This document shows, in pieces, positions 1 through 64,000 of a DNA stretch of 64,000 nucleotides. The position numbers and the translations under genes were made by a program. The notes beneath the pieces are model-generated. The model was not told the DNA's origin. It did not search any database and saw nothing but the letters and a program-made list of their open reading frames with translations. Source of the stretch: a virus; IMG/VR virus record IMGVR_UViG_3300029922_000039; one strand, 5' to 3'. Positions within the stretch are counted from its first letter, which is position 1, and the number at the start of each line of letters is the position of its first letter.

Positions 1-109
1 ATGGAACGCCCAACTTCGCCAGCGATTCGCGGGAGAATCCTCCCTTTCGAGCCATCGCCGCTTCGACCTCCTCCGGGGCGAACTGCTTCTTGGGCTTCCA
101 CTGGTCCAT
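1..109 (-). CDS. hypothetical protein, N-terminal part only (gene runs off the left edge)
   Basis: Not in the ORF track because it is truncated. The ATG at 109 is preceded by AAAGGAAAGAGG and reads MDQWKPKKQFAPEEVEAAMARKGGFSRESLAKLGVP... An in-frame ATG at 196 is an alternative start. Confidence 0.4.
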   Translation of the reverse strand, partial: MDQWKPKKQFAPEEVEAAMARKGGFSRESLAKLGVP

Positions 110-228
110 CCTCTTTCCTTTCTGTTTTGGCGCATTCGCACTCGCAAGGCCCGTATCCACCGGTCGCCAACTGCCGCCGCCCACTGCATCGCCCATGCTT
201 GCCGTGATTACATGCGCTGCAAACGGTG

Positions 229-375
229 TCACTGTGTCTGTTCTTCCGCATCTGCCCTCGCCTGGCGACGGTCGTCGAACCAGTCTATCGTCCAGTTTAC
301 CGCGCAGAAGACGGACGCGATGAAGGTGAAGATTATGGCTCCGATGGCGTAGCCGATTAGTTTCTGGTCGGTCAT
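229..375 (-). CDS. small membrane protein (48 aa)
   Basis: Internal ATG of track ORF 229..450, forming an ATGA overlap with the upstream stop at 372. Hydrophobic helix IGYAIGAIIFTFIASVFCAV. Confidence 0.4.
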   Translation of the reverse strand: MTDQKLIGYAIGAIIFTFIASVFCAVNWTIDWFDDRRQARADAEEQTQ

Positions 376-557
376 ATTCCGTATCTCACTTTCCAAAGTG
401 CTCGCTCCAGGGTGCGCCCCTTCTGCGCAAACTCCCATCCAATCCACCACGCATCAATGAGAGGATCGCCCTCGTGGCGAAGCAGGTAAATGTACATCTC
501 GACGTCGCAGGAGAACGTCGGCGAACCCAGCATTGGCAAGGTACAGGTGTCGGTCAT
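372..557 (-). CDS. hypothetical protein (61 aa)
   Basis: Internal ATG (MTDTCTLP...) of track ORF 372..626, ATGA-coupled to the upstream stop at 554. Confidence 0.35.
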   Translation of the reverse strand: MTDTCTLPMLGSPTFSCDVEMYIYLLRHEGDPLIDAWWIGWEFAQKGRTLERALWKVRYGI

Positions 558-895
558 GGCATCACCTCGAATATCCAGCAGGCAAGATCCGGGTCGATGC
601 GGCAGTGGTACCAGTGCCGCCCCCATCCTCCGCGGTTCTCCTTAATGCAGAACTCTTTTGGATAGAGAAAGAAGTGTCCCTTGTCATGCCGCACGTAGAA
701 TCCCCCGTCTTGATCCGTTCCGGCAAAGCACTTATGCGCCTGCCTGAGAATTGAGCGCATGAAGTCTCCGGGGCGTAATAGGCCGCTTGGGGAGTTCCAG
801 AGAATGTATAGAGTGGCATTGATGACTCCGTTCTCGATGCGCTGCATTTCAAGGACTTCTCGGGAGATGTAAGAGATGCCGTAGATGTTATTCAT
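554..895 (-). CDS. hypothetical protein (113 aa)
   Basis: Internal ATG (MNNIYGISY...) of track ORF 554..928, ATGA-coupled to the DUF551 gene stop at 892. Confidence 0.5.
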   Translation of the reverse strand: MNNIYGISYISREVLEMQRIENGVINATLYILWNSPSGLLRPGDFMRSILRQAHKCFAGTDQDGGFYVRHDKGHFFLYPKEFCIKENRGGWGRHWYHCRIDPDLACWIFEVMP

Positions 896-1131
896 GATGC
901 CTCCGGTGGCTCGGGTAGATGCATCCAATAGGTGATCTCGTCTTCGCAGTGCTTATGCTGCCCGTTAGTCCAATCTTCCCATCCTTCTCCATCGCGCCAT
1001 ATGGCCATGAAAACGCATTGGTTGAAGGGGTTCCAGATGAGCACCGAAATGGAATGGCCCACTTCCCCGCGTGTATCTGGCATCTTGTCTTTGACGCTGA
1101 TCCATTTATTCACTCCGTAGATGTTGCTCAT
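892..1131 (-). CDS. DUF551-like phage protein
   Basis: 79 aa. KWISVKDKMPD ... ITYWMHLPEPPE matches the pattern I know from DUF551 phage proteins. Confidence 0.7.
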   Translation of the reverse strand: MSNIYGVNKWISVKDKMPDTRGEVGHSISVLIWNPFNQCVFMAIWRDGEGWEDWTNGQHKHCEDEITYWMHLPEPPEAS

Positions 1132-2096
1132 GACGCCTCCATCAATACAGATTCCCGGTATACCTTCTTCACTAGAGCATCGATGAATTTCGTGTCAGGA
1201 TCATTGCGTAGCGTGGAAACTTCCGAAGCTCGTTCGACATCCAAAAGAAGCCCCTCGATTTCCTCGGCGACCTTACCGTAAGGAAGAAGCCCTTTCTTGA
1301 TTGCGAGAATATGATCCCTGTTCGGAAGCGGAAAGGTGACGTTCGCGGTCATCAGAAGCTCCATAGCCTCATTCGCTACTCGGACAGCGTGCGAAAGGGC
1401 CTTCCAGTCGATTCCTTCATTGGTCTGTGCAAGCCGCGCCCGGTGGCCGTACTCGTCGTAGATGCGAGTATAGATCGACGCAGCCTCTTTGAGCGTGTTC
1501 TTGAAACCTACCATTCGGTTACAGCACTCGAAGTAGGTTTCAAACTTTCCAGGCGCTGTCTCCTTTGTGATGACTCGCGTATGCTCATCGAACAGTCCCG
1601 ACAGAAGAGGCTCAAGTTCTCCTACCTTGGCGGTTGCTCCGCTTGACCGATGATGATCTAAAAAGAACTCAGCGGCCCGCTTCGCCGCCGCCACCCGGCT
1701 CCCCTTGATGCCGTACTTGTTCGCCTGGGTCCGGCAATATCCAACGAACGCCGCAGATTTCTTTGTGAGTAGACGGTCCTTGTTGGCGCGAATCTCTTCC
1801 CATAGCGGCGTGGAGATTAGAGGACTGGGAGCGAACAGCATGTCAATGCTGACAGTCTGCCCCTCGGCTAGAAGTCCCAAATATCTCTGAAGGGAATACG
1901 CCTCATCGTCTGTATCTTGAGGCGAGTTCTTCATTCCCTCGTACCGCTTGACTTCGTGGCCAGTAGATCCCTTTACCCTCTGAAGAAGGATGTCAGAACC
2001 GCATGGTATGTACACCGATTTGTAATCGTGATCGCTGGTTTCTGTGTTGGTCCCGTACAAATGTGAGCCAAATTCAATCCTTACCACTGTGTTCAT
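1128..2096 (-). CDS. Pol-beta-superfamily nucleotidyltransferase (RlaP-like)
   Basis: 322 aa. N-terminal FGSHLYGTNTETSDHDYKSVY is the GS-x-YG...SD-x-D nucleotidyltransferase signature. The long helical C-terminal region is as in RlaP/PF10127-type proteins. Confidence 0.6.
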   Translation of the reverse strand: MNTVVRIEFGSHLYGTNTETSDHDYKSVYIPCGSDILLQRVKGSTGHEVKRYEGMKNSPQDTDDEAYSLQRYLGLLAEGQTVSIDMLFAPSPLISTPLWEEIRANKDRLLTKKSAAFVGYCRTQANKYGIKGSRVAAAKRAAEFFLDHHRSSGATAKVGELEPLLSGLFDEHTRVITKETAPGKFETYFECCNRMVGFKNTLKEAASIYTRIYDEYGHRARLAQTNEGIDWKALSHAVRVANEAMELLMTANVTFPLPNRDHILAIKKGLLPYGKVAEEIEGLLLDVERASEVSTLRNDPDTKFIDALVKKVYRESVLMEAS

Positions 2097-2611
2097 GCCG
2101 TCAATCTCCTCTCGTCGCAGTCTCGTTTGAGACTGGATTCTTCCTGATACGCCCCGCAGAAGTCCCGCATCCGCTGGCTCCAGTAGGCCGGTTCAGTATC
2201 CATCAGGGCCTTCCACCCTCCCAGGCTGCGCAACGCGCGCGCCATAGGCTCAGGAATGGCCGGGACAGGCACCTCTAGCACTTCATCTCCGCGCCGGTAC
2301 ACATAGGGCTCAAGCCGAATGCCGCCCTCTGGCGCTTCCCTGACGTGCCGCTGGACGATCTCGGTCACGGTTGCCCACGCCTTCATCGCCGGAGACGGAT
2401 CAGGGACGTGCTGAAGGCCGGCGCAATCTCTGATCCTGCTGACGGTACAATCGTAACGTCCCTTGCTGATACTGATTGCCTTCTTCACTGCCGCCAAGAA
2501 GGCTTCCGGGCCGACAGCATCCACGACCTCGGCTAGCAACTCGACTCGCAACTTCGCCGCGGCATCGGACTCCTGCTGGTTGACCGGAAACATCTCTTTC
2601 ACCATGACCAT
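2093..2611 (-). CDS. hypothetical protein
   Basis: Track ORF 2093..2782 trimmed to the first ATG downstream of the upstream gene stop (2631). The start is uncertain (2671 and 2728 are also possible). Confidence 0.5.
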   Translation of the reverse strand: MVMVKEMFPVNQQESDAAAKLRVELLAEVVDAVGPEAFLAAVKKAISISKGRYDCTVSRIRDCAGLQHVPDPSPAMKAWATVTEIVQRHVREAPEGGIRLEPYVYRRGDEVLEVPVPAIPEPMARALRSLGGWKALMDTEPAYWSQRMRDFCGAYQEESSLKRDCDERRLTA

Positions 2612-2630
2612 GCCGACTGCCGCCGTTCGC

Positions 2631-3305
2631 TTATTGGACGAGTCGCTGGGCCTGGGCGCGCTCTTGGTCATATCCGTTGACGAGTTTGCGCCGCCAGATT
2701 GCGGGGTCTTGCTCAAACCTGTGCTCATCGAAGAATCTCCTCGGACTCGGAACGTACTGCATATCGGATACCGGCCAGTCACTGACGGCCATAGCGTACA
2801 ACTGCGTGCGCGCCTTGAGTCGCCGCTCGTGGTTCTCGCGCCGCAGGCCGGGTTGGGACCGCTCCATATACTCCAGCGCCTTGTCGATCGCGCAGAGGTG
2901 CAGCGCGAAGGATGCCGGGTCGGATCCGATCGCGTCTGCCGGCGGCTGGTTGGGGTACTCGGCCAGGATCTCGATGCAGGCGCTCATCTGCGCCGGCAGT
3001 TCGCAGTCCTTGAGTTCGGGGCGCAGGTACCTCGATTGGTTCAGCCATGTAGTCATGTGCGGGATGCGTGCGCTGAGTCGGCCGTACATCTGGCGCCGGG
3101 CCTCTTCGGTCTTGATCCGCAGAAAGTCGATGGCTTCTGCCTGGGTGCGCGGCTGGCCGTCGATCTCGCCGCCGCAGATGCGCCACAGTGCCTTGTTGAT
3201 GCTCTTTAGAGCGGCTGGGCGGCCGGTCTTGCGCGGGTAGGCGTTGTAGATGGACAGCAGAACGGATTCGGGGAACTCGGCGGGCGCGTCGAAGAGGTCG
3301 GTCAT
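2631..3305 (-). CDS. conserved phage early protein (possibly replication-associated)
   Basis: 224 aa. The YPRKTGRPAALKSINKA and HMTTWLNQSRY motifs resemble a recurrent phage early-gene family. Function is not established. Confidence 0.5.
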   Translation of the reverse strand: MTDLFDAPAEFPESVLLSIYNAYPRKTGRPAALKSINKALWRICGGEIDGQPRTQAEAIDFLRIKTEEARRQMYGRLSARIPHMTTWLNQSRYLRPELKDCELPAQMSACIEILAEYPNQPPADAIGSDPASFALHLCAIDKALEYMERSQPGLRRENHERRLKARTQLYAMAVSDWPVSDMQYVPSPRRFFDEHRFEQDPAIWRRKLVNGYDQERAQAQRLVQ

Positions 3306-3514
3306 TGGATACTCTCCTTCGTAATTACTGCTCCCGGCATACGCTGCCGAAGCACCATCACCGCCAACTGTGCAGCATGATCCCTGTCGGCAATGGCCTC
3401 CGCTTCGGTGTCCCTTGCAGGGCCTTCCATGTGGTTGTTGGTCTCCGCATCATCCCAAAGGGCAAACCATTTTCCGTCGCGCTGGCCTACATTGAAATTT
3501 AGGGAGTGGATCAT
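3302..3514 (-). CDS. hypothetical protein (70 aa)
   Basis: Track ORF, with ATGA coupling at both ends. Confidence 0.5.
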   Translation of the reverse strand: MIHSLNFNVGQRDGKWFALWDDAETNNHMEGPARDTEAEAIADRDHAAQLAVMVLRQRMPGAVITKESIQ

Positions 3515-3888
3515 TTGGCATCCTGACTGCTATCGCAAATTCTGGCGATAGCCTGCTTCATCTCGAACTCGGAGATATTGCCGCCATCTTTCCTGCCAAG
3601 GAAATCGGCTTCCTGTAGGAGCTTGGTGCGGAGGTCGGTGAACGGGACGAACTTCTCCGTCTCGTATCTCTCGCGGGCGCAGCACTCGATGAAGAAAACC
3701 GAATCGTCCCATTCAGGTTCCTGCGGCTTCCTCCAGATCGGCTTTGAGCCAGTCCCCGCCGCCCAATGAATAAGCTCAGGCGTCTGAGAGCGCCGCGCGG
3801 CGTTGTTGACGATGCGGTGAATGTCCTGCATCTCGCGGTCTGTTAGTTCAACCGGGACAGCAAATTGCACTTCGATGCGGCTTATCAT
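3511..3888 (-). CDS. hypothetical protein (125 aa)
   Basis: Track ORF, translationally coupled to its neighbours. Confidence 0.55.
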   Translation of the reverse strand: MISRIEVQFAVPVELTDREMQDIHRIVNNAARRSQTPELIHWAAGTGSKPIWRKPQEPEWDDSVFFIECCARERYETEKFVPFTDLRTKLLQEADFLGRKDGGNISEFEMKQAIARICDSSQDAK

Positions 3889-4091
3889 TCGGCAATCTCC
3901 CAGTCTTCGGCTAGAATATCGTCAGTAAACATTGTGCCTATCAAGTTCTCACGGGTATCTTCATCGAGACAAACGATTTGAAACATGTTCAAGCCTTCTT
4001 CTATTTCATTACCCTGATAAAGATACCCGTCGTGGCGAGTTACGGTTCTTCCCTGCTCGATCCACTTTGCGGCCTGCTTAATGTCTGCCAT
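3885..4091 (-). CDS. hypothetical protein (68 aa)
   Basis: Track ORF. Its start directly abuts the stop of the upstream 52-aa ORF. Confidence 0.5.
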   Translation of the reverse strand: MADIKQAAKWIEQGRTVTRHDGYLYQGNEIEEGLNMFQIVCLDEDTRENLIGTMFTDDILAEDWEIAE

Positions 4092-4250
4092 CTACTTTGC
4101 CTCCTTCTTCGGGTCTGGCTTGATCCGCTCTCCGCACTTGCTGCAATAGGTTTCGCGTTCCTCGAAGTCGAACAGGATGCGTTCGCCCTCATAAATATTG
4201 CATGTGCAACTGACACATTCGCCGTTGAACTTCGCCGTCATCCAGTTCAT
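4092..4250 (-). CDS. small zinc-ribbon protein (52 aa)
   Basis: Below the track cutoff. ATG 4250 overlaps the upstream TGA (ATGA), and TAG 4092-4094 abuts the next ATG. Reads MNWMTAKFNGECVSCTCNIYEGERILFDFEERETYCSKCGERIKPDPKKEAK with CxxC...CxxC. Confidence 0.5.
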   Translation of the reverse strand: MNWMTAKFNGECVSCTCNIYEGERILFDFEERETYCSKCGERIKPDPKKEAK

Positions 4251-4858
4251 TTGGATTCTCCTCTGCACAGACTCGGCTCATCCTCGTCGCTGATCGGAGT
4301 CGGATGATTGCCGATGTTGACTATCTTGAGGATGTCGCCCTTGCTGCTGACCATCCAGAGTTCGTTCTTCGGAATGTAGGGGTTGACGCGGACCTCTTGG
4401 CCGCCGAACTTTGCCGATGCGTAGGCCGCCTGCAAGCTCTTCAGCGTGATATCGCCGCCGTTATTTGGGTAGCTACCGTCGCAGGTTGCGTCAAAGGGGT
4501 TGGATTGCGGAGCGTTCATCGCCCAAATTGGCTGCGCTCCAGTCATGCGGTCGATTGAATCGTTGATCCAATCCATCATGTTGAAGGCGGAGGCGGGGAT
4601 ATTCACCACCGGCGGCTTACCGTGGAAGTAGGGGCTGACGTACTCCGCCTCCTCCTTGCTGGCCATCTGGTAGCCACGGCATCCGCAATCTTCAGCGCAT
4701 ATGTCGCTATTGTGCATGTGACGGTCGTATCCGTGGCCGCAAATGCACTTAGCGGAAGGTGACCGCACTGTTGTTCCGGCGCTCTGCTCGTGTGGGCAGT
4801 GCGTGCTTCGGATGGACTCCTCATAGGCTACGTGGCACACTCCGCACTCGACGATCAT
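4247..4858 (-). CDS. hypothetical Cys/His-rich protein (203 aa)
   Basis: Track ORF. The N-terminal 65 aa are rich in C/H pairs (CGVCH, CPHE, CICGHG, CAEDCGC). Confidence 0.55.
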   Translation of the reverse strand: MIVECGVCHVAYEESIRSTHCPHEQSAGTTVRSPSAKCICGHGYDRHMHNSDICAEDCGCRGYQMASKEEAEYVSPYFHGKPPVVNIPASAFNMMDWINDSIDRMTGAQPIWAMNAPQSNPFDATCDGSYPNNGGDITLKSLQAAYASAKFGGQEVRVNPYIPKNELWMVSSKGDILKIVNIGNHPTPISDEDEPSLCRGESK

Positions 4859-5064
4859 TCCGCCTCCCAGTCTGTTGGCTTAACGGAGCACTGCTTCGAT
4901 AGAACCGGCGCTTCCGTTTCCACTTCGTAGGACTCAGTAGCGCAATCGGAATCGCCGCCGCCCATGCAGAACGCCTGCGCCACCTCGTCTTTCTCGGTCG
5001 CGCCGAGGATGAAAAATCCGTTGCCGTCATAGTACCGCTTGATCAGAATGTGGACTATGCTCAT
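4855..5064 (-). CDS. hypothetical protein (69 aa)
   Basis: Internal ATG (MSIVHILIK...) of track ORF 4855..5091, ATGA-coupled to the stop at 5061. Confidence 0.45.
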   Translation of the reverse strand: MSIVHILIKRYYDGNGFFILGATEKDEVAQAFCMGGGDSDCATESYEVETEAPVLSKQCSVKPTDWEAE

Positions 5065-5357
5065 TCCGCCTCCTCCTGATTTTCGTCCCACTCGTCTTCG
5101 TCCCAGGCGGGGATGAACGCCTTCTCGCGGCGCTCCTCGATGGGTTCATCGTGCCCTTTGCCGCTGGGCCTGTAGCCAACGGTTACCGTCATGTAGATCA
5201 CCCAGCCGTTGCGCTCTCCGCTGAACTCAATCTCGATGTCGTTGGCCGCGCGGACGTGCATGAGGGCGATGGTCAGGCAATCCAGCGGCTCCTCTTTGTA
5301 GATGTTCGGATACATCCAGTCTACGGTGGCGCTTTTCTTCACTTCGATGGATTTCAT
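5061..5357 (-). CDS. hypothetical protein (98 aa), acidic C-terminus
   Basis: Track ORF. Confidence 0.5.
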   Translation of the reverse strand: MKSIEVKKSATVDWMYPNIYKEEPLDCLTIALMHVRAANDIEIEFSGERNGWVIYMTVTVGYRPSGKGHDEPIEERREKAFIPAWDEDEWDENQEEAE

Positions 5358-5635
5358 TCCGCCTCCGGAATGCCGAGCTTGGCGACATTATTTGCGGTCA
5401 TGCTAGATTCCGCATACATCATTCCTGATAGCGCCGCCATCGCGAACTGGTCGCGGAGGGTCGCTTGCGGATCCATGACGGTTAACTTACCGCCGGCAGG
5501 GAATACCATGTCTTCCATGTGGTAGAACTTCGCGTTGCAAGTTCCACACGCCCACTCGCCGCTCCAGCTTACGCCATCGACTTCGTATTTCCGATAAACC
5601 TTCGGATGAACACAGACATCTTGTTTTTCGCTCAT
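5354..5635 (-). CDS. hypothetical protein (93 aa)
   Basis: Internal ATG (MSEKQDVCVHPK...) of track ORF 5354..5722, in a TAATG overlap with the upstream stop at 5635. Confidence 0.5.
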   Translation of the reverse strand: MSEKQDVCVHPKVYRKYEVDGVSWSGEWACGTCNAKFYHMEDMVFPAGGKLTVMDPQATLRDQFAMAALSGMMYAESSMTANNVAKLGIPEAE

Positions 5636-5925
5636 TATGCCTCCATGTACTTGTGCATCATTGCGCTGTGAAATTCTCCGTTTTCCTCGACAGTATCCGG
5701 CACGAGGAAGACTTCCTGACACTCATTGCACTTGTATCCAACGAAGTATCCCACGCCATTCTTTTCAAGGTAGAAGTATCCGTGGATGCGGTGCTGACTG
5801 GTGTACCAGACACGAGTCGTGACGACCGGGTAAACTATCTCCACGGAGAGGGGATCGAAGTTGAACGCCCCATCCGTCATTTTCGTCAAGCGCAGCATGT
5901 TGATTGCCTGCGGGAAGTTGTGCAT
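5635..5925 (-). CDS. hypothetical protein (96 aa)
   Basis: Internal ATG (MHNFPQAINML...) of track ORF 5635..6411. The longer version would overlap the integrase gene in another frame. Confidence 0.5.
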   Translation of the reverse strand: MHNFPQAINMLRLTKMTDGAFNFDPLSVEIVYPVVTTRVWYTSQHRIHGYFYLEKNGVGYFVGYKCNECQEVFLVPDTVEENGEFHSAMMHKYMEA

Positions 5926-5942
5926 CGCTGGTTTCGGTTCGC

Positions 5943-7097
5943 TCAAGATACCTTTCTCCACGGAAGCACGCGCACGATCTGCTCGTTTGCGGGCCTCGTC
6001 TGTTCCAGGTTGTCGTTGCCGCCGTAAGTGTCGATGGTCGTCGCGATGCGGGAGTGGCGCATTAAATTGCGCTGAGTCTCCATCGGTAGGCCTATTTGCT
6101 TCTGAATAGCGCGGTTCAGATGCCTCAAGGAATGCCATCCAAGCCCCGAAGCGCCAATCCTCGCCCCGGCTGGCTTCAGGTACTCTTCCCTCAACGGATC
6201 TCTGTCGTAGGGCCTCCCCGTCCGCTCCGAGCCGAAGATCCAGTCGCCGATAACCGGCCGGTAAGCGCGCCACTCGCGCAGGAGGTCCACCAGATTCTGA
6301 TGCAGAGGTAACACCTGCCGGGAGCCCTCCGTCTTCACGTTGTTTGTCTCCCCGCCGATCACGCCGCGCTCGATGGAGATAGTGTTGGCCTCGAAGTCGA
6401 GATCCTTCCACTGGAGCCCCAGCGTCTCCGAGATGCGCAGTCCGAGCGCAGCGGTCACCTGAATGATGACCTTGACCAGTTCCGGAAGTTCTGGATCGTC
6501 GAGCAATGCTTGGTACCGCGGGATGGTCAGGATGACAATCTCCTTGGCGCGTGCGCTCGATCCCTTGAGCTTCACCACCTCCACCGGGTTGCGCTGCATC
6601 TGGATCACCTTCCAGAGCATTGCCTTCTCTATCAGGAGGTGGAGCAGGGCCTTCACCTGGGCCTTGTAGAGTCCAGACAGAGGCTTCGCGGGCGCACGCT
6701 TCGGGCGCTGTCTGACCGTGGTCAGGCCCTCCAGCCAGTTCTGGACCTGAACCATATCCAGCGTGAACTTGTCGATGCGCGTACTACCCCAGGCTTCTCG
6801 GATGCGCGACAGGATGGACTTGTAGGAGTTGGCGGTGGACTTCCGATCAGGCATCGCTTCGCGCAGGAAGCGGTCCACCAGGTCGGCCATCGTCACGCAC
6901 TCGGAGGTCGGCCCGTTGATGATCGACATCATGCGCTCGGCGGCCCGTATCGCGTCGGCTTTGTCGGGGTACTGGCGCTGCGTCCCGATGAAGTCGGAGA
7001 ACTGCTTCCCGTCGCGCCGGTAGCGCAACCTCCATACCGGACCCGACTTGAGGGATATGAGGGTTACTGAGCCGTGCTGATAGCTGTTTTTGGGCAT
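5943..7097 (-). CDS. int: tyrosine recombinase / phage integrase
   Basis: 384 aa. N-terminal arm-type domain (VWRLRYRRDGKQ). C-terminal catalytic signature LRISE...HSLRH...LMRHSRIATTIDTYGG (R..HxxR..Y). Confidence 0.9.
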   Translation of the reverse strand: MPKNSYQHGSVTLISLKSGPVWRLRYRRDGKQFSDFIGTQRQYPDKADAIRAAERMMSIINGPTSECVTMADLVDRFLREAMPDRKSTANSYKSILSRIREAWGSTRIDKFTLDMVQVQNWLEGLTTVRQRPKRAPAKPLSGLYKAQVKALLHLLIEKAMLWKVIQMQRNPVEVVKLKGSSARAKEIVILTIPRYQALLDDPELPELVKVIIQVTAALGLRISETLGLQWKDLDFEANTISIERGVIGGETNNVKTEGSRQVLPLHQNLVDLLREWRAYRPVIGDWIFGSERTGRPYDRDPLREEYLKPAGARIGASGLGWHSLRHLNRAIQKQIGLPMETQRNLMRHSRIATTIDTYGGNDNLEQTRPANEQIVRVLPWRKVS

Positions 7098-7121
7098 CGC
7101 TTACCTTTCCTTTCACGAATC

Positions 7122-7156
7122 ACAATACACGGAGGATGAGACATTTTGCAAGCGTT
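7122..7156 (-). promoter_or_regulatory. candidate integrase promoter with AACGCTTGCAA box
   Basis: The minus strand reads AACGCTTGCAA (7156-7146), then 18 nt, then TATTGT (7127-7122), then GAAAGGAAAGG and ATG 7097. Confidence 0.45.
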
Positions 7157-7161
7157 AAAGC

Positions 7162-7192
7162 AGGTGACGTAGCGTATATCGCTACGTTACCT
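7162..7192. repeat. 31-bp near-perfect palindrome (terminator and/or recombinase/regulator site)
   Basis: AGGTGACGTAGCG-TATAT-CGCTACGTTACCT: 13-bp arms with one G:T mismatch and an AT-rich centre. It overlaps the ASCH stop codon at 7187-7189. Confidence 0.6.
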
Positions 7193-7594
7193 ACCTAAAA
7201 GCTCATCCGGCACATCGAAGAAGCCAGGAGCGCCCTTGAACGGAATCCTGTGTTCCAGATCGAACAAGATAGGATCACGGAGCACAAATCCGAACTTACC
7301 GACAAAGAATGCACTCGGATGTTCGGTCACACAGTCCACGATCTCAACAGAGCCGACAATCAATCCGCCCGTCTCGCGAAGAAGAGAAAAGCTCGGATCA
7401 GGCCAGTCCAACCCGTCTTTCCTAACCATCGCCCTGATGCTCTCGTAGTCAAAGTCGATCTCCGTCCGATTCCACCATTTGCTTGCGTGGAGTAGAAATC
7501 GCCCCCGGAACTTCGTAGACCAATCCCGGTTCTCGACGGGCTTTCCATGGATGATCGCCCACCACCACGGCGCTCTTACGCTCAAAGCTTTCAT
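7187..7594 (-). CDS. ASCH-domain protein
   Basis: MKALSVRAPWWWAIIHGKPVENRDWSTKFRGRFLLHA matches the ASCH-domain N-terminal pattern. ATG 7594 is preceded by AGAAGGA. The track start at 7618 is a GTG. Confidence 0.65.
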   Translation of the reverse strand: MKALSVRAPWWWAIIHGKPVENRDWSTKFRGRFLLHASKWWNRTEIDFDYESIRAMVRKDGLDWPDPSFSLLRETGGLIVGSVEIVDCVTEHPSAFFVGKFGFVLRDPILFDLEHRIPFKGAPGFFDVPDELLGR

Positions 7595-7644
7595 CAAGAT
7601 CCTTCTTTCTCTTGGCACCGTGGCGCCTATTCAGCGACGACTGC

Positions 7645-7676
7645 GTGGGCGGCAGATCAAATGAGAAGCCGCCCAC
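7645..7676 (-). terminator. GC-rich hairpin after gene 7685..8122
   Basis: GTGGGCGGC (7645-7653) pairs with GCCGCCCAC (7668-7676): a 9-bp stem with a 14-nt loop and no U-tract. Confidence 0.3.
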
Positions 7677-7684
7677 ATATTGAG

Positions 7685-8122
7685 TCAGTCGGCGCCAATC
7701 TCGGCCAGAGCCTCACGCCAGACGGAGAGCTTAAATTCCGCCTCCGCCAAGGTCCGCTGGTACGTGCCGATGATGCGCTTGATCTCGTCGATATTCTTGG
7801 CGAGTTCAGCCTCGCGCTCTTGGTACCGCTGCGCCAATTTCGCCACAGTGGTCCTCTGCTTCTTCTCGGTGGGCTCGGATGCAGGAGCAGGGCTCACGCC
7901 AAGCGCCTGATCCAAGGGGAGGTTTGTAACTGCGGGGTGCTCGACAGCGAACATTGCCGCCACTCTCTTGGACGCGGCATCAACTGATTCCGCGTCCAGC
8001 TTCTCTGTGTTGAAATCTGTGCTTGCCATATTTCCTTTCATCGGGCGACTAGATTTCTGCCGCTCCTCGTCTAAAACTCGTTGATGGTATGCTTCCAATT
8101 CCCGCGGTCCTGACTTTGGCAT
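7685..8122 (-). CDS. hypothetical coiled-coil protein (145 aa)
   Basis: Track ORF, with GAAGGA upstream of the ATG. Confidence 0.55.
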   Translation of the reverse strand: MPKSGPRELEAYHQRVLDEERQKSSRPMKGNMASTDFNTEKLDAESVDAASKRVAAMFAVEHPAVTNLPLDQALGVSPAPASEPTEKKQRTTVAKLAQRYQEREAELAKNIDEIKRIIGTYQRTLAEAEFKLSVWREALAEIGAD

Positions 8123-8176
8123 GGGTCGTGTCCTTCAGGGCAGCCGTGATTCGCCAACGACTGCCCCTGCCGGCGA

Positions 8177-8437
8177 CTAGCTGATGCGCCAGATGCGGAT
8201 GACGCCCTCTTCCTTGATGGTGCGCGAGGTGAACTTCACGCCGGGGTGCTTCTTCTGGTATGCCGCGCGTGCGCCGCCCAGGTTGCCGAGCATCTTCTTG
8301 TCAACGTTGGGGGCCGCAAAGCTGTCGCCGACTTCCATCTGCGCAAAAATAGGATACTTCGACTCGACGGGTACGCGCTGGCTGAATGGAGAAATCTTCT
8401 CGGGGATATAAACCCCTTTTTCGATCACAAAGTCCAT
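8177..8437 (-). CDS. hypothetical protein (86 aa)
   Basis: Track ORF. The KYPF..MEVGDSF...IRIWRI pattern looks like a conserved small phage protein of unknown function. Confidence 0.55.
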   Translation of the reverse strand: MDFVIEKGVYIPEKISPFSQRVPVESKYPIFAQMEVGDSFAAPNVDKKMLGNLGGARAAYQKKHPGVKFTSRTIKEEGVIRIWRIS

Positions 8438-8466
8438 GGTTCCTTCTTTCGTGGTTGTGCTGATTT

Positions 8467-8697
8467 CTAAATCATCTTGTTGATCGTCTCTACCAGATCA
8501 CGGACAGTCATTGTCGCCGTTATGTCTGTATCTGGTATGCCTACTCCGAACTCGGACTCTAGTTCTTGCGCTAGATGCACAATGTCTAAAGAGTCCAAGT
8601 CAAGATCCAACGTCAGTGTACTCTCGTCGGTTATGTCGATCAAGTCATATCCAGACACATCGGCAAGAATCTGCTTGATCTTCGGTGCTGCGTTCAT
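8467..8697 (-). CDS. acyl carrier protein-like protein
   Basis: 76 aa and acidic. LDLDSLDIVHLAQELESEFGV contains the DSL phosphopantetheine-attachment motif at the start of helix II. Confidence 0.7.
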   Translation of the reverse strand: MNAAPKIKQILADVSGYDLIDITDESTLTLDLDLDSLDIVHLAQELESEFGVGIPDTDITATMTVRDLVETINKMI

Positions 8698-8700
8698 GGT

Positions 8701-11337
8701 CTATCTCCTTGCGATATTGTCGAAACGAGTGAGGGAACCTTCAAATGCAAGGTGAATGGTGCGAGTAGCACCATTACGGTGCTTCGCGCAAATAAGCTCT
8801 GCAATCCCCTTCAACTCGTCATTATCTCGGTCATAGTATTCTGGCCTATGGACAAAGTTGAGAACATCTGCGTCTTGTTCAATTTGCCCGCTGTTGTGAA
8901 CCACTATGCCGTTCGCTATGAAATTATTAGGACCTGGCACGATACGATCAAATACCTTAACGTCTCCTGCCGCGTCTATCCTCTTGAGCCGATCCCAAAA
9001 AATGTACGAGTTAATTAGGACAGACAACTCTGGGACCTTGATGCCACGCCTAGAGAATACAGAGAGGGCCTTGGACAAATCTACTTGGCTTATGCGCTTT
9101 CCCTGGCTCCTGTATCCCAAGTCGCCATATGACATCCCATTCGCAAGAGAAATTTCCCTCAGCTTTGAACTTACCCACACTCCCAAACGGTCTCCATGAT
9201 TGCTGCCGTGCAAACTAGGGTTCAAGCCAAGAAGAGTTCTTCCTTTTCTCCCTACCAAATTAATCTTTGACCGAAATAAATCTACCTCTTTCCCCTCTTG
9301 GATCAATACACTATAGCAAACAAAATTAGCCTTGGGACTAAGATCCCCCTCATCAATCTTTGCAAATACTCCAAGGCGGCTCAAGCACCACATAAATTGC
9401 CATGCCATTTTTTTGCTTGTGGTGCTGTACTTTACCATCGGAACAGAGGTGGTAAATACCGATCCATCTGTCTCTACTAGGCCAGCTATCATGTTGGCGA
9501 TAGACTCGTCATCGGCCTGCTCCATAAACCACTCCGGGATGCTTTTCTCGTGGGCTTTTTTACCCCACAAGTCGTGGCACATTAGCCAATTTTTTACGGG
9601 GTTTCCTTCCCTTGTCCTCTTCGATCGCGTTGTTATGTCGTACTGGAAAACCTTATCGCTTGAGTGCTTGTGATATCTAGGGATAAGACCGAATAGCCTT
9701 TCAGTGTCCTCACAGAAATCCTTGGCAACATCCGCGCAAGAACAAATGAAGGATGGGGATGAATACCCTAGCATTGATCCATTTCCGAGCATTCTCCCAA
9801 TCCACCGAGATTCCGGTATAGAAATACGCCCAGGCAGGCTGTCGATCTTTCTCGCCGCAGCAATAGCGTGATCTGGAGTTAGGTCTTTGGCCTTGACCCA
9901 GCCAACATCCGTGAGTATGGAGTGATTTGGAGTGCATACAATTTCGCGCCCCGATCTCGTCCTGACTCTAATCGCTTGCGATACCCCCTTCGGAACGTTG
10001 AAGGAAGGGACAGGTTTGATTTTTTCATTGCTTAAACTATACGTGTTCATAGGAGATTCCATATTAGATTGAACACCACCAGAAGTAAACAGAAAAGTGT
10101 CTTTTTCTGACAAGCATTCCCGCAGATCTGACAATACGGGACGCTTATCTTGGCGCTGTTCGTTATTCCTATTGAGTTGGGCAAGAGCGATCACGGGGCA
10201 ATCGAGTTCTTTTGACATTGCCTTCAGGGATCGAGACACAAGCGCCACTTCTTGTTCCCTGTTTTGGGTTTTTTTGTCTCCCGATACGAGACTGATGTAA
10301 TCGATCACCACAAGATCAAGGCGCCCCTCGCGCTGCTTTAGCCGGCGACCCTTTGCTCTCATCTGAATCGGGGTCATATTGGAGCAGTCGTCGATAAATA
10401 TGCGAGACTCCACCAAGTCATTTAGTGCCTTCTGTAGCTTTCTTTTTTCCTCCGAGCTAAGGAATTCTCCCTCCATGGCCCTCTTGATGTCCACGCGAGC
10501 CCTAGATGCCATGAACCGACGCTCCACCGAGGGCCTCGACATCTCCAAAGAAAAGAACGCTGCTACCATATCTGTTCCGCAGCATACGTTTTCGAGAATA
10601 TTCATTGAAATGCTAGTTTTTCCTTGCGCTGGCCTGGCTGCAATGATCGTCAACTCTCCCTTCTGAAGACCTCCAGTAAGCCGATCGTAATCAATAAAAC
10701 CCGTCGGAAGTCCCACCTTGAGGTTCGGTTCGGTGTACTGGCGAATATATTGATCTGGCCCTCCCGCTTGAGTTACAGAAGATCCGAAGTCTCGCAACTT
10801 GCTGGTATTCGACTCCTGGGCCACCTCCAGCAACTGCGATTCCGCGTCTTCCAGAACCGCCATCGCCGTCTCGCTCTGGTCGGCCGCGCGCGACAGCACA
10901 GAGGAGCAGATTGCCATCAGCCGGCGGAGTTGGGACTTCTCCTTGACGATGCGAATGTAGTCGGCAATCTGGGGCCGCCGCGGTAGTCCATCCGTAAGGC
11001 CGGAAATGAACGCCGCGCCACCGACTGACTCGCGCTCCTTGTGGCGGTCGAGTTCCGCGCATAGGGTCACAAGGTCTACGGCTTGCTGCGCGTCGATCAG
11101 GTCGGCCATGCGCTGAAAGATGCGCCGATGGCTGTCGAGGAAGAAGTCCTCCGGCGTCAGCGCCTCGGCAATCTCGTTGAAGCAGGCCGGGTCTAGGAGC
11201 ACAGCCCCGAGTAGGACTCGTTCTCCATCGATCGAGCACGGAGCCACTGCTTCCACCGTTTGGGGCCGTGGACGCTCCTTCTCTTCCGGGTACTCCGGTG
11301 CCTGGTCGGGGATGCGGTATTCGGAGATGTCAGACAA
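8701..11337 (-). CDS. dnaB: replicative DNA helicase DnaB, interrupted by an intein
   Basis: 878 aa with a TTG start. Walker A ARPAQGKTS, Walker B LVVIDYISL, and the conserved LSDLRE|...|SGQIEQDADV motif split by a 408-aa insertion. Confidence 0.9.
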   Translation of the reverse strand: MSDISEYRIPDQAPEYPEEKERPRPQTVEAVAPCSIDGERVLLGAVLLDPACFNEIAEALTPEDFFLDSHRRIFQRMADLIDAQQAVDLVTLCAELDRHKERESVGGAAFISGLTDGLPRRPQIADYIRIVKEKSQLRRLMAICSSVLSRAADQSETAMAVLEDAESQLLEVAQESNTSKLRDFGSSVTQAGGPDQYIRQYTEPNLKVGLPTGFIDYDRLTGGLQKGELTIIAARPAQGKTSISMNILENVCCGTDMVAAFFSLEMSRPSVERRFMASRARVDIKRAMEGEFLSSEEKRKLQKALNDLVESRIFIDDCSNMTPIQMRAKGRRLKQREGRLDLVVIDYISLVSGDKKTQNREQEVALVSRSLKAMSKELDCPVIALAQLNRNNEQRQDKRPVLSDLRECLSEKDTFLFTSGGVQSNMESPMNTYSLSNEKIKPVPSFNVPKGVSQAIRVRTRSGREIVCTPNHSILTDVGWVKAKDLTPDHAIAAARKIDSLPGRISIPESRWIGRMLGNGSMLGYSSPSFICSCADVAKDFCEDTERLFGLIPRYHKHSSDKVFQYDITTRSKRTREGNPVKNWLMCHDLWGKKAHEKSIPEWFMEQADDESIANMIAGLVETDGSVFTTSVPMVKYSTTSKKMAWQFMWCLSRLGVFAKIDEGDLSPKANFVCYSVLIQEGKEVDLFRSKINLVGRKGRTLLGLNPSLHGSNHGDRLGVWVSSKLREISLANGMSYGDLGYRSQGKRISQVDLSKALSVFSRRGIKVPELSVLINSYIFWDRLKRIDAAGDVKVFDRIVPGPNNFIANGIVVHNSGQIEQDADVLNFVHRPEYYDRDNDELKGIAELICAKHRNGATRTIHLAFEGSLTRFDNIARR
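8893..10116 (-). mobile_element. DnaB intein with LAGLIDADG homing-endonuclease domain
   Basis: Residues 408-815. It begins with Cys (CLSEKDT), ends VVHN, and has +1 Ser. Internal IGRMLGNGS and IAGLVETDGS are LAGLIDADG motifs. It is visibly more AT-rich than the exteins. Confidence 0.85.
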
Positions 11338-11376
11338 TGCTTACCTTCCCTTAGATCGTAGATCACGCCTGGACTT

Positions 11377-11502
11377 CTATTTCGGAGTGTTGACGCTGAT
11401 ATGTGTGGCCAGCGTTTCAACGTCCTTCTTCCACTCATTCGGCGCGATCCATTGGGCTATCACTAGCAGGATTCGAATAACAGTTTTCTCTTTCCAGTCC
11501 AT
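11377..11502 (-). CDS. small hypothetical protein (41 aa)
   Basis: Below the track cutoff. GAGGA lies 8 nt upstream of ATG 11502. Reads MDWKEKTVIRILLVIAQWIAPNEWKKDVETLATHISVNTPK. Confidence 0.35.
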   Translation of the reverse strand: MDWKEKTVIRILLVIAQWIAPNEWKKDVETLATHISVNTPK

Positions 11503-11556
11503 TCCTTAGTTCCTCTCTTTCTTGCGTTGGAGTCGTAGCCCGTATCGTTACGGTGC

Positions 11557-11937
11557 CTACGCCGCGAGACCTTTCCAGGACAACCAGCGGCGCTGTAGTT
11601 CCGCTTTTGCCTCTGGGGATTTCAACTTGTTCAAGCAGCTTTGCGAGAACTTCGGGAACAGATCATCGTTGATGTAATCCCACAGGCATTCATAACGCCG
11701 AGAGTCGCAAAAGAACGCCCAGGCAATCTCAGCGCAGACCGCGCAAGTGTGGTTGGTTGCCCACTTTGAGCTTCCTGCTTCCTCTCGAAAACGGGCTTTT
11801 TCATGCGGTTCTCCCGCAGGAATGGTGCGACCACATTCACAACATTGCATCGGCGTTTTGAACGTCGCTGTATACATCGCAAAATCGTTGTCGCCAAAGT
11901 CATGTCCTGAACTCAGGCAAACTCCACAATTGCTCAT
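11557..11937 (-). CDS. hypothetical Cys-rich protein (126 aa)
   Basis: Track ORF 11557..11958 trimmed to ATG 11937 (MSNCGVC...), which has GGAGGG 6 nt upstream. Several CxxC pairs. Confidence 0.55.
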   Translation of the reverse strand: MSNCGVCLSSGHDFGDNDFAMYTATFKTPMQCCECGRTIPAGEPHEKARFREEAGSSKWATNHTCAVCAEIAWAFFCDSRRYECLWDYINDDLFPKFSQSCLNKLKSPEAKAELQRRWLSWKGLAA

Positions 11938-11979
11938 TTCATCCCTCCCATCAGGCACCCTAGTGCCTATTCAACGACG

Positions 11980-12195
11980 TTACAGCGGCTTGTACGGCCT
12001 CTGCGGCTTGATGACCGCGTGCAGGTGCTTGCCGGGGCTGTCTGCGTTCTCGAAGTCCCGCGCGTCCTCTTCCGTGCAGCCCAAATATTGGCCTTGGTGC
12101 CCACTGTGAAAGGAAATTGTGATGGTCTGGTCGTCCGGGTTGAATGTTGCACCCTTGATGTTGCTGCTGCTTTTCAAATTCAGAGCCTGTTCCAT
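11980..12195 (-). CDS. KTSC-domain protein
   Basis: 71 aa. SSNIKGATFNPDDQTITISFHSGHQGQYLGCTEEDARDFENADSPGKH fits the KTSC domain pattern. Confidence 0.6.
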   Translation of the reverse strand: MEQALNLKSSSNIKGATFNPDDQTITISFHSGHQGQYLGCTEEDARDFENADSPGKHLHAVIKPQRPYKPL

Positions 12196-12425
12196 TGTTC
12201 ATCCTCTGCTTTCTCTGGGTCAATAACTGTCACGTTGACTGCCTGCGGCTTGCCGTTGGGAGCAATCCCCATTTCAAACTGCACGCGCTGTCCCTTGTCG
12301 AGCTTCTTGTACCCTTCGCAATTCACAGAACTGAAATGCACGAAAATCTGGGGCTTGCCGGGTCCTACATCCAAAAATCCGAACCCGCGTTCTGGGCTAA
12401 AGGTTACGACTGTTCCTGTTTGCAT
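12180..12425 (-). CDS. cold-shock domain protein (CspA family)
   Basis: 81 aa. RNP1-like RGFGFL and RNP2-like IFVHF motifs in an OB-fold-sized protein. Confidence 0.8.
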   Translation of the reverse strand: MQTGTVVTFSPERGFGFLDVGPGKPQIFVHFSSVNCEGYKKLDKGQRVQFEMGIAPNGKPQAVNVTVIDPEKAEDEQWNRL

Positions 12426-12446
12426 TGATTCGTTCTCCCTGTTGAG

Positions 12447-13769
12447 TTATTTCTTGCGGCGTACCGAGATTGAGCCCTGATCTTCAGCCCTCATGCCGGG
12501 CACGTTGAAAGCGGTCTTGAGGGCTTTGGCAAGCCGGTTGAGTTCCGTCAGATTCGGGCTAAGAAGTTGCGCCGCCGACTCCAGGGGGAACTTGTCATTT
12601 TTCACGGCGCGCAAAAAGTCGATCATCGAGATTTCATCCTCAACGACTTTCCAATTACTGCGCGATGACTGGCCCTCGATAACCGGAGCGGACGGGGCGA
12701 TGTAGGTTGGCTGAACGTAAATGTGAGGCACGACCACAGGCGCATCGAATAGCGTCTGCGCCTTCTCCGTGTCGCCATCTTCCAGTGCGTCACTCACATC
12801 AGCCAACTTGATGCGCGCAGCCTCTTCTTCTTGCAGTCGCCGCGATTCAGCCTCTGCCTCTTCCCGCGCCTTGCGTACCGCCTCCTGGCGCTGACGTTCC
12901 ATCTCCCTGTCCCACGTAAGGATCTGGGCCTTCACGCTCTTCACGGCGTTCTCAAGGGGGTCAATGGCGCTCTTCTTGAGGTCATTGGCATAGGTATAAG
13001 AATCGTACAAAATCTTGCGGAACGGATCCAGCAAGGCCAATGTCGTGTCCTTGCGGTCCGTGAGGATGGTGAGTACGTCGCTGGCCTGTAGGCGCGTCTG
13101 CGGCGTCGTGACCTTGATAGAGAGAGCCTTGTCGGAGTCGTTCTTGCATTGAGCGATGATGGCCTTGATTTCGCCTTCGCGCTCTTGCAGGAGGCTCAGG
13201 GCATCAACGGCTGTCACTGGCTCGGTCCACGCGCCCATGACTTCGCCGACAGGCTGGGTGGTGAGTGCTGTCTGCGCGAGCCGATCCAATTCCTTCTCAA
13301 CGTAATCTTTCTCCCCCTCTGGCCAGTCGGAGTCCTCCATGACAACTTTGGTGGTCGGATACTTGGCGGCGGCATACTCGGGAGACATCCTCTCCATAGA
13401 ATTGGAGCCGTCAGTAAGGGTGGTCTTGGTCAGGAGCGTTTCTGCCACCGGCGCGATGAAGTCCAACTCCTCTTCGCTCAGTCCGCATTCGACCTCGGCC
13501 TTCTTCGGCGCAGGCGGGAGCACGGACGGATCGGCACCAAGGGTTTCGAATGTCCACGCCGAATTGCCTTTGATCTGAGAGTTAAAGAATTTCCCCAAAG
13601 ACTCTGCAAATTTTGCTTCGTCTGCCACTTCGGGCGAAACGTTCTGATAGGCCCGAATCTCTTTGGTGGACTTGAATTCGAAGAGGAGCTGCCAAGATTC
13701 TTCATGGTAGCCGAAGCGACTGAACATACTGCTGGTCACGGGCTGTAGTGCGGAGTATATGCTTTCCAT
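12447..13769 (-). CDS. hypothetical protein with N-terminal KTSC-like domain and central charged coiled coil
   Basis: Track ORF trimmed to ATG 13769 (MESIYS...). The N-terminus (FGYHEESWQLLFEF...YQNVSPEVADEAKFAESLGKFFN) is KTSC-like. The centre carries REMERQRQEAVRKAREEAEAESRRLQEEE. Confidence 0.55.
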   Translation of the reverse strand: MESIYSALQPVTSSMFSRFGYHEESWQLLFEFKSTKEIRAYQNVSPEVADEAKFAESLGKFFNSQIKGNSAWTFETLGADPSVLPPAPKKAEVECGLSEEELDFIAPVAETLLTKTTLTDGSNSMERMSPEYAAAKYPTTKVVMEDSDWPEGEKDYVEKELDRLAQTALTTQPVGEVMGAWTEPVTAVDALSLLQEREGEIKAIIAQCKNDSDKALSIKVTTPQTRLQASDVLTILTDRKDTTLALLDPFRKILYDSYTYANDLKKSAIDPLENAVKSVKAQILTWDREMERQRQEAVRKAREEAEAESRRLQEEEAARIKLADVSDALEDGDTEKAQTLFDAPVVVPHIYVQPTYIAPSAPVIEGQSSRSNWKVVEDEISMIDFLRAVKNDKFPLESAAQLLSPNLTELNRLAKALKTAFNVPGMRAEDQGSISVRRKK

Positions 13770-13827
13770 GCCTTGATTCCCTTTCCTTGCACTTGCAGTG
13801 TACTTCTGCGAGTGCGGGTTGTGCAAC

Positions 13828-14217
13828 CTATTTTAGTGCCGCGATCACATCGTCGATGCTTCGGACGACGACGTACTTATGCCCTTCGGACTCGACCTGC
13901 TCCTGAAATGACTTCTGGACGCTTGACTGCTTGCCCTTTTCGGTCTTCACTTCTAGCCATACAGCCTTGGTTGGCCAGAACTGACTCTCCTTACTGTGCT
14001 GCTTATTTACGCGCACGAACGCCAAGATATCCGCAGTCCCCGGCGCGTGCATGTGGATAGCCCTCTTCTTCCCCTGGCTCTCGACAATCTGGGTCCCCGA
14101 GTTCATCCTGATCGCGAACACATGTTCTGCCGCCAAATAATCCATGATGCTGCGGCTAATCTCTGCCTCAGTTGCTGTTGTTCTCACGCTTCCATCTCCT
14201 TGCCCAGATTCGGGCAC
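13828..14217 (-). CDS. VRR-NUC domain nuclease
   Basis: GTADILAFV...AVWLEVKTEKGKQSSVQKSFQEQVESEGHKYVVVRS is the D...E-x-K and Q core of VRR-NUC. GTG start at 14217, or 14187. Confidence 0.7.
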   Translation of the reverse strand: MPESGQGDGSVRTTATEAEISRSIMDYLAAEHVFAIRMNSGTQIVESQGKKRAIHMHAPGTADILAFVRVNKQHSKESQFWPTKAVWLEVKTEKGKQSSVQKSFQEQVESEGHKYVVVRSIDDVIAALK

Positions 14218-14375
14218 TTGCCGAAGAACTCGTCCAGTTGGGCCTTGCCAGCCTGTGTCGTAGGCACGTTCGGCATGTGGTGCATGAACGAACTCTTGCC
14301 GTCCTCACTCTGCGTGCGCTTGATCAGCAAGCCGCACTCCTGGCAGACAGCATCCTTGCCGTCGCGAATGATCAT
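14184..14375 (-). CDS. hypothetical protein (63 aa)
   Basis: Track ORF, ATGA-coupled. Confidence 0.45.
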   Translation of the reverse strand: MIIRDGKDAVCQECGLLIKRTQSEDGKSSFMHHMPNVPTTQAGKAQLDEFFGKCPNLGKEMEA

Positions 14376-14644
14376 CGTGTGGCCTTTATCTGGCTTATGA
14401 CTTCGATGTGACGATTATTTGATTTGCGGAAAGATATAAGTCTCACGGGAGAAAGTGATTCTATGGAATCAACCAGCATCTCTATTTCGGAAGACGCAGC
14501 TATCAATGCATTCAGAAGAGAATCCTCACGAGCACGCGCCTTACTGTATTCGCATACCGCTTCGTTAGGACAGGCGTCATCGGCTTGGTAGTATCCGAGT
14601 CCAGTCGAGTCGATCATTAATTTTTCGAGTCGTTCAATACTCAT
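14372..14644 (-). CDS. hypothetical protein (90 aa)
   Basis: Internal ATG (MSIERLEKL...) overlapping the exonuclease stop (ATGA). More AT-rich than its neighbours. Confidence 0.45.
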   Translation of the reverse strand: MSIERLEKLMIDSTGLGYYQADDACPNEAVCEYSKARAREDSLLNALIAASSEIEMLVDSIESLSPVRLISFRKSNNRHIEVISQIKATR

Positions 14645-15291
14645 GCCTTCTCCCAAATTTTCTCACCGTGATTGATTCGCCACCACACGCACCGCAGCGC
14701 GGCGATGCCATCGGCCATATCGTTCTCGTGGTCAGTGTACTCCTCGCCCAGCCGGTACGTGCCATCCTTCTTCAGTATCAGGGCATGGCGCCGAACTCGC
14801 CCACAGCGATTCGACTTGTAGATGGCGCACTCCTGAATCGCTGTCTGGATCGACCAGTAAGGCTCCCTGGACGCCGTGCATTTCAGTTCCACGACAGCCT
14901 TGTAGCGCCCCAAGGTGCCGTGCGAGTCGGGCGTGACGCCTATCAGCATTCCGCATACATTGGCGATAATCGGCACTTCCGTCCACTGCGGATCCGGCTT
15001 GTATCCGCTCTCCGCCAAGAACTTCATGTAGGAGTTGAAGTAAGGCTCACACTCTTCACTTACCCATGCTGGATCAACTTCGCCAAACTGGTTATACGCT
15101 GCTGCTAGGGCGTGAACCTCTGTGCCGCGCCGGGCCGCATTCTCAAGTACCGCCGGATCGATGCCACTAAAATCGGAGAATCCGGCGAGCTTGATTACCT
15201 GAGTGATTGACGGAACTCGAACGCCAGCATCGGTCGTATATTCGTGCCTGTCGTCATCGTACCAACCGCCGTCGATCTTGACCTTGCTCAC
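14641..15291 (-). CDS. PD-(D/E)XK (Cas4/RecB-like) exonuclease
   Basis: GTG 15291 overlaps the upstream TGA (GTGA). Motifs are GTEVHA, TPDSHG...VELKC (D...ELK) and QTAIQECAIY (QxxxY). It is a partner of the RecT-like gene in the same operon. Confidence 0.7.
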   Translation of the reverse strand: MSKVKIDGGWYDDDRHEYTTDAGVRVPSITQVIKLAGFSDFSGIDPAVLENAARRGTEVHALAAAYNQFGEVDPAWVSEECEPYFNSYMKFLAESGYKPDPQWTEVPIIANVCGMLIGVTPDSHGTLGRYKAVVELKCTASREPYWSIQTAIQECAIYKSNRCGRVRRHALILKKDGTYRLGEEYTDHENDMADGIAALRCVWWRINHGEKIWEKA

Positions 15292-15683
15292 AGCACACCG
15301 CCATGCTCTTTGTACCACGGCGTCTGGATAGTGCGCAGGTAGTCCCGGAAGGTCTCTCCGAGACATCCATTGGAGCTCAGGAACTCGCGGTAGCGGCGCT
15401 GGGCCTTGGATAGCTTCGGCGGCGCTAGGCTTGCTTCGCGCATAGCCTTGATGCCAGCGTCGGTCACTGAGCAATTGAAGTAGGGCAGCCACTTGGTCGT
15501 CGCGTGCCGTTCCATATATCCGAGCGCCACCAGTTCCTTGCATACCTCCTCGTCCTTGCCGCCAGCGCAGAAGTGGTTGCGGTAGTAGGGCGGGTTCGGG
15601 ATGCGAACTTCAGGATGATCGTTGCGCCCGTATTGGTCGCAGCCGAGAGCGTGTTGGAGGATGTGTAGCTGCTCTGGGGTCAT
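15288..15683 (-). CDS. hypothetical protein (131 aa)
   Basis: Track ORF. Confidence 0.55.
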   Translation of the reverse strand: MTPEQLHILQHALGCDQYGRNDHPEVRIPNPPYYRNHFCAGGKDEEVCKELVALGYMERHATTKWLPYFNCSVTDAGIKAMREASLAPPKLSKAQRRYREFLSSNGCLGETFRDYLRTIQTPWYKEHGGVL

Positions 15684-15997
15684 TGGTCGCCCTCCGCCTT
15701 GGCGATAGCCGCGTCCACCTGCGCCTCAAGTTCATTCCAGGACATAGACGGCGCGATGCTTGACTCGTATTCTTTCCATGCCTTCAGTGCGGCCAGCAGA
15801 GCTTCCTCGACCGGGCGCGCATTCCATGCGGACGCCGCCGTATCCATACTGTCATGGAATCCGCTCTCAGGGTTAATTGGGCACTCTTCTCCGCTGTCCT
15901 GTGTGCCACAGTAGATCATCGCGGACCCGAAATCAGAGAGGTCATGCTTTGCTGCATGACCGCAGAACGGGCAGGGCTTCAGTTTCGCTTCGCTCAT
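15680..15997 (-). CDS. Lar-family restriction-alleviation-like protein
   Basis: LKPCPFCGH...IYCG...ECP...AASAWNARP is the zinc-ribbon plus AWN-R pattern of the Lar family. Confidence 0.6.
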   Translation of the reverse strand: MSEAKLKPCPFCGHAAKHDLSDFGSAMIYCGTQDSGEECPINPESGFHDSMDTAASAWNARPVEEALLAALKAWKEYESSIAPSMSWNELEAQVDAAIAKAEGDQ

Positions 15998-16284
15998 TCC
16001 GCCACCGCCTTTCCGCTAGCCGCCGCGCTCACTTCGCGGATTACAGGATCAACCAACTGGAGGGCGTCGGCGACAGTACGAAGGATCTTGCGCGCCTCTG
16101 CCATTTCCTTCTCTTTGGAGGCGATCGCCGTCAGGCTCTCGTACATCGAATGGACGTTGATCCGGTCTCCAATTCGCAGGGCGTCGTCCATGTTGTACTT
16201 CGAGTAGAACCCCAAGAGGTTGGCTACTTCGTTGCCGTCCGCATCTAAGATATAGCCGTTTGCTGTTTTGCCGATGATCTTCAT
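15994..16284 (-). CDS. hypothetical protein (96 aa)
   Basis: Track ORF. Confidence 0.5.
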   Translation of the reverse strand: MKIIGKTANGYILDADGNEVANLLGFYSKYNMDDALRIGDRINVHSMYESLTAIASKEKEMAEARKILRTVADALQLVDPVIREVSAAASGKAVAE

Positions 16285-16329
16285 TCCTCGTCTCCCCTTC
16301 TCTCCAAAATCACCAAAATGGTACTTTTG

Positions 16330-16902
16330 CTATTCGTTGGACTCGATCACGATTGCCAGACTATAGTCCGGCTGCCACAGGCTTACGCTCTCGTTGGCCT
16401 TGTTAAACGCATCGACCGCCGCTTCTAACTCTTCCACGCCATCCAGATCAGAAGTGTCGGCATCGTCCCACATCTCTTCGAGAAGGTTATCGTAGATGCT
16501 CTCTGCGCTCGCCTTCGGTAGCCCGACGTTTGTACAGGCCCACAGATACTTCGGAGGGTCCGCATCGTTGCTCTCGTAGTGCTCCAGGGCATCTTCTACT
16601 CCCGTGAAGTACCTGTCTCCGTCATACACCATGCCGTCGTCGTACTCGGCATTGGTGATCTTCTTGGCCTTCTCGAACCGCGCAGCCTCTTTTACTGCTT
16701 CTTCCGCGTGCATCTCGTCCGAACTGCACTGATCGCACTGCTCGGTACGGTATCCGCGTTGAATTTTCTTCCCGCAAGCGCACAGTCGGTCGCCATGGCA
16801 CCATTCCGCCATTTCCTTGCTCACGTAGACGCAACGGCATTCGACGCAGAAGAACACGCCGCTAGTAGATCCATCTGGTTTGCAGAGCTCGATTGCACTC
16901 AT
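16330..16902 (-). CDS. hypothetical protein (190 aa), Cys-rich N-terminus and acidic C-terminus
   Basis: Track ORF. Confidence 0.55.
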   Translation of the reverse strand: MSAIELCKPDGSTSGVFFCVECRCVYVSKEMAEWCHGDRLCACGKKIQRGYRTEQCDQCSSDEMHAEEAVKEAARFEKAKKITNAEYDDGMVYDGDRYFTGVEDALEHYESNDADPPKYLWACTNVGLPKASAESIYDNLLEEMWDDADTSDLDGVEELEAAVDAFNKANESVSLWQPDYSLAIVIESNE

Positions 16903-17213
16903 GCCGCCACCGCCTTCAGATCATCCTTGATCGCACGCACGATGCGCGTAAGGTACTGCTCGTGCCCCTTAGTGTGCTTCTGGAACTGTGCGCCAGTCAG
17001 ACGATTCACGATATATCCGTCGTCGGCGTGCGCGAAGAATTGCTTGATGCTCCGGTCGCCCATCGCGCCCCACCAGGCCGTCCAAGCCTCGCCGTAGCAG
17101 TGAATGGTCACATGCCCCTTGCCGGGCTCAACGTCCTGCCAGAACACGGCCACAGGGTCCAGCCCTGCCGCGCCCTCGATGACAAATGCTTCAACTGTTA
17201 GAGTCTTTGCCAT
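16899..17213 (-). CDS. hypothetical protein (104 aa)
   Basis: Track ORF trimmed to ATG 17213 (MAKTLTVEAF...). Confidence 0.5.
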   Translation of the reverse strand: MAKTLTVEAFVIEGAAGLDPVAVFWQDVEPGKGHVTIHCYGEAWTAWWGAMGDRSIKQFFAHADDGYIVNRLTGAQFQKHTKGHEQYLTRIVRAIKDDLKAVAA

Positions 17214-17307
17214 GGTTCTTACCTTTCCTTTCCAGTATCTCCGCCAGCCCGAAGCCGACGAGAGCAATGATGATCACGGTGATTGCGATTGCGCCGGGTG
17301 CGGTCAT
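17191..17307 (-). CDS. possible small membrane peptide (38 aa)
   Basis: Below the cutoff. ATG 17307 overlaps the upstream TGA (ATGA). Reads MTAPGAIAITVIIIALVGFGLAEILERKGKNHGKDSNS. Confidence 0.3.
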   Translation of the reverse strand: MTAPGAIAITVIIIALVGFGLAEILERKGKNHGKDSNS

Positions 17308-17507
17308 CTTAGCGGCAACTCCGCAATGACGGTCGTTGACGTTCTGATGCCGCGCGGGTCATCCAGTTTGCGCTGGAACGCTTCTGCGTGTGCGCTGCCT
17401 AAACTCTGCGTGATGAAATGCTTCTGCAATCCGATGTTTATTCCGCATATAGTATCAACTGTGGTCCATGAGTCCGGAAGGATTACTTCGACAATGAAGG
17501 CTTTCAT
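17304..17507 (-). CDS. hypothetical protein (67 aa)
   Basis: Track ORF trimmed to ATG 17507 (MKAFIVEV...), preceded by AAAGGGAAGAG. Confidence 0.45.
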   Translation of the reverse strand: MKAFIVEVILPDSWTTVDTICGINIGLQKHFITQSLGSAHAEAFQRKLDDPRGIRTSTTVIAELPLR

Positions 17508-17667
17508 GCTCTTCCCTTTCTCGCGCATCGGGCCGGAGATGGGGTCTTGTTAGCTCCCGACTCCGCCGGCAGTAGAATCCCGAACTAAGGCGTAACCCTG
17601 GAGTCCGACCCGTGCGCTGATTCGCCCCGGTGAAGGCGCGAATGTCTACAGTCTCAAACGAGACTGG

Positions 17668-18624
17668 TTATTTCTCTTCGGCATTGCGCTTGTCCAACTC
17701 CGCGCCCGCCAGTTCCGCGATCTTCACCCAATCCGCCTTGTGTTCGTTCACGAATGCAACACACTCTTCATGCGTCCAGCCAAGGTACTCGAACAGTTCG
17801 TCCACCTTCAGCCGGACCGGAGCCTTCGTGTTGGCCCACTCAAAGGCTTTGGCTTCGCCAGAGACGGGAATGTCTGCGGAATTGCGCGGCGCCTCGATTC
17901 CGAACTCGGCCTTGAGGTAGGCTTTCGAGTCGTCCGGGGTGTGGCCCGACGAGCGGTACGTTTTGTACCAGGCGGTCGCCTTCTCCTTGCCGATGGTAGG
18001 CTCTGGATCGGGGAGTGCCTGCTGAGTGTTGCCTTCGATCAGCGCGCCGTTTGGCGTACCAGCCATCACGGTGCCGCCCTTGATGCTTTCCGCCTCTTCC
18101 TCGTCCATGATGCCGGAAATCGAAAACGCAACGCGAGCACACTGAACGAGAGCGCGGTGCCGGGTCATGCGGATCGGCGACTTCTGCCAAGGGTCTGTGT
18201 TACGCGAGCACTCCGACCAATACTCGGTGACGACGATGGGGAGGCGACGGTCCTTGCGGTGGATCTTGCAGGTCACTCCCGAAATCTTTCCCTTGTCGTC
18301 GAAGTGCTCCTCGAACTCGATGCCGTCGAGCGTTTCCTGCCGATTGATGACCTTGCACCATCCGTCCACGGAAACATAGATCAGCAACTTCCCCTTGGAT
18401 CGGAAAGCGTAAATCTCTTTGAGAAAAGGGTTTAGATCGTACTGGTTGCAAACCAAGATTGCTGCGTGAACTTCGTCTGCGGTGAGCGGGGCCTCGTCTT
18501 TTCCCTGCTTGAAGATGGTCGATGCCACGATGGACATCACATTGGCCGCGTCGATCTCGAACTTATCCGCAAATCGAGTCATCAGCGCGTGCCGTGCCGG
18601 TGCTACCTGGAGTGCTGTTGCCAT
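17668..18624 (-). CDS. recT: RecT/Red-beta family single-strand annealing protein
   Basis: 318 aa. NQYDLNPFLKEIYAF...LIYVSVDGWCKVINR is the conserved core of RecT/Bet recombinases. Confidence 0.8.
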   Translation of the reverse strand: MATALQVAPARHALMTRFADKFEIDAANVMSIVASTIFKQGKDEAPLTADEVHAAILVCNQYDLNPFLKEIYAFRSKGKLLIYVSVDGWCKVINRQETLDGIEFEEHFDDKGKISGVTCKIHRKDRRLPIVVTEYWSECSRNTDPWQKSPIRMTRHRALVQCARVAFSISGIMDEEEAESIKGGTVMAGTPNGALIEGNTQQALPDPEPTIGKEKATAWYKTYRSSGHTPDDSKAYLKAEFGIEAPRNSADIPVSGEAKAFEWANTKAPVRLKVDELFEYLGWTHEECVAFVNEHKADWVKIAELAGAELDKRNAEEK

Positions 18625-18639
18625 TGTTGCTTTCCTTCC

Positions 18640-19404
18640 TTACCTGTTAGAGTCTTCATTCTTCGTGGAGTGCATATCCACGCACATCGGCGTTCCGACG
18701 CCGCCAACGAACGTCTGTGTCTCGTAAATCCAAGCCTTCCGTACTACGTCCGATGGCCAAACTTCATCGGTAGCCCAACCTCTGTCCGAGCCAATAAGAT
18801 CCGTTCCGTCTGCGTTGGAAATAGAGCGCACGCGAGGCTGCTTGTCTTCAGGAAACATCTCTCTATATTTGCGCGCAATGAGATCAGCCTGTATCCCGTT
18901 ACATACAATCAAGTTTACATCCCCGCCAACCGTCTCGTGAATGTATTCCAGAAGGGCGAGAGTCTTTCCTGTCTGCCTGCCGCGCGTCACGAGGCTTTCT
19001 CCGCTGCGCAACTCCGCCTTGATAGAGTCCACCGACGCACGCATTTCCGGGCTGAGTTCAATCTGCATTTGATCCTTTCCTTTACAGGTTAGTCCGTGCA
19101 TGAATGGACGCTTCAGGTTGTAGGCCATCTTCTCTGCGATCGCCGCTTCCAAATCAAACCCGACAGTTCCGGCAATATCTCCTGCGCGAATCACGATGTC
19201 TGCAATCTCCGAAGGGAAACCGGAAGGTTTTCCGTTCAATTCGTAGCGGTTCACCGTCAGGTCGTTACCGTCGCGAATCTCGTCAAACGCTTCGGTCGCT
19301 TCCTGTATAAGCAGGAGCAGTGCTGTAGGAATATGGATACTCTTATGGAAGCCGTGCTTCTCTGAGTTTTCCCACGCATCTGCCTGCATTTTTCTGATTT
19401 CCAT
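18640..19404 (-). CDS. MazG-like nucleotide pyrophosphohydrolase fused to a P-loop-like C-terminal domain
   Basis: Start at ATG 19404 (GGAGGA upstream). N-terminal EATEAFDEIRDG...EIADIVIRAGDIAG are the MazG EExxE/D motifs. The C-terminal half carries TRGRQTGKT. Confidence 0.65.
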   Translation of the reverse strand: MEIRKMQADAWENSEKHGFHKSIHIPTALLLLIQEATEAFDEIRDGNDLTVNRYELNGKPSGFPSEIADIVIRAGDIAGTVGFDLEAAIAEKMAYNLKRPFMHGLTCKGKDQMQIELSPEMRASVDSIKAELRSGESLVTRGRQTGKTLALLEYIHETVGGDVNLIVCNGIQADLIARKYREMFPEDKQPRVRSISNADGTDLIGSDRGWATDEVWPSDVVRKAWIYETQTFVGGVGTPMCVDMHSTKNEDSNR

Positions 19405-19434
19405 TCGTTCCTCCACTGCCTCAATAACAACCCA

Positions 19435-19464
19435 ACAATACACCAACGCTTGCACGAATTGCAA
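19435..19464 (-). promoter_or_regulatory. candidate leftward early promoter
   Basis: Minus strand: TTGCAA (19464-19459), 18 nt, TATTGT (19440-19435). These are the same -10 and spacing as the candidate int promoter. Confidence 0.45.
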
Positions 19465-19470
19465 CAACGC

Positions 19471-19499
19471 TTGCAACTTTTTTGCGACCGTCGTAGAAT
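19471..19499 (+). promoter_or_regulatory. candidate rightward promoter giving a leaderless mRNA
   Basis: TTGCAA (19471-76), 17 nt, TAGAAT (19494-99). The ATG at 19507 is 8 nt after the -10 box, with no SD. Confidence 0.5.
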
Positions 19500-19506
19500 C
19501 TCTACT

Positions 19507-19764
19507 ATGCCGAGACCCAAGCCACTACCGAAAGCACCCAAGAAGAAGGCCGAATCGCGTGGAACCAAAAAAGTTACCTTGGGAAGACTTACTGCCGAAG
19601 AGAGAAAAGCCTTCTTCCTTAAGATTGGCTCCGAGGGGGGTACCACTACCCTCGCCAATTACGGGCCGGACTACTACGTCCGTCTCGCTATCCGTTCCCA
19701 TCAAGTCAGACGAGAGCGCCGTGCCGCAGCTCTTGCTGCGCAAAGGCTTGGTCCCAGCGCCTGA
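19507..19764 (+). CDS. small basic protein (85 aa), candidate regulator
   Basis: Internal ATG of track ORF 19450..19764. MPRPKPLPKAPKKKAESRGTKK...; its composition looks more protein-like than the overlapping frame. Confidence 0.5.
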   Translation: MPRPKPLPKAPKKKAESRGTKKVTLGRLTAEERKAFFLKIGSEGGTTTLANYGPDYYVRLAIRSHQVRRERRAAALAAQRLGPSA

Positions 19765-20584
19765 CCAGATCACGGTGGCGCAAATCGCCGCCGATCTTGG
19801 AGTGGAGACTGACCGCATCCAGCCGCTGATCGACCGGGGCTACCTGCGCGTTATGATCGCCGGCGAGACTCTGGAGACCACCATCGTCGCCCGGCCTCTC
19901 CCTGCGGCAATGGCTTGGCTGTCCACAATGTTCGTGCCCCTTCGGATGCGCCCTATGCTGCCTGCCGGGGAGGTGGCGACCTTCCTCCAGTTGTCGGCGG
20001 CTGCATTCCGCTCCTACGCGATCCACTACAACATCCCCGTCTACGACGATCCGGTCTTCGGCGAACTGATAACCCTAGCATCCCTGTACGCCTTCCAGCA
20101 GGCCCTCTACGACGAGCGCAGCGTGACGCGCTACGACCGGCAGACCATGCTCGCCATGATGTGCAAGAAGAATCCCGTCCTTGGAAGAACCAAATACACG
20201 GCCTACAGCAAGAAGATCGAAGCGGAGATCATGCGCATCTCGCACATGGAGGAGCCAGACAGGACCATGCGCGCCGTGGCCTTCTGGACGGCCTACAGGG
20301 ACGCGGAGACGGTCTACAAGTGCCTGGAGGACTACGAGGGGACTGTGCGGGAACTGACGCCGTGGGATCTGCGCCAGAAGAAAAAGGTAGCCTTGCTCCT
20401 CAAGTGGACGGAGATGAAGCGCAAATGGGGAGACACGCCACGGAAAAAGCGCACGAAGATGCGCAAGGACAAGGGAACGCACAAGCCCGGATGGGTGCCG
20501 AGGCCGAAGAAGAAGGTGCGGTGGGGGAAGCGGTACGAGTCGAAGACGAGGAAGAAGTCGGGGTACTGGACGAGCGAGGACTGA
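19748..20584 (+). CDS. putative DNA-binding protein with extremely basic C-terminal tail
   Basis: Track ORF 19559..20584. The first ~60 codons overlap the previous gene and look like off-frame translation, so I use TTG 19748 (GTG 19775 is also possible). HTH-like ITVAQIAADLGVETDRIQPLIDRGYL. K/R-rich tail. Confidence 0.5.
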   Translation: MVPAPDQITVAQIAADLGVETDRIQPLIDRGYLRVMIAGETLETTIVARPLPAAMAWLSTMFVPLRMRPMLPAGEVATFLQLSAAAFRSYAIHYNIPVYDDPVFGELITLASLYAFQQALYDERSVTRYDRQTMLAMMCKKNPVLGRTKYTAYSKKIEAEIMRISHMEEPDRTMRAVAFWTAYRDAETVYKCLEDYEGTVRELTPWDLRQKKKVALLLKWTEMKRKWGDTPRKKRTKMRKDKGTHKPGWVPRPKKKVRWGKRYESKTRKKSGYWTSED

Positions 20585-20658
20585 CTGCTCCCCATGTCTA
20601 AAGCCAGGGGGTTGCGCTCACGGTTCGGTCACCCCCGCCCGCCGGTGAGTGAGCTATT

Positions 20659-20916
20659 CTACCTCGCCTCACAGAATTCCGGCATGTAGCGGCTGTCGAA
20701 CTCTTCCGCCGTCATGAAAGTGAAATCGTAAGGGCCACGCACCACATAATACATACCTTCTCGCGGCTCCGGTTCATCTTTCACCTGTTCAAAAGTGTAG
20801 GCATACACCGCTCCCGGCCTATCCTGCACCTCAAAAATGTAGCTCCCTGGGCCTTTGCCCACCTTCGAGATTCGAGAGGCTCTGATGGAAGTTCGACTGT
20901 CAACGAAAACCTGCAT
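20659..20916 (-). CDS. hypothetical protein (85 aa)
   Basis: Track ORF trimmed to ATG 20916 (MQVFVDS...), preceded by AAGGAG. Confidence 0.5.
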   Translation of the reverse strand: MQVFVDSRTSIRASRISKVGKGPGSYIFEVQDRPGAVYAYTFEQVKDEPEPREGMYYVVRGPYDFTFMTAEEFDSRYMPEFCEAR

Positions 20917-20943
20917 ATCGCCACATCTCCTTTTATGCAAGAG

Positions 20944-23900
20944 TTATTGCAGAACGCTCGTCATGCGATGCCTGCGCCCAGGGAAGGACGGTGCCACCTT
21001 CTTCGGCTTCAGGCCGGGAACGTAGCGGCTGATTGGAACTTCCTCGTTCACCGTCTGCTTGACGATGTTCGCACGGCGCTCTTCTGGGGTCTGCTTGTGG
21101 TGGCCAGTATCCATATAGGTAGCCCCTACCTCTCCGGCAGCCTTCACCGCATTATAAGCATCCGTAACGGCTACTCCTACGACAATCTGCACCATCGAGT
21201 TCGTTACGCGGCTCTGCTGGACCAACTTCTGCGCGTCCTTGGGGTCATGCGTGGCCAGTTCGTTGAAGAGTTGCGTCAGAGTCTCGACGCCCATACCCAT
21301 CGAAATATAGTGCAGCGCGTTGAAGAGTGCTTCCTTCGAGACGGGATGCTCTTCCAGCCACTTCTTCTTCCGGTCTTCCATGGCCGCTTCCGGAGATCCC
21401 GACATCTGGTGACGCAGGTGGAGCAGTTCCGAGAGCGCATACCCGGCCAGGCCGAAGCTCGCGCTGAACCTGCCGATCAGTTTGTACGGCTCGGCGCTCT
21501 TGTAATCGGACTTGTAGAGTTCCTGCCACACCGTCCGGTTGACGAGGTTGGCCGTCTTGAACATGAAGCCGTGAAGCGACTGCGCAATGCGCATCAGGGT
21601 CGTCAGGCGCTGGAATATCGGAGGGTCACTCAACTGATTGCGCGCGGCCATGGGGAGTTCGGAGGGCCTGCCGCTCCCGGTGGTCCAGTTTGCCGCAGCC
21701 AGTTCCATGCGGCGCACGTCCTCTGGTCCATAGCCCTTGGTCGCCATGTTGTCCATTTGCTCGTCAGTGAATCCGTAAAGGTCGGTGAGCTTGCGGCGCA
21801 GTACGGCGCTCTTGGGGTCCTTGACCAGTTCCGGGTAGGCGTACTTCTCAAACCACAGACGGCCAGCCCCGGACGCAACCACGCGGCTCCAGTTCATGAT
21901 GGCGGTGAAACCGTTGTAGTCCAGCATCTTCTGGTCCCACCCTCCGCCATTCATTCCGTATTCCCGCATCCAAGCCTGCTTGATGTAGTTGACCATGGCG
22001 CCACAGTCTACCGCGTTCTTGCGCATCTCACGCGGATTGATCGCAGAGCGAATGAACGACTCCGCCAGGCTGCGCGTGTTGGTCGCCAATACCGTCTTGG
22101 CAAGGTGAAGCGGGAGTTTGATGGGGCTCAGGTGCATCTTGCTCAGAATCAGCCAGCGGTTCGCCCAGCGCAGGGCAATGCGGTCCGAGTCATGCAGCCG
22201 GGCCGGGTCCAAGTCGGAGGTGATGATATGGTTCACCATCGAGCGGGTGCGGCTGTCCGGCAAGGCGTCGATCAGCGGGTCTGTCTTCTCGCGGAACTGT
22301 CCATGGACTTCGGCGGAGGCCAACTTCTCTGAGATTTCATTGACGTAGCGATCAAGAACCTTGCGGTCGCGGCCATACATCGGGATCTCGAACTCGCGGG
22401 CACGCTCCACGTTGCCTGCGAGGCGAATGCCGCGCGCGTTCTTGTCGAAGAACAGTTGCGCCTTGATCTTGGAAATACCCTTCTGCTCGGCCACCTTCTC
22501 GATCAGAGCTTCGCGGCGCTCATCGCCCTTGGGCATCCTCATGATGTCACCCAAAGAGGCAACTACCTTGTCGCCTTTGGCGTCCGTGATGATGAACTTC
22601 TCTTCCCAGTTGTAGATGCGCGGCCAGTAACGCGGGTCATCGGCGATCTTCGAGTATGGCACATCGCTACGCTTGCCCTTCTCGTCATAGAAAACAACGG
22701 CCATCCCGGCATCGGCCAGGCGTTTGCGCACGGTAGCCGTGAACTTACGGAATTCAGTGACGGCTTTATCGATACGCGGGTCGGTCGTTGTCTCTTGTCC
22801 CTCGACCACCTTGGAAACCGTCCTCAGATCATTCGGGGTGAGTTTGTTCTTGGAGATAATCTCCTCGACCATGCCGCCGAACTCTCCTCGGTAGTTCCCA
22901 GATCGGATGTCATAGTCGATCAGGCGGCGCTTCAGTTCCATACCCATCTTTTCGTGGCCAGCATCCCTGCAAATCTGCTCTACGGCTCGGTCACCAGACA
23001 TTCCGAACATCCAGAGGCTCGACTTGACGAGGTGCGCGGCGGAGCGACCAGTGCCCTTCATGCCGTCGAACCATAGAAGAGCGTCGTTCTCAAGGTCGCG
23101 GGTCCGGCGGTCGATGGCTTCCTTCGGATTCTCCCCGGCGGCCTTAGCGGCGCGCCCGGCGTGCTGTGCTTCAGCCTGAAACGCTCCTTGATGAGCGGCA
23201 ATGGCTTGGGACTGCTCCGCTGGCAGGCTCTTGGTACGTCCCATCATGTCTTCCCACGCAGACTGAGCGAGAGAATTCAGGTGCGCTTCGGGGTCTTCAT
23301 CCTTCGGCCCCTGATAGAGTTTCTTGCCCTGCCCCTTGTACTTCATGGGCTGGTGCATAGCCTTCTTAGCGTCGGGGATCTCGAACTCGCTGATCGGAGT
23401 GAACTTCGCCTCGTCCGTCGTGCGCTCGAAGTCTGCCGCTTCGGGGGCGTATTCGTTACCCTGGTCGTACTCAAGCATCTCTTCTGGGATGCCTGCCGCC
23501 TCGCGCAGGTTCTTCGACAACTGGGTTTCGTTGCGTTCGCCATAGACGGCCGCCTTGAGTGCCCTCATGCGCGGCAGAACCTTGGTCCCCAAGAGCTTGA
23601 TCTCCGGCAGGGCATCGGTGGTCAGGAAGATATTGGCAACTCCCGACTGGCGCCCATAGCGGTCAGTGCGGCTCGTAGCCTGCTCCAGCATGATCGAACT
23701 CCACGGCGGAGTGATGAAGATACCCATGCGCGGCTTGTTGCCCACCTTGTCGTGCGCGCTGGCGCCGACGCCGCCAGCGGCATAGGTCGCATACAGCGCA
23801 TCCTTCTCGCCGCTCTGGAAGCCTTCCAACTCTTCAGCGCGCAACTGGTTCGCGTCCCCGGCGAAGATGCCGATCTTGTCGCCGAATTGCGCGCGCATCG

Positions 23901-26900
23901 CCTTCACCATATCCGGCAATGGCGGGAGCATTGCATTGATCTGCTTGCCCAGGTCGCCCGGCAGACGGTTGATGAAGTCCATCCCTTCTTCCGCGGCAGA
24001 ACGGTACTCAGTGAAGAGAACCGGGCTCCACCCATCCTTGATCGCCTTCGCCGCCAGTTCGATCGCATGTGGCAACTTGGCCGCCTCAAGGTAGCGTTTC
24101 AGGTAGATCGCCTCGTGGCCGGCCGCAGCCTTGATCAGACTCGACATCTTGTTGCGCTGGAAGGCGGCACGCGCCATCGTGAACGCCTTGCGGATGCTGC
24201 GCACCCCGGCGCGAACCTCTTCAGTCTGCGGAACAAGTACGACGTGGGCCTCGGTGCCTTCCATGTCCTTGTGAAGTTGCTGCCACTGCCCGCGTTCGAT
24301 AAGCTGCTGCCGCAACTTCTCCAACTTGCGCGGCGCGGAACCGCCGCTGTAGCTGTTCGGACCGCTCTCCACCAGACCAAACTGGCTTGCCCATCCCGTG
24401 AACCCTCCATGCGGCCAGAGTCCCAACTTGTGCATGTAGCCGATTTCGAGAGTGGTGCTGTACGGCGTGGCGCTCGAATAGATCACCTTCTTCGCCGCGT
24501 GTCCCAGCATAATGACAGCCTTACCCTGCTCGGAATCCGTCCACTTGCGCGCCTCGGAACTCTCATCAAAGAGAACAAAGTCCCATGGAACTGACAAGAC
24601 GCTGCGGTTGCCGCGAATGCCTGCGTAGGTCGCTGCGTACATGCCGGTCTGCATCTCTTCCATATTGCTTGGGAGGTCGTTCACGTCCACGCCAAAGCGC
24701 CGGGCAACGTCTTTGAGTCCGTCTGCTTCGTGAATAAGGTTTTGGCTGCGCGTTACCCACAATCCAACCTTGTCGCCACTCGTTCCGAGAAGGTGGCTGC
24801 AAAGTGCTGATCCTAAAAAGGTTTTTCCAGTACCCGCACCGCTAGCAAGAATCGTCGCGTCGTACTGCTGCAACGCCGAAATAACGCCATCGGCAACTTC
24901 CGGCTGCCCAGGGAAGATGAGCAAGTCGCGCAGGTCGGTAGCAAGGCGCTGTGTCGGCGGCGGTGTTCCCTTCGGCAAGCCAAGGTCCTCCACATGACCA
25001 CGCCACTTGTCAGGATCGACGACCGGCGTGCCGCGTGGTCGCTCCGGCGATTGGAGCTTTGCCGCCTTTACTTTTGCGAGGGGGTCTGCTGCCGGTTTGG
25101 CAATGGCCCCTCGTCCGGAAGTTCGTGAACCGCCGGGGGCCGCATGTTCCCTGTCGGCCGATCCGGCTCCGCCATGAACTTCTCCAGCATCGCCCGGTTC
25201 TCGAACCCCAGAAGTTCCATGAGATACGCTTCTCGATCGTGCATTTTCCCCTCCCAGTGCAATCGCCGTGGGGTCGCCCATCACCTGCTGGACGGTCGCG
25301 GCCTGTGCTGGCGTGGTTGGTTCGTTCTGCGTCGGCATCTCGCTCAGTCCGTGGACGAGTTGGATGACGCTGGTATCCTTCGGTTCAGGCTTCGACCCTA
25401 TAATGCCTGTTGCGCCGCGGAGTTTGTCCTCAATGCCGTTCAATTGGCCGCGCAAGAGAGCCTGGCGGCGGGGATCTTGCTCTCGCTTCAGTTCATCCTC
25501 AAGAGACTTCGCCCGGCGGGACAGATCGACCATCTCGCTCAGGCTCGGCTGGAACAGTTTCTTGCCGCGCTTCATCTGAATGCGGAGGTAGACTTGCTGC
25601 TCACCGCGGACTTGCAGGATCTCCCATCCCTTGATGTCGGCACCACGCTCCTCGATCACGTCCAAAGCGTCGGCCATGTTCTGCTTGTGGATTACCTTCG
25701 AGTTATCTCCTGGCTTCGGGCCGGAGCGGATCACCTTGGCATCACGCGGAACCTCGACGCTGCCGGTATCCATGGCCTGCTTGCCCATCTTCTCGATCGC
25801 GTCCACGTCCAGACGGGTAGTGAGTGGTTTGCGCTCGGTGCGGGTCCAGTCGTACCAGTTGTCAAACATGGCCTTGAGTTCCGGGGACCCTTGCGCCAAC
25901 TTCTTGCCGGTGACCGCATTGTAGACCGACTGCATCGAACGCGAGAGGGTTGCGAAAACCTTCTCCAGTTTGCCGCGCCGAATGCCGCCATCGTAGTGAT
26001 ACCGCTCAAAAGCCTGGGCAAACAACTCTTCCTGTTTTTCCGTCCACTCTTCTCCTGGCTTTGCGCCGACAAAAGCATTGGCCACGCTCTGATCTGCCGG
26101 GCTGAGGTATTGGCGAACATAATGCGCCATCTCATGAATGAAGGTGGAAGTATCGGCAGTGTCGCAAAGGCGAATAATCGCCCGCCCATCTTCCAAAATC
26201 TGCGTGTAGCCGCGCTGGCCGCCCTTCTCCTTGCCGCCGAAAGCGATAGTGAGACGCCGATTGCCTAGCAACTCTTCGAGCTTCATCCCAAGAGCCTGCG
26301 GCAAGATATGCTCCATCATGTCGCCGACCGCCGCCGCTTCTTCGGGGGAGAGGTTCGGGTGACTCTCCAGCGCACGGCGCAGGTCCTGCACGGTGCGCGG
26401 TCCCTCTGGCAATGCCACTTCCACGCTGGACGAATCCGGCGCGGTGTCGGCTATCACGGTCTCATGTGAGACTGGAACCTCAACCGGCAACTCGCCGCGC
26501 GCGTCCTCAATAACAGTCTTCATGGCGTCGGACAGGCCAGCAACAGAACCCCACTCTTCGGGGATAACGTTCAACCCGTACTTCGAAGCGATCTCGTCGG
26601 TGAATACGTCTGCCGGGTGCTCCGCGCCAAACATCGAAGCCTGGACGCCAGTAGCGCGGTCGGCGTATTTCGCCAGCATCTCGGTGTACTTGGCCGGCGA
26701 CTCTTCGAGCGCCATGGCAAGCGCCTCAACTCCGGCATGAACTGGCTTGTGGAGCGACTGGCCATCGAAGTCTGTGATATCCAAGTCACCTTGGACTCCA
26801 GTATCCTTCTTCCCTTGGTATCGCTCCGGGTGCAGGCCCTTCTCGATCAGCGAATCCCTGCCGGAGCCCTTTGAGACTTCTCCCGGCTTGCCCTGCAAAT

Positions 26901-29900
26901 GATGCAACGATGCCGCGGCGTCTTCCAGTCGGGTCAACATGCGCACTGCGTCGGAGTTCATCGACGCCAGATTCCAGTTCTCCCCGGCGTTCCGCATCTT
27001 GACGAAGAAGATTCCGGCGCGCGTCAGGCTGTTCTTCGTGGACGGGCTGATCCCTTCGAGTGAGGTGGGGTCGCTGACTGTGAGGCCGACCAGCATGTTC
27101 TCGAAAAGGCTCTTGGCCTTATCCGTCAGATCGCCCTTGTCGTCTCCTGTCTGGATCACGTACTCGGCCAATTGGTTCGGCGCAATGATGCCGGAATCCA
27201 CCATCAACTGAGCGATATCGGCGGAGCGCGCGCGCATCGCCTGCCGCGCTGTGAGTGTGCGGGTCTTGCCTGTCTTCTTGTCTACTTCGGTGCTGGGCAT
27301 TGAGCTGACGATGTTATCCAGGCGGTCGAGGTAGTCCGTCGTGAGCAGCCGCGACATAGCCGCGCCCATTTCCACTTCATTGATTCCGTAGGCAGGGGGG
27401 CGGTTGAGGTCCAGACCAAGCATCGACCACTGGTGTTCGTCTACCGGCGCATCGATGCGCTTCATCAGGATAGGGTTCCGGTACTTTTCAATCTCGGCTG
27501 GGTCGATCCCGAGCGACTGCGCGCGGCGCAACAGTTCATCGCGGTAGCGCGCGTATTCCTTGGGGTTCTTGATGAGAGCGGTCAGGATCGAGAGCGTGCG
27601 CCCGTTGCCGGAAATGACGTGGCCGCTCTGGTCGATGATGCCAGGACCCTCCATTGTCGTCACGCCATTGCTGAGAACCTGGTCGAGATCGAGATTGGAG
27701 ACACGTTCCTCCACGCCAGTCTGAGCCTGCTTATCGCTCTTGTAATCGCGCGGTTGCCCATTCTGGTTGTATCCATCCCGGTACTCATAGGTCATCGGCA
27801 TGTGCGAAGTCTGCGCGTCTGTGGCCTCCATCACAACATAGTGTGACGGGATACCTTCCCTGTTCTGAGGCGACACAACACGGGTAGCGCCGCCGATCGA
27901 CATTGGGTACGCCGGGGTGGCCGCTGGTGGAGGGGGTGGCGGATTGATAACCGACTGAGCGCCAGCCACCACTGCATCCGCCTTCTTTTGTGATTCATCT
28001 GCTGCTGCTTGAGCAGCTTCGGCTTGCGCCGTGTTTCCCCCAGCCCTTAAATTCTCTGCCGCGTTTTGCAGGTCGTGCGCCTGATCGGTAAACTCGATCA
28101 CCTGCTTTGCGGCTTTCTCGCGCGCTCCCTCGATATCCACATGGAAGGACGCGGCGGTGTCGTCGGCAATCTTCCGGGCAACATGCTCAGATGCGGCGGC
28201 GCGGACACGCTGCATCCGTCCAATAAAATCCCGCATCTTCGGCGTGCGAAGATCGTTGCGTGTGTCCTTTACGGTCTTCTCGATTTTGAACAGGTCGTCC
28301 ATGCTGTCAACGGGACCAAGGCCCAGGTCGCGGGCATCCTGAGTCAAGCCGGCGGTGGCCTCGACAATCGGGCGAAGGTTCTGCGGACCCTCCGGCGACT
28401 GCGCCTCAGTCATCAAGCCTGTCAGTTCTGCCCTGTGCTTCGCTGCGGCGTCAGCCGCCATATTGGTAGCCAGATCAGTTTCCATGTCCCGCTGGATCTG
28501 GTCGCGGTACTCCATCAGCATCTGGGCTTGCTGCCGGCTCCGCAACTGGTCCTCGATGTTTGCGAGGTCGATGTGCTGTCCAGAGGCAATGCGCTCCGAA
28601 AGGTCTGGAGTCAGGAATGCCTTCAACTTCTCCGGTTTGGCGCGTAGGTAGTCGGCCAGCACCGCGCTGCGGTCTTCTGGCGCCAGCGAGTCCCATGACT
28701 TGCCCATGGACTTCTCGGTGTGTTCGTTCAGATCGCGGTGCGTGGCCGGGTCTGCCTGGAGAGCGGAGTCCATGTTTGTCCGAGCAATGATGAGCTTGGC
28801 CAGGCCAGAGTGGAAGTCCGCGCCGGGCGCCAATGGCTGCTCATTGCCGGTAGAGTGCCGTTCCAGATAACGCTTCGACGCTGCATCGACCATCGCTGCA
28901 TCTCGCACGCGGTCGGCATGATCCTGATAGGCGGGGGTATCGCGGAACGCCTGCCATGCTTCGGGATGGAACCGCTCAAGCCAGCGCGCGGCGACGGTCT
29001 GCCGGGAGAGGGGAAGCATCGAGAACGAGGTCTTGAATCGATCTTCTGTGAGTTCCTGAACCTTGGACTCGGCGGCGGCAACTTCCGGGGCTGGGGCAGG
29101 CAATGGCTCCCCGGCGGCAGTGCGGCGCTCGACTACGGGAATGGCGGTTGACTCTGCCGTCTCTGGCTCATACCGCTGGCCGGGTTCGCGCTCGGTGGTC
29201 TGCTTGAGACCGCGTGTAGTCTGTCCCGACCGACCCTCTTCAACGGGAACTGCCGGAGCCTCTACCGCGGCTTGTTTGGCGGCCTCGGCGCGGTCCTTCT
29301 CGCCCTGTACCTTGGAGGCAGTCACCTTGTCTTCGGCGGCCTTCCGAGCGGCAGACTCGCGCTGCATGGCTTCGTGCTGTGCGGCGGCGCGGCGCGCCTT
29401 GGCGACAAGGGTTTTCCGAACAAGAGCCTTTGCTGCTTCAAGGCGTTCCGCGGTGACGCGAGTCCCGAGTCCAGCATCTACTGGTGATTCATCTGGGGAT
29501 ATTTCTATCCCTCCGGCGGTATTCTTCTTTACCTTCTCGCCTAGCGGAGACTTGCCATACTTGGCCCTGATACGCTTGACTTCCGCATCCACCTTCTTCT
29601 TGAATTCAGGATCGGCATCTTCCATCGACCGATACAGAACATCTGCCTTCTGCTCATCGGTCAACTTTACGAACGGCTTCTTGTAGAGGTCTTCCGAAGG
29701 CTTATTGAAGTCCCAGGTGCGAACGCGGTCCTTGACGGCTTCCGACCCGGCGTGCCCGTAGTGCATCCCTACAACGACAAGAGCGTTGCCGAACAGATCG
29801 CCCCACTTCTCCGCAGAGTCACCTTCTCCTGTTGCCGAAGACGCCGACGCATCGGCCACGCCAGAAACACCACTAGAGATCAACTGCCCCTGATACGACA

Positions 29901-30663
29901 TGCCAACCGCCTTGCCGATTTGGCCCGGCATGAGGGGTATCGTGGCGAGGGTGTACAGGTTCTCAATGCTTGTCTGGTTCTCGATGGCCTTGACTGCGTG
30001 AGTGGCGAAACGAGATCCCCAGTTCTTGCTATTCGGATCAAATAGCGACTGGAAAGCCTTCGTTCCGGTTACGTTCAAGCGCGCCTTGCCTGCCGACTCT
30101 ATCGTTTCGAGGGCCTGCTTGGCGTACTTGTCACCCTTGGCGGCCTGCTCCTGAGTGGCCTGCATCACCACATCTTGAACTTCTTTGTCTGCCGGATTCG
30201 GAACTCCAGAAGTTGCCGTGCCGCCGCCGAACAGCAATCCCCCCATGAACCCAGGGAATGACTTGACGATATCTTTGGCGTCCTTCCAGTTGGGCTTAGG
30301 AGCGTTTGCCTTCGCGTTCTCCCACCACGACGGTTCGTGTACGGTCGATGGGGCCGCGTGAAAGTCGTCGATCCACTTCTGCGCGTCATCCTTGTTGGCG
30401 AAGTCCATGCCAGACCCGCGCACCTTACTGAACGGGACATGATAGGTCTTGTCGCCACGGCGCATGGCGTAGGTGCCTTCGCCTTGTCCGGTGCTGGGGT
30501 CGATGGGGTTGTCTTCGACGGTAGAGAGATGATCGACAGGAGGAGTGGGAGCTTCGGCCGGCTTCGTATCGACAACTGCCCAAGGGTCGCTCGGCGGCTG
30601 CTTAGTGGCAGTCGGCGGAGGTGCTGGCGTCGTGCTGACAACTGCCCATGGATCCTGAGCCAT
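20944..30663 (-). CDS. giant polyvalent protein (ParB-like + zincin metallopeptidase-like + strawberry-notch/SNF2-like helicase modules), probable internal/ejected virion protein
   Basis: 3239 aa. Motifs: GHVISGNGRT (aa 1014-23); HEMAH (aa 1510-14) plus EELFAQAFERY; GAGTGKT (aa 1942-48); FDESS; YSSATP..LGLWPHGGF; QATSRTDRYGRQ. TAATG-coupled to the upstream 794-aa gene. Confidence 0.75.
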   Translation of the reverse strand: MAQDPWAVVSTTPAPPPTATKQPPSDPWAVVDTKPAEAPTPPVDHLSTVEDNPIDPSTGQGEGTYAMRRGDKTYHVPFSKVRGSGMDFANKDDAQKWIDDFHAAPSTVHEPSWWENAKANAPKPNWKDAKDIVKSFPGFMGGLLFGGGTATSGVPNPADKEVQDVVMQATQEQAAKGDKYAKQALETIESAGKARLNVTGTKAFQSLFDPNSKNWGSRFATHAVKAIENQTSIENLYTLATIPLMPGQIGKAVGMSYQGQLISSGVSGVADASASSATGEGDSAEKWGDLFGNALVVVGMHYGHAGSEAVKDRVRTWDFNKPSEDLYKKPFVKLTDEQKADVLYRSMEDADPEFKKKVDAEVKRIRAKYGKSPLGEKVKKNTAGGIEISPDESPVDAGLGTRVTAERLEAAKALVRKTLVAKARRAAAQHEAMQRESAARKAAEDKVTASKVQGEKDRAEAAKQAAVEAPAVPVEEGRSGQTTRGLKQTTEREPGQRYEPETAESTAIPVVERRTAAGEPLPAPAPEVAAAESKVQELTEDRFKTSFSMLPLSRQTVAARWLERFHPEAWQAFRDTPAYQDHADRVRDAAMVDAASKRYLERHSTGNEQPLAPGADFHSGLAKLIIARTNMDSALQADPATHRDLNEHTEKSMGKSWDSLAPEDRSAVLADYLRAKPEKLKAFLTPDLSERIASGQHIDLANIEDQLRSRQQAQMLMEYRDQIQRDMETDLATNMAADAAAKHRAELTGLMTEAQSPEGPQNLRPIVEATAGLTQDARDLGLGPVDSMDDLFKIEKTVKDTRNDLRTPKMRDFIGRMQRVRAAASEHVARKIADDTAASFHVDIEGAREKAAKQVIEFTDQAHDLQNAAENLRAGGNTAQAEAAQAAADESQKKADAVVAGAQSVINPPPPPPAATPAYPMSIGGATRVVSPQNREGIPSHYVVMEATDAQTSHMPMTYEYRDGYNQNGQPRDYKSDKQAQTGVEERVSNLDLDQVLSNGVTTMEGPGIIDQSGHVISGNGRTLSILTALIKNPKEYARYRDELLRRAQSLGIDPAEIEKYRNPILMKRIDAPVDEHQWSMLGLDLNRPPAYGINEVEMGAAMSRLLTTDYLDRLDNIVSSMPSTEVDKKTGKTRTLTARQAMRARSADIAQLMVDSGIIAPNQLAEYVIQTGDDKGDLTDKAKSLFENMLVGLTVSDPTSLEGISPSTKNSLTRAGIFFVKMRNAGENWNLASMNSDAVRMLTRLEDAAASLHHLQGKPGEVSKGSGRDSLIEKGLHPERYQGKKDTGVQGDLDITDFDGQSLHKPVHAGVEALAMALEESPAKYTEMLAKYADRATGVQASMFGAEHPADVFTDEIASKYGLNVIPEEWGSVAGLSDAMKTVIEDARGELPVEVPVSHETVIADTAPDSSSVEVALPEGPRTVQDLRRALESHPNLSPEEAAAVGDMMEHILPQALGMKLEELLGNRRLTIAFGGKEKGGQRGYTQILEDGRAIIRLCDTADTSTFIHEMAHYVRQYLSPADQSVANAFVGAKPGEEWTEKQEELFAQAFERYHYDGGIRRGKLEKVFATLSRSMQSVYNAVTGKKLAQGSPELKAMFDNWYDWTRTERKPLTTRLDVDAIEKMGKQAMDTGSVEVPRDAKVIRSGPKPGDNSKVIHKQNMADALDVIEERGADIKGWEILQVRGEQQVYLRIQMKRGKKLFQPSLSEMVDLSRRAKSLEDELKREQDPRRQALLRGQLNGIEDKLRGATGIIGSKPEPKDTSVIQLVHGLSEMPTQNEPTTPAQAATVQQVMGDPTAIALGGENARSRSVSHGTSGVREPGDAGEVHGGAGSADREHAAPGGSRTSGRGAIAKPAADPLAKVKAAKLQSPERPRGTPVVDPDKWRGHVEDLGLPKGTPPPTQRLATDLRDLLIFPGQPEVADGVISALQQYDATILASGAGTGKTFLGSALCSHLLGTSGDKVGLWVTRSQNLIHEADGLKDVARRFGVDVNDLPSNMEEMQTGMYAATYAGIRGNRSVLSVPWDFVLFDESSEARKWTDSEQGKAVIMLGHAAKKVIYSSATPYSTTLEIGYMHKLGLWPHGGFTGWASQFGLVESGPNSYSGGSAPRKLEKLRQQLIERGQWQQLHKDMEGTEAHVVLVPQTEEVRAGVRSIRKAFTMARAAFQRNKMSSLIKAAAGHEAIYLKRYLEAAKLPHAIELAAKAIKDGWSPVLFTEYRSAAEEGMDFINRLPGDLGKQINAMLPPLPDMVKAMRAQFGDKIGIFAGDANQLRAEELEGFQSGEKDALYATYAAGGVGASAHDKVGNKPRMGIFITPPWSSIMLEQATSRTDRYGRQSGVANIFLTTDALPEIKLLGTKVLPRMRALKAAVYGERNETQLSKNLREAAGIPEEMLEYDQGNEYAPEAADFERTTDEAKFTPISEFEIPDAKKAMHQPMKYKGQGKKLYQGPKDEDPEAHLNSLAQSAWEDMMGRTKSLPAEQSQAIAAHQGAFQAEAQHAGRAAKAAGENPKEAIDRRTRDLENDALLWFDGMKGTGRSAAHLVKSSLWMFGMSGDRAVEQICRDAGHEKMGMELKRRLIDYDIRSGNYRGEFGGMVEEIISKNKLTPNDLRTVSKVVEGQETTTDPRIDKAVTEFRKFTATVRKRLADAGMAVVFYDEKGKRSDVPYSKIADDPRYWPRIYNWEEKFIITDAKGDKVVASLGDIMRMPKGDERREALIEKVAEQKGISKIKAQLFFDKNARGIRLAGNVERAREFEIPMYGRDRKVLDRYVNEISEKLASAEVHGQFREKTDPLIDALPDSRTRSMVNHIITSDLDPARLHDSDRIALRWANRWLILSKMHLSPIKLPLHLAKTVLATNTRSLAESFIRSAINPREMRKNAVDCGAMVNYIKQAWMREYGMNGGGWDQKMLDYNGFTAIMNWSRVVASGAGRLWFEKYAYPELVKDPKSAVLRRKLTDLYGFTDEQMDNMATKGYGPEDVRRMELAAANWTTGSGRPSELPMAARNQLSDPPIFQRLTTLMRIAQSLHGFMFKTANLVNRTVWQELYKSDYKSAEPYKLIGRFSASFGLAGYALSELLHLRHQMSGSPEAAMEDRKKKWLEEHPVSKEALFNALHYISMGMGVETLTQLFNELATHDPKDAQKLVQQSRVTNSMVQIVVGVAVTDAYNAVKAAGEVGATYMDTGHHKQTPEERRANIVKQTVNEEVPISRYVPGLKPKKVAPSFPGRRHRMTSVLQ

Positions 30664-33047
30664 TACCTTTCAGCCTTTCCGGTTTTCAAATAGTCCTGCA
30701 TCTTTTTCAAGAGTCCGATCTGTTTTGGAGAATACATTGTATTTCCAGAATCCGCTTGGCCTTTCTTGCCATCCCCTTCATTCGTTATCCACCCTCTGAT
30801 ATATGCGTCATAGGTTGGACCGTTCCGGTCTTTGGAGCCGTTCACATCGTCCCACCATGTATCGTGTCGCTCCTGTCGTTTAAGTTCCTGAGGGGTAAAA
30901 TTCTGCATGAATTCGTTGCGTAAACGACTCCAATATGGATCGCTTCCCATGCCGTGCATCAAATCGCCATAAATGGCCTGCTTTAAGAGCGATGGGTTGG
31001 ATTTTAGTTTGTCGTCATAGATTTCAAGGACATTCTTACCCGGTATAGGCGAAGGGAAATCCTTCATGCCCGCTTCGGTTGGCGACCAAAACTCTAGCCC
31101 ACCTCTTTCTTTAAGGCCGCGTTCGGCGCGCTTTCCAGTGGCGAATACAACAGACGTGTTACCTGCGTTGAAATTTTTGGCAAGTCCAGGGTATTCCTGA
31201 AGCACTTCATGTAAAACAGGGTTTATAGCTTGTTTACTCTCATGGCTAGGGAACCTCCTTCGGTCTGTTTCCTGCCTCTCCGGGCCGACCTGCACGGGTT
31301 TTCCATTCCGTAATGTCCATTGCTGCCCATTAGCAAAGGTCGTTATATTGCCATCGCGGAGATGTTTAACCGCCTCAGGAGGCAAAGCACCCGCACCCCC
31401 CGGAGACGAGGCCGGGGGAGCAGGCGTTGCGGCTGCCTGTGGCGATACAGGCGCAGTGCCGCTTCCCGTTGGGGCTGCCGGTCCAAACAGAGGGGCCATA
31501 CGGCTTGCTGCCGCGCGCCTCGATTCCGGTGTCAGCGCCGTTTCTTTCGGACCACTTACCACGGCCCTGATTTGAGTCTGAAGATCGCGCTCTAGGTTCT
31601 TGAGTTGGTCTTCCGTCACACCCCCAGAATATTTTCCATGGCTGTCTGGCTTCCCGACTTGCCCGCGATTGTGATACTGATACCCGTTATCGCCCTGGCC
31701 AACGATATTCGCCAGCGCATCGTCTAGGGTGGGCATCGTCTTGTACTGCGGCAATCCCCGCAGACGGTCGATCGCCGCCGTCAGAACGTCGTTGTCGAAC
31801 TGCTTTGGATCAGAGACGGCATTGTGGGCAATGACCCCGGCCTGCTGCTGCCCGGCGCCCTCCACCTTGCGATGAGCCAACGACTCGCGCTCGTCCTCCG
31901 GCATGTCTGGGTATTCTTCTTTGTAATAGGCAAGAGCCTTCTGATACGAACCCTCCATGCCTTTGCCGCCACCAGCGCCCGTGCCTGCCTTCGGAGGCGC
32001 ACCCAAACGATGGCCGCGCGCGGTCTCTTCAGCCGTCCACTGCTCGAATGATCCCTTGTATCCACCCTTGACGGCCGTATCGTAGTCAGTACGCTTTTCT
32101 TCCGTTGGCGTAGGTGCTTTCTGCGCAGGCTGCCAACCTTCCGGCTCATTGCCGGGAGTGTAGTATTCCTGGCTTTTGCTGTCTGGCGACTGGTAGAGAT
32201 GAGCCGCCCCTGTACCGCGCCGCTGCGATTCGTCCATAATCCGACGCGCAGAATTGTATTGGTCGACAACTTCTTTCTGCGCCGGAGTCCTGTTCGCTTC
32301 CGGGATCTTCTCGTATTCCGAAGCCTGCCCGCCCAACTTGTATACCGTGCCCTGAGCATCGGTTACGGCCTTCTTGACGGAAATTTCTGCGGATTCAAGA
32401 TCTGCGCCGGCTACTTGGTTCTGCGTTCCCTGCTGCTGCGCCTTGCGCCTCTGTTGCGCCTCTGGAGTATTCAGCATGGCGATCTGTCCGTATACCGGAG
32501 GGCCAGCCTGCTTGGCTACCTGATACCACGCCTGAGCCTTCTCGTAGGGCGTCGAGTTCGGGTTCGTCAGAACCGCCTGCGGAGGAAGTTGGGGCTGATT
32601 CTTCTTCCCCTTGCCCTTCTTCTCGCCGTTCATCTGCTCGATATGCTGGCCGTAGAAGTCTTGCAGAGCCCCCCACGATCCATCCACAGAGGACTTGGCT
32701 GCTTTGTACGAATCCGAGCCGGGGTCCACCCCGGCCTGCGTCAACTGGTAAAGCCGCACCGCATCCTGGTTGTAGGAGTTCTGGAGGTCGTCCGACTTCT
32801 TTTTGAGCTTCATCACCTGCGCCGCCTGGTGATAGGCCCGGCCCTGCATGAAGCCGCGGAGAATGCCATCGGCGACCGTAGCGATCGCTCCCGACTTCTT
32901 CACCGCACCATTGATCTCTGGACCCTGCTGCGGGAGTGGAGACGGCATCGCCTGGACAGGTTCTGGCATGACCGGGGCCTGATACGGTGCCGGGTTCGAC
33001 GGGTCGTATGCTTGGAACTTTCCGGGATTTTCTTGCCCTGTAGCCAT
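30663..33047 (-). CDS. probable internal virion protein (794 aa)
   Basis: Track ORF. P/Q/A-rich and low in complexity, with a globular C-terminal ~200 aa. Call rests on its position between the 186-aa and 3239-aa genes. Confidence 0.5.
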   Translation of the reverse strand: MATGQENPGKFQAYDPSNPAPYQAPVMPEPVQAMPSPLPQQGPEINGAVKKSGAIATVADGILRGFMQGRAYHQAAQVMKLKKKSDDLQNSYNQDAVRLYQLTQAGVDPGSDSYKAAKSSVDGSWGALQDFYGQHIEQMNGEKKGKGKKNQPQLPPQAVLTNPNSTPYEKAQAWYQVAKQAGPPVYGQIAMLNTPEAQQRRKAQQQGTQNQVAGADLESAEISVKKAVTDAQGTVYKLGGQASEYEKIPEANRTPAQKEVVDQYNSARRIMDESQRRGTGAAHLYQSPDSKSQEYYTPGNEPEGWQPAQKAPTPTEEKRTDYDTAVKGGYKGSFEQWTAEETARGHRLGAPPKAGTGAGGGKGMEGSYQKALAYYKEEYPDMPEDERESLAHRKVEGAGQQQAGVIAHNAVSDPKQFDNDVLTAAIDRLRGLPQYKTMPTLDDALANIVGQGDNGYQYHNRGQVGKPDSHGKYSGGVTEDQLKNLERDLQTQIRAVVSGPKETALTPESRRAAASRMAPLFGPAAPTGSGTAPVSPQAAATPAPPASSPGGAGALPPEAVKHLRDGNITTFANGQQWTLRNGKPVQVGPERQETDRRRFPSHESKQAINPVLHEVLQEYPGLAKNFNAGNTSVVFATGKRAERGLKERGGLEFWSPTEAGMKDFPSPIPGKNVLEIYDDKLKSNPSLLKQAIYGDLMHGMGSDPYWSRLRNEFMQNFTPQELKRQERHDTWWDDVNGSKDRNGPTYDAYIRGWITNEGDGKKGQADSGNTMYSPKQIGLLKKMQDYLKTGKAER

Positions 33048-33062
33048 TGCGCTTCGCCTCTC

Positions 33063-33161
33063 CTACAAACTCAGGTCAGATACTCCAACCCCACTCACAT
33101 CCAACTGCATAGGCTGAACAGTACCCGCTGACATAAGGCCGGAAAACGTGGATGGGTCCAT
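33063..33161 (-). CDS. possible micro-ORF (32 aa)
   Basis: Fills the gap exactly. Reads MDPSTFSGLMSAGTVQPMQLDVSGVGVSDLSL. Weak SD. Confidence 0.2.
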   Translation of the reverse strand: MDPSTFSGLMSAGTVQPMQLDVSGVGVSDLSL

Positions 33162-33180
33162 GCCGCCCCCGCTAGGCTTG

Positions 33181-33741
33181 TCAAGCAAACGCTGCTCCCA
33201 CGGTAGCAGCATCGCTACCGAGAGAGGTCAGCGCACCCAACTGAGCACCTTTCTGTTGGATTTGCTGGCTCCCTAGTTGCCCGAGTCCCTGATTCGCAGA
33301 GTTATACCCAGAAATGGCCGTACTGGCAGATGAGATTGATTCACCTGTTCCTTGACCGGCGAGTTGGGCGAGAGCATTGTAGCTGCCCGTTACTGCGCCA
33401 GACGTGATATCCCCGATTTTCGCCCCTTGCGCCACGTCCGCCTGCTCCAGAGCGAGATTCTTCTCGCCTCCAGACGGCGCAGTATTCATGATGTTCTGCT
33501 TGGCGCCAGCCGTGGCTGCTGAAATCTGCTGCGCCTGCGGGGCAACGGCACGAGCGATAGCATACGGGTCGCCCGAAGCAAGCGTTTGATACTGATTCTC
33601 GGCAGCGACGAAGCCAGGGTTTGACTCATTGAAGAGGGTGTTTGCGTTTTGATTTTGTTGCTGCGCAATGGCTACAAGGGCGCTACTATTGTCGGCCTCT
33701 TGTTGCTGCACGCTGCTGGACAAACCGCTGGATTTTCCCAC
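33181..33741 (-). CDS. probable internal virion protein (186 aa, Q/A/G/S-rich)
   Basis: Track ORF with a GTG start. Low-complexity composition. Confidence 0.5.
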   Translation of the reverse strand: MGKSSGLSSSVQQQEADNSSALVAIAQQQNQNANTLFNESNPGFVAAENQYQTLASGDPYAIARAVAPQAQQISAATAGAKQNIMNTAPSGGEKNLALEQADVAQGAKIGDITSGAVTGSYNALAQLAGQGTGESISSASTAISGYNSANQGLGQLGSQQIQQKGAQLGALTSLGSDAATVGAAFA

Positions 33742-33808
33742 GCCACCACACTCCTACCGGGCATGGTATCAGCAAGCGGAGGAAACTACAGGGATTTGGG
33801 AGGGATTT

Positions 33809-34615
33809 TTACAACCAAGAAAGAGGGAGTTCCGGCTGCGGCTTGTCCTTGGCTTCTTCTTCGGTGCGCGCCTTTGCAGCGGCCCAGTCGATCTCGGCCA
33901 TCTTCTTGGCCCATAAGTCGTCGTCGATCGCCTCGGTAGGCACTTCCGGCTCCACCTCGACAGGCTCCGCGTTCTCCCTGCGCCACTGCTCCAGGAGGAA
34001 GTCCTCGACGCACTTCTCGAAGTCCTCGCGAGTCAAGATGGAGACCACCATCGACACGAGCTTCGATCCACGCAACTGAAAGCGGGGAATCTCACCACAG
34101 TCCTTGAAGCCAAAGCGCCCCATGTACTTCGCGGTGAGCGTGTTGTCGGCGTATCGATTACCGATGATGGCCTGAAGGTCGAACTCTTTGATCAGGTAGG
34201 CCAGCCCGAGCATGGTCACGATCTTCTGTTCTTCTGATCCCCAGTATTCGCGGAAAAACCCATACCCAGCGATCATAGAACGCTCGGTGTTCGCAGTGCC
34301 CACGGTCACCGTATTGAAGGCGAACCCCATCTCGACGAAGTTGTCACCCTCCCACTTGCCGAGAATGAGCAGAACGGCCCGGCTGGCGAGGTAGGTGATG
34401 ATCGAGTTGAAGTCGGAGGCGGGATTCCCGCCGAATGTTGCGGTCAGAATCCCATCTCCGGAGCGGCGCTTCGATTCCCGGCAGCGGCGGTACAAGGTCG
34501 CCAAATAGTCGTCGGGAAACAGTTCTGTGCGCGTCTTGTCGTAGCGCACTACGGCGAGGTCGCCCATGCGGTAACCGTCTTCTCGAAGCGCCGCCAGTAC
34601 GTCTACTTCGCTCAT
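33809..34615 (-). CDS. GNAT-like acetyltransferase-fold protein in the virion module
   Basis: 268 aa. GNRYADNTLTAKYMGRFGFKDCGEIP resembles the GNAT motif-A/B region. Acidic C-terminal tail. Confidence 0.45.
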   Translation of the reverse strand: MSEVDVLAALREDGYRMGDLAVVRYDKTRTELFPDDYLATLYRRCRESKRRSGDGILTATFGGNPASDFNSIITYLASRAVLLILGKWEGDNFVEMGFAFNTVTVGTANTERSMIAGYGFFREYWGSEEQKIVTMLGLAYLIKEFDLQAIIGNRYADNTLTAKYMGRFGFKDCGEIPRFQLRGSKLVSMVVSILTREDFEKCVEDFLLEQWRRENAEPVEVEPEVPTEAIDDDLWAKKMAEIDWAAAKARTEEEAKDKPQPELPLSWL

Positions 34616-34878
34616 CGGGACATTCTTTCTTTCCTGGCATCCAAGTCATCCCCGGTGGCCAGCATCAACTGCATGTCGATCCCCCGGTGAGTCTCCAGGG
34701 CCTTCTTGTGAACCCGCTCTGCGTCGTGTTGGGATACTTTCCCCACCATCGACGCCAGTGAAGCAATCTGCGCGTCTAGTCGGCGTTCCATCTCGGCGCA
34801 CCATTCGGGGAACTTCGGGGAGGAGACCATCGCCACGATCTCATCCTGCTTCATGTCGCCGTAGGCTGGGTACGGCAT
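34612..34878 (-). CDS. hypothetical protein (88 aa)
   Basis: Track ORF trimmed to ATG 34878 (MPYPAYGDMK...), in a TAATG overlap with the upstream stop. Confidence 0.45.
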   Translation of the reverse strand: MPYPAYGDMKQDEIVAMVSSPKFPEWCAEMERRLDAQIASLASMVGKVSQHDAERVHKKALETHRGIDMQLMLATGDDLDARKERMSR

Positions 34879-35159
34879 TAGTGCCCCCGCACAACATGAG
34901 GCCCGGCGGGCTGCGGAACGGCAAGGCCGGATGCAGACGGCCCCGCATCGAACTGGTCGGCGCACGCCTTGAGGGTGATCGCGGCATTCAACATCTGCCC
35001 GAGCGGCTGGTCGGCCACGGTGTAGCTCTCGTCCAGGATCAGCGCAGCGCCGACGTGGCTAAGAAAGCGGCTGATTGAACGAAGTGAATTCGTGAGTTGC
35101 GTCTTGGTTGGAGCGGAATTGAAGGAGATTTCCTCCAACTTCAAATCTTGAACCTGCAT
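34878..35159 (-). CDS. hypothetical protein (93 aa)
   Basis: Track ORF trimmed to ATG 35159 (MQVQDLKLEE...), preceded by GAGGAAG. Confidence 0.45.
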   Translation of the reverse strand: MQVQDLKLEEISFNSAPTKTQLTNSLRSISRFLSHVGAALILDESYTVADQPLGQMLNAAITLKACADQFDAGPSASGLAVPQPAGPHVVRGH

Positions 35160-35197
35160 GTTTTCTTCCTCGTCTTGGCGTAGTGACGCTTGCAACC

Positions 35198-35226
35198 ACT
35201 GTACGCTTGCAGAGATAATATTGCAA
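35198..35226 (-). promoter_or_regulatory. candidate internal promoter of the virion operon
   Basis: Minus strand: TTGCAA (35226-21), 17 nt, TACAGT (35203-35198). Two ACGCTTGCA copies (35186-95 and 35203-12) overlap the spacer and the +1 region. Confidence 0.4.
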
Positions 35227-35231
35227 CCGTT

Positions 35232-35453
35232 TTACGCTCCAGCGGTCTGCGCTTCCCGAACAGGACGGAGGTGGGTCTTGGGGCTGTAATCCTCGTCTCG
35301 GCTCGACAGGCGATGAATGGTGTAGTTCTCTTCGCCGTGAAACTCCAAAAACAGTTCCAGGCATCGGGAGCACATGGGATGCTGGTTCACCAAATACACC
35401 GCAACCCGTTTCTTGCTTTTGCACCCTCTCCCATCGCATAGCCTAAGAGCCAC
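35232..35453 (-). CDS. small zinc-finger protein (73 aa)
   Basis: GTG 35453 with GGAGG 7 nt upstream, just after the stop of the 1354-aa gene. CDGRGC...CSRC. Confidence 0.45.
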   Translation of the reverse strand: MALRLCDGRGCKSKKRVAVYLVNQHPMCSRCLELFLEFHGEENYTIHRLSSRDEDYSPKTHLRPVREAQTAGA

Positions 35454-35455
35454 CG

Positions 35456-38400
35456 TCAAACCTCCAACTCTTTGATCTTGTATGAGTCGCCGGCGTTTAT
35501 CGTCTTCCATTCGATACGCGGCTTCTCCCACATCTGAAACTGAGTGCCATCGGAATCATTCAAGGTGTTCAGGATGATCCTCCACGTTCTGCAAGTAAAC
35601 GCGGTGGTCCCATTATTCACGTTTCCAAACCTTACGCGCATCACGTATCTCTGTGTCTGCGCAGGAAGAGCGAACGTGAAGTACGGAATAGGACTATTGT
35701 CTGCGTACAGACTGCCCGTTATTGGGTAGGTTGATGTGTAATCGAACCACCCCTGCTTGACGAACTTGTCAGTATCCGTACCAAATTTAATAAAATACGA
35801 ATCGATACTCGCGCTATACTCCGCAAGGAGTGCAGCGTAGATGTCGTCCTGATATAAGATCGGGGCGGTCGTGACGGATATGGAGTGCTGAATGGACGCG
35901 CGATACGCCTGTTCTCCCATGCCGTTATTGACGAACAGTTCAACCTTCTGGCGTGTCGTGTTGTTGACCACACTCAGCGGCAGGGATATTGTTCCGTCCT
36001 CAAATAACAGGGTCGAGGACATATTCTGTCCCTTCGTATTCACATCAACCTCGAACTCATTCCACTGCTTTGGGAGGTGCGGTTTGCCGAGGTCGTGATA
36101 CGGCGTCTGGATGGTCACGGTGATCGGCGTCTGCACGAGCGCGCCGGATACCCATCCACCATCGTCGTAGTCTCCCACTTGGTCCTGCACGATAGCGTAC
36201 TGACCGACGCCCATCTGCTTGCCAACGAGGAGGGTGTTGATGTCCTTCTCCCAGAGCATCGCGGTGGCCGGCACATCATCGTACCGGAACCTACCGTACC
36301 GAGAATCCCAGACCATGCGGTAACGCTGGCCGCTGAGGGAGATGTACGAGTCAATGATCTGGTTGTTGTAGTAGCACATCACGTCCTGCGAAGCCTGGGA
36401 GATGTCGGCCTGCGGAACGATGCAGAGCGGATTATTCTGGAATACCCACTCGACCATCAAGGTCTTGTAAACGCCATCGGCTCCAGTGAACTCGCGCCAT
36501 CCGTCAGTCGAGCGGTAGGACACCGCTCCCTCGACCACGCACCAGCCGCCCTGCGCAATGATGCCGTGGACCGATCCGGTAGGCTGCGCGTAGGGCTGGG
36601 CGCCGCCCACAATGATGAACCACGACTTCAGCGTGCCGACAATCAGCGTGCCGCGCCAGTTGATGACCGCATTGATCGGATCGTCCGGCGTCGAGACGGG
36701 AATGTAATTCTGGGGGCCAAAACTCTCCGGCTGGCCCTTCTTAGAGAAGTAGAGGTAGTGCGGGTTGTTCTTGTCGCCAGCCAGCCATGTCTGGTTATAG
36801 GCCAGAGCGCACAGATTACACGCCTGCCGCGGCACGGCATACACATTCACAGGTTCGCCTTGATTGTGTTGCAGGCGAAGAATGGCCGTGAATGTCCCGA
36901 CCCCTCCAGTGACGACATAGATCTCTTCTAGGTTCGAAGCGTTACCAACAATGACAACTTGGTTCGGCACGAACACAGCACTAGCCTGGACCACAGTCAC
37001 AGTCTGAGGGTAAAACGTACTGTAGATGGAATTCAGGCCTACGGCCGTAGTCCCCGCCAGTAGCGCTGTTTGAATCGGGTTCACCAGTGAGGACGTAACA
37101 GGCGGGTCATTGTCCAAGATAAGCGGCTGCGCTTGCTCTACATACGAATCAGCAATCACGTCTTTCAGTATGAACTGACCGCCACCTGTCAGGTTCGGAG
37201 ACTGGATAACCTGCACCCAGTTTGAAGATAGAATTCCACCACGCCGATAGATGCGGAGGTGTGTAACTTGTGGATCATTCGAGTATTGCCCCACAATCTG
37301 AGCGGCCTGCCTAAGATAGATCGGAGCTTTTGTAGATGAGAGGTACCCGTAATCTTCATTGAACGCCTGAATTGATGTGGGATTGGATTCAGTCCCAGTA
37401 TTCGCGTTGTAGTAGGTCTGACGGTAGTCGTAGCCCACTCCGGCGAACGACGAAGGTCCGTACCCCCATTGAAGGTAGAGCCCATTTACTTGGAATGTCA
37501 CCGTCCCGAGCGAGTTGGTCGTCACAGCTAACTGCCACCCGGTAACGTTCGACCAGTCGAGACCAGGCTCCCCGGCCTGCCCCACTGGGAGAAAATTCCC
37601 CCTCGGTATATAGCATGACCGCCATGATCCAGATCCAGTCGAAAGCACTGTCGGCTGCAATTGGGCCGACGTCGTTCCTGGGGGTTGGCCAGTAATTAGG
37701 CCCAGCGTATCGGCTAAAATCTGGTTCTCAGTCGCCTGGTATGCTGACACGTTGCCACTCACCGCGCCTTGGTAATAGGCTGGAGATATAGGGGCTTGGT
37801 AGTAATTGTTCGTTCCAGAACCGACGAAGAACTGCAATTCTATCTGTGAGATGTTTGCTGGGGTGGACACAAGAAGTGTTATTACAATGAGGTCGGCGTC
37901 TGTCACCTGATTGCTTTGGTTTAGATCCATCGACACGGTTTTGGAAACTGTCCCCGTAGTACTTGCCGCGACGGTTCCCCCGCGATATGAAACAGGTAAA
38001 GAAGTCGTTGTCGGAGGGACATACTGATAGAACCCATATGCTGAAACTTGCTGCGGGTACGGAAGATTATACTGATCGCTAAGAACGCAAGCCGATGGAG
38101 CCGCCGCTCCTCCATATACAAATCCTCCCGTAGCTCCAATTTGATCCACTGACAAAAACGCCACAGTGAACGTAGTGGATGTAGGAGTTGCTATGACCGC
38201 ATAGAATCCATCTATAAGGTCATTCGATGAGGAATATATCGAAATCATACTTCCGGAAGACAATCCATGCGCTGACTGAGTTGTCACCAGAAGTTGCGTA
38301 TACCTACCACCTGAAAGGCTGGACGATACGGAGCTTACTATCGGGATGCTGATGCTTGTGTTTGAGTTCAGAATTGCAATCATTCCATTCTGAACTGCGC

Positions 38401-39520
38401 TAAAAAACGGAGGAGCTACAGTTAGGAATATATTTGTTATGTTTCCTGTTGTGGTAGACGAACTGCCCGAGGAAACTACGTAAGATGTGCAAACTATCCT
38501 GGTCTGTATGGTATTGATGTTAGCTACAGAAACTACCACGAAGGCGTTCTGCGGAGGTATAACGGCGCTCGAATAAGAGTCAAATTCATATAGATAGTTC
38601 CATGTGACTCCAGAGTCTATGCTGTACTGAAAATCTATTTCTCCGTTTGCCGATCCTCCGGTAATCGATATCGATCCATTTATGGCAACGTTGAGCGTTA
38701 CCACATCTCCCGGGGGCGGTACAATTGACGGGAATCCAGAATTCGCAGGAGATGTGACTACCTTTGTACCCTTCACCCCCTGTGACGATGTTGCCGTATT
38801 CGTGGTAGTCGATGGATTGTAAGTGGATCCGCTAGCCGCCGAGGGATAGAACTGGCTGAAATCAGTGACCATGTTTCCAGCAACTACAGTCAAAGTCTCA
38901 TACGAGCTCCACGCCCACCCAGTAACATTCGCTGTAGTGTAGGTGTTCGACGACGCGAAACTATCGATCATGATAAGTAGAGGGGCATATGGCGTAACGT
39001 TGAGAGTGTACGGCGACGGGTCAATGCCTGTAAGTTGGGGAGATCCTGTTCCCTGGTCCTTAATGCTGGCGTTCTGATCGTACATGAACAGAAATGGCTG
39101 GCTCGTCTCAAAACAGCTATTGACTAAGGATCCAAACGGTTGCCCGGAAAGAGTCACAGGCGTTCCGTACCATGTGTTCGGAAGGGTCAACTCAGTGTAC
39201 GCGCCCTGCGCATTCCCGGCCCGGCGCCACAAAGATCCGTCGCCGAGGCCAGCATACCGCCATGCGTTGCTCTGGTAGTTCATGCGGGACAGAGACGTGA
39301 CTGGGGACGAAAAGTAGTGGTTAGATGTGCCAACACCTATGGCATCGCGATTCACTACCTGCGTTCCATACCTGCTGCTGGTGCTATTTTCTTCTCGTTC
39401 ATAGACATTGAGATAGTCAATATAGGTATATTCTGGGCACTGATCGTACACGTTTCTTGCAACCAGGCCGCGCGACTTGTATACCAGCGATACGGGTTTG
39501 TAGTCGGTGTCTTGTGACAT
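35456..39520 (-). CDS. large tail/baseplate-like structural protein (1354 aa)
   Basis: Track ORF in the tail region. S/T/N-rich beta-type composition. No enzymatic motif recognised. Confidence 0.6.
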   Translation of the reverse strand: MSQDTDYKPVSLVYKSRGLVARNVYDQCPEYTYIDYLNVYEREENSTSSRYGTQVVNRDAIGVGTSNHYFSSPVTSLSRMNYQSNAWRYAGLGDGSLWRRAGNAQGAYTELTLPNTWYGTPVTLSGQPFGSLVNSCFETSQPFLFMYDQNASIKDQGTGSPQLTGIDPSPYTLNVTPYAPLLIMIDSFASSNTYTTANVTGWAWSSYETLTVVAGNMVTDFSQFYPSAASGSTYNPSTTTNTATSSQGVKGTKVVTSPANSGFPSIVPPPGDVVTLNVAINGSISITGGSANGEIDFQYSIDSGVTWNYLYEFDSYSSAVIPPQNAFVVVSVANINTIQTRIVCTSYVVSSGSSSTTTGNITNIFLTVAPPFFSAVQNGMIAILNSNTSISIPIVSSVSSSLSGGRYTQLLVTTQSAHGLSSGSMISIYSSSNDLIDGFYAVIATPTSTTFTVAFLSVDQIGATGGFVYGGAAAPSACVLSDQYNLPYPQQVSAYGFYQYVPPTTTSLPVSYRGGTVAASTTGTVSKTVSMDLNQSNQVTDADLIVITLLVSTPANISQIELQFFVGSGTNNYYQAPISPAYYQGAVSGNVSAYQATENQILADTLGLITGQPPGTTSAQLQPTVLSTGSGSWRSCYIPRGNFLPVGQAGEPGLDWSNVTGWQLAVTTNSLGTVTFQVNGLYLQWGYGPSSFAGVGYDYRQTYYNANTGTESNPTSIQAFNEDYGYLSSTKAPIYLRQAAQIVGQYSNDPQVTHLRIYRRGGILSSNWVQVIQSPNLTGGGQFILKDVIADSYVEQAQPLILDNDPPVTSSLVNPIQTALLAGTTAVGLNSIYSTFYPQTVTVVQASAVFVPNQVVIVGNASNLEEIYVVTGGVGTFTAILRLQHNQGEPVNVYAVPRQACNLCALAYNQTWLAGDKNNPHYLYFSKKGQPESFGPQNYIPVSTPDDPINAVINWRGTLIVGTLKSWFIIVGGAQPYAQPTGSVHGIIAQGGWCVVEGAVSYRSTDGWREFTGADGVYKTLMVEWVFQNNPLCIVPQADISQASQDVMCYYNNQIIDSYISLSGQRYRMVWDSRYGRFRYDDVPATAMLWEKDINTLLVGKQMGVGQYAIVQDQVGDYDDGGWVSGALVQTPITVTIQTPYHDLGKPHLPKQWNEFEVDVNTKGQNMSSTLLFEDGTISLPLSVVNNTTRQKVELFVNNGMGEQAYRASIQHSISVTTAPILYQDDIYAALLAEYSASIDSYFIKFGTDTDKFVKQGWFDYTSTYPITGSLYADNSPIPYFTFALPAQTQRYVMRVRFGNVNNGTTAFTCRTWRIILNTLNDSDGTQFQMWEKPRIEWKTINAGDSYKIKELEV

Positions 39521-39574
39521 TGCACCCTGCCAGAGTCAGAATATGAGACCTTGCCTTCCATTCTACACAAGCGT

Positions 39575-40087
39575 TTAGGTCGGAGCGACGTACGCCGTAA
39601 TCAATCCCCCGACGAAGGTAAGCGATCCGTTCGCGCCGCCTCCGGTGAGTTTGATCAAAGTCACTGTTCCGCTTACCCCGGTCGCCAGTGTTGCCTGAAT
39701 TGCTGCCAAGGCCCCGCTTAGAGAGTTCTGGTTTAACTGAAGCGAAGATAGACCTTTGAGGGCATGAGACCCGCCCAGGTCTAAGTCGGGTCCGATTGCG
39801 GACGCTCCGTACTGAGACTGTGCATGACCAGCCGAAATGGCGTCAGTCGGTCCTGTAGGTGATGCCAGCCCGGTCACGGTAGATCCGGCAACGTTCACGC
39901 CTGACGGGAGAACCGTGGCCCCACCTGCGCCCTGTAGGGCCTGCACTGCGCCGATGAGTTGGTTCATTGTCACATTGAATCGGTTGGTGTTCGTCGAGAA
40001 GTCCTCAGATGTGAACTGGACGCGCTGAATTGGTATCGGCGTGGCTGCGGGAGTGACGGAAGCGGCATTGGGGCGGGAGGTGGACAT
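39575..40087 (-). CDS. tail-fibre-associated protein (170 aa)
   Basis: Track ORF. G/A/S/T-rich, and it abuts the upstream gene. Confidence 0.5.
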   Translation of the reverse strand: MSTSRPNAASVTPAATPIPIQRVQFTSEDFSTNTNRFNVTMNQLIGAVQALQGAGGATVLPSGVNVAGSTVTGLASPTGPTDAISAGHAQSQYGASAIGPDLDLGGSHALKGLSSLQLNQNSLSGALAAIQATLATGVSGTVTLIKLTGGGANGSLTFVGGLITAYVAPT

Positions 40088-41245
40088 TTACTTGCTCCCC
40101 ATCTTCATCGCTTGGATGTACCGCTGAGTCGCCATGACAACTTGAGCATAGCGCTTGAGGCAGAATTCTGCCATCTGCGGCTGAGAGGCCACACCGTCCT
40201 TGCTCCAAATATACGAAAGGGCTAGGTAGCGTACCCCATGCAGGCAAACATCCGGCACGAGAAACCCGTCCATCATTCCCAACGTGTCAGAATCTCGCAC
40301 GGCACAAAGTAGCTCTACAGGAAAGTTCGACGACGGAAGCCCGCCCACTCCCCATCGATACAGCCCGGCGCGGTCCTCGAACCAACTCTGCAACGGGCCG
40401 ACGTAGTTCACCTGCCAGTTCCGGTTGGCCATGGCCAGTTCCTGCTGCGTCGTCTCGTACAGTCTCAACATAGACTGGACAGTGCCACCTGTGGCCGTAG
40501 CATCTGGGCCAGCTTGGGGATAGGTGATCGAACTCCCGCCTCCGTATCCTCCTCCACCGTATCCGCCGCCGCCAAAGCCAGAACCGACGCTGGAAGTGGA
40601 AACCGCGAAGACGCCGAGGAATGACGTGTCCGTCAAATCGCCGCTGGTGTTGGCTACTGCGAACGTTCCGTACTGCGACAGCCCCGTCGGACCCACCGCG
40701 GTCAGCGTGACCACGTTGTTCATCCGCGTCATGGTCGTAATCGGAATATTAAGGAAGGATGCCGCGATGCGATCGATCAAAATCGCCGTAGGAGGGGTCG
40801 CCTGATAGATCATCCCCAGGTTAACGTCCTGGAAGAACCGTTCATAAAAGCACGGCACAGCCGTCAGAAATTCGTTCTGCGCCCTCGATAGATACGAAAG
40901 CATCTCTGACTGCGTGAAGATAGGATCGGTCGCCTGTTGAGTCGGGAAAGTGGCTCCCCATACCGGCGCAGCGGCAAGGTGGCTGTTGGAGAAATTGGCT
41001 GTGAAGGTCGTGGGCGTTGGCACCGTCAGAACTGTGACTACTTCCTGCGCGGTATTGCCCGGCAACTCCACGATGAGCAGCGCGCCAGGATACATCGCGT
41101 AGGTATTCGATACCGTGGCGGTTACACCGGCGCCAGCAGTAACAGGAGAGGAAAGGCTCGTGTAGACGCACGGCTGGGCAAGGTGCATCGATATCTCGAA
41201 AAGCACGTCTCCGGCCGTTCTGTATCCTACGCCGACTGTAGCCAT
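40088..41245 (-). CDS. structural protein (385 aa) with GGGYGGGGYGGG tract
   Basis: Track ORF. Confidence 0.55.
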   Translation of the reverse strand: MATVGVGYRTAGDVLFEISMHLAQPCVYTSLSSPVTAGAGVTATVSNTYAMYPGALLIVELPGNTAQEVVTVLTVPTPTTFTANFSNSHLAAAPVWGATFPTQQATDPIFTQSEMLSYLSRAQNEFLTAVPCFYERFFQDVNLGMIYQATPPTAILIDRIAASFLNIPITTMTRMNNVVTLTAVGPTGLSQYGTFAVANTSGDLTDTSFLGVFAVSTSSVGSGFGGGGYGGGGYGGGSSITYPQAGPDATATGGTVQSMLRLYETTQQELAMANRNWQVNYVGPLQSWFEDRAGLYRWGVGGLPSSNFPVELLCAVRDSDTLGMMDGFLVPDVCLHGVRYLALSYIWSKDGVASQPQMAEFCLKRYAQVVMATQRYIQAMKMGSK

Positions 41246-41252
41246 ATTCTCC

Positions 41253-44087
41253 TCACGGAATCCAAGTGCAGAACGTTCCCGGCTCGATCAGTAGGGCATC
41301 AGACGTATTGCTGGTCTGGCCGTAAAGCGTAACCGTATTCGCCGCAGCGGTGAAACTAGCGGTCACATAGATGTCAGTCACGTAGGCAGTCGCTGTCCCT
41401 GCGGGGGTCAAGAACCCAGTGGCATCGGTCGTAGTAATCGTGGTGGTATCGGTCGTTCCTGTTCCGAAAGGAACGGATGTTGTTCCGGGGTAACTGACCG
41501 AGGTCAGAGAAAGGTGTGTCGGCGCTACGCTTGTCCCGATGCCAAACTTAACTGTGGCGATGCCGGTAGCCTGTTCCCAAGAGACATGGCACTGACCACG
41601 ATACAACCGGGATGCTGTGGCATAGGTCGGAGGAAATGCGATTCCAGTTGTCGTGTAAGTCAAGGTTGCAATGGAAGTGGCACTTGTACCTGTGAGCTGG
41701 TTACCGTTCACTGAGTAGAGTGGCTCGGTGGTAACTACGTCAATTCCTAAGTCAGTGATCGACGAAGCCACAAGGGCCCCTCCGGTGGACGCTTTTGGTA
41801 TCGCACTCGAACCAACGGCACCTTGCCAATAGGGACCAGTGTAGTTGGGCTGAAGTAGCACAAGTGGAAGCGTGGTGCTGATTGTCGGCAACGAAGAACC
41901 GTCAGGGTACGAACCATACGTCGGCGTGGAGGCAGCTTGCACTACACGCCCAATGCCAAGCCCGCTTGAACACACAGACCCAGCGGTAACCCCGGTAACT
42001 TTTCCCGCTGTCCCGCTCGCACACACAACCTGCCCAACTGCTACCGCTGCGGTTGCGTTGATGGGTACAATGCTAAACCCCATGGCCACCATTACGGGGG
42101 TTCCATTAGTCGCCGTCGAAGTAGCTACACCAACGAAATTGTAAGGGATGGCCGAAGTGCAATCCGCAACCGTCATGGTTGTGGTACTCGTGTAGCATTG
42201 AAGAGTCCATGCAGTGGATCCGCCCGAAGTGAATGTCTGCCACTCTTCAAACAATCCGGGCGTAGGGCCAGACCCCGGCCCAATACCTGCATTACCTCCG
42301 CCGCCAGTCCCAGAGTTATTTGCGCCGCGCACCGTGATTCCACCTAGGACAGAGGAACTGGATGCATCCTGGCCACCTTGGACGAGTACGTTTGTCGTGG
42401 AGGCCGATCCTTGCACCCCATTTGCCGTACCACCTGTTGCGCATCCCGTAGTTGTTAATGCCCCTCCGGTTCCATTTGGGCAGATCGGCGATGTGCTAGA
42501 CGCAACTGTGGTCAGTGAGAAGTGTCCCGTAGCATCGAACCCTCCAAAGTCTACCGAGGGCAACCCTCCTGCCGTCAGGTTCCCACTTCCAAAATGAAGC
42601 GTGTCCGATGCTCCTACGGCAACCCAACCCGCTCCGGTCGTGTACAGGATCTTGGTTCCATCCGTTGCGTCGAGAGCCGGGCCTACTCCGTTCGCTTGCC
42701 ACATCCCTCCGCTGAATTGGTGGGTTGTCCAAGTGTTTTGTGTCGAGAGCAATGGAACTTTGATTCCCGATGTTCCAATAGAGTTTCCTGCCGTCAAATC
42801 TCCAATTCCAGTCGATCCGGTAGTCCACATCTGCACGAGTGGGAGAGTGGTACTTAGTGCAGCACTTGATCCATCTGCTAAGGTCAATTGACCGGATACT
42901 GCAATCACCTGCCCGACCGTAATTCCAGTGGTGCAAGCTCCCTGTCCTCCACTATCCGTTACCATGCTCTGCGTTGTTCCTGCGCAAACGGTATGCCCCA
43001 AGGTGACTGCCGCACTTGCTTGAATAGGACTCATTGAAGGAGGCGTATGAACTTGTACGAATGATCCAGAGTGAAAGTCCTCCACTCCAAGAAAGTTGGA
43101 CGGACTCGCAGAGCATTGATCGGCCACTTGGGGAAGCGTCAAAGATGCACAGACTAAGCCCCACTGCATGAAGGAACCCGTTCCCTCGGTGAATGCTTGG
43201 CCAAAGATCAAAACTCCTTGCTGGCCACCCGCCGTGCTGAATCCAGGTTCAATCTCTACGCTTCCAGACTGTGATGTAGTTGTCGTCGAACTATTGTCAC
43301 CGCCTCGGATATACGCTCCACCAGCATCTCCTGATCCTGTCGATCCTGTGTTGTTCGCCCCGCGCACGACAACCCCGCCGAGATTGCTAGAACCCGCAGC
43401 GGAGTCTTGGCCCCCAGAATACGTAAGTGCCGTAGTTGCTCCAACGGCGGAATTCATGAGGTTCGCCGATGGAGTATTAAAATAGGCAGTCTGCCACGCC
43501 GAACCATTGGACACCGCAACACCGGCAGGAGGATAGACCTGCGTGAAAGCGTACTGTGGGATGTTCAATACCCCGCCCGAGTAGGTCGCGGCTCCGCTCG
43601 TCCCGGTCGTGGTAAGCGTCCATACCGGAGATGCCCCGATGGAGTTGTAGCTGATCGTCACGCCGACACCGCCGTTGAACGTGGATCCGCTGGCCGCACC
43701 AGATCCGCTGTTGTTGATCGTCAGAGGAAAGGTCGTCGTACCCCCTCCACCGCCGCCTCCAGAGCACCCTAGTTGCGTCAGTGACCCACCAGGACCATTC
43801 GGACAGATCGATCCCGTCCCTGGGGCCAGGGAACTGATAACCAAGTTCGGGAACGTCTGCGTAGCCGTCCACGTATTCATCATGTTCAGCTTCGGCAAAG
43901 TAGCCGAGAACGTGTCGAGAATAGTGAAATTCATATTCATCGGCACGTTCCAGTTGAGGTAGTTGTAAGGCGGAAGCATCATATTCAGGTTAGGAGTGCA
44001 AGTGACTCCGTACCCCGGCGTACATGTCTGCGCTGCCGCCCCAAGGGATGACAGCGCAATAGCGACGAACAAGACGATCCGCTTCAC
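41253..44087 (-). CDS. fibre-like, Cys-rich repeat protein with N-terminal Sec-type signal peptide
   Basis: The track ORF starts at TTG 44099, but GGAGG (44097-93) followed 5 nt later by GTG 44087 is the likely start. N-terminus (M)KRIVLFVAIALSSLGAAAQ. Internal duplication. Confidence 0.6.
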   Translation of the reverse strand: MKRIVLFVAIALSSLGAAAQTCTPGYGVTCTPNLNMMLPPYNYLNWNVPMNMNFTILDTFSATLPKLNMMNTWTATQTFPNLVISSLAPGTGSICPNGPGGSLTQLGCSGGGGGGGTTTFPLTINNSGSGAASGSTFNGGVGVTISYNSIGASPVWTLTTTGTSGAATYSGGVLNIPQYAFTQVYPPAGVAVSNGSAWQTAYFNTPSANLMNSAVGATTALTYSGGQDSAAGSSNLGGVVVRGANNTGSTGSGDAGGAYIRGGDNSSTTTTSQSGSVEIEPGFSTAGGQQGVLIFGQAFTEGTGSFMQWGLVCASLTLPQVADQCSASPSNFLGVEDFHSGSFVQVHTPPSMSPIQASAAVTLGHTVCAGTTQSMVTDSGGQGACTTGITVGQVIAVSGQLTLADGSSAALSTTLPLVQMWTTGSTGIGDLTAGNSIGTSGIKVPLLSTQNTWTTHQFSGGMWQANGVGPALDATDGTKILYTTGAGWVAVGASDTLHFGSGNLTAGGLPSVDFGGFDATGHFSLTTVASSTSPICPNGTGGALTTTGCATGGTANGVQGSASTTNVLVQGGQDASSSSVLGGITVRGANNSGTGGGGNAGIGPGSGPTPGLFEEWQTFTSGGSTAWTLQCYTSTTTMTVADCTSAIPYNFVGVATSTATNGTPVMVAMGFSIVPINATAAVAVGQVVCASGTAGKVTGVTAGSVCSSGLGIGRVVQAASTPTYGSYPDGSSLPTISTTLPLVLLQPNYTGPYWQGAVGSSAIPKASTGGALVASSITDLGIDVVTTEPLYSVNGNQLTGTSATSIATLTYTTTGIAFPPTYATASRLYRGQCHVSWEQATGIATVKFGIGTSVAPTHLSLTSVSYPGTTSVPFGTGTTDTTTITTTDATGFLTPAGTATAYVTDIYVTASFTAAANTVTLYGQTSNTSDALLIEPGTFCTWIP
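41850..43847 (-). repeat. internal duplication within the fibre-like gene
   Basis: Shared blocks: ICPNG(P/T)GG.LT..GC..GG (aa 98-116 and 539-557), GGQD....S.LGG..VRGANN.G (aa 229-252 and 575-597), TTLPLV (aa 417-422 and 742-747). Confidence 0.6.
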
Positions 44088-44099
44088 TGGTGCCTCCAA

Positions 44100-44396
44100 T
44101 TAGGCCGTTACTGCTTCGGGAGTCTCATTCGAGACTGGCTCATCAGCCCAGTCCGCCGGGCGATTCACGCCGTAGGTACCTGTGCCTCCGCATGGAATAC
44201 ATGTTGACGACATAGATCCTGGGCCGCCGGCCATCTGCGCCACAAATGATCCCGTTCCATCACACGCCTTACAGGATGCAAGGAAGCCCCTGTTCTTGCA
44301 ATGAACGCACCCCTTGTCGCTGCCGATGATCGGGTTGTCTGCGATGCCGCAATGGCACTTCTTCGTCTCGCCGTGGAACTGCTGAATACTCGCCAT
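44100..44396 (-). CDS. stand-alone DnaJ-type zinc-finger (CxxCxGxG) protein
   Basis: 98 aa. CHCG, CVHCKNRG, CKACDGTG and CIPCGGTG are four Cys pairs, as in the DnaJ cysteine-rich domain. Confidence 0.55.
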   Translation of the reverse strand: MASIQQFHGETKKCHCGIADNPIIGSDKGCVHCKNRGFLASCKACDGTGSFVAQMAGGPGSMSSTCIPCGGTGTYGVNRPADWADEPVSNETPEAVTA

Positions 44397-44410
44397 GGGT
44401 TATCTCCTTC

Positions 44411-44445
44411 TGATATAATACTCTGAAGTGCGGCTAGGCCCGCAC
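44411..44445 (+). promoter_or_regulatory. extended -10 promoter and 5' hairpin of the homing-endonuclease gene
   Basis: TGATATAAT (44411-19), then hairpin GTGCGG/CCGCAC (44428-45), then GGAGGA and ATG 44469. Confidence 0.45.
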
Positions 44446-44468
44446 GAAATCCTTTCACGGAGGATTCC

Positions 44469-45440
44469 ATGTCAGACCTGCTTGAGCAGGTGGCCCAGCC
44501 ACCCATCGATTTTACATCGTATACCCCTCCCGTCAAACAGAATTTTGCTTACGATGGGCGCGCCGCATCTTACTCCACTTGCCCGGACTGCGGAGGCCTA
44601 AAAGAGCAACGCTCGACCCGCTGCCGCGCCTGCAAGGAAGCTAGCCTCAAGCCTCCAGTAGATGAATCAACCTACGTGGTCGATGGAGATATCTGTCGTA
44701 AGATTCCGCTCACGAGGGGCTATTACGCAACCGTAGATGCCTGCGAATACGACCGCCTCATGTTGATGTCGTTTAGCGCCAATGCGACGACAACTCGCAA
44801 GGGGATCTACCCGGTCACCAAAGTCACAGTCAACGGAAAGCGTATGTGCATAGCCATGCACCGCTTCATAGTTGATTCCCCTGGCGAGAAAATGGGGGAT
44901 CATAGGAACGGCGATGGCCTTGATAATAGGCGCAGAAATTTGAGGCCAGCATCGGCACGGGAAAATACGCAAAATGCTAAATCGCGTTGCCACGCATGGC
45001 ATGGATATAAAGGGATTTCAGAGCGATTGTACCCCGAAGGAAAGGTGTACATTGCCATCATAACCGTCAACGGGAAACCAATGTATCTTGGTGTCTTTAA
45101 GACGCCTGAAGGCGCTGCTCTCGCTTACGACGATGCCGCGCGTAAATACTTCGGGGAATTCGCCCGACCTAATTTTCCAGACGAAACCGACACTTCATGG
45201 ATTGACAGTTCTCGCCACAAACAAAAGCGGATGCTGTCCACAAATAAGTCTGGTTATCGCGGGGTGTCGTTAGATAAAAGCAGGAATATATATTTTGCCA
45301 CAGTCACGGAGAACGGAAAAACTAAGCAACTAGGACGTTTTGTGAATCCTATTGATGCGGCTTTAACGCGAGATAGAGAGGCGCTCCGCATTTATGGCGG
45401 TAAAGCAATCCTGAATTTTCCGGAGGTATTCAGCGCATAG
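44469..45440 (+). CDS. HNH homing endonuclease with two AP2 DNA-binding domains (free-standing mobile gene)
   Basis: 323 aa. HRFIV..GDHRNGDGLDNRRRNLRPASARENTQN is an HNH motif. The two AP2-like repeats are YKGISE...YLGVFKTPEGAALAYDDAARKYFGEFARPNFP and YRGVSL...LGRFVNPIDAALTRDREALRIYGGKAILNFP. Opposite strand to and more AT-rich than its neighbours. Confidence 0.85.
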   Translation: MSDLLEQVAQPPIDFTSYTPPVKQNFAYDGRAASYSTCPDCGGLKEQRSTRCRACKEASLKPPVDESTYVVDGDICRKIPLTRGYYATVDACEYDRLMLMSFSANATTTRKGIYPVTKVTVNGKRMCIAMHRFIVDSPGEKMGDHRNGDGLDNRRRNLRPASARENTQNAKSRCHAWHGYKGISERLYPEGKVYIAIITVNGKPMYLGVFKTPEGAALAYDDAARKYFGEFARPNFPDETDTSWIDSSRHKQKRMLSTNKSGYRGVSLDKSRNIYFATVTENGKTKQLGRFVNPIDAALTRDREALRIYGGKAILNFPEVFSA

Positions 45441-46122
45441 TAGTTGGCGAAACTCGCTGACTTGATCCATATCCCGACGTGAAGATTAGAGGGTCACGAA
45501 GGTCTTGGATGGACGACATCCGCTTTGCAATCTGCATATATTGGTCGAGCAATTTCAGCCCGTTCTGAAACTCGCCACCTAATTCCTTGATCGTCGCATA
45601 ATGGGCAGCGTACAGTTCTAGCGCCACAAAAAACTCATCAGAGAAAACAACCGTCTCTGCTCCCGTATACGGCCACACGTCAGTCGCCGGATACTGGATC
45701 GCCGTCACGTTGACCGTCTGCGGGTAGGCCGGCGCCGGATGGACGACAAAAAGATTCATACCTATCGGCGCCCACCGTTGCGCCACCACATCCACGTCCT
45801 GCGTCCAGTTCGGACCCCAGCTCGTGCATAGGTAATCCAGATCCCACAAGTTCACCTTGTATAAAGGGCTTCCCGAGCCCTGAATATCCGTGATCGCGAA
45901 GTAGCCCTTCGGGACCGCCTGCCATACCGTGTTGGCCGTCAGCGTAAGGGGGATGTTGACGATCTGCGTTGGGCGTCCGACAAGCAGGAGGAGGTCGTTC
46001 TGAGCCTCGACCAAGGCCGTATACACCTCGAATTGCCTACTCCACCACGCCCCCGCGCTACCCGGTACTTCTTCGAGTCTCTGCTGGACCACATTCGCGA
46101 GGGTGGAGATTGGCGTCGGCAT
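45430..46122 (-). CDS. virion structural protein (230 aa)
   Basis: Track ORF in the head-tail joining region. Function unassigned. Confidence 0.55.
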   Translation of the reverse strand: MPTPISTLANVVQQRLEEVPGSAGAWWSRQFEVYTALVEAQNDLLLLVGRPTQIVNIPLTLTANTVWQAVPKGYFAITDIQGSGSPLYKVNLWDLDYLCTSWGPNWTQDVDVVAQRWAPIGMNLFVVHPAPAYPQTVNVTAIQYPATDVWPYTGAETVVFSDEFFVALELYAAHYATIKELGGEFQNGLKLLDQYMQIAKRMSSIQDLRDPLIFTSGYGSSQRVSPTTMR

Positions 46123-46125
46123 GGC

Positions 46126-46725
46126 TTAAATCTGGCTAAACCTCGATACTACCGTGTCGGCGGCCGTACCCACCATCCAGAACTGCGCGGTCTGGTAAGG
46201 CTGGCTCAGTCCCATTGCCGTGGCATCGAAGGCGTAGGTAGGCCCTGCGCCAGCGGCAACAATGGGAAGCACGTCCAGAACGGAAGGATCTCCAGCCGCA
46301 ACGGTCGATGCAGAGCCAATGTAGACGGCGGCAGTCGTCACCACGGGCCGGATGTGAACAGAGCCAGCATCCTCATTGAGTACAAAGAACTCGCCGGAGG
46401 CGTGCCCGTAGTGCATCCCCTGAACAACCATGTGTGTGGCGTCCGTGATCGACTTGATCGTCACATTGCACACGAGGGCCATCTGCGCGGCGGTGGACAG
46501 GCCAGGGTTGAACGAGTTACCTGGGCCAATCTGCGCACGATCACCAGCGATGAACCCCTTGGTCGAGGTCACAGTGACGGTCACCTGAGTCTGGTTGCTC
46601 GCCGGACCATTGTTGCCGCTGAACTGGTCAGGCAAGGGAACGACAGCCGCGCTAAGGGTCGTACCGAACACGGGTTGCGCAGATCCAGACAGCGCGGTCA
46701 CGCCAAAAAAAGCTCTCAATCCCAT
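46126..46725 (-). CDS. virion structural protein (199 aa)
   Basis: Track ORF trimmed to ATG 46725 (MGLRAFFG...), preceded by GAGGAA. Confidence 0.55.
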   Translation of the reverse strand: MGLRAFFGVTALSGSAQPVFGTTLSAAVVPLPDQFSGNNGPASNQTQVTVTVTSTKGFIAGDRAQIGPGNSFNPGLSTAAQMALVCNVTIKSITDATHMVVQGMHYGHASGEFFVLNEDAGSVHIRPVVTTAAVYIGSASTVAAGDPSVLDVLPIVAAGAGPTYAFDATAMGLSQPYQTAQFWMVGTAADTVVSRFSQI

Positions 46726-46727
46726 GA

Positions 46728-47105
46728 CTATTCCTCGTTCTTCCTGTGTCCGGTAACCGGATGATTGTGGTGGTGACCATACGGGAGAGACGGCGCACAG
46801 CACCCGTTGCCGGGGGCATTGGTGGGGGCATTCGGATCAACACGGCGCTTGTTGCTCGAACATGCTCCGATGTCGCCCATGGACCTGCGGACGTTGTGCA
46901 TGATCGAGTTGGGCTTCTCGACGAACTTGCCCGTCCCGCCCCAATCGTTCTTCACGTCAGGGTCGTACTCTTCGTGGACGCCCAACTGTGAGCGGTCAAC
47001 AAAGAAGTCCCCCGTAGCCGCGTGGCTATTGGAAGACATAGTGCCGACACCGGCGTCCTTCCGACGGAACAGTTTGCCGAGAACGTTGTCGCTTGGATCG
47101 GTCAT
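46728..47105 (-). CDS. hypothetical protein (125 aa)
   Basis: Track ORF. Confidence 0.5.
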   Translation of the reverse strand: MTDPSDNVLGKLFRRKDAGVGTMSSNSHAATGDFFVDRSQLGVHEEYDPDVKNDWGGTGKFVEKPNSIMHNVRRSMGDIGACSSNKRRVDPNAPTNAPGNGCCAPSLPYGHHHNHPVTGHRKNEE

Positions 47106-47106
47106 G

Positions 47107-47274
47107 CTACTTCCTCCCCGCGCTGCGCTTGACTCCGCGGCGCGCCTTGCGCTTCTTGGCCTTGCGCTTCACAACCTTCCGCTTCGTGGCCAGCCGGGCC
47201 GCCTTCTTCAAGAAACGCGGCGAATGGCTACGCGCTTCATCCTGGGGCGTCTCTCTCGACTCTTCCTTTGCCAT
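47107..47274 (-). CDS. highly basic small protein (55 aa)
   Basis: Below the cutoff. GGAGG lies upstream of ATG 47274. Reads MAKEESRETPQDEARSHSPRFLKKAARLATKRKVVKRKAKKRKARRGVKRSAGRK and exactly fills the gap between neighbouring genes. Confidence 0.5.
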   Translation of the reverse strand: MAKEESRETPQDEARSHSPRFLKKAARLATKRKVVKRKAKKRKARRGVKRSAGRK

Positions 47275-47276
47275 GG

Positions 47277-47621
47277 CTACCTCCGTGAAAATTTCCGTTT
47301 GTACAAATCATTGACCGTAATGGACCGTTGCTGAGGAGGGTCGTCAAAGTTCTGCGCGTCCGAGTTCAGGACCACACTTTGGAACCCCAGCCGCTTCTCG
47401 GCTGCCTCAAGTTGCCGGATGCTATCGACTTTCAGATGATTACCGAATTCGTCATTGACGTGCTGAAATTCGATCGAGAATGGGTTTACCGTCGTCTTCG
47501 GTATCCTGTCCGCAGCCATGCACCCACAGTCGAAGCCGATGAACTTCCCCTTGTTCGGCTCTTCCAACTTCAACCTTCGCCGATAAACAACCGTGTTACA
47601 GACTTCACATTCAGTCGCCAT
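47277..47621 (-). CDS. hypothetical protein (114 aa)
   Basis: Track ORF with an N-terminal CxxC...CGC. Confidence 0.5.
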   Translation of the reverse strand: MATECEVCNTVVYRRRLKLEEPNKGKFIGFDCGCMAADRIPKTTVNPFSIEFQHVNDEFGNHLKVDSIRQLEAAEKRLGFQSVVLNSDAQNFDDPPQQRSITVNDLYKRKFSRR

Positions 47622-47630
47622 GATCGAAGT

Positions 47631-48605
47631 TTACCACCCATCTCCCCAAGAATCACCAGACATTACAGCATGAACGGCGTCAGAAAAAGCTCCGCCTACG
47701 CCGCCTTCAGGGTAGTCTTCTCCGTGGATAGTCGCGCTCGTCCGGTACAAGTTCTCGTCCTCGTTGGCCATCTCGGTCAACAGACCAACGTATTCCTGAT
47801 GAAACGTGTTCGCCAGCGAGAGCGCCGTCTGCGGGTCGTAGCCAGGATTATCCTTCGGCTTGTACCGCAGAGCCCACGCCATCGCCTCCTTGATCACCAC
47901 GTCGCAGCGGATATAGGGCGGCAGGCTGTCGTTATCCAAAACGAGATTCGCGGGCTGGCAGTACGCCATGAATGGCATCGCCTGTTGGGTCCACGGGGCG
48001 GGCCACATTTCTATCAGGTAGTTTCCGTTTGGATCTGCTGGAAGCGGCGCAATGCCCACCGGGAAGTTAGTCCAGATGCGCCACGGGTCCTTATTGTTGA
48101 GCCAGTCTTGTGTGAGATTGAGCTTTAGCTTGTAGACCATCTGCATGTTGACCATCGTCTTGATGTACTTGATGTTCGGTCCAATGTTGTAGTACATCGC
48201 GACAATCGTGTACCCGGCGGTCTGGGTGTTCGTGCTGGGCGGAACAGGGCCGCTCCACGGCAATTCCAATGTCAAGACCTGAGCGAATGGGTCCACGCCA
48301 ATGATCGTGTAGATGGGGCAATTCAAGCCAATGCGAAACTGACGCCCTATGAGAGTCTGGTCCCACGCTGTCCCGGTTCCCTGTACTGTCGGCGATCCAA
48401 GAGTGACCGTGGCTGTGCCGCCGGTGACGGCCTGTGGGCAAACGACTTGGCCCTTCGTGAAAAGTCCGTACCAGGTCTTGAGGGAATAGATCTGGCGCAC
48501 AATCTGATTGATCCAGCCGGGGATCTGAGATAGAGAGTTGGGGTTCCAAGCACTAACAGATCCCTGCATCTGCCCGAAATTCATCTGCTGGACAAACGGC
48601 AACAC
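47631..48605 (-). CDS. virion structural protein (324 aa)
   Basis: Track ORF. The start is uncertain (GTG 48605, or the ATG 7 codons downstream). Confidence 0.55.
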   Translation of the reverse strand: MLPFVQQMNFGQMQGSVSAWNPNSLSQIPGWINQIVRQIYSLKTWYGLFTKGQVVCPQAVTGGTATVTLGSPTVQGTGTAWDQTLIGRQFRIGLNCPIYTIIGVDPFAQVLTLELPWSGPVPPSTNTQTAGYTIVAMYYNIGPNIKYIKTMVNMQMVYKLKLNLTQDWLNNKDPWRIWTNFPVGIAPLPADPNGNYLIEMWPAPWTQQAMPFMAYCQPANLVLDNDSLPPYIRCDVVIKEAMAWALRYKPKDNPGYDPQTALSLANTFHQEYVGLLTEMANEDENLYRTSATIHGEDYPEGGVGGAFSDAVHAVMSGDSWGDGW

Positions 48606-48684
48606 GCCAACGTTGGGTTGGACTTGGGAGGGGATTACGATGGGCGGAATCGGGATAGCAGTACCCTCCGTTCTGAGTGGAGGG

Positions 48685-48715
48685 GAGGGGCGCGGTAACC
48701 GTTACCCCGCCCCTC
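48685..48715 (-). terminator. strong GC-rich hairpin after the 408-aa gene
   Basis: GAGGGGCGCGGTAAC / GTTACCCCGCCCCTC: a 15-bp stem with one mismatch and no clear U-tract. Confidence 0.4.
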
Positions 48716-48726
48716 TGTGGTGATTA

Positions 48727-49953
48727 TTACAGTCCGCTGTTGAGAAAAGACACGAACCAAGTGCAGGCGCTCAGATCAGTTCCGGGCGACACTTGCACTA
48801 CGGTAGTCGGCGTTCCAGTCACGAGCACGGCGCTGACGCCAGAGTCGGCTGCGGTCGTATATCCACCGTTCTGGCCGTTCATCTTAAAGATGGCGTTGGT
48901 CAGGCCGGTTGCGATGACAGCACTGATCGTACCGTCGCTCTTGGCACCGTTGGTCAGGCCCTGGGTAACGACGATGTTGCCGGGCTGAAGGAGATTGTTC
49001 GCGGTCAGCGTGATGACGCCCGCAGTGCCAGCGGAAGATGCCGTCGCCAGAGAGTTGGTGATGGAGACGGAAGTTCCAGTGGTAACCGGAGCATTTCCAG
49101 CCGTGACAAGTTGCCACACGTTGCCGGTATCGGCGGCGGTCGTGAAGGTGTTGCCTGTGCCGTTCCAGTTTGCGGTGAACTGCGTCGAGGACGAGGTGAG
49201 AACCTGCACCAGAACACCGTTCGCCTTCGCGCCATTGGTCAGGTTGTCGATGTAGACGAAGCTGCCGACCGGAGGGTTGAGGGTGGAGGTCATCGTCAAC
49301 AGAGCGGCAGTGCCGATCGAGTTGGTGATGGTCGCCGTCGCGCCAAGCTGAAGCTGATTCCCAACGCCAGCCTGAACGACCTGGAAGGTGCCCGTGGTAT
49401 CGGCAGCGGAACCAACGTTGGCGGCAGTTCCCAAGTTAAACGTGAACGCGGCAGAGGTCGCCGAAGCAACCCTGACGATCGTCCCATTCAATGCTCCCAA
49501 CTGCGTGAAGGACTGGAGGTAAACGAACTGGTTTGCCCTCAACGTATTGGCAACGGTGACCGTGCCAACGCCCGCGGCAACTGCGCTGAGAGTCGAGTTA
49601 GCAGAAACAGCACTCAGCCCCAAAGGAATCGCAGGCGATGCTCCCTCCGACAACGCGACGGCCATCGTCACGGTCTGCGAAGGGGCAGGGTTTGATCCGA
49701 AAGAACCTGCCGGGAGGATGAATTCTGGCACGAACGCGGCGCCGGCCGCATTGCTTGCAATCAACTGAACCCCGTAGGTAAACTCTGCACCAAAGTTTCC
49801 GGAGACACCCGTCCCTGTCGCGAGAGCGCCAGGAATCACGTAGCCGCCAGATGGATAATCAGACGCACCAGGCTGCAACTGAAACCCAACTTCAACCTGC
49901 GAAGGGCCGGCACTCTGCTGGCAGTCTGGAATTCTCGTAAGTGTCAATGCCAT
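48727..49953 (-). CDS. structural protein with three tandem ~80-aa repeat domains (decoration or tail protein)
   Basis: 408 aa. The repeat ...LTNGAK.NG.....V......FT...NG.....TTAAD.G......VT(A)G occurs three times. Confidence 0.6.
   Translation of the reverse strand: MALTLTRIPDCQQSAGPSQVEVGFQLQPGASDYPSGGYVIPGALATGTGVSGNFGAEFTYGVQLIASNAAGAAFVPEFILPAGSFGSNPAPSQTVTMAVALSEGASPAIPLGLSAVSANSTLSAVAAGVGTVTVANTLRANQFVYLQSFTQLGALNGTIVRVASATSAAFTFNLGTAANVGSAADTTGTFQVVQAGVGNQLQLGATATITNSIGTAALLTMTSTLNPPVGSFVYIDNLTNGAKANGVLVQVLTSSSTQFTANWNGTGNTFTTAADTGNVWQLVTAGNAPVTTGTSVSITNSLATASSAGTAGVITLTANNLLQPGNIVVTQGLTNGAKSDGTISAVIATGLTNAIFKMNGQNGGYTTAADSGVSAVLVTGTPTTVVQVSPGTDLSACTWFVSFLNSGL
48814..49596 (-). repeat. 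three tandem domain repeats inside gene 48727..49953
   Basis: Approximately aa 120-196, 205-286 and 295-380. Confidence 0.6.
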
Positions 49954-50005
49954 GACGGCTCCTTGAGTCTATCCCCGCGCATCTATCCGACACGCGGGAT
50001 GAGGG

Positions 50006-50677
50006 TTAGAACGTGATGTCGCAGTCAATCAGGATGTCGGCGGTGATAGCAGCGGTTACTGCCGACTGCGCGATTGCCAAGCGGCGCGAGGTCGGGGCAG
50101 TTCCGGAGGCCACACGAGCCACCGTGAAGTTGCCTGCCGCGCCAACAATCGCATCGCCAACCGCAACCGAGGCCACAACCGCCGCAGCGGGGACAAATCC
50201 CTTGGTCGCGATAAAGCAGAAGTTTCCGTTGAGCGCCGTGGTCGAGGCCGCGCCAGTCTTGCCGAGCGAAGTGAAGTTCGGCAGAAGCCAGCCAGCCAGA
50301 GAGTTCAAGTTGCCAGTCGATGCCGGGTTGCCCTCAGAGAAGGTTCCGGTGACGGTCGTGAACGTCTCATCCGTCCAGTAGACGGGAGCCGGGTAGGCAA
50401 GCATGGCCGCGGCGGTCGTCGAGTTGTAGCGCACGTAGCGCACAACCAGAGGAGCGCCCCAGCCGTTCGAGTTGAGAGATCCACCAGGCGTCGGGTAGTA
50501 CTGGAGAGGAGAATACTCCGATGCGCCAGGCGACAACAGGAAAGCCGCGCCGATCGGGTTCAACGCCCCGTTGGGCTGGCTCTGGATGGGCGGCTGCACC
50601 GTAGCGGCTTGATAGGTATCAATCGCCGTGTACAGGTTGCCGCTCGAAATTACCGGAAATTCTGTTCCGAGTGCCAT
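50006..50677 (-). CDS. virion structural protein (223 aa)
   Basis: Track ORF immediately downstream of the capsid gene. Confidence 0.55.
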   Translation of the reverse strand: MALGTEFPVISSGNLYTAIDTYQAATVQPPIQSQPNGALNPIGAAFLLSPGASEYSPLQYYPTPGGSLNSNGWGAPLVVRYVRYNSTTAAAMLAYPAPVYWTDETFTTVTGTFSEGNPASTGNLNSLAGWLLPNFTSLGKTGAASTTALNGNFCFIATKGFVPAAAVVASVAVGDAIVGAAGNFTVARVASGTAPTSRRLAIAQSAVTAAITADILIDCDITF

Positions 50678-50732
50678 GTCAAATCCTCCGGCGCCGTTGC
50701 GCCTACTGCAAATTCTTCGTTGCCGACAGCGA

Positions 50733-51710
50733 CTATCCTGTAATTCCGGTTAATACGAACCCGAGGCGAGGTGCGCTGACCACGATGTTGCCGCCGAAGC
50801 AGAGCTGGCCGGCAGAGTCAACGGAGTTCGGAAGTTCCTTGAACCCGGTGAAACCGAAGCTGAACAGTTCGTGCTCGGAGATGTGGACGTTCATGAAGTC
50901 GGTGTTCATGCCGAACACGTATCCAGTGGGGCAATACTGATCGACCACGAGCCGCTGGTTGTTGAACCGGATCGCAGTGAAGCCGATGTTCTGCGCCTGG
51001 TCAATCATGATGTTGTCATTGACGCGCTGCGCGGGAACCAGTTTGCTGTAAAGCTGGTTGTAGATCGACTGAGTGGTGGCGATCAGGTTCGGCTGGCGAT
51101 TGCCAAAGGTGGCCTGCCCGTATGCCTTCTGGAGCCCAGTGATCGACAAGGGGCCGGCAACGTTCTGGTAGTATCCGTTGATGCCCGTCGAAGCGCCGGA
51201 GCCGATGGCCGCGCGGGGGAGGCCGCCGTAAGTCGGGTAGTTCGTGCCGTCGTCGTATCCCGCAAGCAGCCCGTCGAGGGCAATCTGCGAAGAAACGGTG
51301 CCTTGGCCGTCGTTGTAGATGTCGGTCGCGAGCGACTGGGCCAAAGCCTGAGCGCCGTTCACCATCTTCTCTTCAACGAAGGACATGACGGCATAGCTGT
51401 CGCGGTTGAGCGGCAACTGAGTGCCCTGAATGGTCACGTTGGCGTAGTAGAACTTGACCGCAAACGTCATCGCAGTGTCCGTCTGGACGTAGCTGATGTC
51501 GAAGGTCGAGCCAGGCGCAAATGGGCCAGCCTTCAGCGGCGCATACTGAATCGGCTGCTGAATGTAAAGGCCACCCGGAAAGGGCTTGACCGTATCGCCC
51601 TTGAAGATCAGAACGAAGACCGGACTAACCTTGTAATATTCGTCCACGATTTCGGGGACGATATTCGGCAGCGTTACTGCATTGATGTCGTTAATTGTCA
51701 AGCCTGCCAT
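50733..51710 (-). CDS. major capsid protein (by position)
   Basis: 325 aa. GGAGG lies 6 nt upstream of ATG 51710. It follows the scaffold-like gene and portal in the canonical order. Confidence 0.65.
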   Translation of the reverse strand: MAGLTINDINAVTLPNIVPEIVDEYYKVSPVFVLIFKGDTVKPFPGGLYIQQPIQYAPLKAGPFAPGSTFDISYVQTDTAMTFAVKFYYANVTIQGTQLPLNRDSYAVMSFVEEKMVNGAQALAQSLATDIYNDGQGTVSSQIALDGLLAGYDDGTNYPTYGGLPRAAIGSGASTGINGYYQNVAGPLSITGLQKAYGQATFGNRQPNLIATTQSIYNQLYSKLVPAQRVNDNIMIDQAQNIGFTAIRFNNQRLVVDQYCPTGYVFGMNTDFMNVHISEHELFSFGFTGFKELPNSVDSAGQLCFGGNIVVSAPRLGFVLTGITG

Positions 51711-51736
51711 CACTGGCCTCCGTTAATTTGAAATTC

Positions 51737-52444
51737 TTAGCTCGCCATTTCCTGCTGGCGTGCCATACGCTTGTCGAGCATCTCGGCGGCCTTTTGGGCA
51801 CCTGTACTCACTGCCCCATCGGCACTTCCGCGCCTCTGGAAAACTGAAATCCTGCTGTTCACCGAAGGTGCCGGTGTGGTCCCCGGAACATGCTTTCCGG
51901 ATTCTGCCGCCATGCGCTCGCGAACCTTCTGTTCGACAACCCGCTCCTGAGTCTGAGGAGCGACGTAGTCGTCATAAGCCTGGGTGATCGTGCGATATCC
52001 CCGCGCCTTGCTTTCGGGCTTTTCGAGGAACGTATTGAACTCTGTCGAGTCGAACGGCTTGCCGGTCTCCGCCGCGTGGCGGGTATAGATCCGGCTCAGT
52101 TCGTCGGCCCTCTGTGTGGCAATCTTCACAGCATTGTTGACCAGTTCGTCGCCGCGCGTCTTCACGATCTCGTTCACGCGGGTATCGACAATCTCGTTCA
52201 ACTTGCCAAGACGTGTGTCCATCATGCGCTCGATCGAACTCAGATCGAACTGGCTGGACGAATTCGGAGGCGGAGCAACCACGGTCGCCGATACTACTGG
52301 GGGCGTTACCGGAGTCTCTTCACCGTCGTAATAACTGCGCAGTTCATCGCCGCGCGCAATGCGGGTCGCCACCGTCGCATTGCCCTGAATCTTCGCAAAC
52401 TCTTCGGGACTCAAGATCCCTTTCAAATCGTCAAGCAAAGCCAT
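51737..52444 (-). CDS. scaffolding protein (by position and composition)
   Basis: 235 aa, helical and charged, between the portal and capsid genes. Confidence 0.55.
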   Translation of the reverse strand: MALLDDLKGILSPEEFAKIQGNATVATRIARGDELRSYYDGEETPVTPPVVSATVVAPPPNSSSQFDLSSIERMMDTRLGKLNEIVDTRVNEIVKTRGDELVNNAVKIATQRADELSRIYTRHAAETGKPFDSTEFNTFLEKPESKARGYRTITQAYDDYVAPQTQERVVEQKVRERMAAESGKHVPGTTPAPSVNSRISVFQRRGSADGAVSTGAQKAAEMLDKRMARQQEMAS

Positions 52445-52456
52445 GCCCTACTCCTC

Positions 52457-52849
52457 TTACGCGGAATGCGTCTCGTCTGTTTGGGTGGGGGGTTGTGCTC
52501 CCGGCGGAGGTGCGGCCGGGGGTTCTGCGGCTGGCGCAGGCGGAGGGGTCTTATCCTCGCCGGAGTCCAGGTCTTTCGGGTCTTTCTTGAGGCCCTGCAC
52601 GACAAGAACCTTGATGTCTTCCTTGATCTTGTCGATGCCGCCCTTGAGTTCTTTCTTGAGCTTGGACATCTTACTCAGGACGCGATAGACGCCCGTGAGG
52701 CCCTTCATCAACTCCTCATCAGCGTCCGGTTCGCCGCCCGGCTTGCCGCCGGGTCCACCTGGAGGCGGAGCACCTGCCGCCGGTTCGCCGCCGCCGGGCA
52801 AGTTGTCGTAGAAGTTCGGAGGAGCTGCTGTTGGGGGAGTCGCGGCCAT
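52457..52849 (-). CDS. Pro/Gly-rich head-module protein (130 aa)
   Basis: Track ORF. P/G/A-rich ends flank a K/E-rich helix. Confidence 0.5.
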   Translation of the reverse strand: MAATPPTAAPPNFYDNLPGGGEPAAGAPPPGGPGGKPGGEPDADEELMKGLTGVYRVLSKMSKLKKELKGGIDKIKEDIKVLVVQGLKKDPKDLDSGEDKTPPPAPAAEPPAAPPPGAQPPTQTDETHSA

Positions 52850-52852
52850 GGC

Positions 52853-53026
52853 TTAGGCGTTCCCCTTCACCGGGAATCCGGTCTTCACGTTCACGCTGAC
52901 GCCGCGGTCCGGCAGTGCCGAATCATTGATCGCGTGGCCGAAGGTGTGAATCGTACCCTTCTTGACGGGAATCTGCGGGATGGGAGAGCCAAATGTTTCT
53001 TCGCTCACGCGCTCATTTTTTTCCAT
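52853..53026 (-). CDS. small hypothetical protein (57 aa)
   Basis: Below the cutoff. CAGGAGAAG lies upstream of ATG 53026. Reads MEKNERVSEETFGSPIPQIPVKKGTIHTFGHAINDSALPDRGVSVNVKTGFPVKGNA. Confidence 0.45.
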   Translation of the reverse strand: MEKNERVSEETFGSPIPQIPVKKGTIHTFGHAINDSALPDRGVSVNVKTGFPVKGNA

Positions 53027-53100
53027 CGGACTTCTCCTGGTGGGTTGGGGGGCCAGTTTCCCGGCCCCGTTACTGTTGAATTGCCTGACTGCGCGAATAA

Positions 53101-53169
53101 CTACTTCGCGCGCTTGGAGCCGCGGCTGTGCTTGCGACCCTTTTTGCCACCACGATGCTTGGTACGCAT
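53101..53169 (-). CDS. 22-aa highly basic peptide
   Basis: AAGGAGGA lies 8 nt upstream of ATG 53169. Reads MRTKHRGGKKGRKHSRGSKRAK and is followed by hairpin GGGGCC/GGCCCC (53049-53068). Confidence 0.45.
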   Translation of the reverse strand: MRTKHRGGKKGRKHSRGSKRAK

Positions 53170-53312
53170 ATTGGTAGTCCTCCTTCTTTGGAAGTGAGCG
53201 GTTTTTTTAAGTGGCCTTCACCACTGTCAGGATTAGGTTTTCACCTAGTCTCGCGTTCCATCATTTACCACAAAACCAGAAAAGCAATCGATTTCGCACA
53301 AAACTTTCAGAA

Positions 53313-55106
53313 TTATTTTTTGCCATGATGCGGTTGCGCCGCTCCGGCGGCCCCAGCTAATGCGATTTTGATCTTGGCCTCTTCCATCAACTCGCCCTCG
53401 ATCTTCTCCACATCCGACGCCGCAATGCCCAATTTCCGGTAGAGCCCCTTCCTCGACAGATCCCCCATCTTGCGCAGACCAAATGCCACCGTAACCTCGT
53501 CCTGCTTCTCAATCGAGAGCAGGCTGCCCTTGCGAATCGAGAACACCATCTGCCGGACAAACGCCTCCGGCTCCATACCCTTGTTGAGCCATTGACCGTA
53601 GTAGGGCTCGAAGTCGGCATCGGTCAGGCCCTTGACGCCAAACTTGCGGATGCGGCTCTTGGAGTCCTCGAACTGCATCTTGTTCGCGGTAACCATCGTC
53701 CCGATTTCGGTAAGGAAACTAGACAGGCCACGCCCCATGAAGCGGATCGGAATCGACCGGGAGTTCATGATCATGTCCAGCGAGTCTCCGCCGGGCACCT
53801 GCTTCTTGGCTACCGCCTGGCTGATCGCCGCCGCACCCGAGCTGGCGTCCTGTTCCTTCTCCACGTCCTGCTTCATTGCCAGAACGTATGCCGGCAACTC
53901 GGGGGGCTTGGGATATTCAGGGGCCTTGGGGGTGTTGTTGTTGTACATGATCTTGGCGCCGGGCGCGCCGGGGTCCAAGGAGTCCCACACGCTCTGCGCG
54001 AACGCGGCCTTGGGAGCAATCATCCTGGGCTCGATCGATGCCCTGATCATGTCCATGATGCCGCCGTTGATTCGGTTCACAATATCCTGCATCGAGGCAA
54101 GACTCTCAAGAGGCGACTGACCATTGGACGACCATGGCACCCGAATCAGCCGCAACTTGGCGAATGGATACATGGCGTGCCAGTAGGGGTTGGGTCCGTC
54201 CTGAAGGACTTTTCCGCCTGCCACAACCAGCATCCGTCCACGCGGGTAGATCAGTTCTCCCGGCTCGACCATGTAGGACCAGTTGTACCGCTTGTCACCG
54301 ATGCGCTGAGACTCACTTCCCGCAAGCCGTGAGGTGTCCTTGAACCAAAACTGCTTGAGCATGGCCTTGGGGTAGCGGCTGCGCATGGACTGCATCGACT
54401 GCTTCTTGCCGAGCATCTTCTTGAGGTTGGGGTTGAGCTTCACCCATGACGCCTCTGAGATTTTGCCGGGCCGGGTAATGTCGCCGGTCGGTTCCCCTGA
54501 CTCAAGATCCGGCATCACGCCCAGGGCGAGGTCGCCATAGGTGCGCTTCAGGGCCTCCAGAGTCACAGGCCACCGGGCGATTACGCACTCGTCGTCCTGA
54601 ATCCGGTTCCCTGCGCCAATGGTCATGACGTTGAGTGGGCCGAGCGGCATAAACTCCACGTCGCCCTGGCCGCCATTCATGGCCGGGTTCCACTGAACTT
54701 TGGCGTATCCGGTATGGAGCAGCGCCCACATGACCGATTGGGTAAGTTCGGATTCAAAGTCTGTGGACCGCGCCCAGATCACGATCATCTCGTTGATCAG
54801 CGACTGGAGCTTCTGGAACTCCTCATCCTCGTTGGCGAACTTGACCTGAAAATCTGGCTCGATGTCGGTGAGCAAACCGGCCATTTCGATGAACTGGCGA
54901 AAGAGCCGGTTGACCGTTGGGCGAGAACGGCCGTACCGGCTCTTGGCATTCCATTGCATCCCGCCCAGGTAGTCGATCAGGCGAGAGGTCATCCGCATCT
55001 CGCGGGAATCACCCAACTCCCGTTCAGCCTCGTCGTAGACCGAATCGGCCCATGAGAGAACTTCTTTTTCGAGTCTGTGCGCCGGAAGTTCGAGTTCGGT
55101 GGCCAT
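53313..55106 (-). CDS. portal protein
   Basis: 597 aa. Call rests on size and position between the terminase and scaffold/capsid genes. Confidence 0.7.
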   Translation of the reverse strand: MATELELPAHRLEKEVLSWADSVYDEAERELGDSREMRMTSRLIDYLGGMQWNAKSRYGRSRPTVNRLFRQFIEMAGLLTDIEPDFQVKFANEDEEFQKLQSLINEMIVIWARSTDFESELTQSVMWALLHTGYAKVQWNPAMNGGQGDVEFMPLGPLNVMTIGAGNRIQDDECVIARWPVTLEALKRTYGDLALGVMPDLESGEPTGDITRPGKISEASWVKLNPNLKKMLGKKQSMQSMRSRYPKAMLKQFWFKDTSRLAGSESQRIGDKRYNWSYMVEPGELIYPRGRMLVVAGGKVLQDGPNPYWHAMYPFAKLRLIRVPWSSNGQSPLESLASMQDIVNRINGGIMDMIRASIEPRMIAPKAAFAQSVWDSLDPGAPGAKIMYNNNTPKAPEYPKPPELPAYVLAMKQDVEKEQDASSGAAAISQAVAKKQVPGGDSLDMIMNSRSIPIRFMGRGLSSFLTEIGTMVTANKMQFEDSKSRIRKFGVKGLTDADFEPYYGQWLNKGMEPEAFVRQMVFSIRKGSLLSIEKQDEVTVAFGLRKMGDLSRKGLYRKLGIAASDVEKIEGELMEEAKIKIALAGAAGAAQPHHGKK

Positions 55107-55160
55107 CGTGCGCAGTCTACCTTATCTGGCGGGTTTCACTCGCCATTTGGAAAGTGATAT

Positions 55161-55643
55161 TTAGTCGTGGTTGGCCAGAGCCCCGGCTACCCGGTTCTCC
55201 CAGCGAATCACCTGGTTGGTCAAATCCTCGTTCTGACCGGCAAGGTTCTGGTTCATTTCCGCCGCGGCCACCATCTCGGCGCCGTTCCGGATACCCAACT
55301 TCTTGAGCTTCGCCGCCTGCTGCCCATCGATCAGGATGTAGTCGCCGGTCAGGCAAGCCCGAAGAATGGAGTCGATGGTCGGGTTGAACCGATTCCCCAG
55401 AACCTCTTTCGCCTTGATCAGAACTTCCTGGTTGATCCAGACCTCGGTCTTCACGTCGCCGTTGCCCGGCTTCCAGAGGACTTCCGTCTTGATCATCTCC
55501 GGTTTGAGCATCTGAAGGCGTTCGCCGGGGATGTTGTGCCCCATCGGGCAGGTGAATTGGTTGCTGGAATCCCGCATCATCTCCATGCGCGGGCTCCCGT
55601 TGTCACGACACAAAGGGCAAAACATAAACGCTCGATCAGCCAT
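55161..55643 (-). CDS. hypothetical zinc-ribbon protein (160 aa)
   Basis: Track ORF trimmed to ATG 55643 (MADRAFMFCPLCRD...CPMGH). Confidence 0.5.
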   Translation of the reverse strand: MADRAFMFCPLCRDNGSPRMEMMRDSSNQFTCPMGHNIPGERLQMLKPEMIKTEVLWKPGNGDVKTEVWINQEVLIKAKEVLGNRFNPTIDSILRACLTGDYILIDGQQAAKLKKLGIRNGAEMVAAAEMNQNLAGQNEDLTNQVIRWENRVAGALANHD

Positions 55644-56007
55644 TGGATGCCTCCAGAGGAATACCAAGAACAGACCGGACGACAATGCCAAACATCTCGT
55701 CCTTCAACCGCTGTCCTTCGGGGAGTTCCGAATAGGGGCGGAAGCAGGGATGCTCTTTTGTCTCGGGATTTTTGACCGCTCCAAACTTCCATCCATCGGC
55801 GGATTTCTGCGCCAACCACGACTCATGCGACTGCTCGGGGGTTGTGGCGGGGTTGTTGTTAATCAAACGCACGCCGACAATGGCACTATCTTTCTGCCAC
55901 TGCGGAGCATCTTCCCATTTTGGTTGCGATGAATCTCCAAGAGCCAGGCAAAGCACCCGGTTCGCTTCATGTGCGGCTTCTGCTGCCCGCGTGAAAATGT
56001 CAGCCAT
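55636..56007 (-). CDS. RyR-domain protein
   Basis: 123 aa. HESWLAQKSADGWKFGAVKNPETKEHPCFRPYSELPEGQRLKD matches the ryanodine-receptor (RyR) repeat pattern seen in phages. Confidence 0.65.
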   Translation of the reverse strand: MADIFTRAAEAAHEANRVLCLALGDSSQPKWEDAPQWQKDSAIVGVRLINNNPATTPEQSHESWLAQKSADGWKFGAVKNPETKEHPCFRPYSELPEGQRLKDEMFGIVVRSVLGIPLEASNG

Positions 56008-56025
56008 TGTTCTCGTCTCCGTCAG

Positions 56026-56862
56026 TTAGGTTGTTTCGATGAACTTCATCTTGTGCTCGTCGCAATAGCGTCGAAACGCCGATTCGTGCAGTTCGCCTGT
56101 AGTCATTTCAATGGAGTGGCCAACTGTTCCACCCTTCCATGATCCCTTACGTTCTCCTGTCTCTCCGGAAAACGCAATATCGAGCGAACGGCAAATCTTT
56201 GGCTTGCGGAAAAAACGCAGCCATGAAAACCATCCTGTCCCGAGATGCCACTCCCTCTCTTCGATTCTAGTCTTTGCCGTCAACTGCTCGCCGTCGAAAT
56301 CAGCGAAAGAGAAAGTACGAATAGGGCAGGCGTCCCGCGATTCCGATATGGAGCGGTGCGTGTCGATATTCTGCTGTACAGTCATCCCCCTCCACAGTAC
56401 TTGCGGCTCTGTCCAGTAAAGACGTCCGTCCAGTCCGTAATAACTGTGACGCACATGTTTCCACTGAGTCCATGGGAGAAAGTATCCCTTACGCTGTTCC
56501 GTGCTGCTATCACCTGTTTGGCGACCGAGGAGAACATTCAAGAACCCCTCAGAGTAAGAGAACCCGTACTCGCGCTCGTGGCAGTCGTAGTACCAATTTC
56601 GCCCGAGTCGAGCAATGGTAGATTCATCCCACGATTCAGCCACGACCTTACGCTTCCATGGCTTAATAATAGCCGGAAGCTCCAGGATAAAGGTGTGTCG
56701 ATAAACGCTGATACGCAACCTACATCCAGCACTCTCTTCATCATCTCCCGACCCAAGTACAAGAGCTATGTTTTTGTACTTGCTTTTCGAGTAGATAAAC
56801 GGACCAAAGTGTTGATCGTTATCGCTCCACCGAATACGATGGCCCTTCATGCATGTATCCAT
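56026..56862 (-). CDS. hypothetical protein (278 aa), W/Y-rich and AT-richer
   Basis: Track ORF trimmed to ATG 56862, with GAGGAG 7 nt upstream. Confidence 0.5.
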   Translation of the reverse strand: MDTCMKGHRIRWSDNDQHFGPFIYSKSKYKNIALVLGSGDDEESAGCRLRISVYRHTFILELPAIIKPWKRKVVAESWDESTIARLGRNWYYDCHEREYGFSYSEGFLNVLLGRQTGDSSTEQRKGYFLPWTQWKHVRHSYYGLDGRLYWTEPQVLWRGMTVQQNIDTHRSISESRDACPIRTFSFADFDGEQLTAKTRIEEREWHLGTGWFSWLRFFRKPKICRSLDIAFSGETGERKGSWKGGTVGHSIEMTTGELHESAFRRYCDEHKMKFIETT

Positions 56863-56872
56863 TCTCGTCTCC

Positions 56873-59011
56873 TCACCAATCATTATCCATCACATCGCCA
56901 CCTGACGCCCGATAGTTTCCGAGCGCAGACTTATACGCCCAAACGATATCAGGCGTTATTTCCGTTGAGTGCATTCCGTGCTTTGAGTGTAGTTCAAACT
57001 CAGGGCCCATGGCATCGAAGATGGGAGAAGAAACTGTGTTAGCGTTGCACACGAGGATCGGCTGGACCCTCCACCCGAGATTACCACCCATAGCCTTCTG
57101 CGCCTCGGCCTCGGTGTTGTACTGGCCGCGCTGCCGCATGATGTTGTCGTAGACGCCGTAGATGTAGAGTTCGCCAACCTGCCCGGCGGCGCTGCGGTCC
57201 TGCGCGACAGATGTGGTCTTCAGGTGCTTCGTTGTCTCACGAAGGCAGTACAGACCGATCATGGCCGCCATTGGCCCGTCATCATTGTTGCCCTGGCCTT
57301 CGGACCTGCCGCCAGTTTCCATAGAGGCGAAGTCAATCATCTCGTCCAGAAGATCGGCATCGCGAATAACCACCGTCTGGTCGAGCAACGCCTCATTCAT
57401 GCAGCCAATAATCTCGTCGCGCGTCTTCGAGTTGGTCAGCCAGTGGAGGTAGTTCGATGCCTGGTGGGTCAGGCGGTCCTTGTACTGCGGACGGTACAGG
57501 CTCGGGTAATCCATGTCGCGCAGCTCGTTGCCCGTTGTGATGCCATCCTTCATGTACTCAACGGCCACTTCGGCTTCGCCATAGAACAGGCCGATAGCCG
57601 CGACAACGTGCGCATACTTCTTTGGGGGAATCCAACCCCACCAAGACGCAACTTGGGTGTCTGGCTCGATGCCGTGCCCGGCGCGCCACACCATGCAGAC
57701 GGAGTAATCGCCGCCGTTGCCCAGCGCCACGTCAGCGGAAACGTAGTAGGTCGACCCCTTTTCCGGCATCTCCCAGACATGGAACCGGCGCCCGCCGCGC
57801 CCAGACTTGCGCCTCGGAAGAATCTCGTCATCCTTCACTTCCCGCAGATCGCTGGTATCCACCCGGCTCGATGCAATCGAAATCAGGTTGATCTCGCCGG
57901 CGTACACTGGCTTGCAAACCTTGGTCGTCTCCTGCCATTCCAGCGAGTCACGATCAAACGCGCACAGGCCGGAAGACTGGAACGCCTCGGTTGGGGTCAG
58001 AGGGTACGACTCAAGGAATCCCGCCTTGGTGCCGGAACGCTTCGCCGCGCGCATACGGCTTCGGCGGAAGTTCCAGAATTCATCGGGGATGCTAAAATGC
58101 TCTTCCTTCTTGATCTTCGCGTTGAAGGTAATCTCATCTTCCGCGAGGTCGAACGGACCCTTGATCGGCATGTAGTACTTGCGAACCTTATACACAGGAA
58201 TGAACACTGCGCGCATATCGTTGTCTCCATCTACTGCTGCGCACCACTGCTCATAGAACAAACCTTGACGACCATAACCAGTTGACTCAAACACTTGATA
58301 TGTATCATGAGCATTCATAGACGGCTTAATGTCAGCTTCGAAGATTTCGTCATTAGGCCACCTTGAAACTTCACTCGCGTGCAATGCCCGGATTGAACGA
58401 CCAATAGCCACACCACTCGTTTGTGTTGCAGGAGACACTTGTAGTGTAGACCCTAGACCTGGATCAACTGCTCTAGCTTTCTCGTCCGACCTTTGGAACT
58501 CAATAGCACCGTTCTTCGTTTTGTACGCATACTCGGGTCGCATCCACCATGGAAGGTTTGCGTATGCGTTGAGGCTCATCTTGTAAATATGCTCTGAAGT
58601 CTTGTCGTTCTGCGCGACGATCATCGTGAAGCAATGCGGAGTGAAGATCGTCCTGTGGAACATGGAAGCTGCCGTCCAAACTGAAATACCCGTCTGGCGG
58701 GGTTTCAGGATGATGACCTTGCAGTATCCCTTCTCGTTCCACTCCTCCTGCATCGCCTCGTACACAATCTCCTGGTGGTCCCAGAACGGGTAGAGCGACT
58801 TCAGGATGCCGCGCTCTGTCGTGATGAAGTGATAGTTTTCTAGGTAGTAGCGGAGGTCGAGAGCCTTATCAACTTCGGCCTCGATGAAGGCCAGACCATC
58901 CGCAGGAAGTTCCGCCCAGGCGCGGGCGTTGTTCTGCTCGCACCGGATGTAGTGATCCTGTAGGATTTCGATCGCGTCGTTCAAGGTCTGGTCCTTACGC
59001 GGGACGCGCAT
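56873..59011 (-). CDS. terL: terminase large subunit
   Basis: 712 aa. Walker A-like ILKPRQTGIS. C-terminal nuclease-type YYVSADVALGNGGDYSVCMVW. Confidence 0.85.
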   Translation of the reverse strand: MRVPRKDQTLNDAIEILQDHYIRCEQNNARAWAELPADGLAFIEAEVDKALDLRYYLENYHFITTERGILKSLYPFWDHQEIVYEAMQEEWNEKGYCKVIILKPRQTGISVWTAASMFHRTIFTPHCFTMIVAQNDKTSEHIYKMSLNAYANLPWWMRPEYAYKTKNGAIEFQRSDEKARAVDPGLGSTLQVSPATQTSGVAIGRSIRALHASEVSRWPNDEIFEADIKPSMNAHDTYQVFESTGYGRQGLFYEQWCAAVDGDNDMRAVFIPVYKVRKYYMPIKGPFDLAEDEITFNAKIKKEEHFSIPDEFWNFRRSRMRAAKRSGTKAGFLESYPLTPTEAFQSSGLCAFDRDSLEWQETTKVCKPVYAGEINLISIASSRVDTSDLREVKDDEILPRRKSGRGGRRFHVWEMPEKGSTYYVSADVALGNGGDYSVCMVWRAGHGIEPDTQVASWWGWIPPKKYAHVVAAIGLFYGEAEVAVEYMKDGITTGNELRDMDYPSLYRPQYKDRLTHQASNYLHWLTNSKTRDEIIGCMNEALLDQTVVIRDADLLDEMIDFASMETGGRSEGQGNNDDGPMAAMIGLYCLRETTKHLKTTSVAQDRSAAGQVGELYIYGVYDNIMRQRGQYNTEAEAQKAMGGNLGWRVQPILVCNANTVSSPIFDAMGPEFELHSKHGMHSTEITPDIVWAYKSALGNYRASGGDVMDNDW

Positions 59012-59014
59012 CGC

Positions 59015-59227
59015 CTATTCCTCTTCCTTCACCATGCACGAAAAAATCCAGTGCTTGAACTTGTCCACCAGAAAGTTGGCTTGGGCCACGGTCATTCCGT
59101 TGTCGAGAGAGTACCCCTTGCCTGTGGACTTCAAGGTGTAGAGAACCATGACTTCCTCGATATCGTCGGCCTTGCTGGCGATGGTGGCCGCAAGGTCAAC
59201 GATGCTGTCGATCTGCTCACTCTGCAC
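59015..59227 (-). CDS. hypothetical protein (70 aa)
   Basis: Track ORF 59015..59272. The first 15 codons overlap the acidic tail of the upstream gene, and GTG 59227 has GGGAG upstream. Confidence 0.4.
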   Translation of the reverse strand: MQSEQIDSIVDLAATIASKADDIEEVMVLYTLKSTGKGYSLDNGMTVAQANFLVDKFKHWIFSCMVKEEE

Positions 59228-59900
59228 GCTCGTCTCCCTCTTCGTCTTCGTCGTCATCTCCACTGCCGCCAAAGTCCGCGAACTCGTCCTCGATCTCGTC
59301 CTCTTGGCTCACCTCGGCGTCGATGATGTCCGCTTCCTGATCGTTCGCCATGCCGGCGGCTTCGCGCTTCTTGCGCAGCATCGCCTCAAAACTCAGGCCA
59401 GGGCCGAATCCGGGGCCACCCTGCCCGTTGTTGAATTGCTGATTGAGTTGGATTCCGGCCGCCTTCGGCTGGACGCTCTCGATCAGGCTCTTCATCGTCT
59501 CGACCGTCTTGAGCCTGGTACCCCAGTCGGGCATCGACTTCGATCTGCCGTCGCGCTGCTGGACCGACTTGTTCGCCTTGAGCCCGCCATCGAAGACCGT
59601 TCCTACCGCGTCCATGCGCTCCATGGCCGTCTCGCGGATCTTCGTCTCCAGAAGGTCGTTCGAGTAGTAGAGCCGGTACTGCTCCATGTAGTCGATCGAT
59701 TCCTGTACGGCGATGGGGGAGCAATGGCAGATGTTGGCTATCTCCTCGACAGGCTTGCCGTGGACTTTGAACATCACCCACCGCTTCCGGTCGGCAACGC
59801 CGGGCGCCGGGCGGCCGCGCTTACCCGTCTCGCGCGGGATCGGAACAAGGGCCATCGACTTTACCATTTTCGGCTTCTTACGGGAATCGGCCTTCGGCAT
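59217..59900 (-). CDS. terminase small subunit candidate
   Basis: 227 aa. HTH-like KPVEEIANICHCSPIAVQESIDYM and an acidic C-terminal tail, immediately upstream of terL. Confidence 0.45.
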   Translation of the reverse strand: MPKADSRKKPKMVKSMALVPIPRETGKRGRPAPGVADRKRWVMFKVHGKPVEEIANICHCSPIAVQESIDYMEQYRLYYSNDLLETKIRETAMERMDAVGTVFDGGLKANKSVQQRDGRSKSMPDWGTRLKTVETMKSLIESVQPKAAGIQLNQQFNNGQGGPGFGPGLSFEAMLRKKREAAGMANDQEADIIDAEVSQEDEIEDEFADFGGSGDDDEDEEGDERAE

Positions 59901-59906
59901 CGGGAA

Positions 59907-60512
59907 CTACTCCTGCGGTGCAAACAACTCGGACTGGTTGGACTCTTCTGGATCCCGAACCTGCTCCACCTGCTCATCGTACCGCGCCGTCTGGCTCTGC
60001 ATGTACCCGGATGGCGGCCCACTGAAGGCGGTCTCCTCCGGCGCAAACTCGTCCGGTCCGTACTCGTGCGTCACCTTTTCCTCGGTGTTCAGGAAGAGTT
60101 GCTGGATCACGCCGACTGCCTTCTCCAACCGGAGGCAAGCCTGGATGGCGCGCGCCGCGGCCCCCTGCAAGGCGTCGGCATTGATGCGGTCGATTCCGGC
60201 CTGCATCTTCTGGCGGTGCTCCTCAAGAGTCGAGGTGGTCTTCTTGCGGTGCTCGTCCAGCAAAGCCTTCATGTCATTGCGGATCACCCCGAACGAGGAC
60301 TTCGACGATTCGATCTGCCGGGCTAGTTCCGTCTGGTACTGCGCCAGCACGGCGCGAGTCTCACTTGAGACTGAAACCGCTTCCAGCCGGAGCGCGGCCA
60401 GGGCCTTGCGGAGATTCATCGCCAACCAGATCAGGACGCCGAGACCGGACAAAAGAACGGCCAGGAATAGGCCACAAAATAGGGAGATTGCCACAACCCC
60501 GATAGTGCTCAT
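59907..60512 (-). CDS. membrane-anchored coiled-coil protein (201 aa)
   Basis: N-terminal TM helix IGVVAISLFCGLFLAVLLSGLGVLIWLAM. Confidence 0.55.
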   Translation of the reverse strand: MSTIGVVAISLFCGLFLAVLLSGLGVLIWLAMNLRKALAALRLEAVSVSSETRAVLAQYQTELARQIESSKSSFGVIRNDMKALLDEHRKKTTSTLEEHRQKMQAGIDRINADALQGAAARAIQACLRLEKAVGVIQQLFLNTEEKVTHEYGPDEFAPEETAFSGPPSGYMQSQTARYDEQVEQVRDPEESNQSELFAPQE

Positions 60513-60541
60513 GTCGCTAGATTACGCCATACAGGCAACGC

Positions 60542-60570
60542 TTGCAATTGGGAAATTTTGGTGGTAGGCT
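60542..60570 (+). promoter_or_regulatory. candidate promoter of the plus-strand island
   Basis: AACGCTTGCAA (60537-47), with TTGCAA, 17 nt, then TAGGCT (60565-70). Confidence 0.4.
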
Positions 60571-60622
60571 GGTTTCGTCTGGTCTGGCCACCGGACGCCG
60601 CCCCCAAGCGGTTTTGCATCGT

Positions 60623-60671
60623 GAACCCAGCGTTCCTCTCAGTCCGCTGGGTTCCGATGTGACTGAGAGGA
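60623..60671 (+). promoter_or_regulatory. interleaved inverted repeats (pseudoknot-like) sequestering the RBS of ORF 60676
   Basis: A1 GAACCCAGCG (60623-32) pairs with A2 CGCTGGGTTC (60645-54). B1 TCCTCTCAGTC (60634-44) pairs with B2 GACTGAGAGGA (60661-71). B2 contains the GAGAGGA SD. Confidence 0.55.
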
Positions 60672-60675
60672 CTCA

Positions 60676-61134
60676 ATGGCAATCATCAGTCCAGATGGAC
60701 TATTCAGCGGAGAACGTTTAGCAAACTGCTCGGACGAGGCCCAACTTCATTGGCCCCGCTTCTTCACTGCTAGCAACTCACTTGCGCGCATAGAACTCGA
60801 CTACAACAAGATCATCAACGTCATGTACCATGGGTTTCGCTTGAAGCCCACTGAGGACCAGATTTCATCTTGGGTGTCAGAGTACAACCAAAACTTTCTC
60901 CTGTTTGTCTACGAGGCGGCAGACGGATCTGTTTGGGGACAGTGGCTCACCGATAAAGCATATTTGAGCAAGTATCAAACTGCCGCCGACAGGAGAACGC
61001 CGCCCCCAGACGAATGCGAACTTGAGTCGTACCGACAAGAGTACGTTTCTACCAAAAAACGTAAGTCGTTTAAAATCAACACTGTTTTCAAACCACTTCA
61101 AACCATATCAAACCATATCGATTCATCGGCGTAG
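60676..61134 (+). CDS. hypothetical protein (152 aa)
   Basis: Track ORF, more AT-rich. Its 3' end contains the 10-bp-phased repeats. Confidence 0.55.
   Translation: MAIISPDGLFSGERLANCSDEAQLHWPRFFTASNSLARIELDYNKIINVMYHGFRLKPTEDQISSWVSEYNQNFLLFVYEAADGSVWGQWLTDKAYLSKYQTAADRRTPPPDECELESYRQEYVSTKKRKSFKINTVFKPLQTISNHIDSSA
61087..61126. repeat. 10-bp-phased direct repeats (iteron-like)
   Basis: TTCAAACCAC / TTCAAACCAT / ATCAAACCAT / ATCGATTCAT. TCAAACCA occurs at 61088, 61098 and 61108. Confidence 0.7.
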
Positions 61135-61138
61135 GAAA

Positions 61139-61170
61139 GGTATTGGTATTGGTGTTGGTGTTGGTGTTGG
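61139..61170. repeat. hexanucleotide microsatellite (GGTATT)2(GGTGTT)3
   Basis: Read directly from the sequence, in the intergenic gap 61135-61326. Confidence 0.8.
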
Positions 61171-61326
61171 GAAAAGCCTGTTCCGTGCTTTTCATTTGCA
61201 CCTTACCTAGTGCCATCATTGTAGGAAAAGCATCGATTTACATCATTTTTGATGGCAGTTTTCAACAGAATAATTTTCACACAAACGAGAGTTTGGCAAA
61301 CCGATTGCTTGAAAGGAACTCGCATC

Positions 61327-62280
61327 ATGGAAAACAAAGACCTCGGGAAATTGAAATACTCGGCAGACCGGATGGACGAAGCCGTCGCCGCATTCAAAAG
61401 CGAATTGCTTCGCCTTCAAGGTTTACTCGACGCGCAAACCGGAAAGATCCGAGATCCGAAGCCGTACCCGATCTACGCGCTCACACACCAAACCCACTAC
61501 CAGAACGTCGGGGCTCCCGAGTATCACTCATGGAGTTCACAGAAGAACACCCCCGAGAGGGCTCTGGCGCACGCCGCCAAGGTCTACGAAGAGTCGAAGG
61601 CGCTCATCCCGGACAATCAGGCTATCTGCGCCGAGAACGCGAGGATCGTGAACTTCCTTCTTGAGTCGATCACCAACGCCGGCATTCCATCACAAGTTCA
61701 AAAGTCATACACCGTTCGGGGCCGCACGAAGACCGAGATGGAACCCGCTGGTTGGAAGTATCTTGGATCCAGAGTTCACACCGTGGATATGTGGCCTGAG
61801 TGCGAGCGTAGCTACAAGTCATTTCAAGAGCAGTGCGTGAAGTGGCAACAGAGTATCGACGCGGAGAAGCGGAAGGAAGAACAAGAAGAGTCCGCCAAGA
61901 GAACGCGAGTCGAGACAGAGAGCCGCCGCATCGCGCTTTGCTTAAAGTATGGATCCGACCCGGTGAAGACCGAGATGAGCGACATGCGCGATGTTCTCCT
62001 TGAGAAGAACAAGTACCTACGCCTGGCGTATTTCCTTGAAAAGAATCGTGGCGACTGGAGTGATGGGCCAGATTATGCTGAACGTGGACTGAATGGATTC
62101 ACTATTGAGACACCTGACGATCAACTCATCTACGACGAAATTAATAGCCACATCGTCAATTGGGATGGGGATGGCCGCGTATTCCGTGACTGCACATGGA
62201 ACTATAGCCGCATCTACGCTGAATTTGTCCCGGCAGAACTGCTTGCTGATTTTCAGAAACTCGGATCAGACGATGAGTAA
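61327..62280 (+). CDS. hypothetical protein (317 aa)
   Basis: Track ORF 61249..62280 trimmed to ATG 61327 (MENKDLGKL...), preceded by AAAGGAA. Confidence 0.6.
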   Translation: MENKDLGKLKYSADRMDEAVAAFKSELLRLQGLLDAQTGKIRDPKPYPIYALTHQTHYQNVGAPEYHSWSSQKNTPERALAHAAKVYEESKALIPDNQAICAENARIVNFLLESITNAGIPSQVQKSYTVRGRTKTEMEPAGWKYLGSRVHTVDMWPECERSYKSFQEQCVKWQQSIDAEKRKEEQEESAKRTRVETESRRIALCLKYGSDPVKTEMSDMRDVLLEKNKYLRLAYFLEKNRGDWSDGPDYAERGLNGFTIETPDDQLIYDEINSHIVNWDGDGRVFRDCTWNYSRIYAEFVPAELLADFQKLGSDDE

Positions 62281-62968
62281 CCAGAAAGGAACTCCCATGC
62301 AAAGCCCTTCGATGCTCAAAAAGTGCAACATGCTGATCAACCAAGTCCTCATGGAAGGCAACACGCCGGTCGCCCTCCTGATGAACGAATCAACCAGGAT
62401 GATCTTGGCCGAGACGGTCAAGTCAATCAAGCGCCGGTCGTCGTGGACGCGCTTCCTCGACGCGCTACTCAACCGGAAGTTTGAACTGACGCACCTGCTG
62501 GGCGTGCCGGTGATCACGAGTCCCTATCTTCCGCTTGGAGGAATCAGCATCCAGGCGATCTCTGCGGCGACCGTGGCGGCTTCGGAGGCGCAAGGTGAGG
62601 CCGTGGTATCCCCCGAAGCCATTCAGTGGCAGGAAGGCGGCAATGCGGGGCAGGAAGATAGGGACGCTGCGGAGAAGGATATGCTGAAACGCGGTCAGGA
62701 ATTCTGGGACAAGCAAGCAGTCGGGACAGCGGAGACCGAGGATCGAGCGCCGACGCTCAGCGACCTGGCGGCGAGTGCCGGCAATGTGCGGCCTTCGGCT
62801 TCGTCGATCTTGATGAAGGCCATGGACAATGTAGACGAACTATCTGGCGTGATGGTGATCCGCGTGTATCCGAACAACAATATCGACATGGCGCTCAACA
62901 TGGATATCTTCGCCGCGCAGGGAGTGCTCCAGAGGGCTCAGATGTATTTGATGCAGAGGGGGCAGTGA
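62273..62968 (+). CDS. hypothetical protein (231 aa)
   Basis: Track ORF 62093..62968 trimmed to ATG 62273, which overlaps the upstream stop (ATGAGTAA). Confidence 0.55.
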   Translation: MSNQKGTPMQSPSMLKKCNMLINQVLMEGNTPVALLMNESTRMILAETVKSIKRRSSWTRFLDALLNRKFELTHLLGVPVITSPYLPLGGISIQAISAATVAASEAQGEAVVSPEAIQWQEGGNAGQEDRDAAEKDMLKRGQEFWDKQAVGTAETEDRAPTLSDLAASAGNVRPSASSILMKAMDNVDELSGVMVIRVYPNNNIDMALNMDIFAAQGVLQRAQMYLMQRGQ

Positions 62969-62975
62969 TTTACGT

Positions 62976-63052
62976 GGGCCTTTAGCTCAGTTGGTCAGAG
63001 CAGCCCGCTCATAACGGGAAGGTCGTTGGTTCAAACCCAACAAGGCCCACCA
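62976..63052 (+). tRNA. tRNA with CAU anticodon (Met, or Ile2 if lysidinylated), CCA encoded
   Basis: Acceptor stem GGGCCTT/AAGGCCC. D arm GCTC-AGTTGGTCA-GAGC. Anticodon loop CTCATAA. T arm GTTGG-TTCAAAC-CCAAC. Discriminator A, then CCA. Confidence 0.85.
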
Positions 63053-63060
63053 TGCAACAA

Positions 63061-63082
63061 AGGCCGCCCCGAAAGGCGGCCT
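63061..63082. terminator. bidirectional rho-independent terminator
   Basis: AGGCCGCC-CCGAAA-GGCGGCCT, followed by CTTTAATT on the plus strand and TTTGTTG on the minus strand. It lies between the convergent tRNA and endolysin genes. Confidence 0.7.
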
Positions 63083-63100
63083 CTTTAATTCTGGTGGATT

Positions 63101-63592
63101 CTACCTGCTTGCCCGAGCCAGCCACTGCGGAAGGTAATGCGCGTTCGCCGGGTTGGCCGCCGCGATCCTCTGGTACCTCTCCACGCGCGCCGCGGTGAAC
63201 ATGGCGACGATGTTCGGCTCGGAGTTCGCCTCGTGCACCGTGTTGGGTCCCCAAAGACCATCGTCCTTGATCGCCAGTGCGCGCTGGAGCAACTTGACTG
63301 CGGTCGCCGGACCACCGTTCACCGCCATGTCCAGAACGCGCTTGGCGAGTTCGTCGTCCGTAAGTTGCGAGTACCACTCGTTCCAGAACTCCGCCCGGTA
63401 GAAGTTCGCCACATCCAGGCCGCGCTGCGCCTGGGGGATGGACGCGACGTAATCGAACTGCTTCGGGTAGGCTACCGAGTTTATCCCACTGATAGCGAAT
63501 GCCCCCGGAGGAGCGTCGGGGACTTGCTTGTACTGGCGCTGCGGATCCTCGCTGTCGAGAACCCAGTTCAAAGCGATGTCAAATGAGGCCAA
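63101..63592 (-). CDS. GH108-like endolysin with peptidoglycan-binding-type C-terminal half
   Basis: 163 aa. FDIALNWVL..E...YRAEFWN...LAKRVLDMAVNGGPATAVKLLQRALAIKDDGLWGPNT matches the GH108/PG_binding_3 pattern. Confidence 0.65.
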   Translation of the reverse strand: MASFDIALNWVLDSEDPQRQYKQVPDAPPGAFAISGINSVAYPKQFDYVASIPQAQRGLDVANFYRAEFWNEWYSQLTDDELAKRVLDMAVNGGPATAVKLLQRALAIKDDGLWGPNTVHEANSEPNIVAMFTAARVERYQRIAAANPANAHYLPQWLARASR

Positions 63593-64000
63593 TGTATTTC
63601 TCCTGTTCTGACCAATCTACAACTTCGACGTTCTTCTTGAGAAGTTCGACCGTGTTCTGGAATGCCCTCATGAGAACGTCAGGGTCGATGTTGAGAGGAT
63701 AAACCGATCCAGACCGAGCCATCCCCGCCATAACGCAATCGGAAATCATATCCAAGACGTCGATCAGGTTTACGTCCTCTGGCACGCCGTCTGCTTCGAG
63801 TAGGTGATGGCGATTCACTTTGCGGTGATTGTCCCACCATGAGTGCTCCTCGAATCCAGTCAGGAAGTCGCGGTGGAATCCATCGATATCGCTGATCTTG
63901 TCGTGGTCGTGCGCATCCCGCGATCTCTGCATTTTCTCGATAAAGAACTCAAGAGCGAATCGCACGTCCTCAATGTGCTGGAAACTACTGGATAGCAAAG
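63579..64000 (-). CDS. hypothetical protein, probably truncated by the right edge (HD-like RDAHDHDK motif)
   Basis: The track ORF starts at TTG 63998, and the frame stays open to the window end. Confidence 0.45.
   Translation of the reverse strand, partial: LLSSSFQHIEDVRFALEFFIEKMQRSRDAHDHDKISDIDGFHRDFLTGFEEHSWWDNHRKVNRHHLLEADGVPEDVNLIDVLDMISDCVMAGMARSGSVYPLNIDPDVLMRAFQNTVELLKKNVEVVDWSEQEKYIGLI

Follow-up and report, generated by a model that had tools for sequence, protein, structure and literature searches.

A putative bidirectional promoter/operator region in the regulatory module of an uncultured temperate phage

Introduction

The locus analyzed here raises the question of whether a short gap between divergently oriented genes of an uncultured virus is a lysis/lysogeny switch and, if so, through which sites and by which protein it would be operated. 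The window, that is, the complete 64,000-nucleotide stretch of the IMG/VR record IMGVR_UViG_3300029922_000039 that was analyzed, encodes an integrase, which implies a temperate context, and is remote from the characterized phages. Its terminase shares no more than 27% identity with that of any deposited phage, comparison of the 17-21 kb segment with phages using blastn yields the RecT/Bet segment as the sole match, and two scans of genome collections for the host gave no match. The related loci come from a family of uncultured temperate phages of soil and peat that lacks a cultured relative. The two genes adjoining the gap, denoted ORF1 and ORF2, are candidates for the first functional assignment in an uncharacterized family. 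On balance, the gap is likely to be a bidirectional promoter/operator region that belongs to a regulatory, immunity-type module of this phage. The evidence behind this reading, and the alternatives to it, are described below.

Anatomy of the control region

The intergenic control region (19405..19506), read directly from the sequence, is a 102-bp gap that separates the early-left operon from the ORF1/ORF2 operon. The first gene of the early-left operon, on the minus strand (18640..19404), encodes a 254-aa MazG-like pyrophosphatase that matches a pyrophosphatase PHROG, and the operon continues with the genes for RecT, an exonuclease and DnaB. On the plus strand, ORF1 (19507..19764) encodes a small, basic protein of 85 aa and is predicted to be leaderless; it is overlapped in the +1 frame by ORF2 (19559..20584). 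The preliminary description presented these as the sole plus-strand genes across the central 40 kb, which is incorrect given that an HNH endonuclease gene occupies the plus strand at 44469-45440.

Within the gap, AACGCTTGCAC is located at 19445-55, TTGCAA at 19459-64 and AACGCTTGCAA at 19466-76. Re-reading the sequence found all the features previously placed in this region, namely, both repeats, TTGCAA, both -10 hexamers, GGAGGA and the ATGs, at their assigned positions. The predicted rightward promoter, on the plus strand, consists of the -35 hexamer TTGCAA (19471-76), a 17-nt spacer and the -10 hexamer TAGAAT (19494..19499), which is followed, after 7 nt, by the ATG at 19507, so that the predicted transcription start is 19506 or 19507. 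The predicted leftward promoter, on the minus strand, comprises TTGCAA (19459..19464), an 18-nt spacer and TATTGT (19435..19440), with a predicted start near 19428; GGAGGA at 19414-09 and the ATG at 19404 follow. Measured against the E. coli consensus, the rightward promoter has 9 of 12 matches and is the sole site in the gap reported by the promoter scanner, and the leftward promoter has 8 of 12, under the scanner threshold. The TATTGT hexamer is also seen as the -10 element in two related loci (L005 and L007) and in the integrase promoter of the window itself.

Conservation of the rightward promoter and the mosaic boundary

Homologues of ORF1 occupy the same position in all related loci, which allows the promoter layout to be compared across lineages. 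The arrangement TTGCA(A/C), 17-18 nt, TAnnnT, 6-9 nt and ATG, lacking a Shine-Dalgarno (SD) sequence, precedes ORF1 in 7 of the 8 pattern-tested lineages (40-65% protein identity) and is found at just 0.5% of the background ATGs. L023 has the same layout, as judged by eye. L005 keeps the short gap between the -10 element and the ATG, without TTGCA(A/C) at -35, and in L022, the -10 element lies six nt from the ATG, with TTGCTT at -35. This gap is 6-9 nt long in all 8 pattern-tested lineages as well as in L022 and L023. For the first plus-strand gene, the leaderless start proposed previously is accordingly borne out as a prediction: we call it conserved because the promoter-ATG layout without an SD sequence recurs across the lineages. 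The comparative evidence similarly upholds the proposals of divergent promoters and of shared sites overlapping both of them, in each case at the level of sequence.

Two mosaic relatives, L010 and L011, delimit the conserved unit. Both are 98.4-98.9% identical to the window at 19426-20580 and unrelated to it left of 19426, a homology break that lies 1-2 nt beyond the predicted leftward start. Positions 19427-19506 are thus co-inherited with ORF1 and ORF2, and the sequence comparison indicates that the promoter/box region, ORF1 and ORF2 are swapped as a single module. The first leftward gene is replaced among the relatives, with a different gene in L010 and L011 and a methylase-like gene in L007.

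A 9-bp box enriched in the window and in its relatives

The preliminary description identified TTGCA(A/C) as the repeated element. The TTGCAA hexamer alone is not enriched in the window (16 observed vs 16.5 expected) and was rejected in this role; at this chance level, the middle "box" at 19459-64 is merely a plain -35-like hexamer. The actual element is the non-palindromic 9-bp box A(C/T)GCTTGCA. The 9-mer ACGCTTGCA is present in 6 exact copies in the window vs 0.58 expected, and none of 100 shuffles reaches 6. Copies with one mismatch (18 observed vs 16.8 expected) were dropped as evidence. The box is sharply bounded at 9 bp, with no conservation of the flanks (46 unique contexts), and its positions 1-4 (AYGC) show the same invariance as the hexamer part.

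The gap contains two exact copies of ACGCTTGCA, both on the plus strand. Box 1 (19446..19454) falls within the leftward promoter spacer and is inverted with respect to transcription in that direction, and box 2 (19467..19475) holds most of the rightward -35 hexamer (19471-76) and abuts the leftward -35 hexamer. The two boxes are embedded in a 14-nt direct repeat, CA(C/A)CAACGCTTGCA, at 19441-54 and 19462-75, with a 21-bp period. A third, degenerate and inverted box, TGCGACCGT (vs TGCAAGCGT), on the minus strand at 19483..19491, falls in the rightward spacer, 2 nt ahead of the -10 hexamer. Box 3 is discernible only through comparison with relatives, where its position is matched by TGCAAGCGT-cg-TAGAAT in L006, TGCAAGCGT-tc-TATTAT in L007 and TGCAACCGT-cg-TAAAAT in L013.

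The box is similarly enriched, 15- to 40-fold, in the related loci (8 copies vs 0.28 expected in L017, 6 vs 0.22 in L014 and 6 vs 0.16 in L007). A homologue of box 2 at the -35 position of the ORF1 promoter is exact in L003, L006, L007, L018 and L019, lies on the opposite strand in L013 and has one mismatch in L023. L020, in which an ORF2 homologue resides in an unrelated island without ORF1, contains no boxes and serves as a negative control. The distance between boxes ranges from 11 to 30 bp, and their orientation varies between lineages, with a bias in L014 and L017 (11 of 12) and a mixture in the others; such variability of spacing and orientation makes a rigid dimeric repressor a poor fit. 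The two variants of the box, ACGC and ATGC, were considered as potential markers of the ORF2 lineage and proved uninformative, both being mixed within lineages.

The box includes a -35-like hexamer, so promoter function alone could account for part of its conservation. Taken to its limit, this argument yields an alternative whereby the boxes are a mere extended -35 signature, recognized by the host RNA polymerase or by a sigma factor that is either alternative or specified by the phage, with no dedicated repressor. The box indeed contains TTGCA(A/C) and is located exactly 17-18 nt upstream of TAnnnT at the integrase, ORF1, 35.2-kb and 60.5-kb promoters. Furthermore, the box is unchanged among relatives with only 40% ORF2 identity, which is unusual for immunity specificities. 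This alternative does not account for the window boxes at 19446, 35186 and 35203, which have no TAnnnT at 16-19 nt (35186 has GATAAT at 18 nt), nor for the AYGC part that is as invariant as the hexamer. It also fits poorly with the tandem boxes at 12-13 bp in some loci, with the boxes inside the spacers of canonical TTGACA-17-TAnnnT promoters (L003 at 3010 and the leftward promoter of L019), with those covering the -10 and +1 positions (TAGGATGCTTGCA in L007 and TACGATGCTTGCA in L018), and with those located 18-20 nt from the start codon (L007 at 8629, and L018). We consider a pure promoter signature unlikely. Judged by sequence, the boxes occupy -35 hexamers, spacers and -10/+1 positions, a placement that is operator-like.

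Boxes at distant promoters

Given realistic start codons, the six exact copies are confined to four intergenic promoter regions, which lie upstream of the integrase gene, in the 19405-19506 gap, in an internal gap at 35.2 kb and in a divergent region at 60.5 kb. Of the 7 window boxes, 4 have TAnnnT at 17-18 nt, vs a chance rate of about 2% per box as estimated from base composition, a geometry that favors genuine promoters. The integrase-promoter box (7147..7155, minus strand) is at the -35 position, where AACGCTTGCAA is followed by 18 nt and TATTGT (7127-7122), upstream of the integrase ATG at 7097. At 35.2 kb, a three-box cluster (35186..35230) is situated within the gap 35160-35231; there, AACGGTTGCAA on the minus strand provides the -35 hexamer, followed by 17 nt and TACAGT, and two exact boxes, 35203-11 and 35186-94, lie against the -10 element and over the predicted transcription start of an operon whose first ATG is at 35159 and which encodes a 3239-aa protein. 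The 60.5-kb box (60538..60546, plus strand) includes the palindromic TTGCAA at 60542-47, a potential -35 hexamer in both directions. Rightward, it is followed by 17 nt and TAGGCT, toward the gene at 60676, and leftward, by 17 nt, TAATCT, 6 nt and the ATG at 60512, the first gene of a minus-strand run that includes the terminase, portal and capsid genes. The presence of the boxes at four promoter regions, rather than locally, suggests genome-wide control. Iterons, partition sites and att arm sites were considered and rejected, given that the boxes are dispersed over the four promoter regions and placed relative to -10 hexamers and start codons.

Such a set of promoters also invites a comparison with transcription activation. 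The CII regulon of phage lambda consists of pRE, pI and paQ, and the promoter set described here appears to resemble it by analogy. The boxes could then be sites of a CII-like activator, rather than of a protein that is mainly a maintenance repressor. While lysogeny is being established, this activator would switch on the promoters of the integrase gene and of ORF1/ORF2, along with an antisense one on the plus strand at 35.2 kb. Consistent with this possibility, the box is co-oriented with the -35 position at the integrase, ORF1/ORF2 and rightward 60.5-kb promoters, the core hexamers of these promoters are weak (3-5 matches of 6), and the box at 35186, together with GATAAT at 18 nt, would yield a transcript antisense to the upstream minus-strand gene. 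However, boxes also overlap the spacers, -10 elements and +1 positions of leftward, lytic-direction promoters, where binding should repress, the box differs from the TTGC-N6-TTGC repeat, and the regulator gene would depend on the very promoter that needs activation. Activation as the main role of the boxes appears improbable to us.

The two rightward genes

ORF1 has no direct match in Pfam, PHROG or NCBIfam and itself matches neither the KGG nor the LEA_5 model of Pfam even at E <= 10; the Pfam KGG model (PF10685) likewise has 0 matches among five ORF1 homologues at E <= 10. Several phmmer relatives of ORF1 do match the KGG and LEA_5 families, and the ORF1 core, FFxKIGSxGGxxT...YYxRIA, is linked by phmmer to multi-repeat proteins of these families. 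Through these phmmer relatives only, ORF1 can be considered a putative distant relative of the KGG/LEA_5 type. KGG proteins are small and stress-induced, and their molecular action is not known (PMC9262955). The structural model of ORF1 consists of three helices (pLDDT 73), and a Foldseek search with this model finds no fold match in the PDB.

ORF2 probably starts at the GTG at 19559, which is preceded by AAGAAGG and yields a protein of 341 aa; the alternative is a 287-aa protein from the GTG at 19721, and gene calls of both lengths exist. The start at 19748 that was assigned originally is refuted by the alignment of homologues P0001-P0009, where conserved residues are found upstream of 19748. 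Searches with ORF2 return no match in Pfam, PHROGs and NCBIfam, nor does a scan of viral contigs with this single protein. None of 50,697 GenBank phage records contains ORF2, and a PDB sequence profile search with the ORF2 alignment yields noise only. No CI-, Cro- or LexA-like domain was found in ORF1 or ORF2 with Pfam, PHROG and NCBIfam, and the analysis did not reveal a Cro-like partner, an antirepressor or a self-cleavage domain.

The AlphaFold model of ORF2 contains two winged-helix units (residues 70-125 and 133-188, pLDDT ~75-87), together with a long helical or coiled-coil domain and a basic tail. Foldseek matches include TraN, RacA, BldC, Xis and phage helix-turn-helix (HTH) or excisionase proteins, and in a library of viral structures, ORF2 resembles phage HTH, excisionase and MerR-like proteins. 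The top PDB match, TraN, is a weak whole-chain match (E = 0.014, TM 0.36, 12-13% identity). ORF2 thus models as a tandem DNA-binding protein of the Xis/MerR winged-helix type.

This fold brings up yet another possibility, namely, that ORF2 is an excisionase, a recombination directionality factor or another architectural protein, with the boxes being recombination or packaging sites. Pukovnik Xis and many phage 'Excise' proteins are among the fold matches at the domain level, and one box adjoins the integrase gene. Against these observations stand the spread of the boxes among four promoter regions, separated by as much as 53 kb, with no att-like cluster, and their positions, which follow promoters and start codons. 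Furthermore, ORF2, with its 341 aa, two winged helices and long helical domain, differs from a typical Xis of ~60-80 aa, and the mosaic boundary of the module coincides with the predicted transcription start. A recombination role is highly unlikely in our assessment. In further searches of the window, the tRNA-Met region shares no att-type repeat of 13 bp or longer with the rest of the window, a tRNA is the sole Rfam match, and no intrinsic terminator was reported after ORF2 (20585-20658).

A model of the regulatory module

Under the bidirectional promoter/operator model that we favor, the rightward promoter would start transcription at or beside the ORF1 ATG, in which case the ORF1 mRNA would be leaderless. 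ORF2 would be translated from the same mRNA, in the +1 frame, from an internal, SD-preceded start, probably the GTG at 19559. The leftward promoter would drive the early operon encoding the MazG-like protein, RecT, exonuclease and DnaB. The box A(C/T)GCTTGCA would be the recognition site of a phage-encoded regulator, for which the tandem winged-helix protein ORF2 is the likeliest candidate. Given the placement of boxes 1-3, their occupancy would turn off the early promoter and place the regulator's promoter under autoregulation, so that we infer a repressor role of the module, presumably, in lysogeny. With the same box present at the integrase, 35.2-kb and 60.5-kb promoters, one protein could silence or co-ordinate four promoter regions. 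This model makes precise and cheaply testable predictions on two transcription starts and on a 9-bp site with its positions.

A more elaborate, quite unlikely version of this model is a two-product switch from one dual-coding mRNA, where initiation at the 5'-terminal AUG would yield ORF1, and an SD-dependent start 13-55 nt downstream, in the +1 frame, would yield ORF2. Leaderless initiation is favored under stress. Should this reading be true, the ORF1/ORF2 ratio and, thus, box occupancy would be set by the translational state of the host, directly coupling cell physiology to the choice between lysis and lysogeny, and KGG-type proteins would gain their first molecular role.

Comparison with known switches

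Divergent promoters, shared operators and a leaderless regulator form a combination whose overall logic is well established, and no new principle is involved. The closest parallel to the layout is the lambda OR region with its promoters PR and PRM. In both cases, as far as sequence anatomy and conservation indicate for the window, back-to-back promoters lie in a gap of ~100 bp, repeated sites overlap both promoters, and transcription of the regulator gene leads away from the early lytic operon. The predicted leaderless mRNA, with the -10 element ~6-9 nt from the start codon and no SD sequence, corresponds to that of cI transcribed from PRM, and the operators and the regulator are swapped as one mosaic module. 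Unlike lambda, where the repressor combines an Xre/CI-type HTH with S24 self-cleavage, neither is found in ORF1 or ORF2. In lambda, the small Cro is encoded first in the lytic operon, whereas here this place is taken by the 254-aa MazG-like pyrophosphatase. Instead of the three ~17-bp imperfect palindromes of lambda, the sites are 9-bp asymmetric boxes, direct or inverted and variably spaced, that, unlike those of lambda OR, are also present at three distant promoter regions.

In this last respect, the system is reminiscent of dispersed operators, in which one short site is found at many promoters or intergenic positions throughout the genome, as are the P1 C1 operators, the gp71 sites and stoperators of mycobacteriophage L5 and the conserved inverted repeats of phiC31. 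In P1 and L5, it is the prophage repressor that binds such sites. Here, too, a single short, asymmetric site is enriched and present at multiple promoters, often overlapping the -35 element, an apparent analogy. No relationship exists between the proteins involved, the copies in the window number only 6-7, all in four promoter regions, and the stoperator-like orientation bias is clear only in some lineages (L014 and L017). P2 Cox and 186 Apl are small Xis-fold switch proteins, encoded by lytic-side genes, that act on arrays of 9-bp boxes at face-to-face promoters. With ORF2 as the candidate, the likeness would consist in an excisionase-fold winged helix acting on multiple short direct repeats at a switch; unlike these proteins, ORF2 is large, has tandem domains and is the product of a gene opposite the lytic operon, with promoters arranged back-to-back.

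Among individual proteins, the best PDB match to ORF2, TraN of pIP501 (PDB 4p0z), has two winged-helix units per chain, as seen also in the ORF2 model. In TraN-like repressors, these units are of the MerR/Xis type and pack as an internal dimer. TraN is a monomeric tandem winged-helix repressor that recognizes an asymmetric site and also binds a second one, upstream of the gene that encodes it (PMC6158623). ORF2 is three times longer than TraN, with an extra helical/coiled-coil domain and a basic tail, and is phage-borne, whereas TraN regulates plasmid conjugation. The core of ORF1 is linked by phmmer to KGG/LEA_5 proteins, a class that includes YciG and PA2146, through multi-repeat relatives; unlike these proteins, ORF1 consists of a single repeat with a lysine-rich N-terminus and an IAxxSHxxRRE tail, is phage-encoded and is located at the putative switch. 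The present system combines a promoter/operator region, a predicted leaderless small ORF and an overlapping putative tandem winged-helix regulator in a compact module that is kept in at least ten lineages, along with a single short box that appears to be both a -35 element and a candidate operator at four promoter regions.

A candidate bidirectional regulatory region

The gap at 19405-19506 separates the minus-strand early operon from the plus-strand genes ORF1 (19507-19764, 85 aa) and ORF2 (19559-20584, probably 341 aa). We favor, with moderate confidence, the view that this gap is a bidirectional promoter/operator region whose 9-bp boxes, of the form A(C/T)GCTTGCA, are bound by a phage regulator, probably the ORF2 product.

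The sequence at 19200-19800 was read, and all coordinates of the preliminary description, which proposed a lysis/lysogeny switch, are in place. The minus-strand operon starts at ATG 19404, preceded by GGAGGA (19414-09). Within the gap lie AACGCTTGCAC (19445-55), which bears box 1 (19446-54, plus strand), TTGCAA (19459-64) and AACGCTTGCAA (19466-76), which bears box 2 (19467-75, plus strand), the two local copies each falling within a 14-nt unit that is directly repeated with a period of 21 bp. Box 3, TGCGACCGT at 19483-91 (minus strand), is the degenerate second arm of an inverted pair and ends 2 nt before the rightward -10, TAGAAT (19494-99, plus strand), which is followed by the ORF1 ATG at 19507. 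The only promoter-like site that a consensus scanner detected within the gap is the rightward one (TTGCAA, 17 nt, TAGAAT, plus strand; 9/12 matches); the leftward pair (TTGCAA, 18 nt, TATTGT) scores 8/12, under the scanner threshold.

Two near-identical mosaic relatives, L010 and L011 (NCBI metagenome contigs), share 98.4-98.9% identity with the window across 19426-20580; left of 19426, they are unrelated to it and carry a different first early gene. This junction falls 1-2 nt past the start predicted from TATTGT (19440-35), as expected if the box/promoter region belongs functionally with ORF1 and ORF2; the region and the two genes are inherited together.

Phage context

The window is phage DNA within an 87.9-kb JGI metagenome contig, with genes almost all on the minus strand. 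Minus-strand genes encode a tyrosine integrase (5943-7097), a DnaB-type replicative helicase split by an intein that bears a LAGLIDADG endonuclease domain (8701-11337), an exonuclease (12447-13826), RecT (17668-18624) and a MazG-like pyrophosphatase (18640-19404). Also encoded are a 3239-aa polyvalent protein with ddrB-ParB and AAA_34 domains (20944-30663), the major capsid protein (50733-51713), the portal (53313-55106) and the large terminase (56873-59011), whose identity to any deposited phage does not exceed 27%. The element is thus temperate and lacks a close cultured relative. A relative has a 3517-aa version of the polyvalent protein in the same position. ORF1 and ORF2 had been described as the only central plus-strand genes, which is incorrect: a plus-strand HNH endonuclease gene (44469-45440) interrupts the series of tail genes on the minus strand. 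A tRNA-Met gene (62976-63052) lies between phage-like genes and is followed by one that encodes a peptidoglycan-binding domain (63101-63592); the rest of the window has no att-like copy of the tRNA 3' end.

The box at four promoter regions

The preliminary description merged two kinds of repeats, of which only the longer is enriched: the 9-mer ACGCTTGCA has 6 exact copies in the window versus 0.58 expected, with 0/100 shuffles reaching 6, whereas TTGCAA alone is at chance level (16 copies versus 16.5 expected). The box marks four predicted promoter regions of the phage, namely, the gap, the integrase promoter and those at 35.2 and 60.5 kb; the remaining intergenic gaps of the window contain no box.

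At the integrase promoter, the box (7147-7155, minus strand) lies in AACGCTTGCAA, followed by 18 nt, TATTGT, a Shine-Dalgarno (SD) sequence and the integrase ATG. An 11-nt palindrome directly upstream of this box, GTGACGTAGCG-5-CGCTACGTTAC (7164-7190), may terminate transcription of the upstream gene or serve as another regulatory site.

The 72-bp gap 35160-35231, flanked by two minus-strand genes, contains exact plus-strand boxes at 35186 and 35203 and an inverted box with 1 mismatch (35222-30). One of the exact boxes adjoins the -10 of a leftward predicted promoter (AACGGTTGCAA, 17 nt, TACAGT), and the other covers its predicted start. Box 35186, 18 nt and GATAAT also form a plus-strand promoter-like site (35186-35219), the transcript of which would be antisense to a small zinc-ribbon ORF (~35235-35453) and a 1354-aa gene.

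In the divergent region at 60.5 kb, the box (60538-46) includes a palindromic TTGCAA able to serve two predicted promoters, rightward (TTGCAA, 17 nt, TAGGCT) and leftward (TTGCAA, 17 nt, TAATCT, 6 nt, ATG 60512), the latter opening a minus-strand run with structural genes. The first gene of this run (59907-60512, minus strand) encodes a membrane-like product and also looks leaderless, sharing TTGCAA with the rightward promoter. The 5' UTR of plus-strand gene 60676 contains two interleaved perfect inverted repeats (60623-60671; arms 60623-32 with 60645-54, and 60634-44 with 60661-71) that look like alternative hairpins controlling its translation, with its SD (GAGAGGA) in arm 60661-71.

Related loci and a predicted leaderless ORF1

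The homologues of ORF2 form nine clusters, all of them unnamed and lacking a Pfam domain, and DNA was recovered for related loci L003-L007, L012-L019, L022 and L023. In every locus with upstream sequence, a small basic ORF1 homologue lies directly upstream of ORF2, both genes diverge from a minus-strand operon, and the gap holds 2-4 copies of the box. A more distant ORF2 homologue (P0009; L020 1328-2014), without ORF1 or any box, resides in an integrase-bearing island beside Shedu (SduA) and TIR-domain genes.

The key inference of the preliminary description, a leaderless ORF1, gains support from these loci. In a pattern test, TTGCA(A/C), 17-18 nt, TAnnnT, 6-9 nt, ATG, without SD, precedes ORF1 in 7/8 lineages versus 0.5% of ATGs in the same sequences, so the predicted leaderless arrangement is a conserved feature. 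The eighth lineage, L005, retains TATCAT, 6 nt, ATG with a poor -35; by eye, L023 has the common layout, and L022 has TAAACT, 6 nt, ATG with TTGCTT at -35. A longer ORF1 in L006 and L013 is ruled out by stops just upstream of the ATG.

ORF1 is a real gene, with a core, F(F/Y)xxIGxxGGxxT...(Y/F)(Y/F)xxIAxxSHxxRRE, that all lineages conserve. Its phmmer relatives are stand-alone proteins and multi-repeat proteins matching Pfam KGG and LEA_5; ORF1 itself matches no family, and Foldseek found no PDB neighbour of its three-helix model. The ORF2 (+1) frame has no stops across ORF1 in 8/9 lineages (window 19507-19764 / 19559-20584 and the homologous L003, L005, L006, L013, L015, L018 and L019), each with a start codon after a purine-rich run, 13-55 nt past the ORF1 ATG. 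By synonymous resampling, the probability of such an open frame is 0.04-0.6 per lineage, the lineages not being independent. The region may be dual-coding, and these data hint at an mRNA that has no leader for ORF1 and carries an SD for the overlapping ORF2.

Operator or core-promoter element

The box is 15- to 40-fold enriched in the relatives too and is sharply confined to nine positions (46 unique contexts). It forms the -35 at ORF1 promoters, the integrase promoter of the window, the L005 and L007 leftward promoters and L003 7694, as it would if the boxes were promoter signatures only. Its placement relative to promoters differs among sites, however: it lies within the spacer of canonical TTGACA-17-TAnnnT promoters (L003 3010, L019 leftward), over the -10 and +1 (L007, TAGGATGCTTGCA; L018, TACGATGCTTGCA) or 18-20 nt from the start codon (L007 8629, L018). 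Tandem boxes occur at 12-13 bp (L005, L014), and in several lineages an inverted pair, A(C/T)GCTTGCA, N7-10, TGCAAGCGT, spans the ORF1 promoter (exact in L006 and L007); in the window, its degenerate second arm, box 3, occupies the corresponding position. Such varied placement is not that of a pure core-promoter element, and we consider the promoter-only explanation unlikely. The varied placement would fit a putative regulator-binding site often doubling as a -35; that this regulator is a CII-like activator seems equally doubtful.

ORF2 as the probable regulator

The start of ORF2 had been placed at 19748, too far downstream: conserved residues in the homologue alignment, including DESAVPQLLLRK and the motif LxRxSPVP, lie upstream of 19748 and even of GTG 19721. 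Gene callers give either a 341-aa product that starts at GTG 19559, behind AAGAAGG, or a 287-aa product that starts at GTG 19721. ORF2 had no match among 50,697 GenBank phage records. Its AlphaFold model (mean pLDDT 62.7; core 75-87) comprises two helix/strand units (residues 70-125 and 133-188), followed by a helical domain, which includes a long helix, and a basic tail that is disordered. Against the PDB, Foldseek ranks TraN of pIP501 first, ahead of RacA, BldC, MerR proteins and a mycobacteriophage Xis; because the whole-chain scores are weak, a DNA-binding fold is only likely and TraN membership unproven. In TraN, a monomer, two winged helices form an "internal dimer", and the protein acts as a transcriptional repressor at an asymmetric site (PMC6158623). 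In a viral library, the matches are phage HTH, excisionase and MerR-like proteins; an excisionase-type architectural protein, which the Xis and excisionase hits bring to mind, is a highly improbable identity for ORF2.

Proposed mechanism and known systems

Under the favored scenario, in which a regulator, probably ORF2, binds the boxes, early transcription would be blocked from box 1, in the leftward spacer, and autoregulation would act through box 2, at the rightward -35, together with box 3, in the rightward spacer. Through the boxes of the integrase, 35.2-kb and 60.5-kb promoters, control would reach most of the prophage.

The logic of this putative switch is familiar: lambda, P1, L5 and phiC31 provide precedents for divergent promoters, shared operators, a leaderless regulator and dispersed asymmetric operators. 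Its parts, in contrast, are new, with regulators outside any described family, and both the overlap of ORF1 with ORF2 and the palindromic -35 that is shared are unusual.

Follow-up and report, generated by a model that had tools for sequence, protein, structure and literature searches.

The genome of phage T7 enters the host through transcription or through an 'enzyme-like' mechanism of gp15/gp16, and that of N4 through its vRNAP. Phage P1 is a myovirus, and its Dar proteins are packaged in the head without an IVP-D module. [quoted passage not shown] The polyvalent proteins form another described group, in which ParB, SNF2 ATPase and MPTase domains are fused next to virion genes; self-processing by the MPTase has been proposed and DdrB is thought to be cleaved by its own MPTase, although the N4 vRNAP is packaged unprocessed despite its MPTase (Iyer et al., 2017, PMC5512222). 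The terms 'internal virion' and 'ejection' do not occur in the latter paper, and 'cleavage site' is found solely in a reference title; it therefore contains no description of an internal-virion-protein anchor or of linker motifs that are conserved. Since enzyme cargo on IVP-D (Hardies et al., 2016) and polyvalent proteins (Iyer et al., 2017) are both established concepts, the gene described here is a known design in a new uncultivated lineage and not a new concept.

The window analysed is a stretch of viral DNA of 64,000 nucleotides. The gene under study, here called the giant gene, occupies positions 20944..30663 of its minus strand as one unbroken open reading frame (ORF) of 3239 amino acids (aa), with an ATG start and the stop codon at 20944-20946. 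It probably encodes the IVP-D (T7 gp16-class) of a novel uncultivated podovirus-like phage, in an enzyme-laden form. TerL, an SU10-type portal and a major head protein are encoded upstream on the same strand, and large ORFs of tail size (1354, 170, 385 and 948 aa) lie upstream of a series of three smaller genes, all on the minus strand: a 268-aa gene that opens the series (33809..34615), a Q/A/G/S-rich 186-aa gene in an IVP-B-like position (33181..33741) and a P/Q/A/G-rich 794-aa gene in an IVP-C-like position (30663..33047). The giant gene follows and closes the structural operon, after which come RecT, an exonuclease and DnaB. At the junction with the 794-aa ORF, GGTAATGGCT, the TAA stop and the ATG start overlap by one base, and AAAGG stands immediately 5' of the start junction. 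The coordinates and the TAATG overlap agree with those of the preliminary description of this DNA. Position and size make the 794-aa gene a candidate IVP-C and the 186-aa gene a candidate IVP-B (T7 gp14 has 196 aa); family searches with the 268-, 186- and 794-aa neighbours gave no match. The gene order is kept in three related contigs (P0001, P0002 and P0008), and in L004 a 583-aa gene at the same position shares 34% identity with the 794-aa gene, while syntenic genes of 192 and 236 aa share 60% and 52% with the 186- and 268-aa genes, respectively.

Seven full-length homologues of 3161-3517 aa, with 49-67% identity, are found in metagenome contigs of 84-92 kb, and a JGI metagenome contains an identical 1239-aa fragment of the giant protein. 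Across the eight sequences the catalytic residues are invariant: G1019/N1020/R1022, E1511/H1514/E1546, G1944/G1946/K1947, D2033/E2034 and Q2328/R2332/R2335. The homologues, the invariant residues and the identical fragment place the ORF and its motifs beyond chance, and the gene is real. Among GenBank phages, BLAST found no relative of the family except two marginal local matches at 23-25% identity.

About 700 C-terminal residues had previously been taken to resemble nothing recognisable. On the contrary, some 790 residues (Module C, aa 2455-3239; 20947..23301, minus strand) form an all-alpha, internal-virion-protein (IVP-D/T7 gp16-like) module, matching podovirus internal virion proteins by predicted fold and T7 gp16 by a chain of profiles. 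The AF2 model of this module has moderate confidence (pLDDT 64.8). Foldseek gave 56 matches at E<=1e-3 in BFVD, with probability 1.0 and E 1e-9 to 5e-4 for named internal virion proteins; these include 'Internal protein D' of Bordetella phage BB8, the 'internal (core) protein' of Pseudomonas phage PAO1_Ab05, the 'internal virion protein' of LKA1 and of Xylella phage Cota, and 'Internal virion protein C' of Aeromonas phage PS. C-terminal pieces of polyvalent proteins are also among the matches, as is a KPP25 protein among those named structural. The same search against the PDB, which contains T7 gp15/gp16 structures, gave nothing significant. At the sequence level, five of 40 shorter relatives match phrog_342, 'internal virion protein with endolysin domain', which is also the product name in the T7 gp16 record. 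With hhalign, A2 (the query C module) aligns to A4 at E 3e-51, and A4 aligns to the C-halves of seven T7-like gp16 proteins (probability 89%, E 2.4e-6, 324 columns, with a shared QFKSF region), so that the chain reaches T7 gp16 aa ~740-1130. The direct comparison of A2 with gp16 is not significant (E 0.17 with the single sequence, 0.029 with the alignment). Homology of the query C module to T7 gp16 is thus supported transitively, via intermediates.

An SLT domain like that of gp16 is retained at the N-terminus of two relatives: in P0008 Pfam detects it at E 2e-9, and in P0038 a phmmer comparison with the SLT of T7 gp16 gives E 1e-7; whole-protein and tile Pfam scans of the query giant protein gave no SLT or lysozyme match. 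Module C itself is widespread, with at least 528 cluster representatives at E<=1e-3 (clusters counted at 50% identity), and it is the C-terminus in every giant mapped, in proteins of 2-5.7 kaa. The location of the gene, downstream of the tail genes and of the smaller candidate IVP genes, fits IVP-D. The slot of an ejected internal protein, first proposed from gene order, is in this way backed by homology as well as by position, and by the SLT domains of the two relatives.

The N-terminal ~2450 residues would represent the cargo. Their first ~900 had been described as coiled-coil or low-complexity, but they are not simply that: the conservation profile gives 50-60% identity at aa 200-350 and 500-930. 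Module N1 (aa 1-350; 29614..30663, minus strand), whose conserved core at aa 200-350 includes GDLFGNALVVVGMHYG, recurs in distant giants (P0020, P0021, P0023, P0028, P0029, P0031, P0035 and P0045), and the second conserved stretch is the alanine-rich Module N2 (aa 500-930; 27874..29166, minus strand). A ddrB-type ParB/sulfiredoxin domain follows (aa 935-1070; 27454..27861, minus strand). It contains GHVISGNGRT at aa 1014-1023, which had been recognised as a ParB/sulfiredoxin-like loop, and it matches Pfam ddrB-ParB (PF18763) at full length: E 7.6e-15 and 55.6 bits over profile positions 3-120 of 121 with the whole protein, and E 4.6e-16 and 59.5 bits in the tile scan, against a curated cut-off of 27.6 bits. 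In this stretch there are also matches to PHROGs 5143 and 2299. All eight sequences have R1022, a putative active-site residue of the ParB/Srx pocket, and likewise G1019 and N1020. The conserved Module M (aa 1100-1400; 26464..27366, minus strand) always stands after ParB among the relatives, and the Gly/Ala/Pro-rich Module L (aa 1710-1900; 24964..25536, minus strand) is a conserved lead-in that precedes the ATPase. Modules N1, N2, M and L gave no match in Pfam.

The best-conserved region of the giant protein, at 67-80% identity, is Module H (aa 1900-2440; 23344..24966, minus strand), an SF2 ATPase of SNF2/strawberry-notch type. It carries the Walker A motif GAGTGKT (aa 1942-1948, nt 24820-24840), FDESS (aa 2032-2036), YSSATP (aa 2062-2067), LGLWPHGGF (aa 2080-2088) and motif VI, QATSRTDRYGRQ (aa 2328-2339), each of which had already been read in the translation and is indeed present. 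The accompanying assignment to the strawberry-notch helicases stands for the N-lobe, which matches Pfam AAA_34 (PF13872) marginally at aa 1938-2086 (28.8 bits with the whole protein and 33.4 bits in the tile, cut-off 27 bits). It does not extend to the C-lobe model: Helicase_C_4 (PF13871) has no match at E<=10 in the tile of aa 1880-2460, although motif VI is present and conserved. In P0008 the ATPase matches ResIII, DEAD and SNF2-rel in place of AAA_34. In agreement with the preliminary description, the giant protein contains no methyltransferase motif ([DNS]PP[YFW]), and no methyltransferase family matches it; nor is there any RNA polymerase match in Pfam, PHROGs or NCBIfam, or a DxDxD motif.

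Between Modules M and L lies Module Z (aa 1440-1640; 25744..26346, minus strand), which is metallopeptidase-like in its HExxH motif, HEMAH (aa 1510-1514, nt 26122-26136), and in the downstream EELFAQAFERY (aa 1545-1555, nt 25999-26031). Both motifs are where they had been placed, and the HExxH and the downstream Glu (E1546/E1547) are kept at 22-27% identity in P0008 (HEWAH) and P0011 (HEVGH). Their naming as an MPTase-PolyVal zincin was not borne out. PF18818 has no match on the whole protein, on its tiles (E<=10) or on the ten members of alignment A3, which comprises the Z module of the query and of nine homologues. The Pfam matches of these members are weak: ATLF in two (best E 0.049), and Reprolysin_3 (E 0.088) and Reprolysin_2 (E 0.14) in one each. 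The AF2 model of the region (pLDDT 73.5) places helices before HEMAH, where a zincin would have a three-stranded beta-sheet, and Foldseek of this model against the PDB gave no zincin (best E 0.054). A PDB profile search with the module gave no match either, and hhalign against the MPTase region of N4 vRNAP gave E 0.007 with a probability of 5%. At the level of its motif, the HExxH...E module is a candidate peptidase. An HExxH module, a ParB domain and an SF2 ATPase are thus found within one protein of a phage structural operon, which agrees with the earlier view of a polyvalent multi-enzyme phage protein.

Two short linker motifs flank the ATPase. Motif 1, G-K-K-L-F-Q (aa 1700-1705; 25549..25566, minus strand), is a candidate site of processing that separates the Z/X modules from the ATPase module; G1700, L1703 and Q1705 are invariant inside a stretch of 33% identity. 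Motif 2, G-K-K-L-Y-Q (aa 2446-2451; 23311..23328, minus strand), with invariant G2446, L2449 and Q2451, is a candidate site between the ATPase, whose end is merely 10-15 residues away, and Module C. Both stretches are presumably disordered, judging from the AF2 models (low pLDDT around motif 1, below 50 around motif 2). The consensus in the family is [KG]-x-[GP]-[KRS]-[KTVR]-L-[FY]-Q-[GPEDS], and the tail after it is acidic or rich in proline. In 33 family proteins motif 1 precedes the ATPase, by 170-208 aa except in one of them, P0048, where the distance is 143 aa, and motif 2 is found 9-16 aa past the ATPase end in most relatives. Every additional cassette between the ATPase and Module C is accompanied by an additional motif copy, and motif 2 is doubled around inserted cassettes in P0001, P0003, P0014, P0020 and P0023. 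The cassettes include ART-PolyVal in P0014 (E 3e-16) and a 2H phosphoesterase in P0020 and P0023, which scores 26.7 bits against the anti-CBASS Acb1 model (cut-off 27); the query giant protein has neither ART nor 2H/Acb1-like cassettes. Of 37 relatives that have the HExxH module, 35 show L-[FY]-Q at the stereotyped linker positions, against none of five that lack it (Fisher p 2.5e-5, phylogeny ignored), and a neighbour-joining tree places the HExxH-less proteins in at least two clades. The ParB-M-HExxH-ATPase-C order is invariant among very divergent relatives.

From this pattern, the L-[FY]-Q motifs are candidate self-processing sites. They could instead be structural edges of the ATPase module, since their positions are so fixed relative to it. 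In P0007, EEVAH replaces HExxH, yet both L-Y-Q sites are intact, which counts against cleavage, as does the packaging of the N4 vRNAP in unprocessed form. A wider reading, tentative at present, takes the family as a self-processing injected polyprotein, in which the HExxH module would read L-[FY]-Q, the IVP-D anchor would deliver detachable enzymes, and cassettes (ART, 2H/Acb1-like, a second ParB) would join by adding one motif copy. If true, it would provide the first defined cleavage code for MPTase self-processing, so far a hypothesis of Iyer et al., and an SNF2-type ATPase acting as a genome-internalising motor, released or still tethered, would be a further layer.

For an IVP-D with enzyme cargo, we infer packaging, ejection, cleavage and molecular targets along the following lines. 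In the capsid, the giant protein would belong to the core that sits above the portal, along with the 186-aa and 794-aa proteins; at infection it would thread through the tail, either before the DNA or together with it. The conserved alpha-helical C-terminal ~790 residues, as an ejection or core module, may form part of a trans-envelope conduit, and the upstream modules (N1, N2, ddrB-ParB, M, the HExxH module and the Sno/SNF2-type ATPase) would be brought into the cytoplasm where the DNA end comes in. At that site the ParB-like domain and the ATPase, which is of the dsDNA-translocase type, may act on DNA, protecting or clearing the incoming genome or helping to draw it in. The HExxH module would probably cut the polyprotein at the L-[FY]-Q linkers flanking the ATPase into its working pieces.

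The preliminary description had proposed a packaged anti-restriction or anti-defence effector of the DarB/DdrB kind. In that case its ParB, protease and helicase would neutralise host restriction or other defence acting on the entering DNA, and the protein would be dispensable on defence-free hosts. This is a doubtful reading. The ParB domain is of the P1 DdrB type, the polyvalent-protein framework is applicable, and the relatives insert their counter-defence-type cassettes at the same spot; however, the query lacks both these cassettes and a methyltransferase. Its core order is constant, unlike the shuffling that is typical where polyvalent proteins take part in an arms race, and the ParB-HExxH-ATPase-IVP-D core is unusually fixed across the family, which suits a core infection function no less than an accessory anti-defence role. 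Moreover, Module C should not be dispensable, because it is homologous to an essential ejection protein.

A core function is also favoured over an arms-race function by the fact that the ATPase, the best-conserved region, lies immediately upstream of Module C in ~40 diverse giants. The same fact speaks for a genome-internalisation motor, in which an SNF2/Sno-type dsDNA translocase tethered to the IVP-D channel at its cytoplasmic face would use ATP to reel the genome in, with L-[FY]-Q as flexible-hinge or docking elements. The methylase partner of the DarB-type antirestriction dyads is absent, SNF2 ATPases move along duplex DNA and do not unwind it (Iyer et al., 2017, PMC5512222), and the IVP-D of N4 bears the enzyme (Hardies et al., 2016, PMC4819975) on which this phage depends in early DNA entry and transcription. 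This motor is nevertheless unlikely: the proposal is purely inferential, the co-occurrence of motif and HExxH is better explained by cleavage, and cassettes of up to ~340 aa stand between the ATPase and Module C (P0023), so that tight mechanical coupling of the two is not required. Far less credible is a non-virion protein, that is, a cytoplasmic helicase-nuclease associated with replication, recombination or transcription at the boundary of the structural and replication modules. The giant gene adjoins the RecT, exonuclease and DnaB module and its enzymatic domains are DNA-acting, but it has the orientation of the structural operon and is coupled to it in translation (TAATG), its C module matches internal virion proteins, KPP25 and other BFVD matches are named structural proteins, and the SLT domains of P0008 and P0038 make sense solely if the protein has to pass through the cell wall.

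Several implications follow for phage biology. The family of at least 528 clusters can now be annotated as an IVP-D ejection module loaded with ParB, an HExxH module and a Sno/SNF2 ATPase, which joins the work of Hardies on IVP-D as a host of other domains with the polyvalent proteins of Aravind in one widespread architecture. The coupling of L-[FY]-Q with HExxH makes testable the long-standing conjecture that polyvalent proteins are cut by their own metallopeptidase. If the ATPase drives DNA entry, it would represent a new solution for genome internalisation in podoviruses.

With respect to the known systems, the giant protein shares with P1 DarB/DdrB the DdrB-type ParB and an SF2 helicase in a protein expected to accompany the DNA; unlike the methylase-helicase dyad of DarB, it has no methyltransferase, and the searches with it gave no sequence match to P1. 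Like N4 gp50 and Pseudomonas phage H66 gp60, it is a giant of more than 3000 aa in which an IVP-D-type C-terminal module is combined with intracellular enzyme cargo, and as in N4 gp50 an HExxH module stands upstream of the C-terminal domain, where a local G-[YW]-T...D..I.L...T.IHExxH resembles the N4 MPTase region without significance. The cargo differs, being ParB and a Sno/SNF2 ATPase and not an RNA polymerase or a SAM-binding domain, and hhalign found no similarity between Module C and the C-terminus of N4 gp50. In common with the phage-type polyvalent proteins (Iyer, Burroughs, Anand, de Souza and Aravind, 2017), it has several unrelated enzyme domains and a virion-gene neighbourhood, with DdrB-ParB and an SNF2-clade ATPase, both listed hub domains, an HExxH module, and ART-PolyVal and 2H added in relatives; in contrast to them, its architecture is fixed and not shuffled, and the Pfam MPTase-PolyVal and LPD models, the latter also named in the preliminary description, have no match. 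Compared with T7 gp16, it is 2.5 times longer, has no SLT domain, carries ~2450 aa of enzymatic and other modules upstream of the IVP-D module and shows its sequence similarity solely via intermediates. As with T7 gp16, its gene comes last, as a large one, in a series for internal proteins downstream of the tail genes. It likewise ends in an all-alpha C-terminal module whose predicted fold matches named internal virion proteins, and its relatives P0008 and P0038 keep the SLT domain.

The giant protein, encoded on the minus strand (20944..30663), joins a C-terminal module homologous to internal virion proteins with ParB and ATPase modules, in an architecture, a gene order and a pattern of linker motifs that are kept among its relatives. 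On the best-supported reading, it would be the IVP-D (internal virion protein D, the T7 gp16 class) ejection protein of the phage, acting as a vehicle for enzymes needed in the cytoplasm just as the DNA enters. Its ORF is single and uninterrupted, begins with ATG and encodes 3239 aa. Before it on this strand come ORFs of 794, 186 and 268 aa and then, farther upstream, those of 1354, 170, 385 and 948 aa. Where it meets the 794-aa ORF, the sequence reads GGTAATGGCT, in which the stop and start codons overlap as TAATG. Also upstream and on the minus strand are the genes for the major head protein (50733-51713; phrog_9953, E 1.9e-26), a SU10-type portal (53313-55106; PF23899, E 2.9e-11) and the large terminase (56873-59011), while the replication module (RecT, exonuclease, pyrophosphatase and DnaB-like helicase) starts downstream. 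None of the seven upstream neighbours matched PHROGs or Pfam, and neither the giant protein nor the three closest of them matched NCBIfam. Transmembrane anchoring was rejected for the giant protein and its neighbours, as no 19-residue window reaches a Kyte-Doolittle value of 1.5.

None of 50,697 GenBank phage records is closely related to the phage. The best GenBank phage matches of the terminase and the portal show about 27% and 23-25% identity, respectively, and the giant gene had no megablast match in this set. By tblastn against the same phages, aa 888-3239 gave one weak match, to a Rhodobacteraceae phage 'methyltransferase' across the M/Z region; the relative P0112 gave one marginal match and the ATPase plus C region of the distant member P0069 gave none. 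Related metagenome contigs measure 84-92 kb, so that the window probably represents about 70% of a genome of ~88 kb. In the replication module, the DnaB-like ORF (8701-11337, minus strand) encodes 878 aa and carries an insertion of ~360 aa (aa 453-812, window 8905-9981) relative to its 481-aa homologue in L004, the contig of the giant homologue P0002. This insertion starts with Cys (RE/CLS), ends in VVHN/S and holds the LAGLIDADG-like sequence IAGLVETDGS; in all likelihood it is an intein that carries a homing endonuclease. Beside DnaB, L004 encodes a Thg1-like protein (PF04446) and an acyl-carrier-type PP-binding protein (PF00550) at 27239-28277; the PP-binding gene is also present in the contig of relative P0001.

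All eight motifs listed in the preliminary description were recovered in the translation of the giant ORF, with agreeing residue and nucleotide coordinates, and the lack of a methyltransferase motif was confirmed (no [DNS]PP[YFW] in the giant protein). A motif scan of the protein found neither DxDxD nor a second HExxH. A hidden RNA polymerase or methyltransferase in the regions without assigned domain was rejected from motifs and profiles. The Pfam scans covered the full protein, nine tiles of it (E<=10) and the HExxH (Z) modules of homologues. The polyvalent nature of the protein, already proposed, is supported by two of the outcomes. The ddrB-ParB domain is a full-length match (aa 935-1070, E 7.6e-15, 55.6 bits, cut-off 27.6). 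For the strawberry-notch-type helicase, the N-lobe stood (AAA_34, aa 1938-2086, 28.8 bits with the whole protein and 33.4 bits with a tile, cut-off 27) and the C-terminal part did not, Helicase_C_4 giving no match. In PHROGs, the only families matched by the giant protein were ParB-region families of unknown function. No LPD family matched the whole protein or the nine tiles.

The Z module had been assigned to MPTase-PolyVal, a membership that Pfam did not return for the whole protein, the nine tiles (E<=10) or ten members of the Z-module alignment (A3). HExxH metallopeptidase-like is nonetheless a reasonable reading of this module. The HExxH and a downstream Glu are kept at just 22-27% identity (HEWAH in relative P0008, HEVGH in P0011). 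Only weak zincin matches were obtained in Pfam, from a few A3 members (ATLF, E 0.049; Reprolysin, E 0.09-0.14). The comparison by hhalign with the MPTase region that Iyer et al. place in N4 vRNAP aligned the strand-plus-HExxH stretch (E 0.007), with a probability of just 5%. The polyvalent-protein domains PF18798 and PF18812 co-occur with homologues of the module. In the AF2 model that covers it (aa 1400-1710, pLDDT 73.5), the surroundings of HEMAH are helical where a zincin would have a beta-sheet. A Foldseek search of this model against the PDB found no zincin, and a PDB sequence search with the Z profile gave no match. The neighbouring module X (aa 1641-1700, window 25564-25743), directly preceding the first linker motif, is predicted as a small alpha/beta domain of four strands and one helix (pLDDT 85-90), whose only PDB matches are ferredoxin-like folds, not significant.

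The position of the giant gene had suggested an ejected virion protein, and this proposal is strengthened by the homology of its C module (aa 2455-3239) to internal virion proteins. An alignment of aa 2440-3239 with homologues including P0008 (A2) was used in an exhaustive search of cluster representatives, which found 528 (E<=1e-3); 170 of them reach E<=1e-10, and 69 reach E<=1e-30. The module forms the C-terminus of every mapped giant of 2000-5700 aa and lies in the C-terminal half of many proteins of 900-1450 aa. Its AF2 model is nearly all alpha-helical (pLDDT 64.8, pTM 0.56). With Foldseek, this model had only insignificant helical membrane-protein matches in the PDB, and 56 matches at E<=1e-3 in BFVD, all with probability 1.0 and TM of about 0.4-0.48. 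These include 'Internal protein D' of Bordetella phage BB8, 'Internal virion protein C' of Aeromonas phage PS, 'Putative internal (Core) protein' of Pseudomonas phage PAO1_Ab05 (1337 aa), 'Putative internal virion protein' of LKA1, 'Phage internal virion protein' of Xylella phage Cota, 'Structural protein' of KPP25, an SLT-domain protein, and C-terminal pieces of proteins bearing polyvalent-protein domain names. Among the shorter relatives (alignment A4), 5/40 match phrog_342, 'internal virion protein with endolysin domain', the product name also found in the T7 gp16 record. The direct hhalign comparison of A2 with T7 gp16 was not significant; the link with gp16 needed A4 as an intermediate. 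A2 aligns with A4 over 564 columns (E 3e-51), and A4 aligns with T7 gp16 alone at a probability of 59% (E 9e-5) and with an alignment of seven T7-like gp16 C-halves (A5) at 89% (E 2.4e-6), over 324 columns that include a shared QFKSF signature. No similarity to the N4 gp50 C-terminus was detected by hhalign. An SLT domain is found at the N-terminus of P0008 (Pfam, E 2.3e-9), and the N-terminus of relative P0038 matches the T7 gp16 SLT (phmmer, E 1.2e-7); some family members therefore show the gp16 layout, SLT first and the C module last, the enzyme block being placed between them.

Seven full-length homologues (3161-3517 aa, 49-67% identity) were found in metagenome contigs of up to 92 kb, together with more distant multi-domain proteins, and a JGI metagenome holds an identical 1239-aa fragment of the giant protein. 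The gene order surrounding the giant gene is identical in the contigs of P0001, P0002 and P0008; in L004 the counterparts of the 268-, 186- and 794-aa proteins, in the same order, show 52, 60 and 34% identity. The eight full-length sequences (alignment A1) share invariant, putatively catalytic residues in the ParB (G1019/N1020/R1022), HExxH (E1511/H1514/E1546) and ATPase modules (Walker A G1944/G1946/K1947, D2033/E2034, motif VI Q2328/R2332/R2335). Conservation peaks in the ATPase region (67-80% identity) and is lowest in the N-terminal 200 aa and the linkers. When local HMMs of nine modules, built from A1, were run on 165 proteins, the order ParB, M, HExxH (Z), optional L, ATPase (H) and C was found to be kept in about 40 giants of several deep clades. 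Variation occurs mainly at the N-terminus, which may be SLT, N1/N2 or something else, and in the stretch separating H from C. A PDB sequence search with the whole-family profile gave no match.

The cassettes inserted between H and C in relatives are each bounded by an additional copy of the motif L-[FY]-Q. They comprise an ART-PolyVal domain in P0014 (E 3e-16) and a 2H phosphoesterase in P0020 and P0023 (2_5_RNA_ligase2, E 2e-11 and 2e-9), whose Pfam match to the anti-CBASS Acb1 is just under the cut-off (26.7 bits vs 27). P0023 also has an insert of 122 aa with a ParB-like DGTHR motif, and the inserts of P0001 and P0003 (189 and 93 aa) have no Pfam match. The ART and 2H cassettes show that the proposed vehicle also carries cargo of counter-defence type. 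In the giant protein itself L-[FY]-Q occurs just twice, after the Z/X modules (KRGKKLFQ/PSLSE, aa 1698-1710) and between the ATPase and C (KGQGKKLYQ/GPKDEDP, aa 2443-2458). At both sites, L and Q are invariant within poorly conserved stretches that lie in low-pLDDT segments of the AF2 models. Family-wide, the consensus is [KG]-x-[GP]-[KRS]-[KTVR]-L-[FY]-Q-[GPEDS], then acidic or proline residues. There are 33 instances 170-208 residues before the ATPase (143 in P0048) and 50 between the ATPase and the C module, where the first copy follows the ATPase after 9-16 residues (in P0045, after 38 and 45) and additional copies border the inserted cassettes.

It is suggested that the HExxH module would cut at L-[FY]-Q. 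The motif is found at its stereotyped positions in 35/37 giants with a Z module or HExxH and in 0/5 without HExxH (Fisher p 2.5e-5 for 42 giants with enough upstream sequence, counting close relatives and ignoring phylogeny). The five giants lacking HExxH form at least two separate groups in a neighbour-joining tree of the ATPase. From their stereotyped spacing, the motifs could alternatively be edges of the ATPase module. In P0007, a full-length homologue with 51% identity, EEVAH replaces HEMAH (window nt 26122-26136) and both motif sites are kept. In its linkers, KKL[FY]Q[GP] has become TTLYQL and KTLYQM, perhaps because constraint was relaxed once the first zinc ligand had been lost. As an alternative cutter, a prohead protease was sought among the structural-module ORFs, with small ORFs covered in part, and none was found. 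N4 vRNAP has two L-[FY]-Q occurrences, neither in an obvious linker, indicating that the motif is not a general feature of polyvalent proteins. One R-L-Y-Q (DAVRLYQLTQAG) is present in the 794-aa upstream protein (aa ~98-101, window 32756 region); it could be one more site recognised in the same way or could be due to chance, about 0.04 occurrences being expected per 800 aa.

According to the best-supported reading, the giant protein would be packaged in the virion and ejected, and its ParB and ATPase modules would act on DNA. What this action would achieve can be read in ways that are not mutually exclusive. The protein may protect the entering DNA, as the preliminary description proposed. 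Its ATPase may also work as a motor, an SNF2-type translocase tethered to the channel which internalises the genome at the expense of ATP; both together make up a third reading. A core role is favoured by two features: the architecture of the core is invariant, and no part of the protein is better conserved than the ATPase.

This is a large family without annotation, and it opens polyprotein self-processing and enzyme-assisted DNA entry to concrete tests. Polyvalent proteins were defined by Iyer et al. (2017; PMC5512222), whose list includes MPTase fused to an SNF2 ATPase and a ParB domain. These authors observed DdrB-ParB proteins next to virion genes and proposed self-processing by the MPTase. 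The terms 'internal virion' and 'ejection' are absent from that article, and 'cleavage site' occurs only in a reference title. A full-text literature search found no paper in which 'polyvalent protein' appears together with 'internal virion protein', or together with helicase and ejection proteins. In the literature searched, neither this specific fixed architecture nor the linker motif appears to have been described. The design of the giant protein is already known: IVP-D homologues that host domains destined for the cytoplasm have been described with the N4 vRNAP, and with H66 gp60 as another example (Hardies et al., 2016; PMC4819975).
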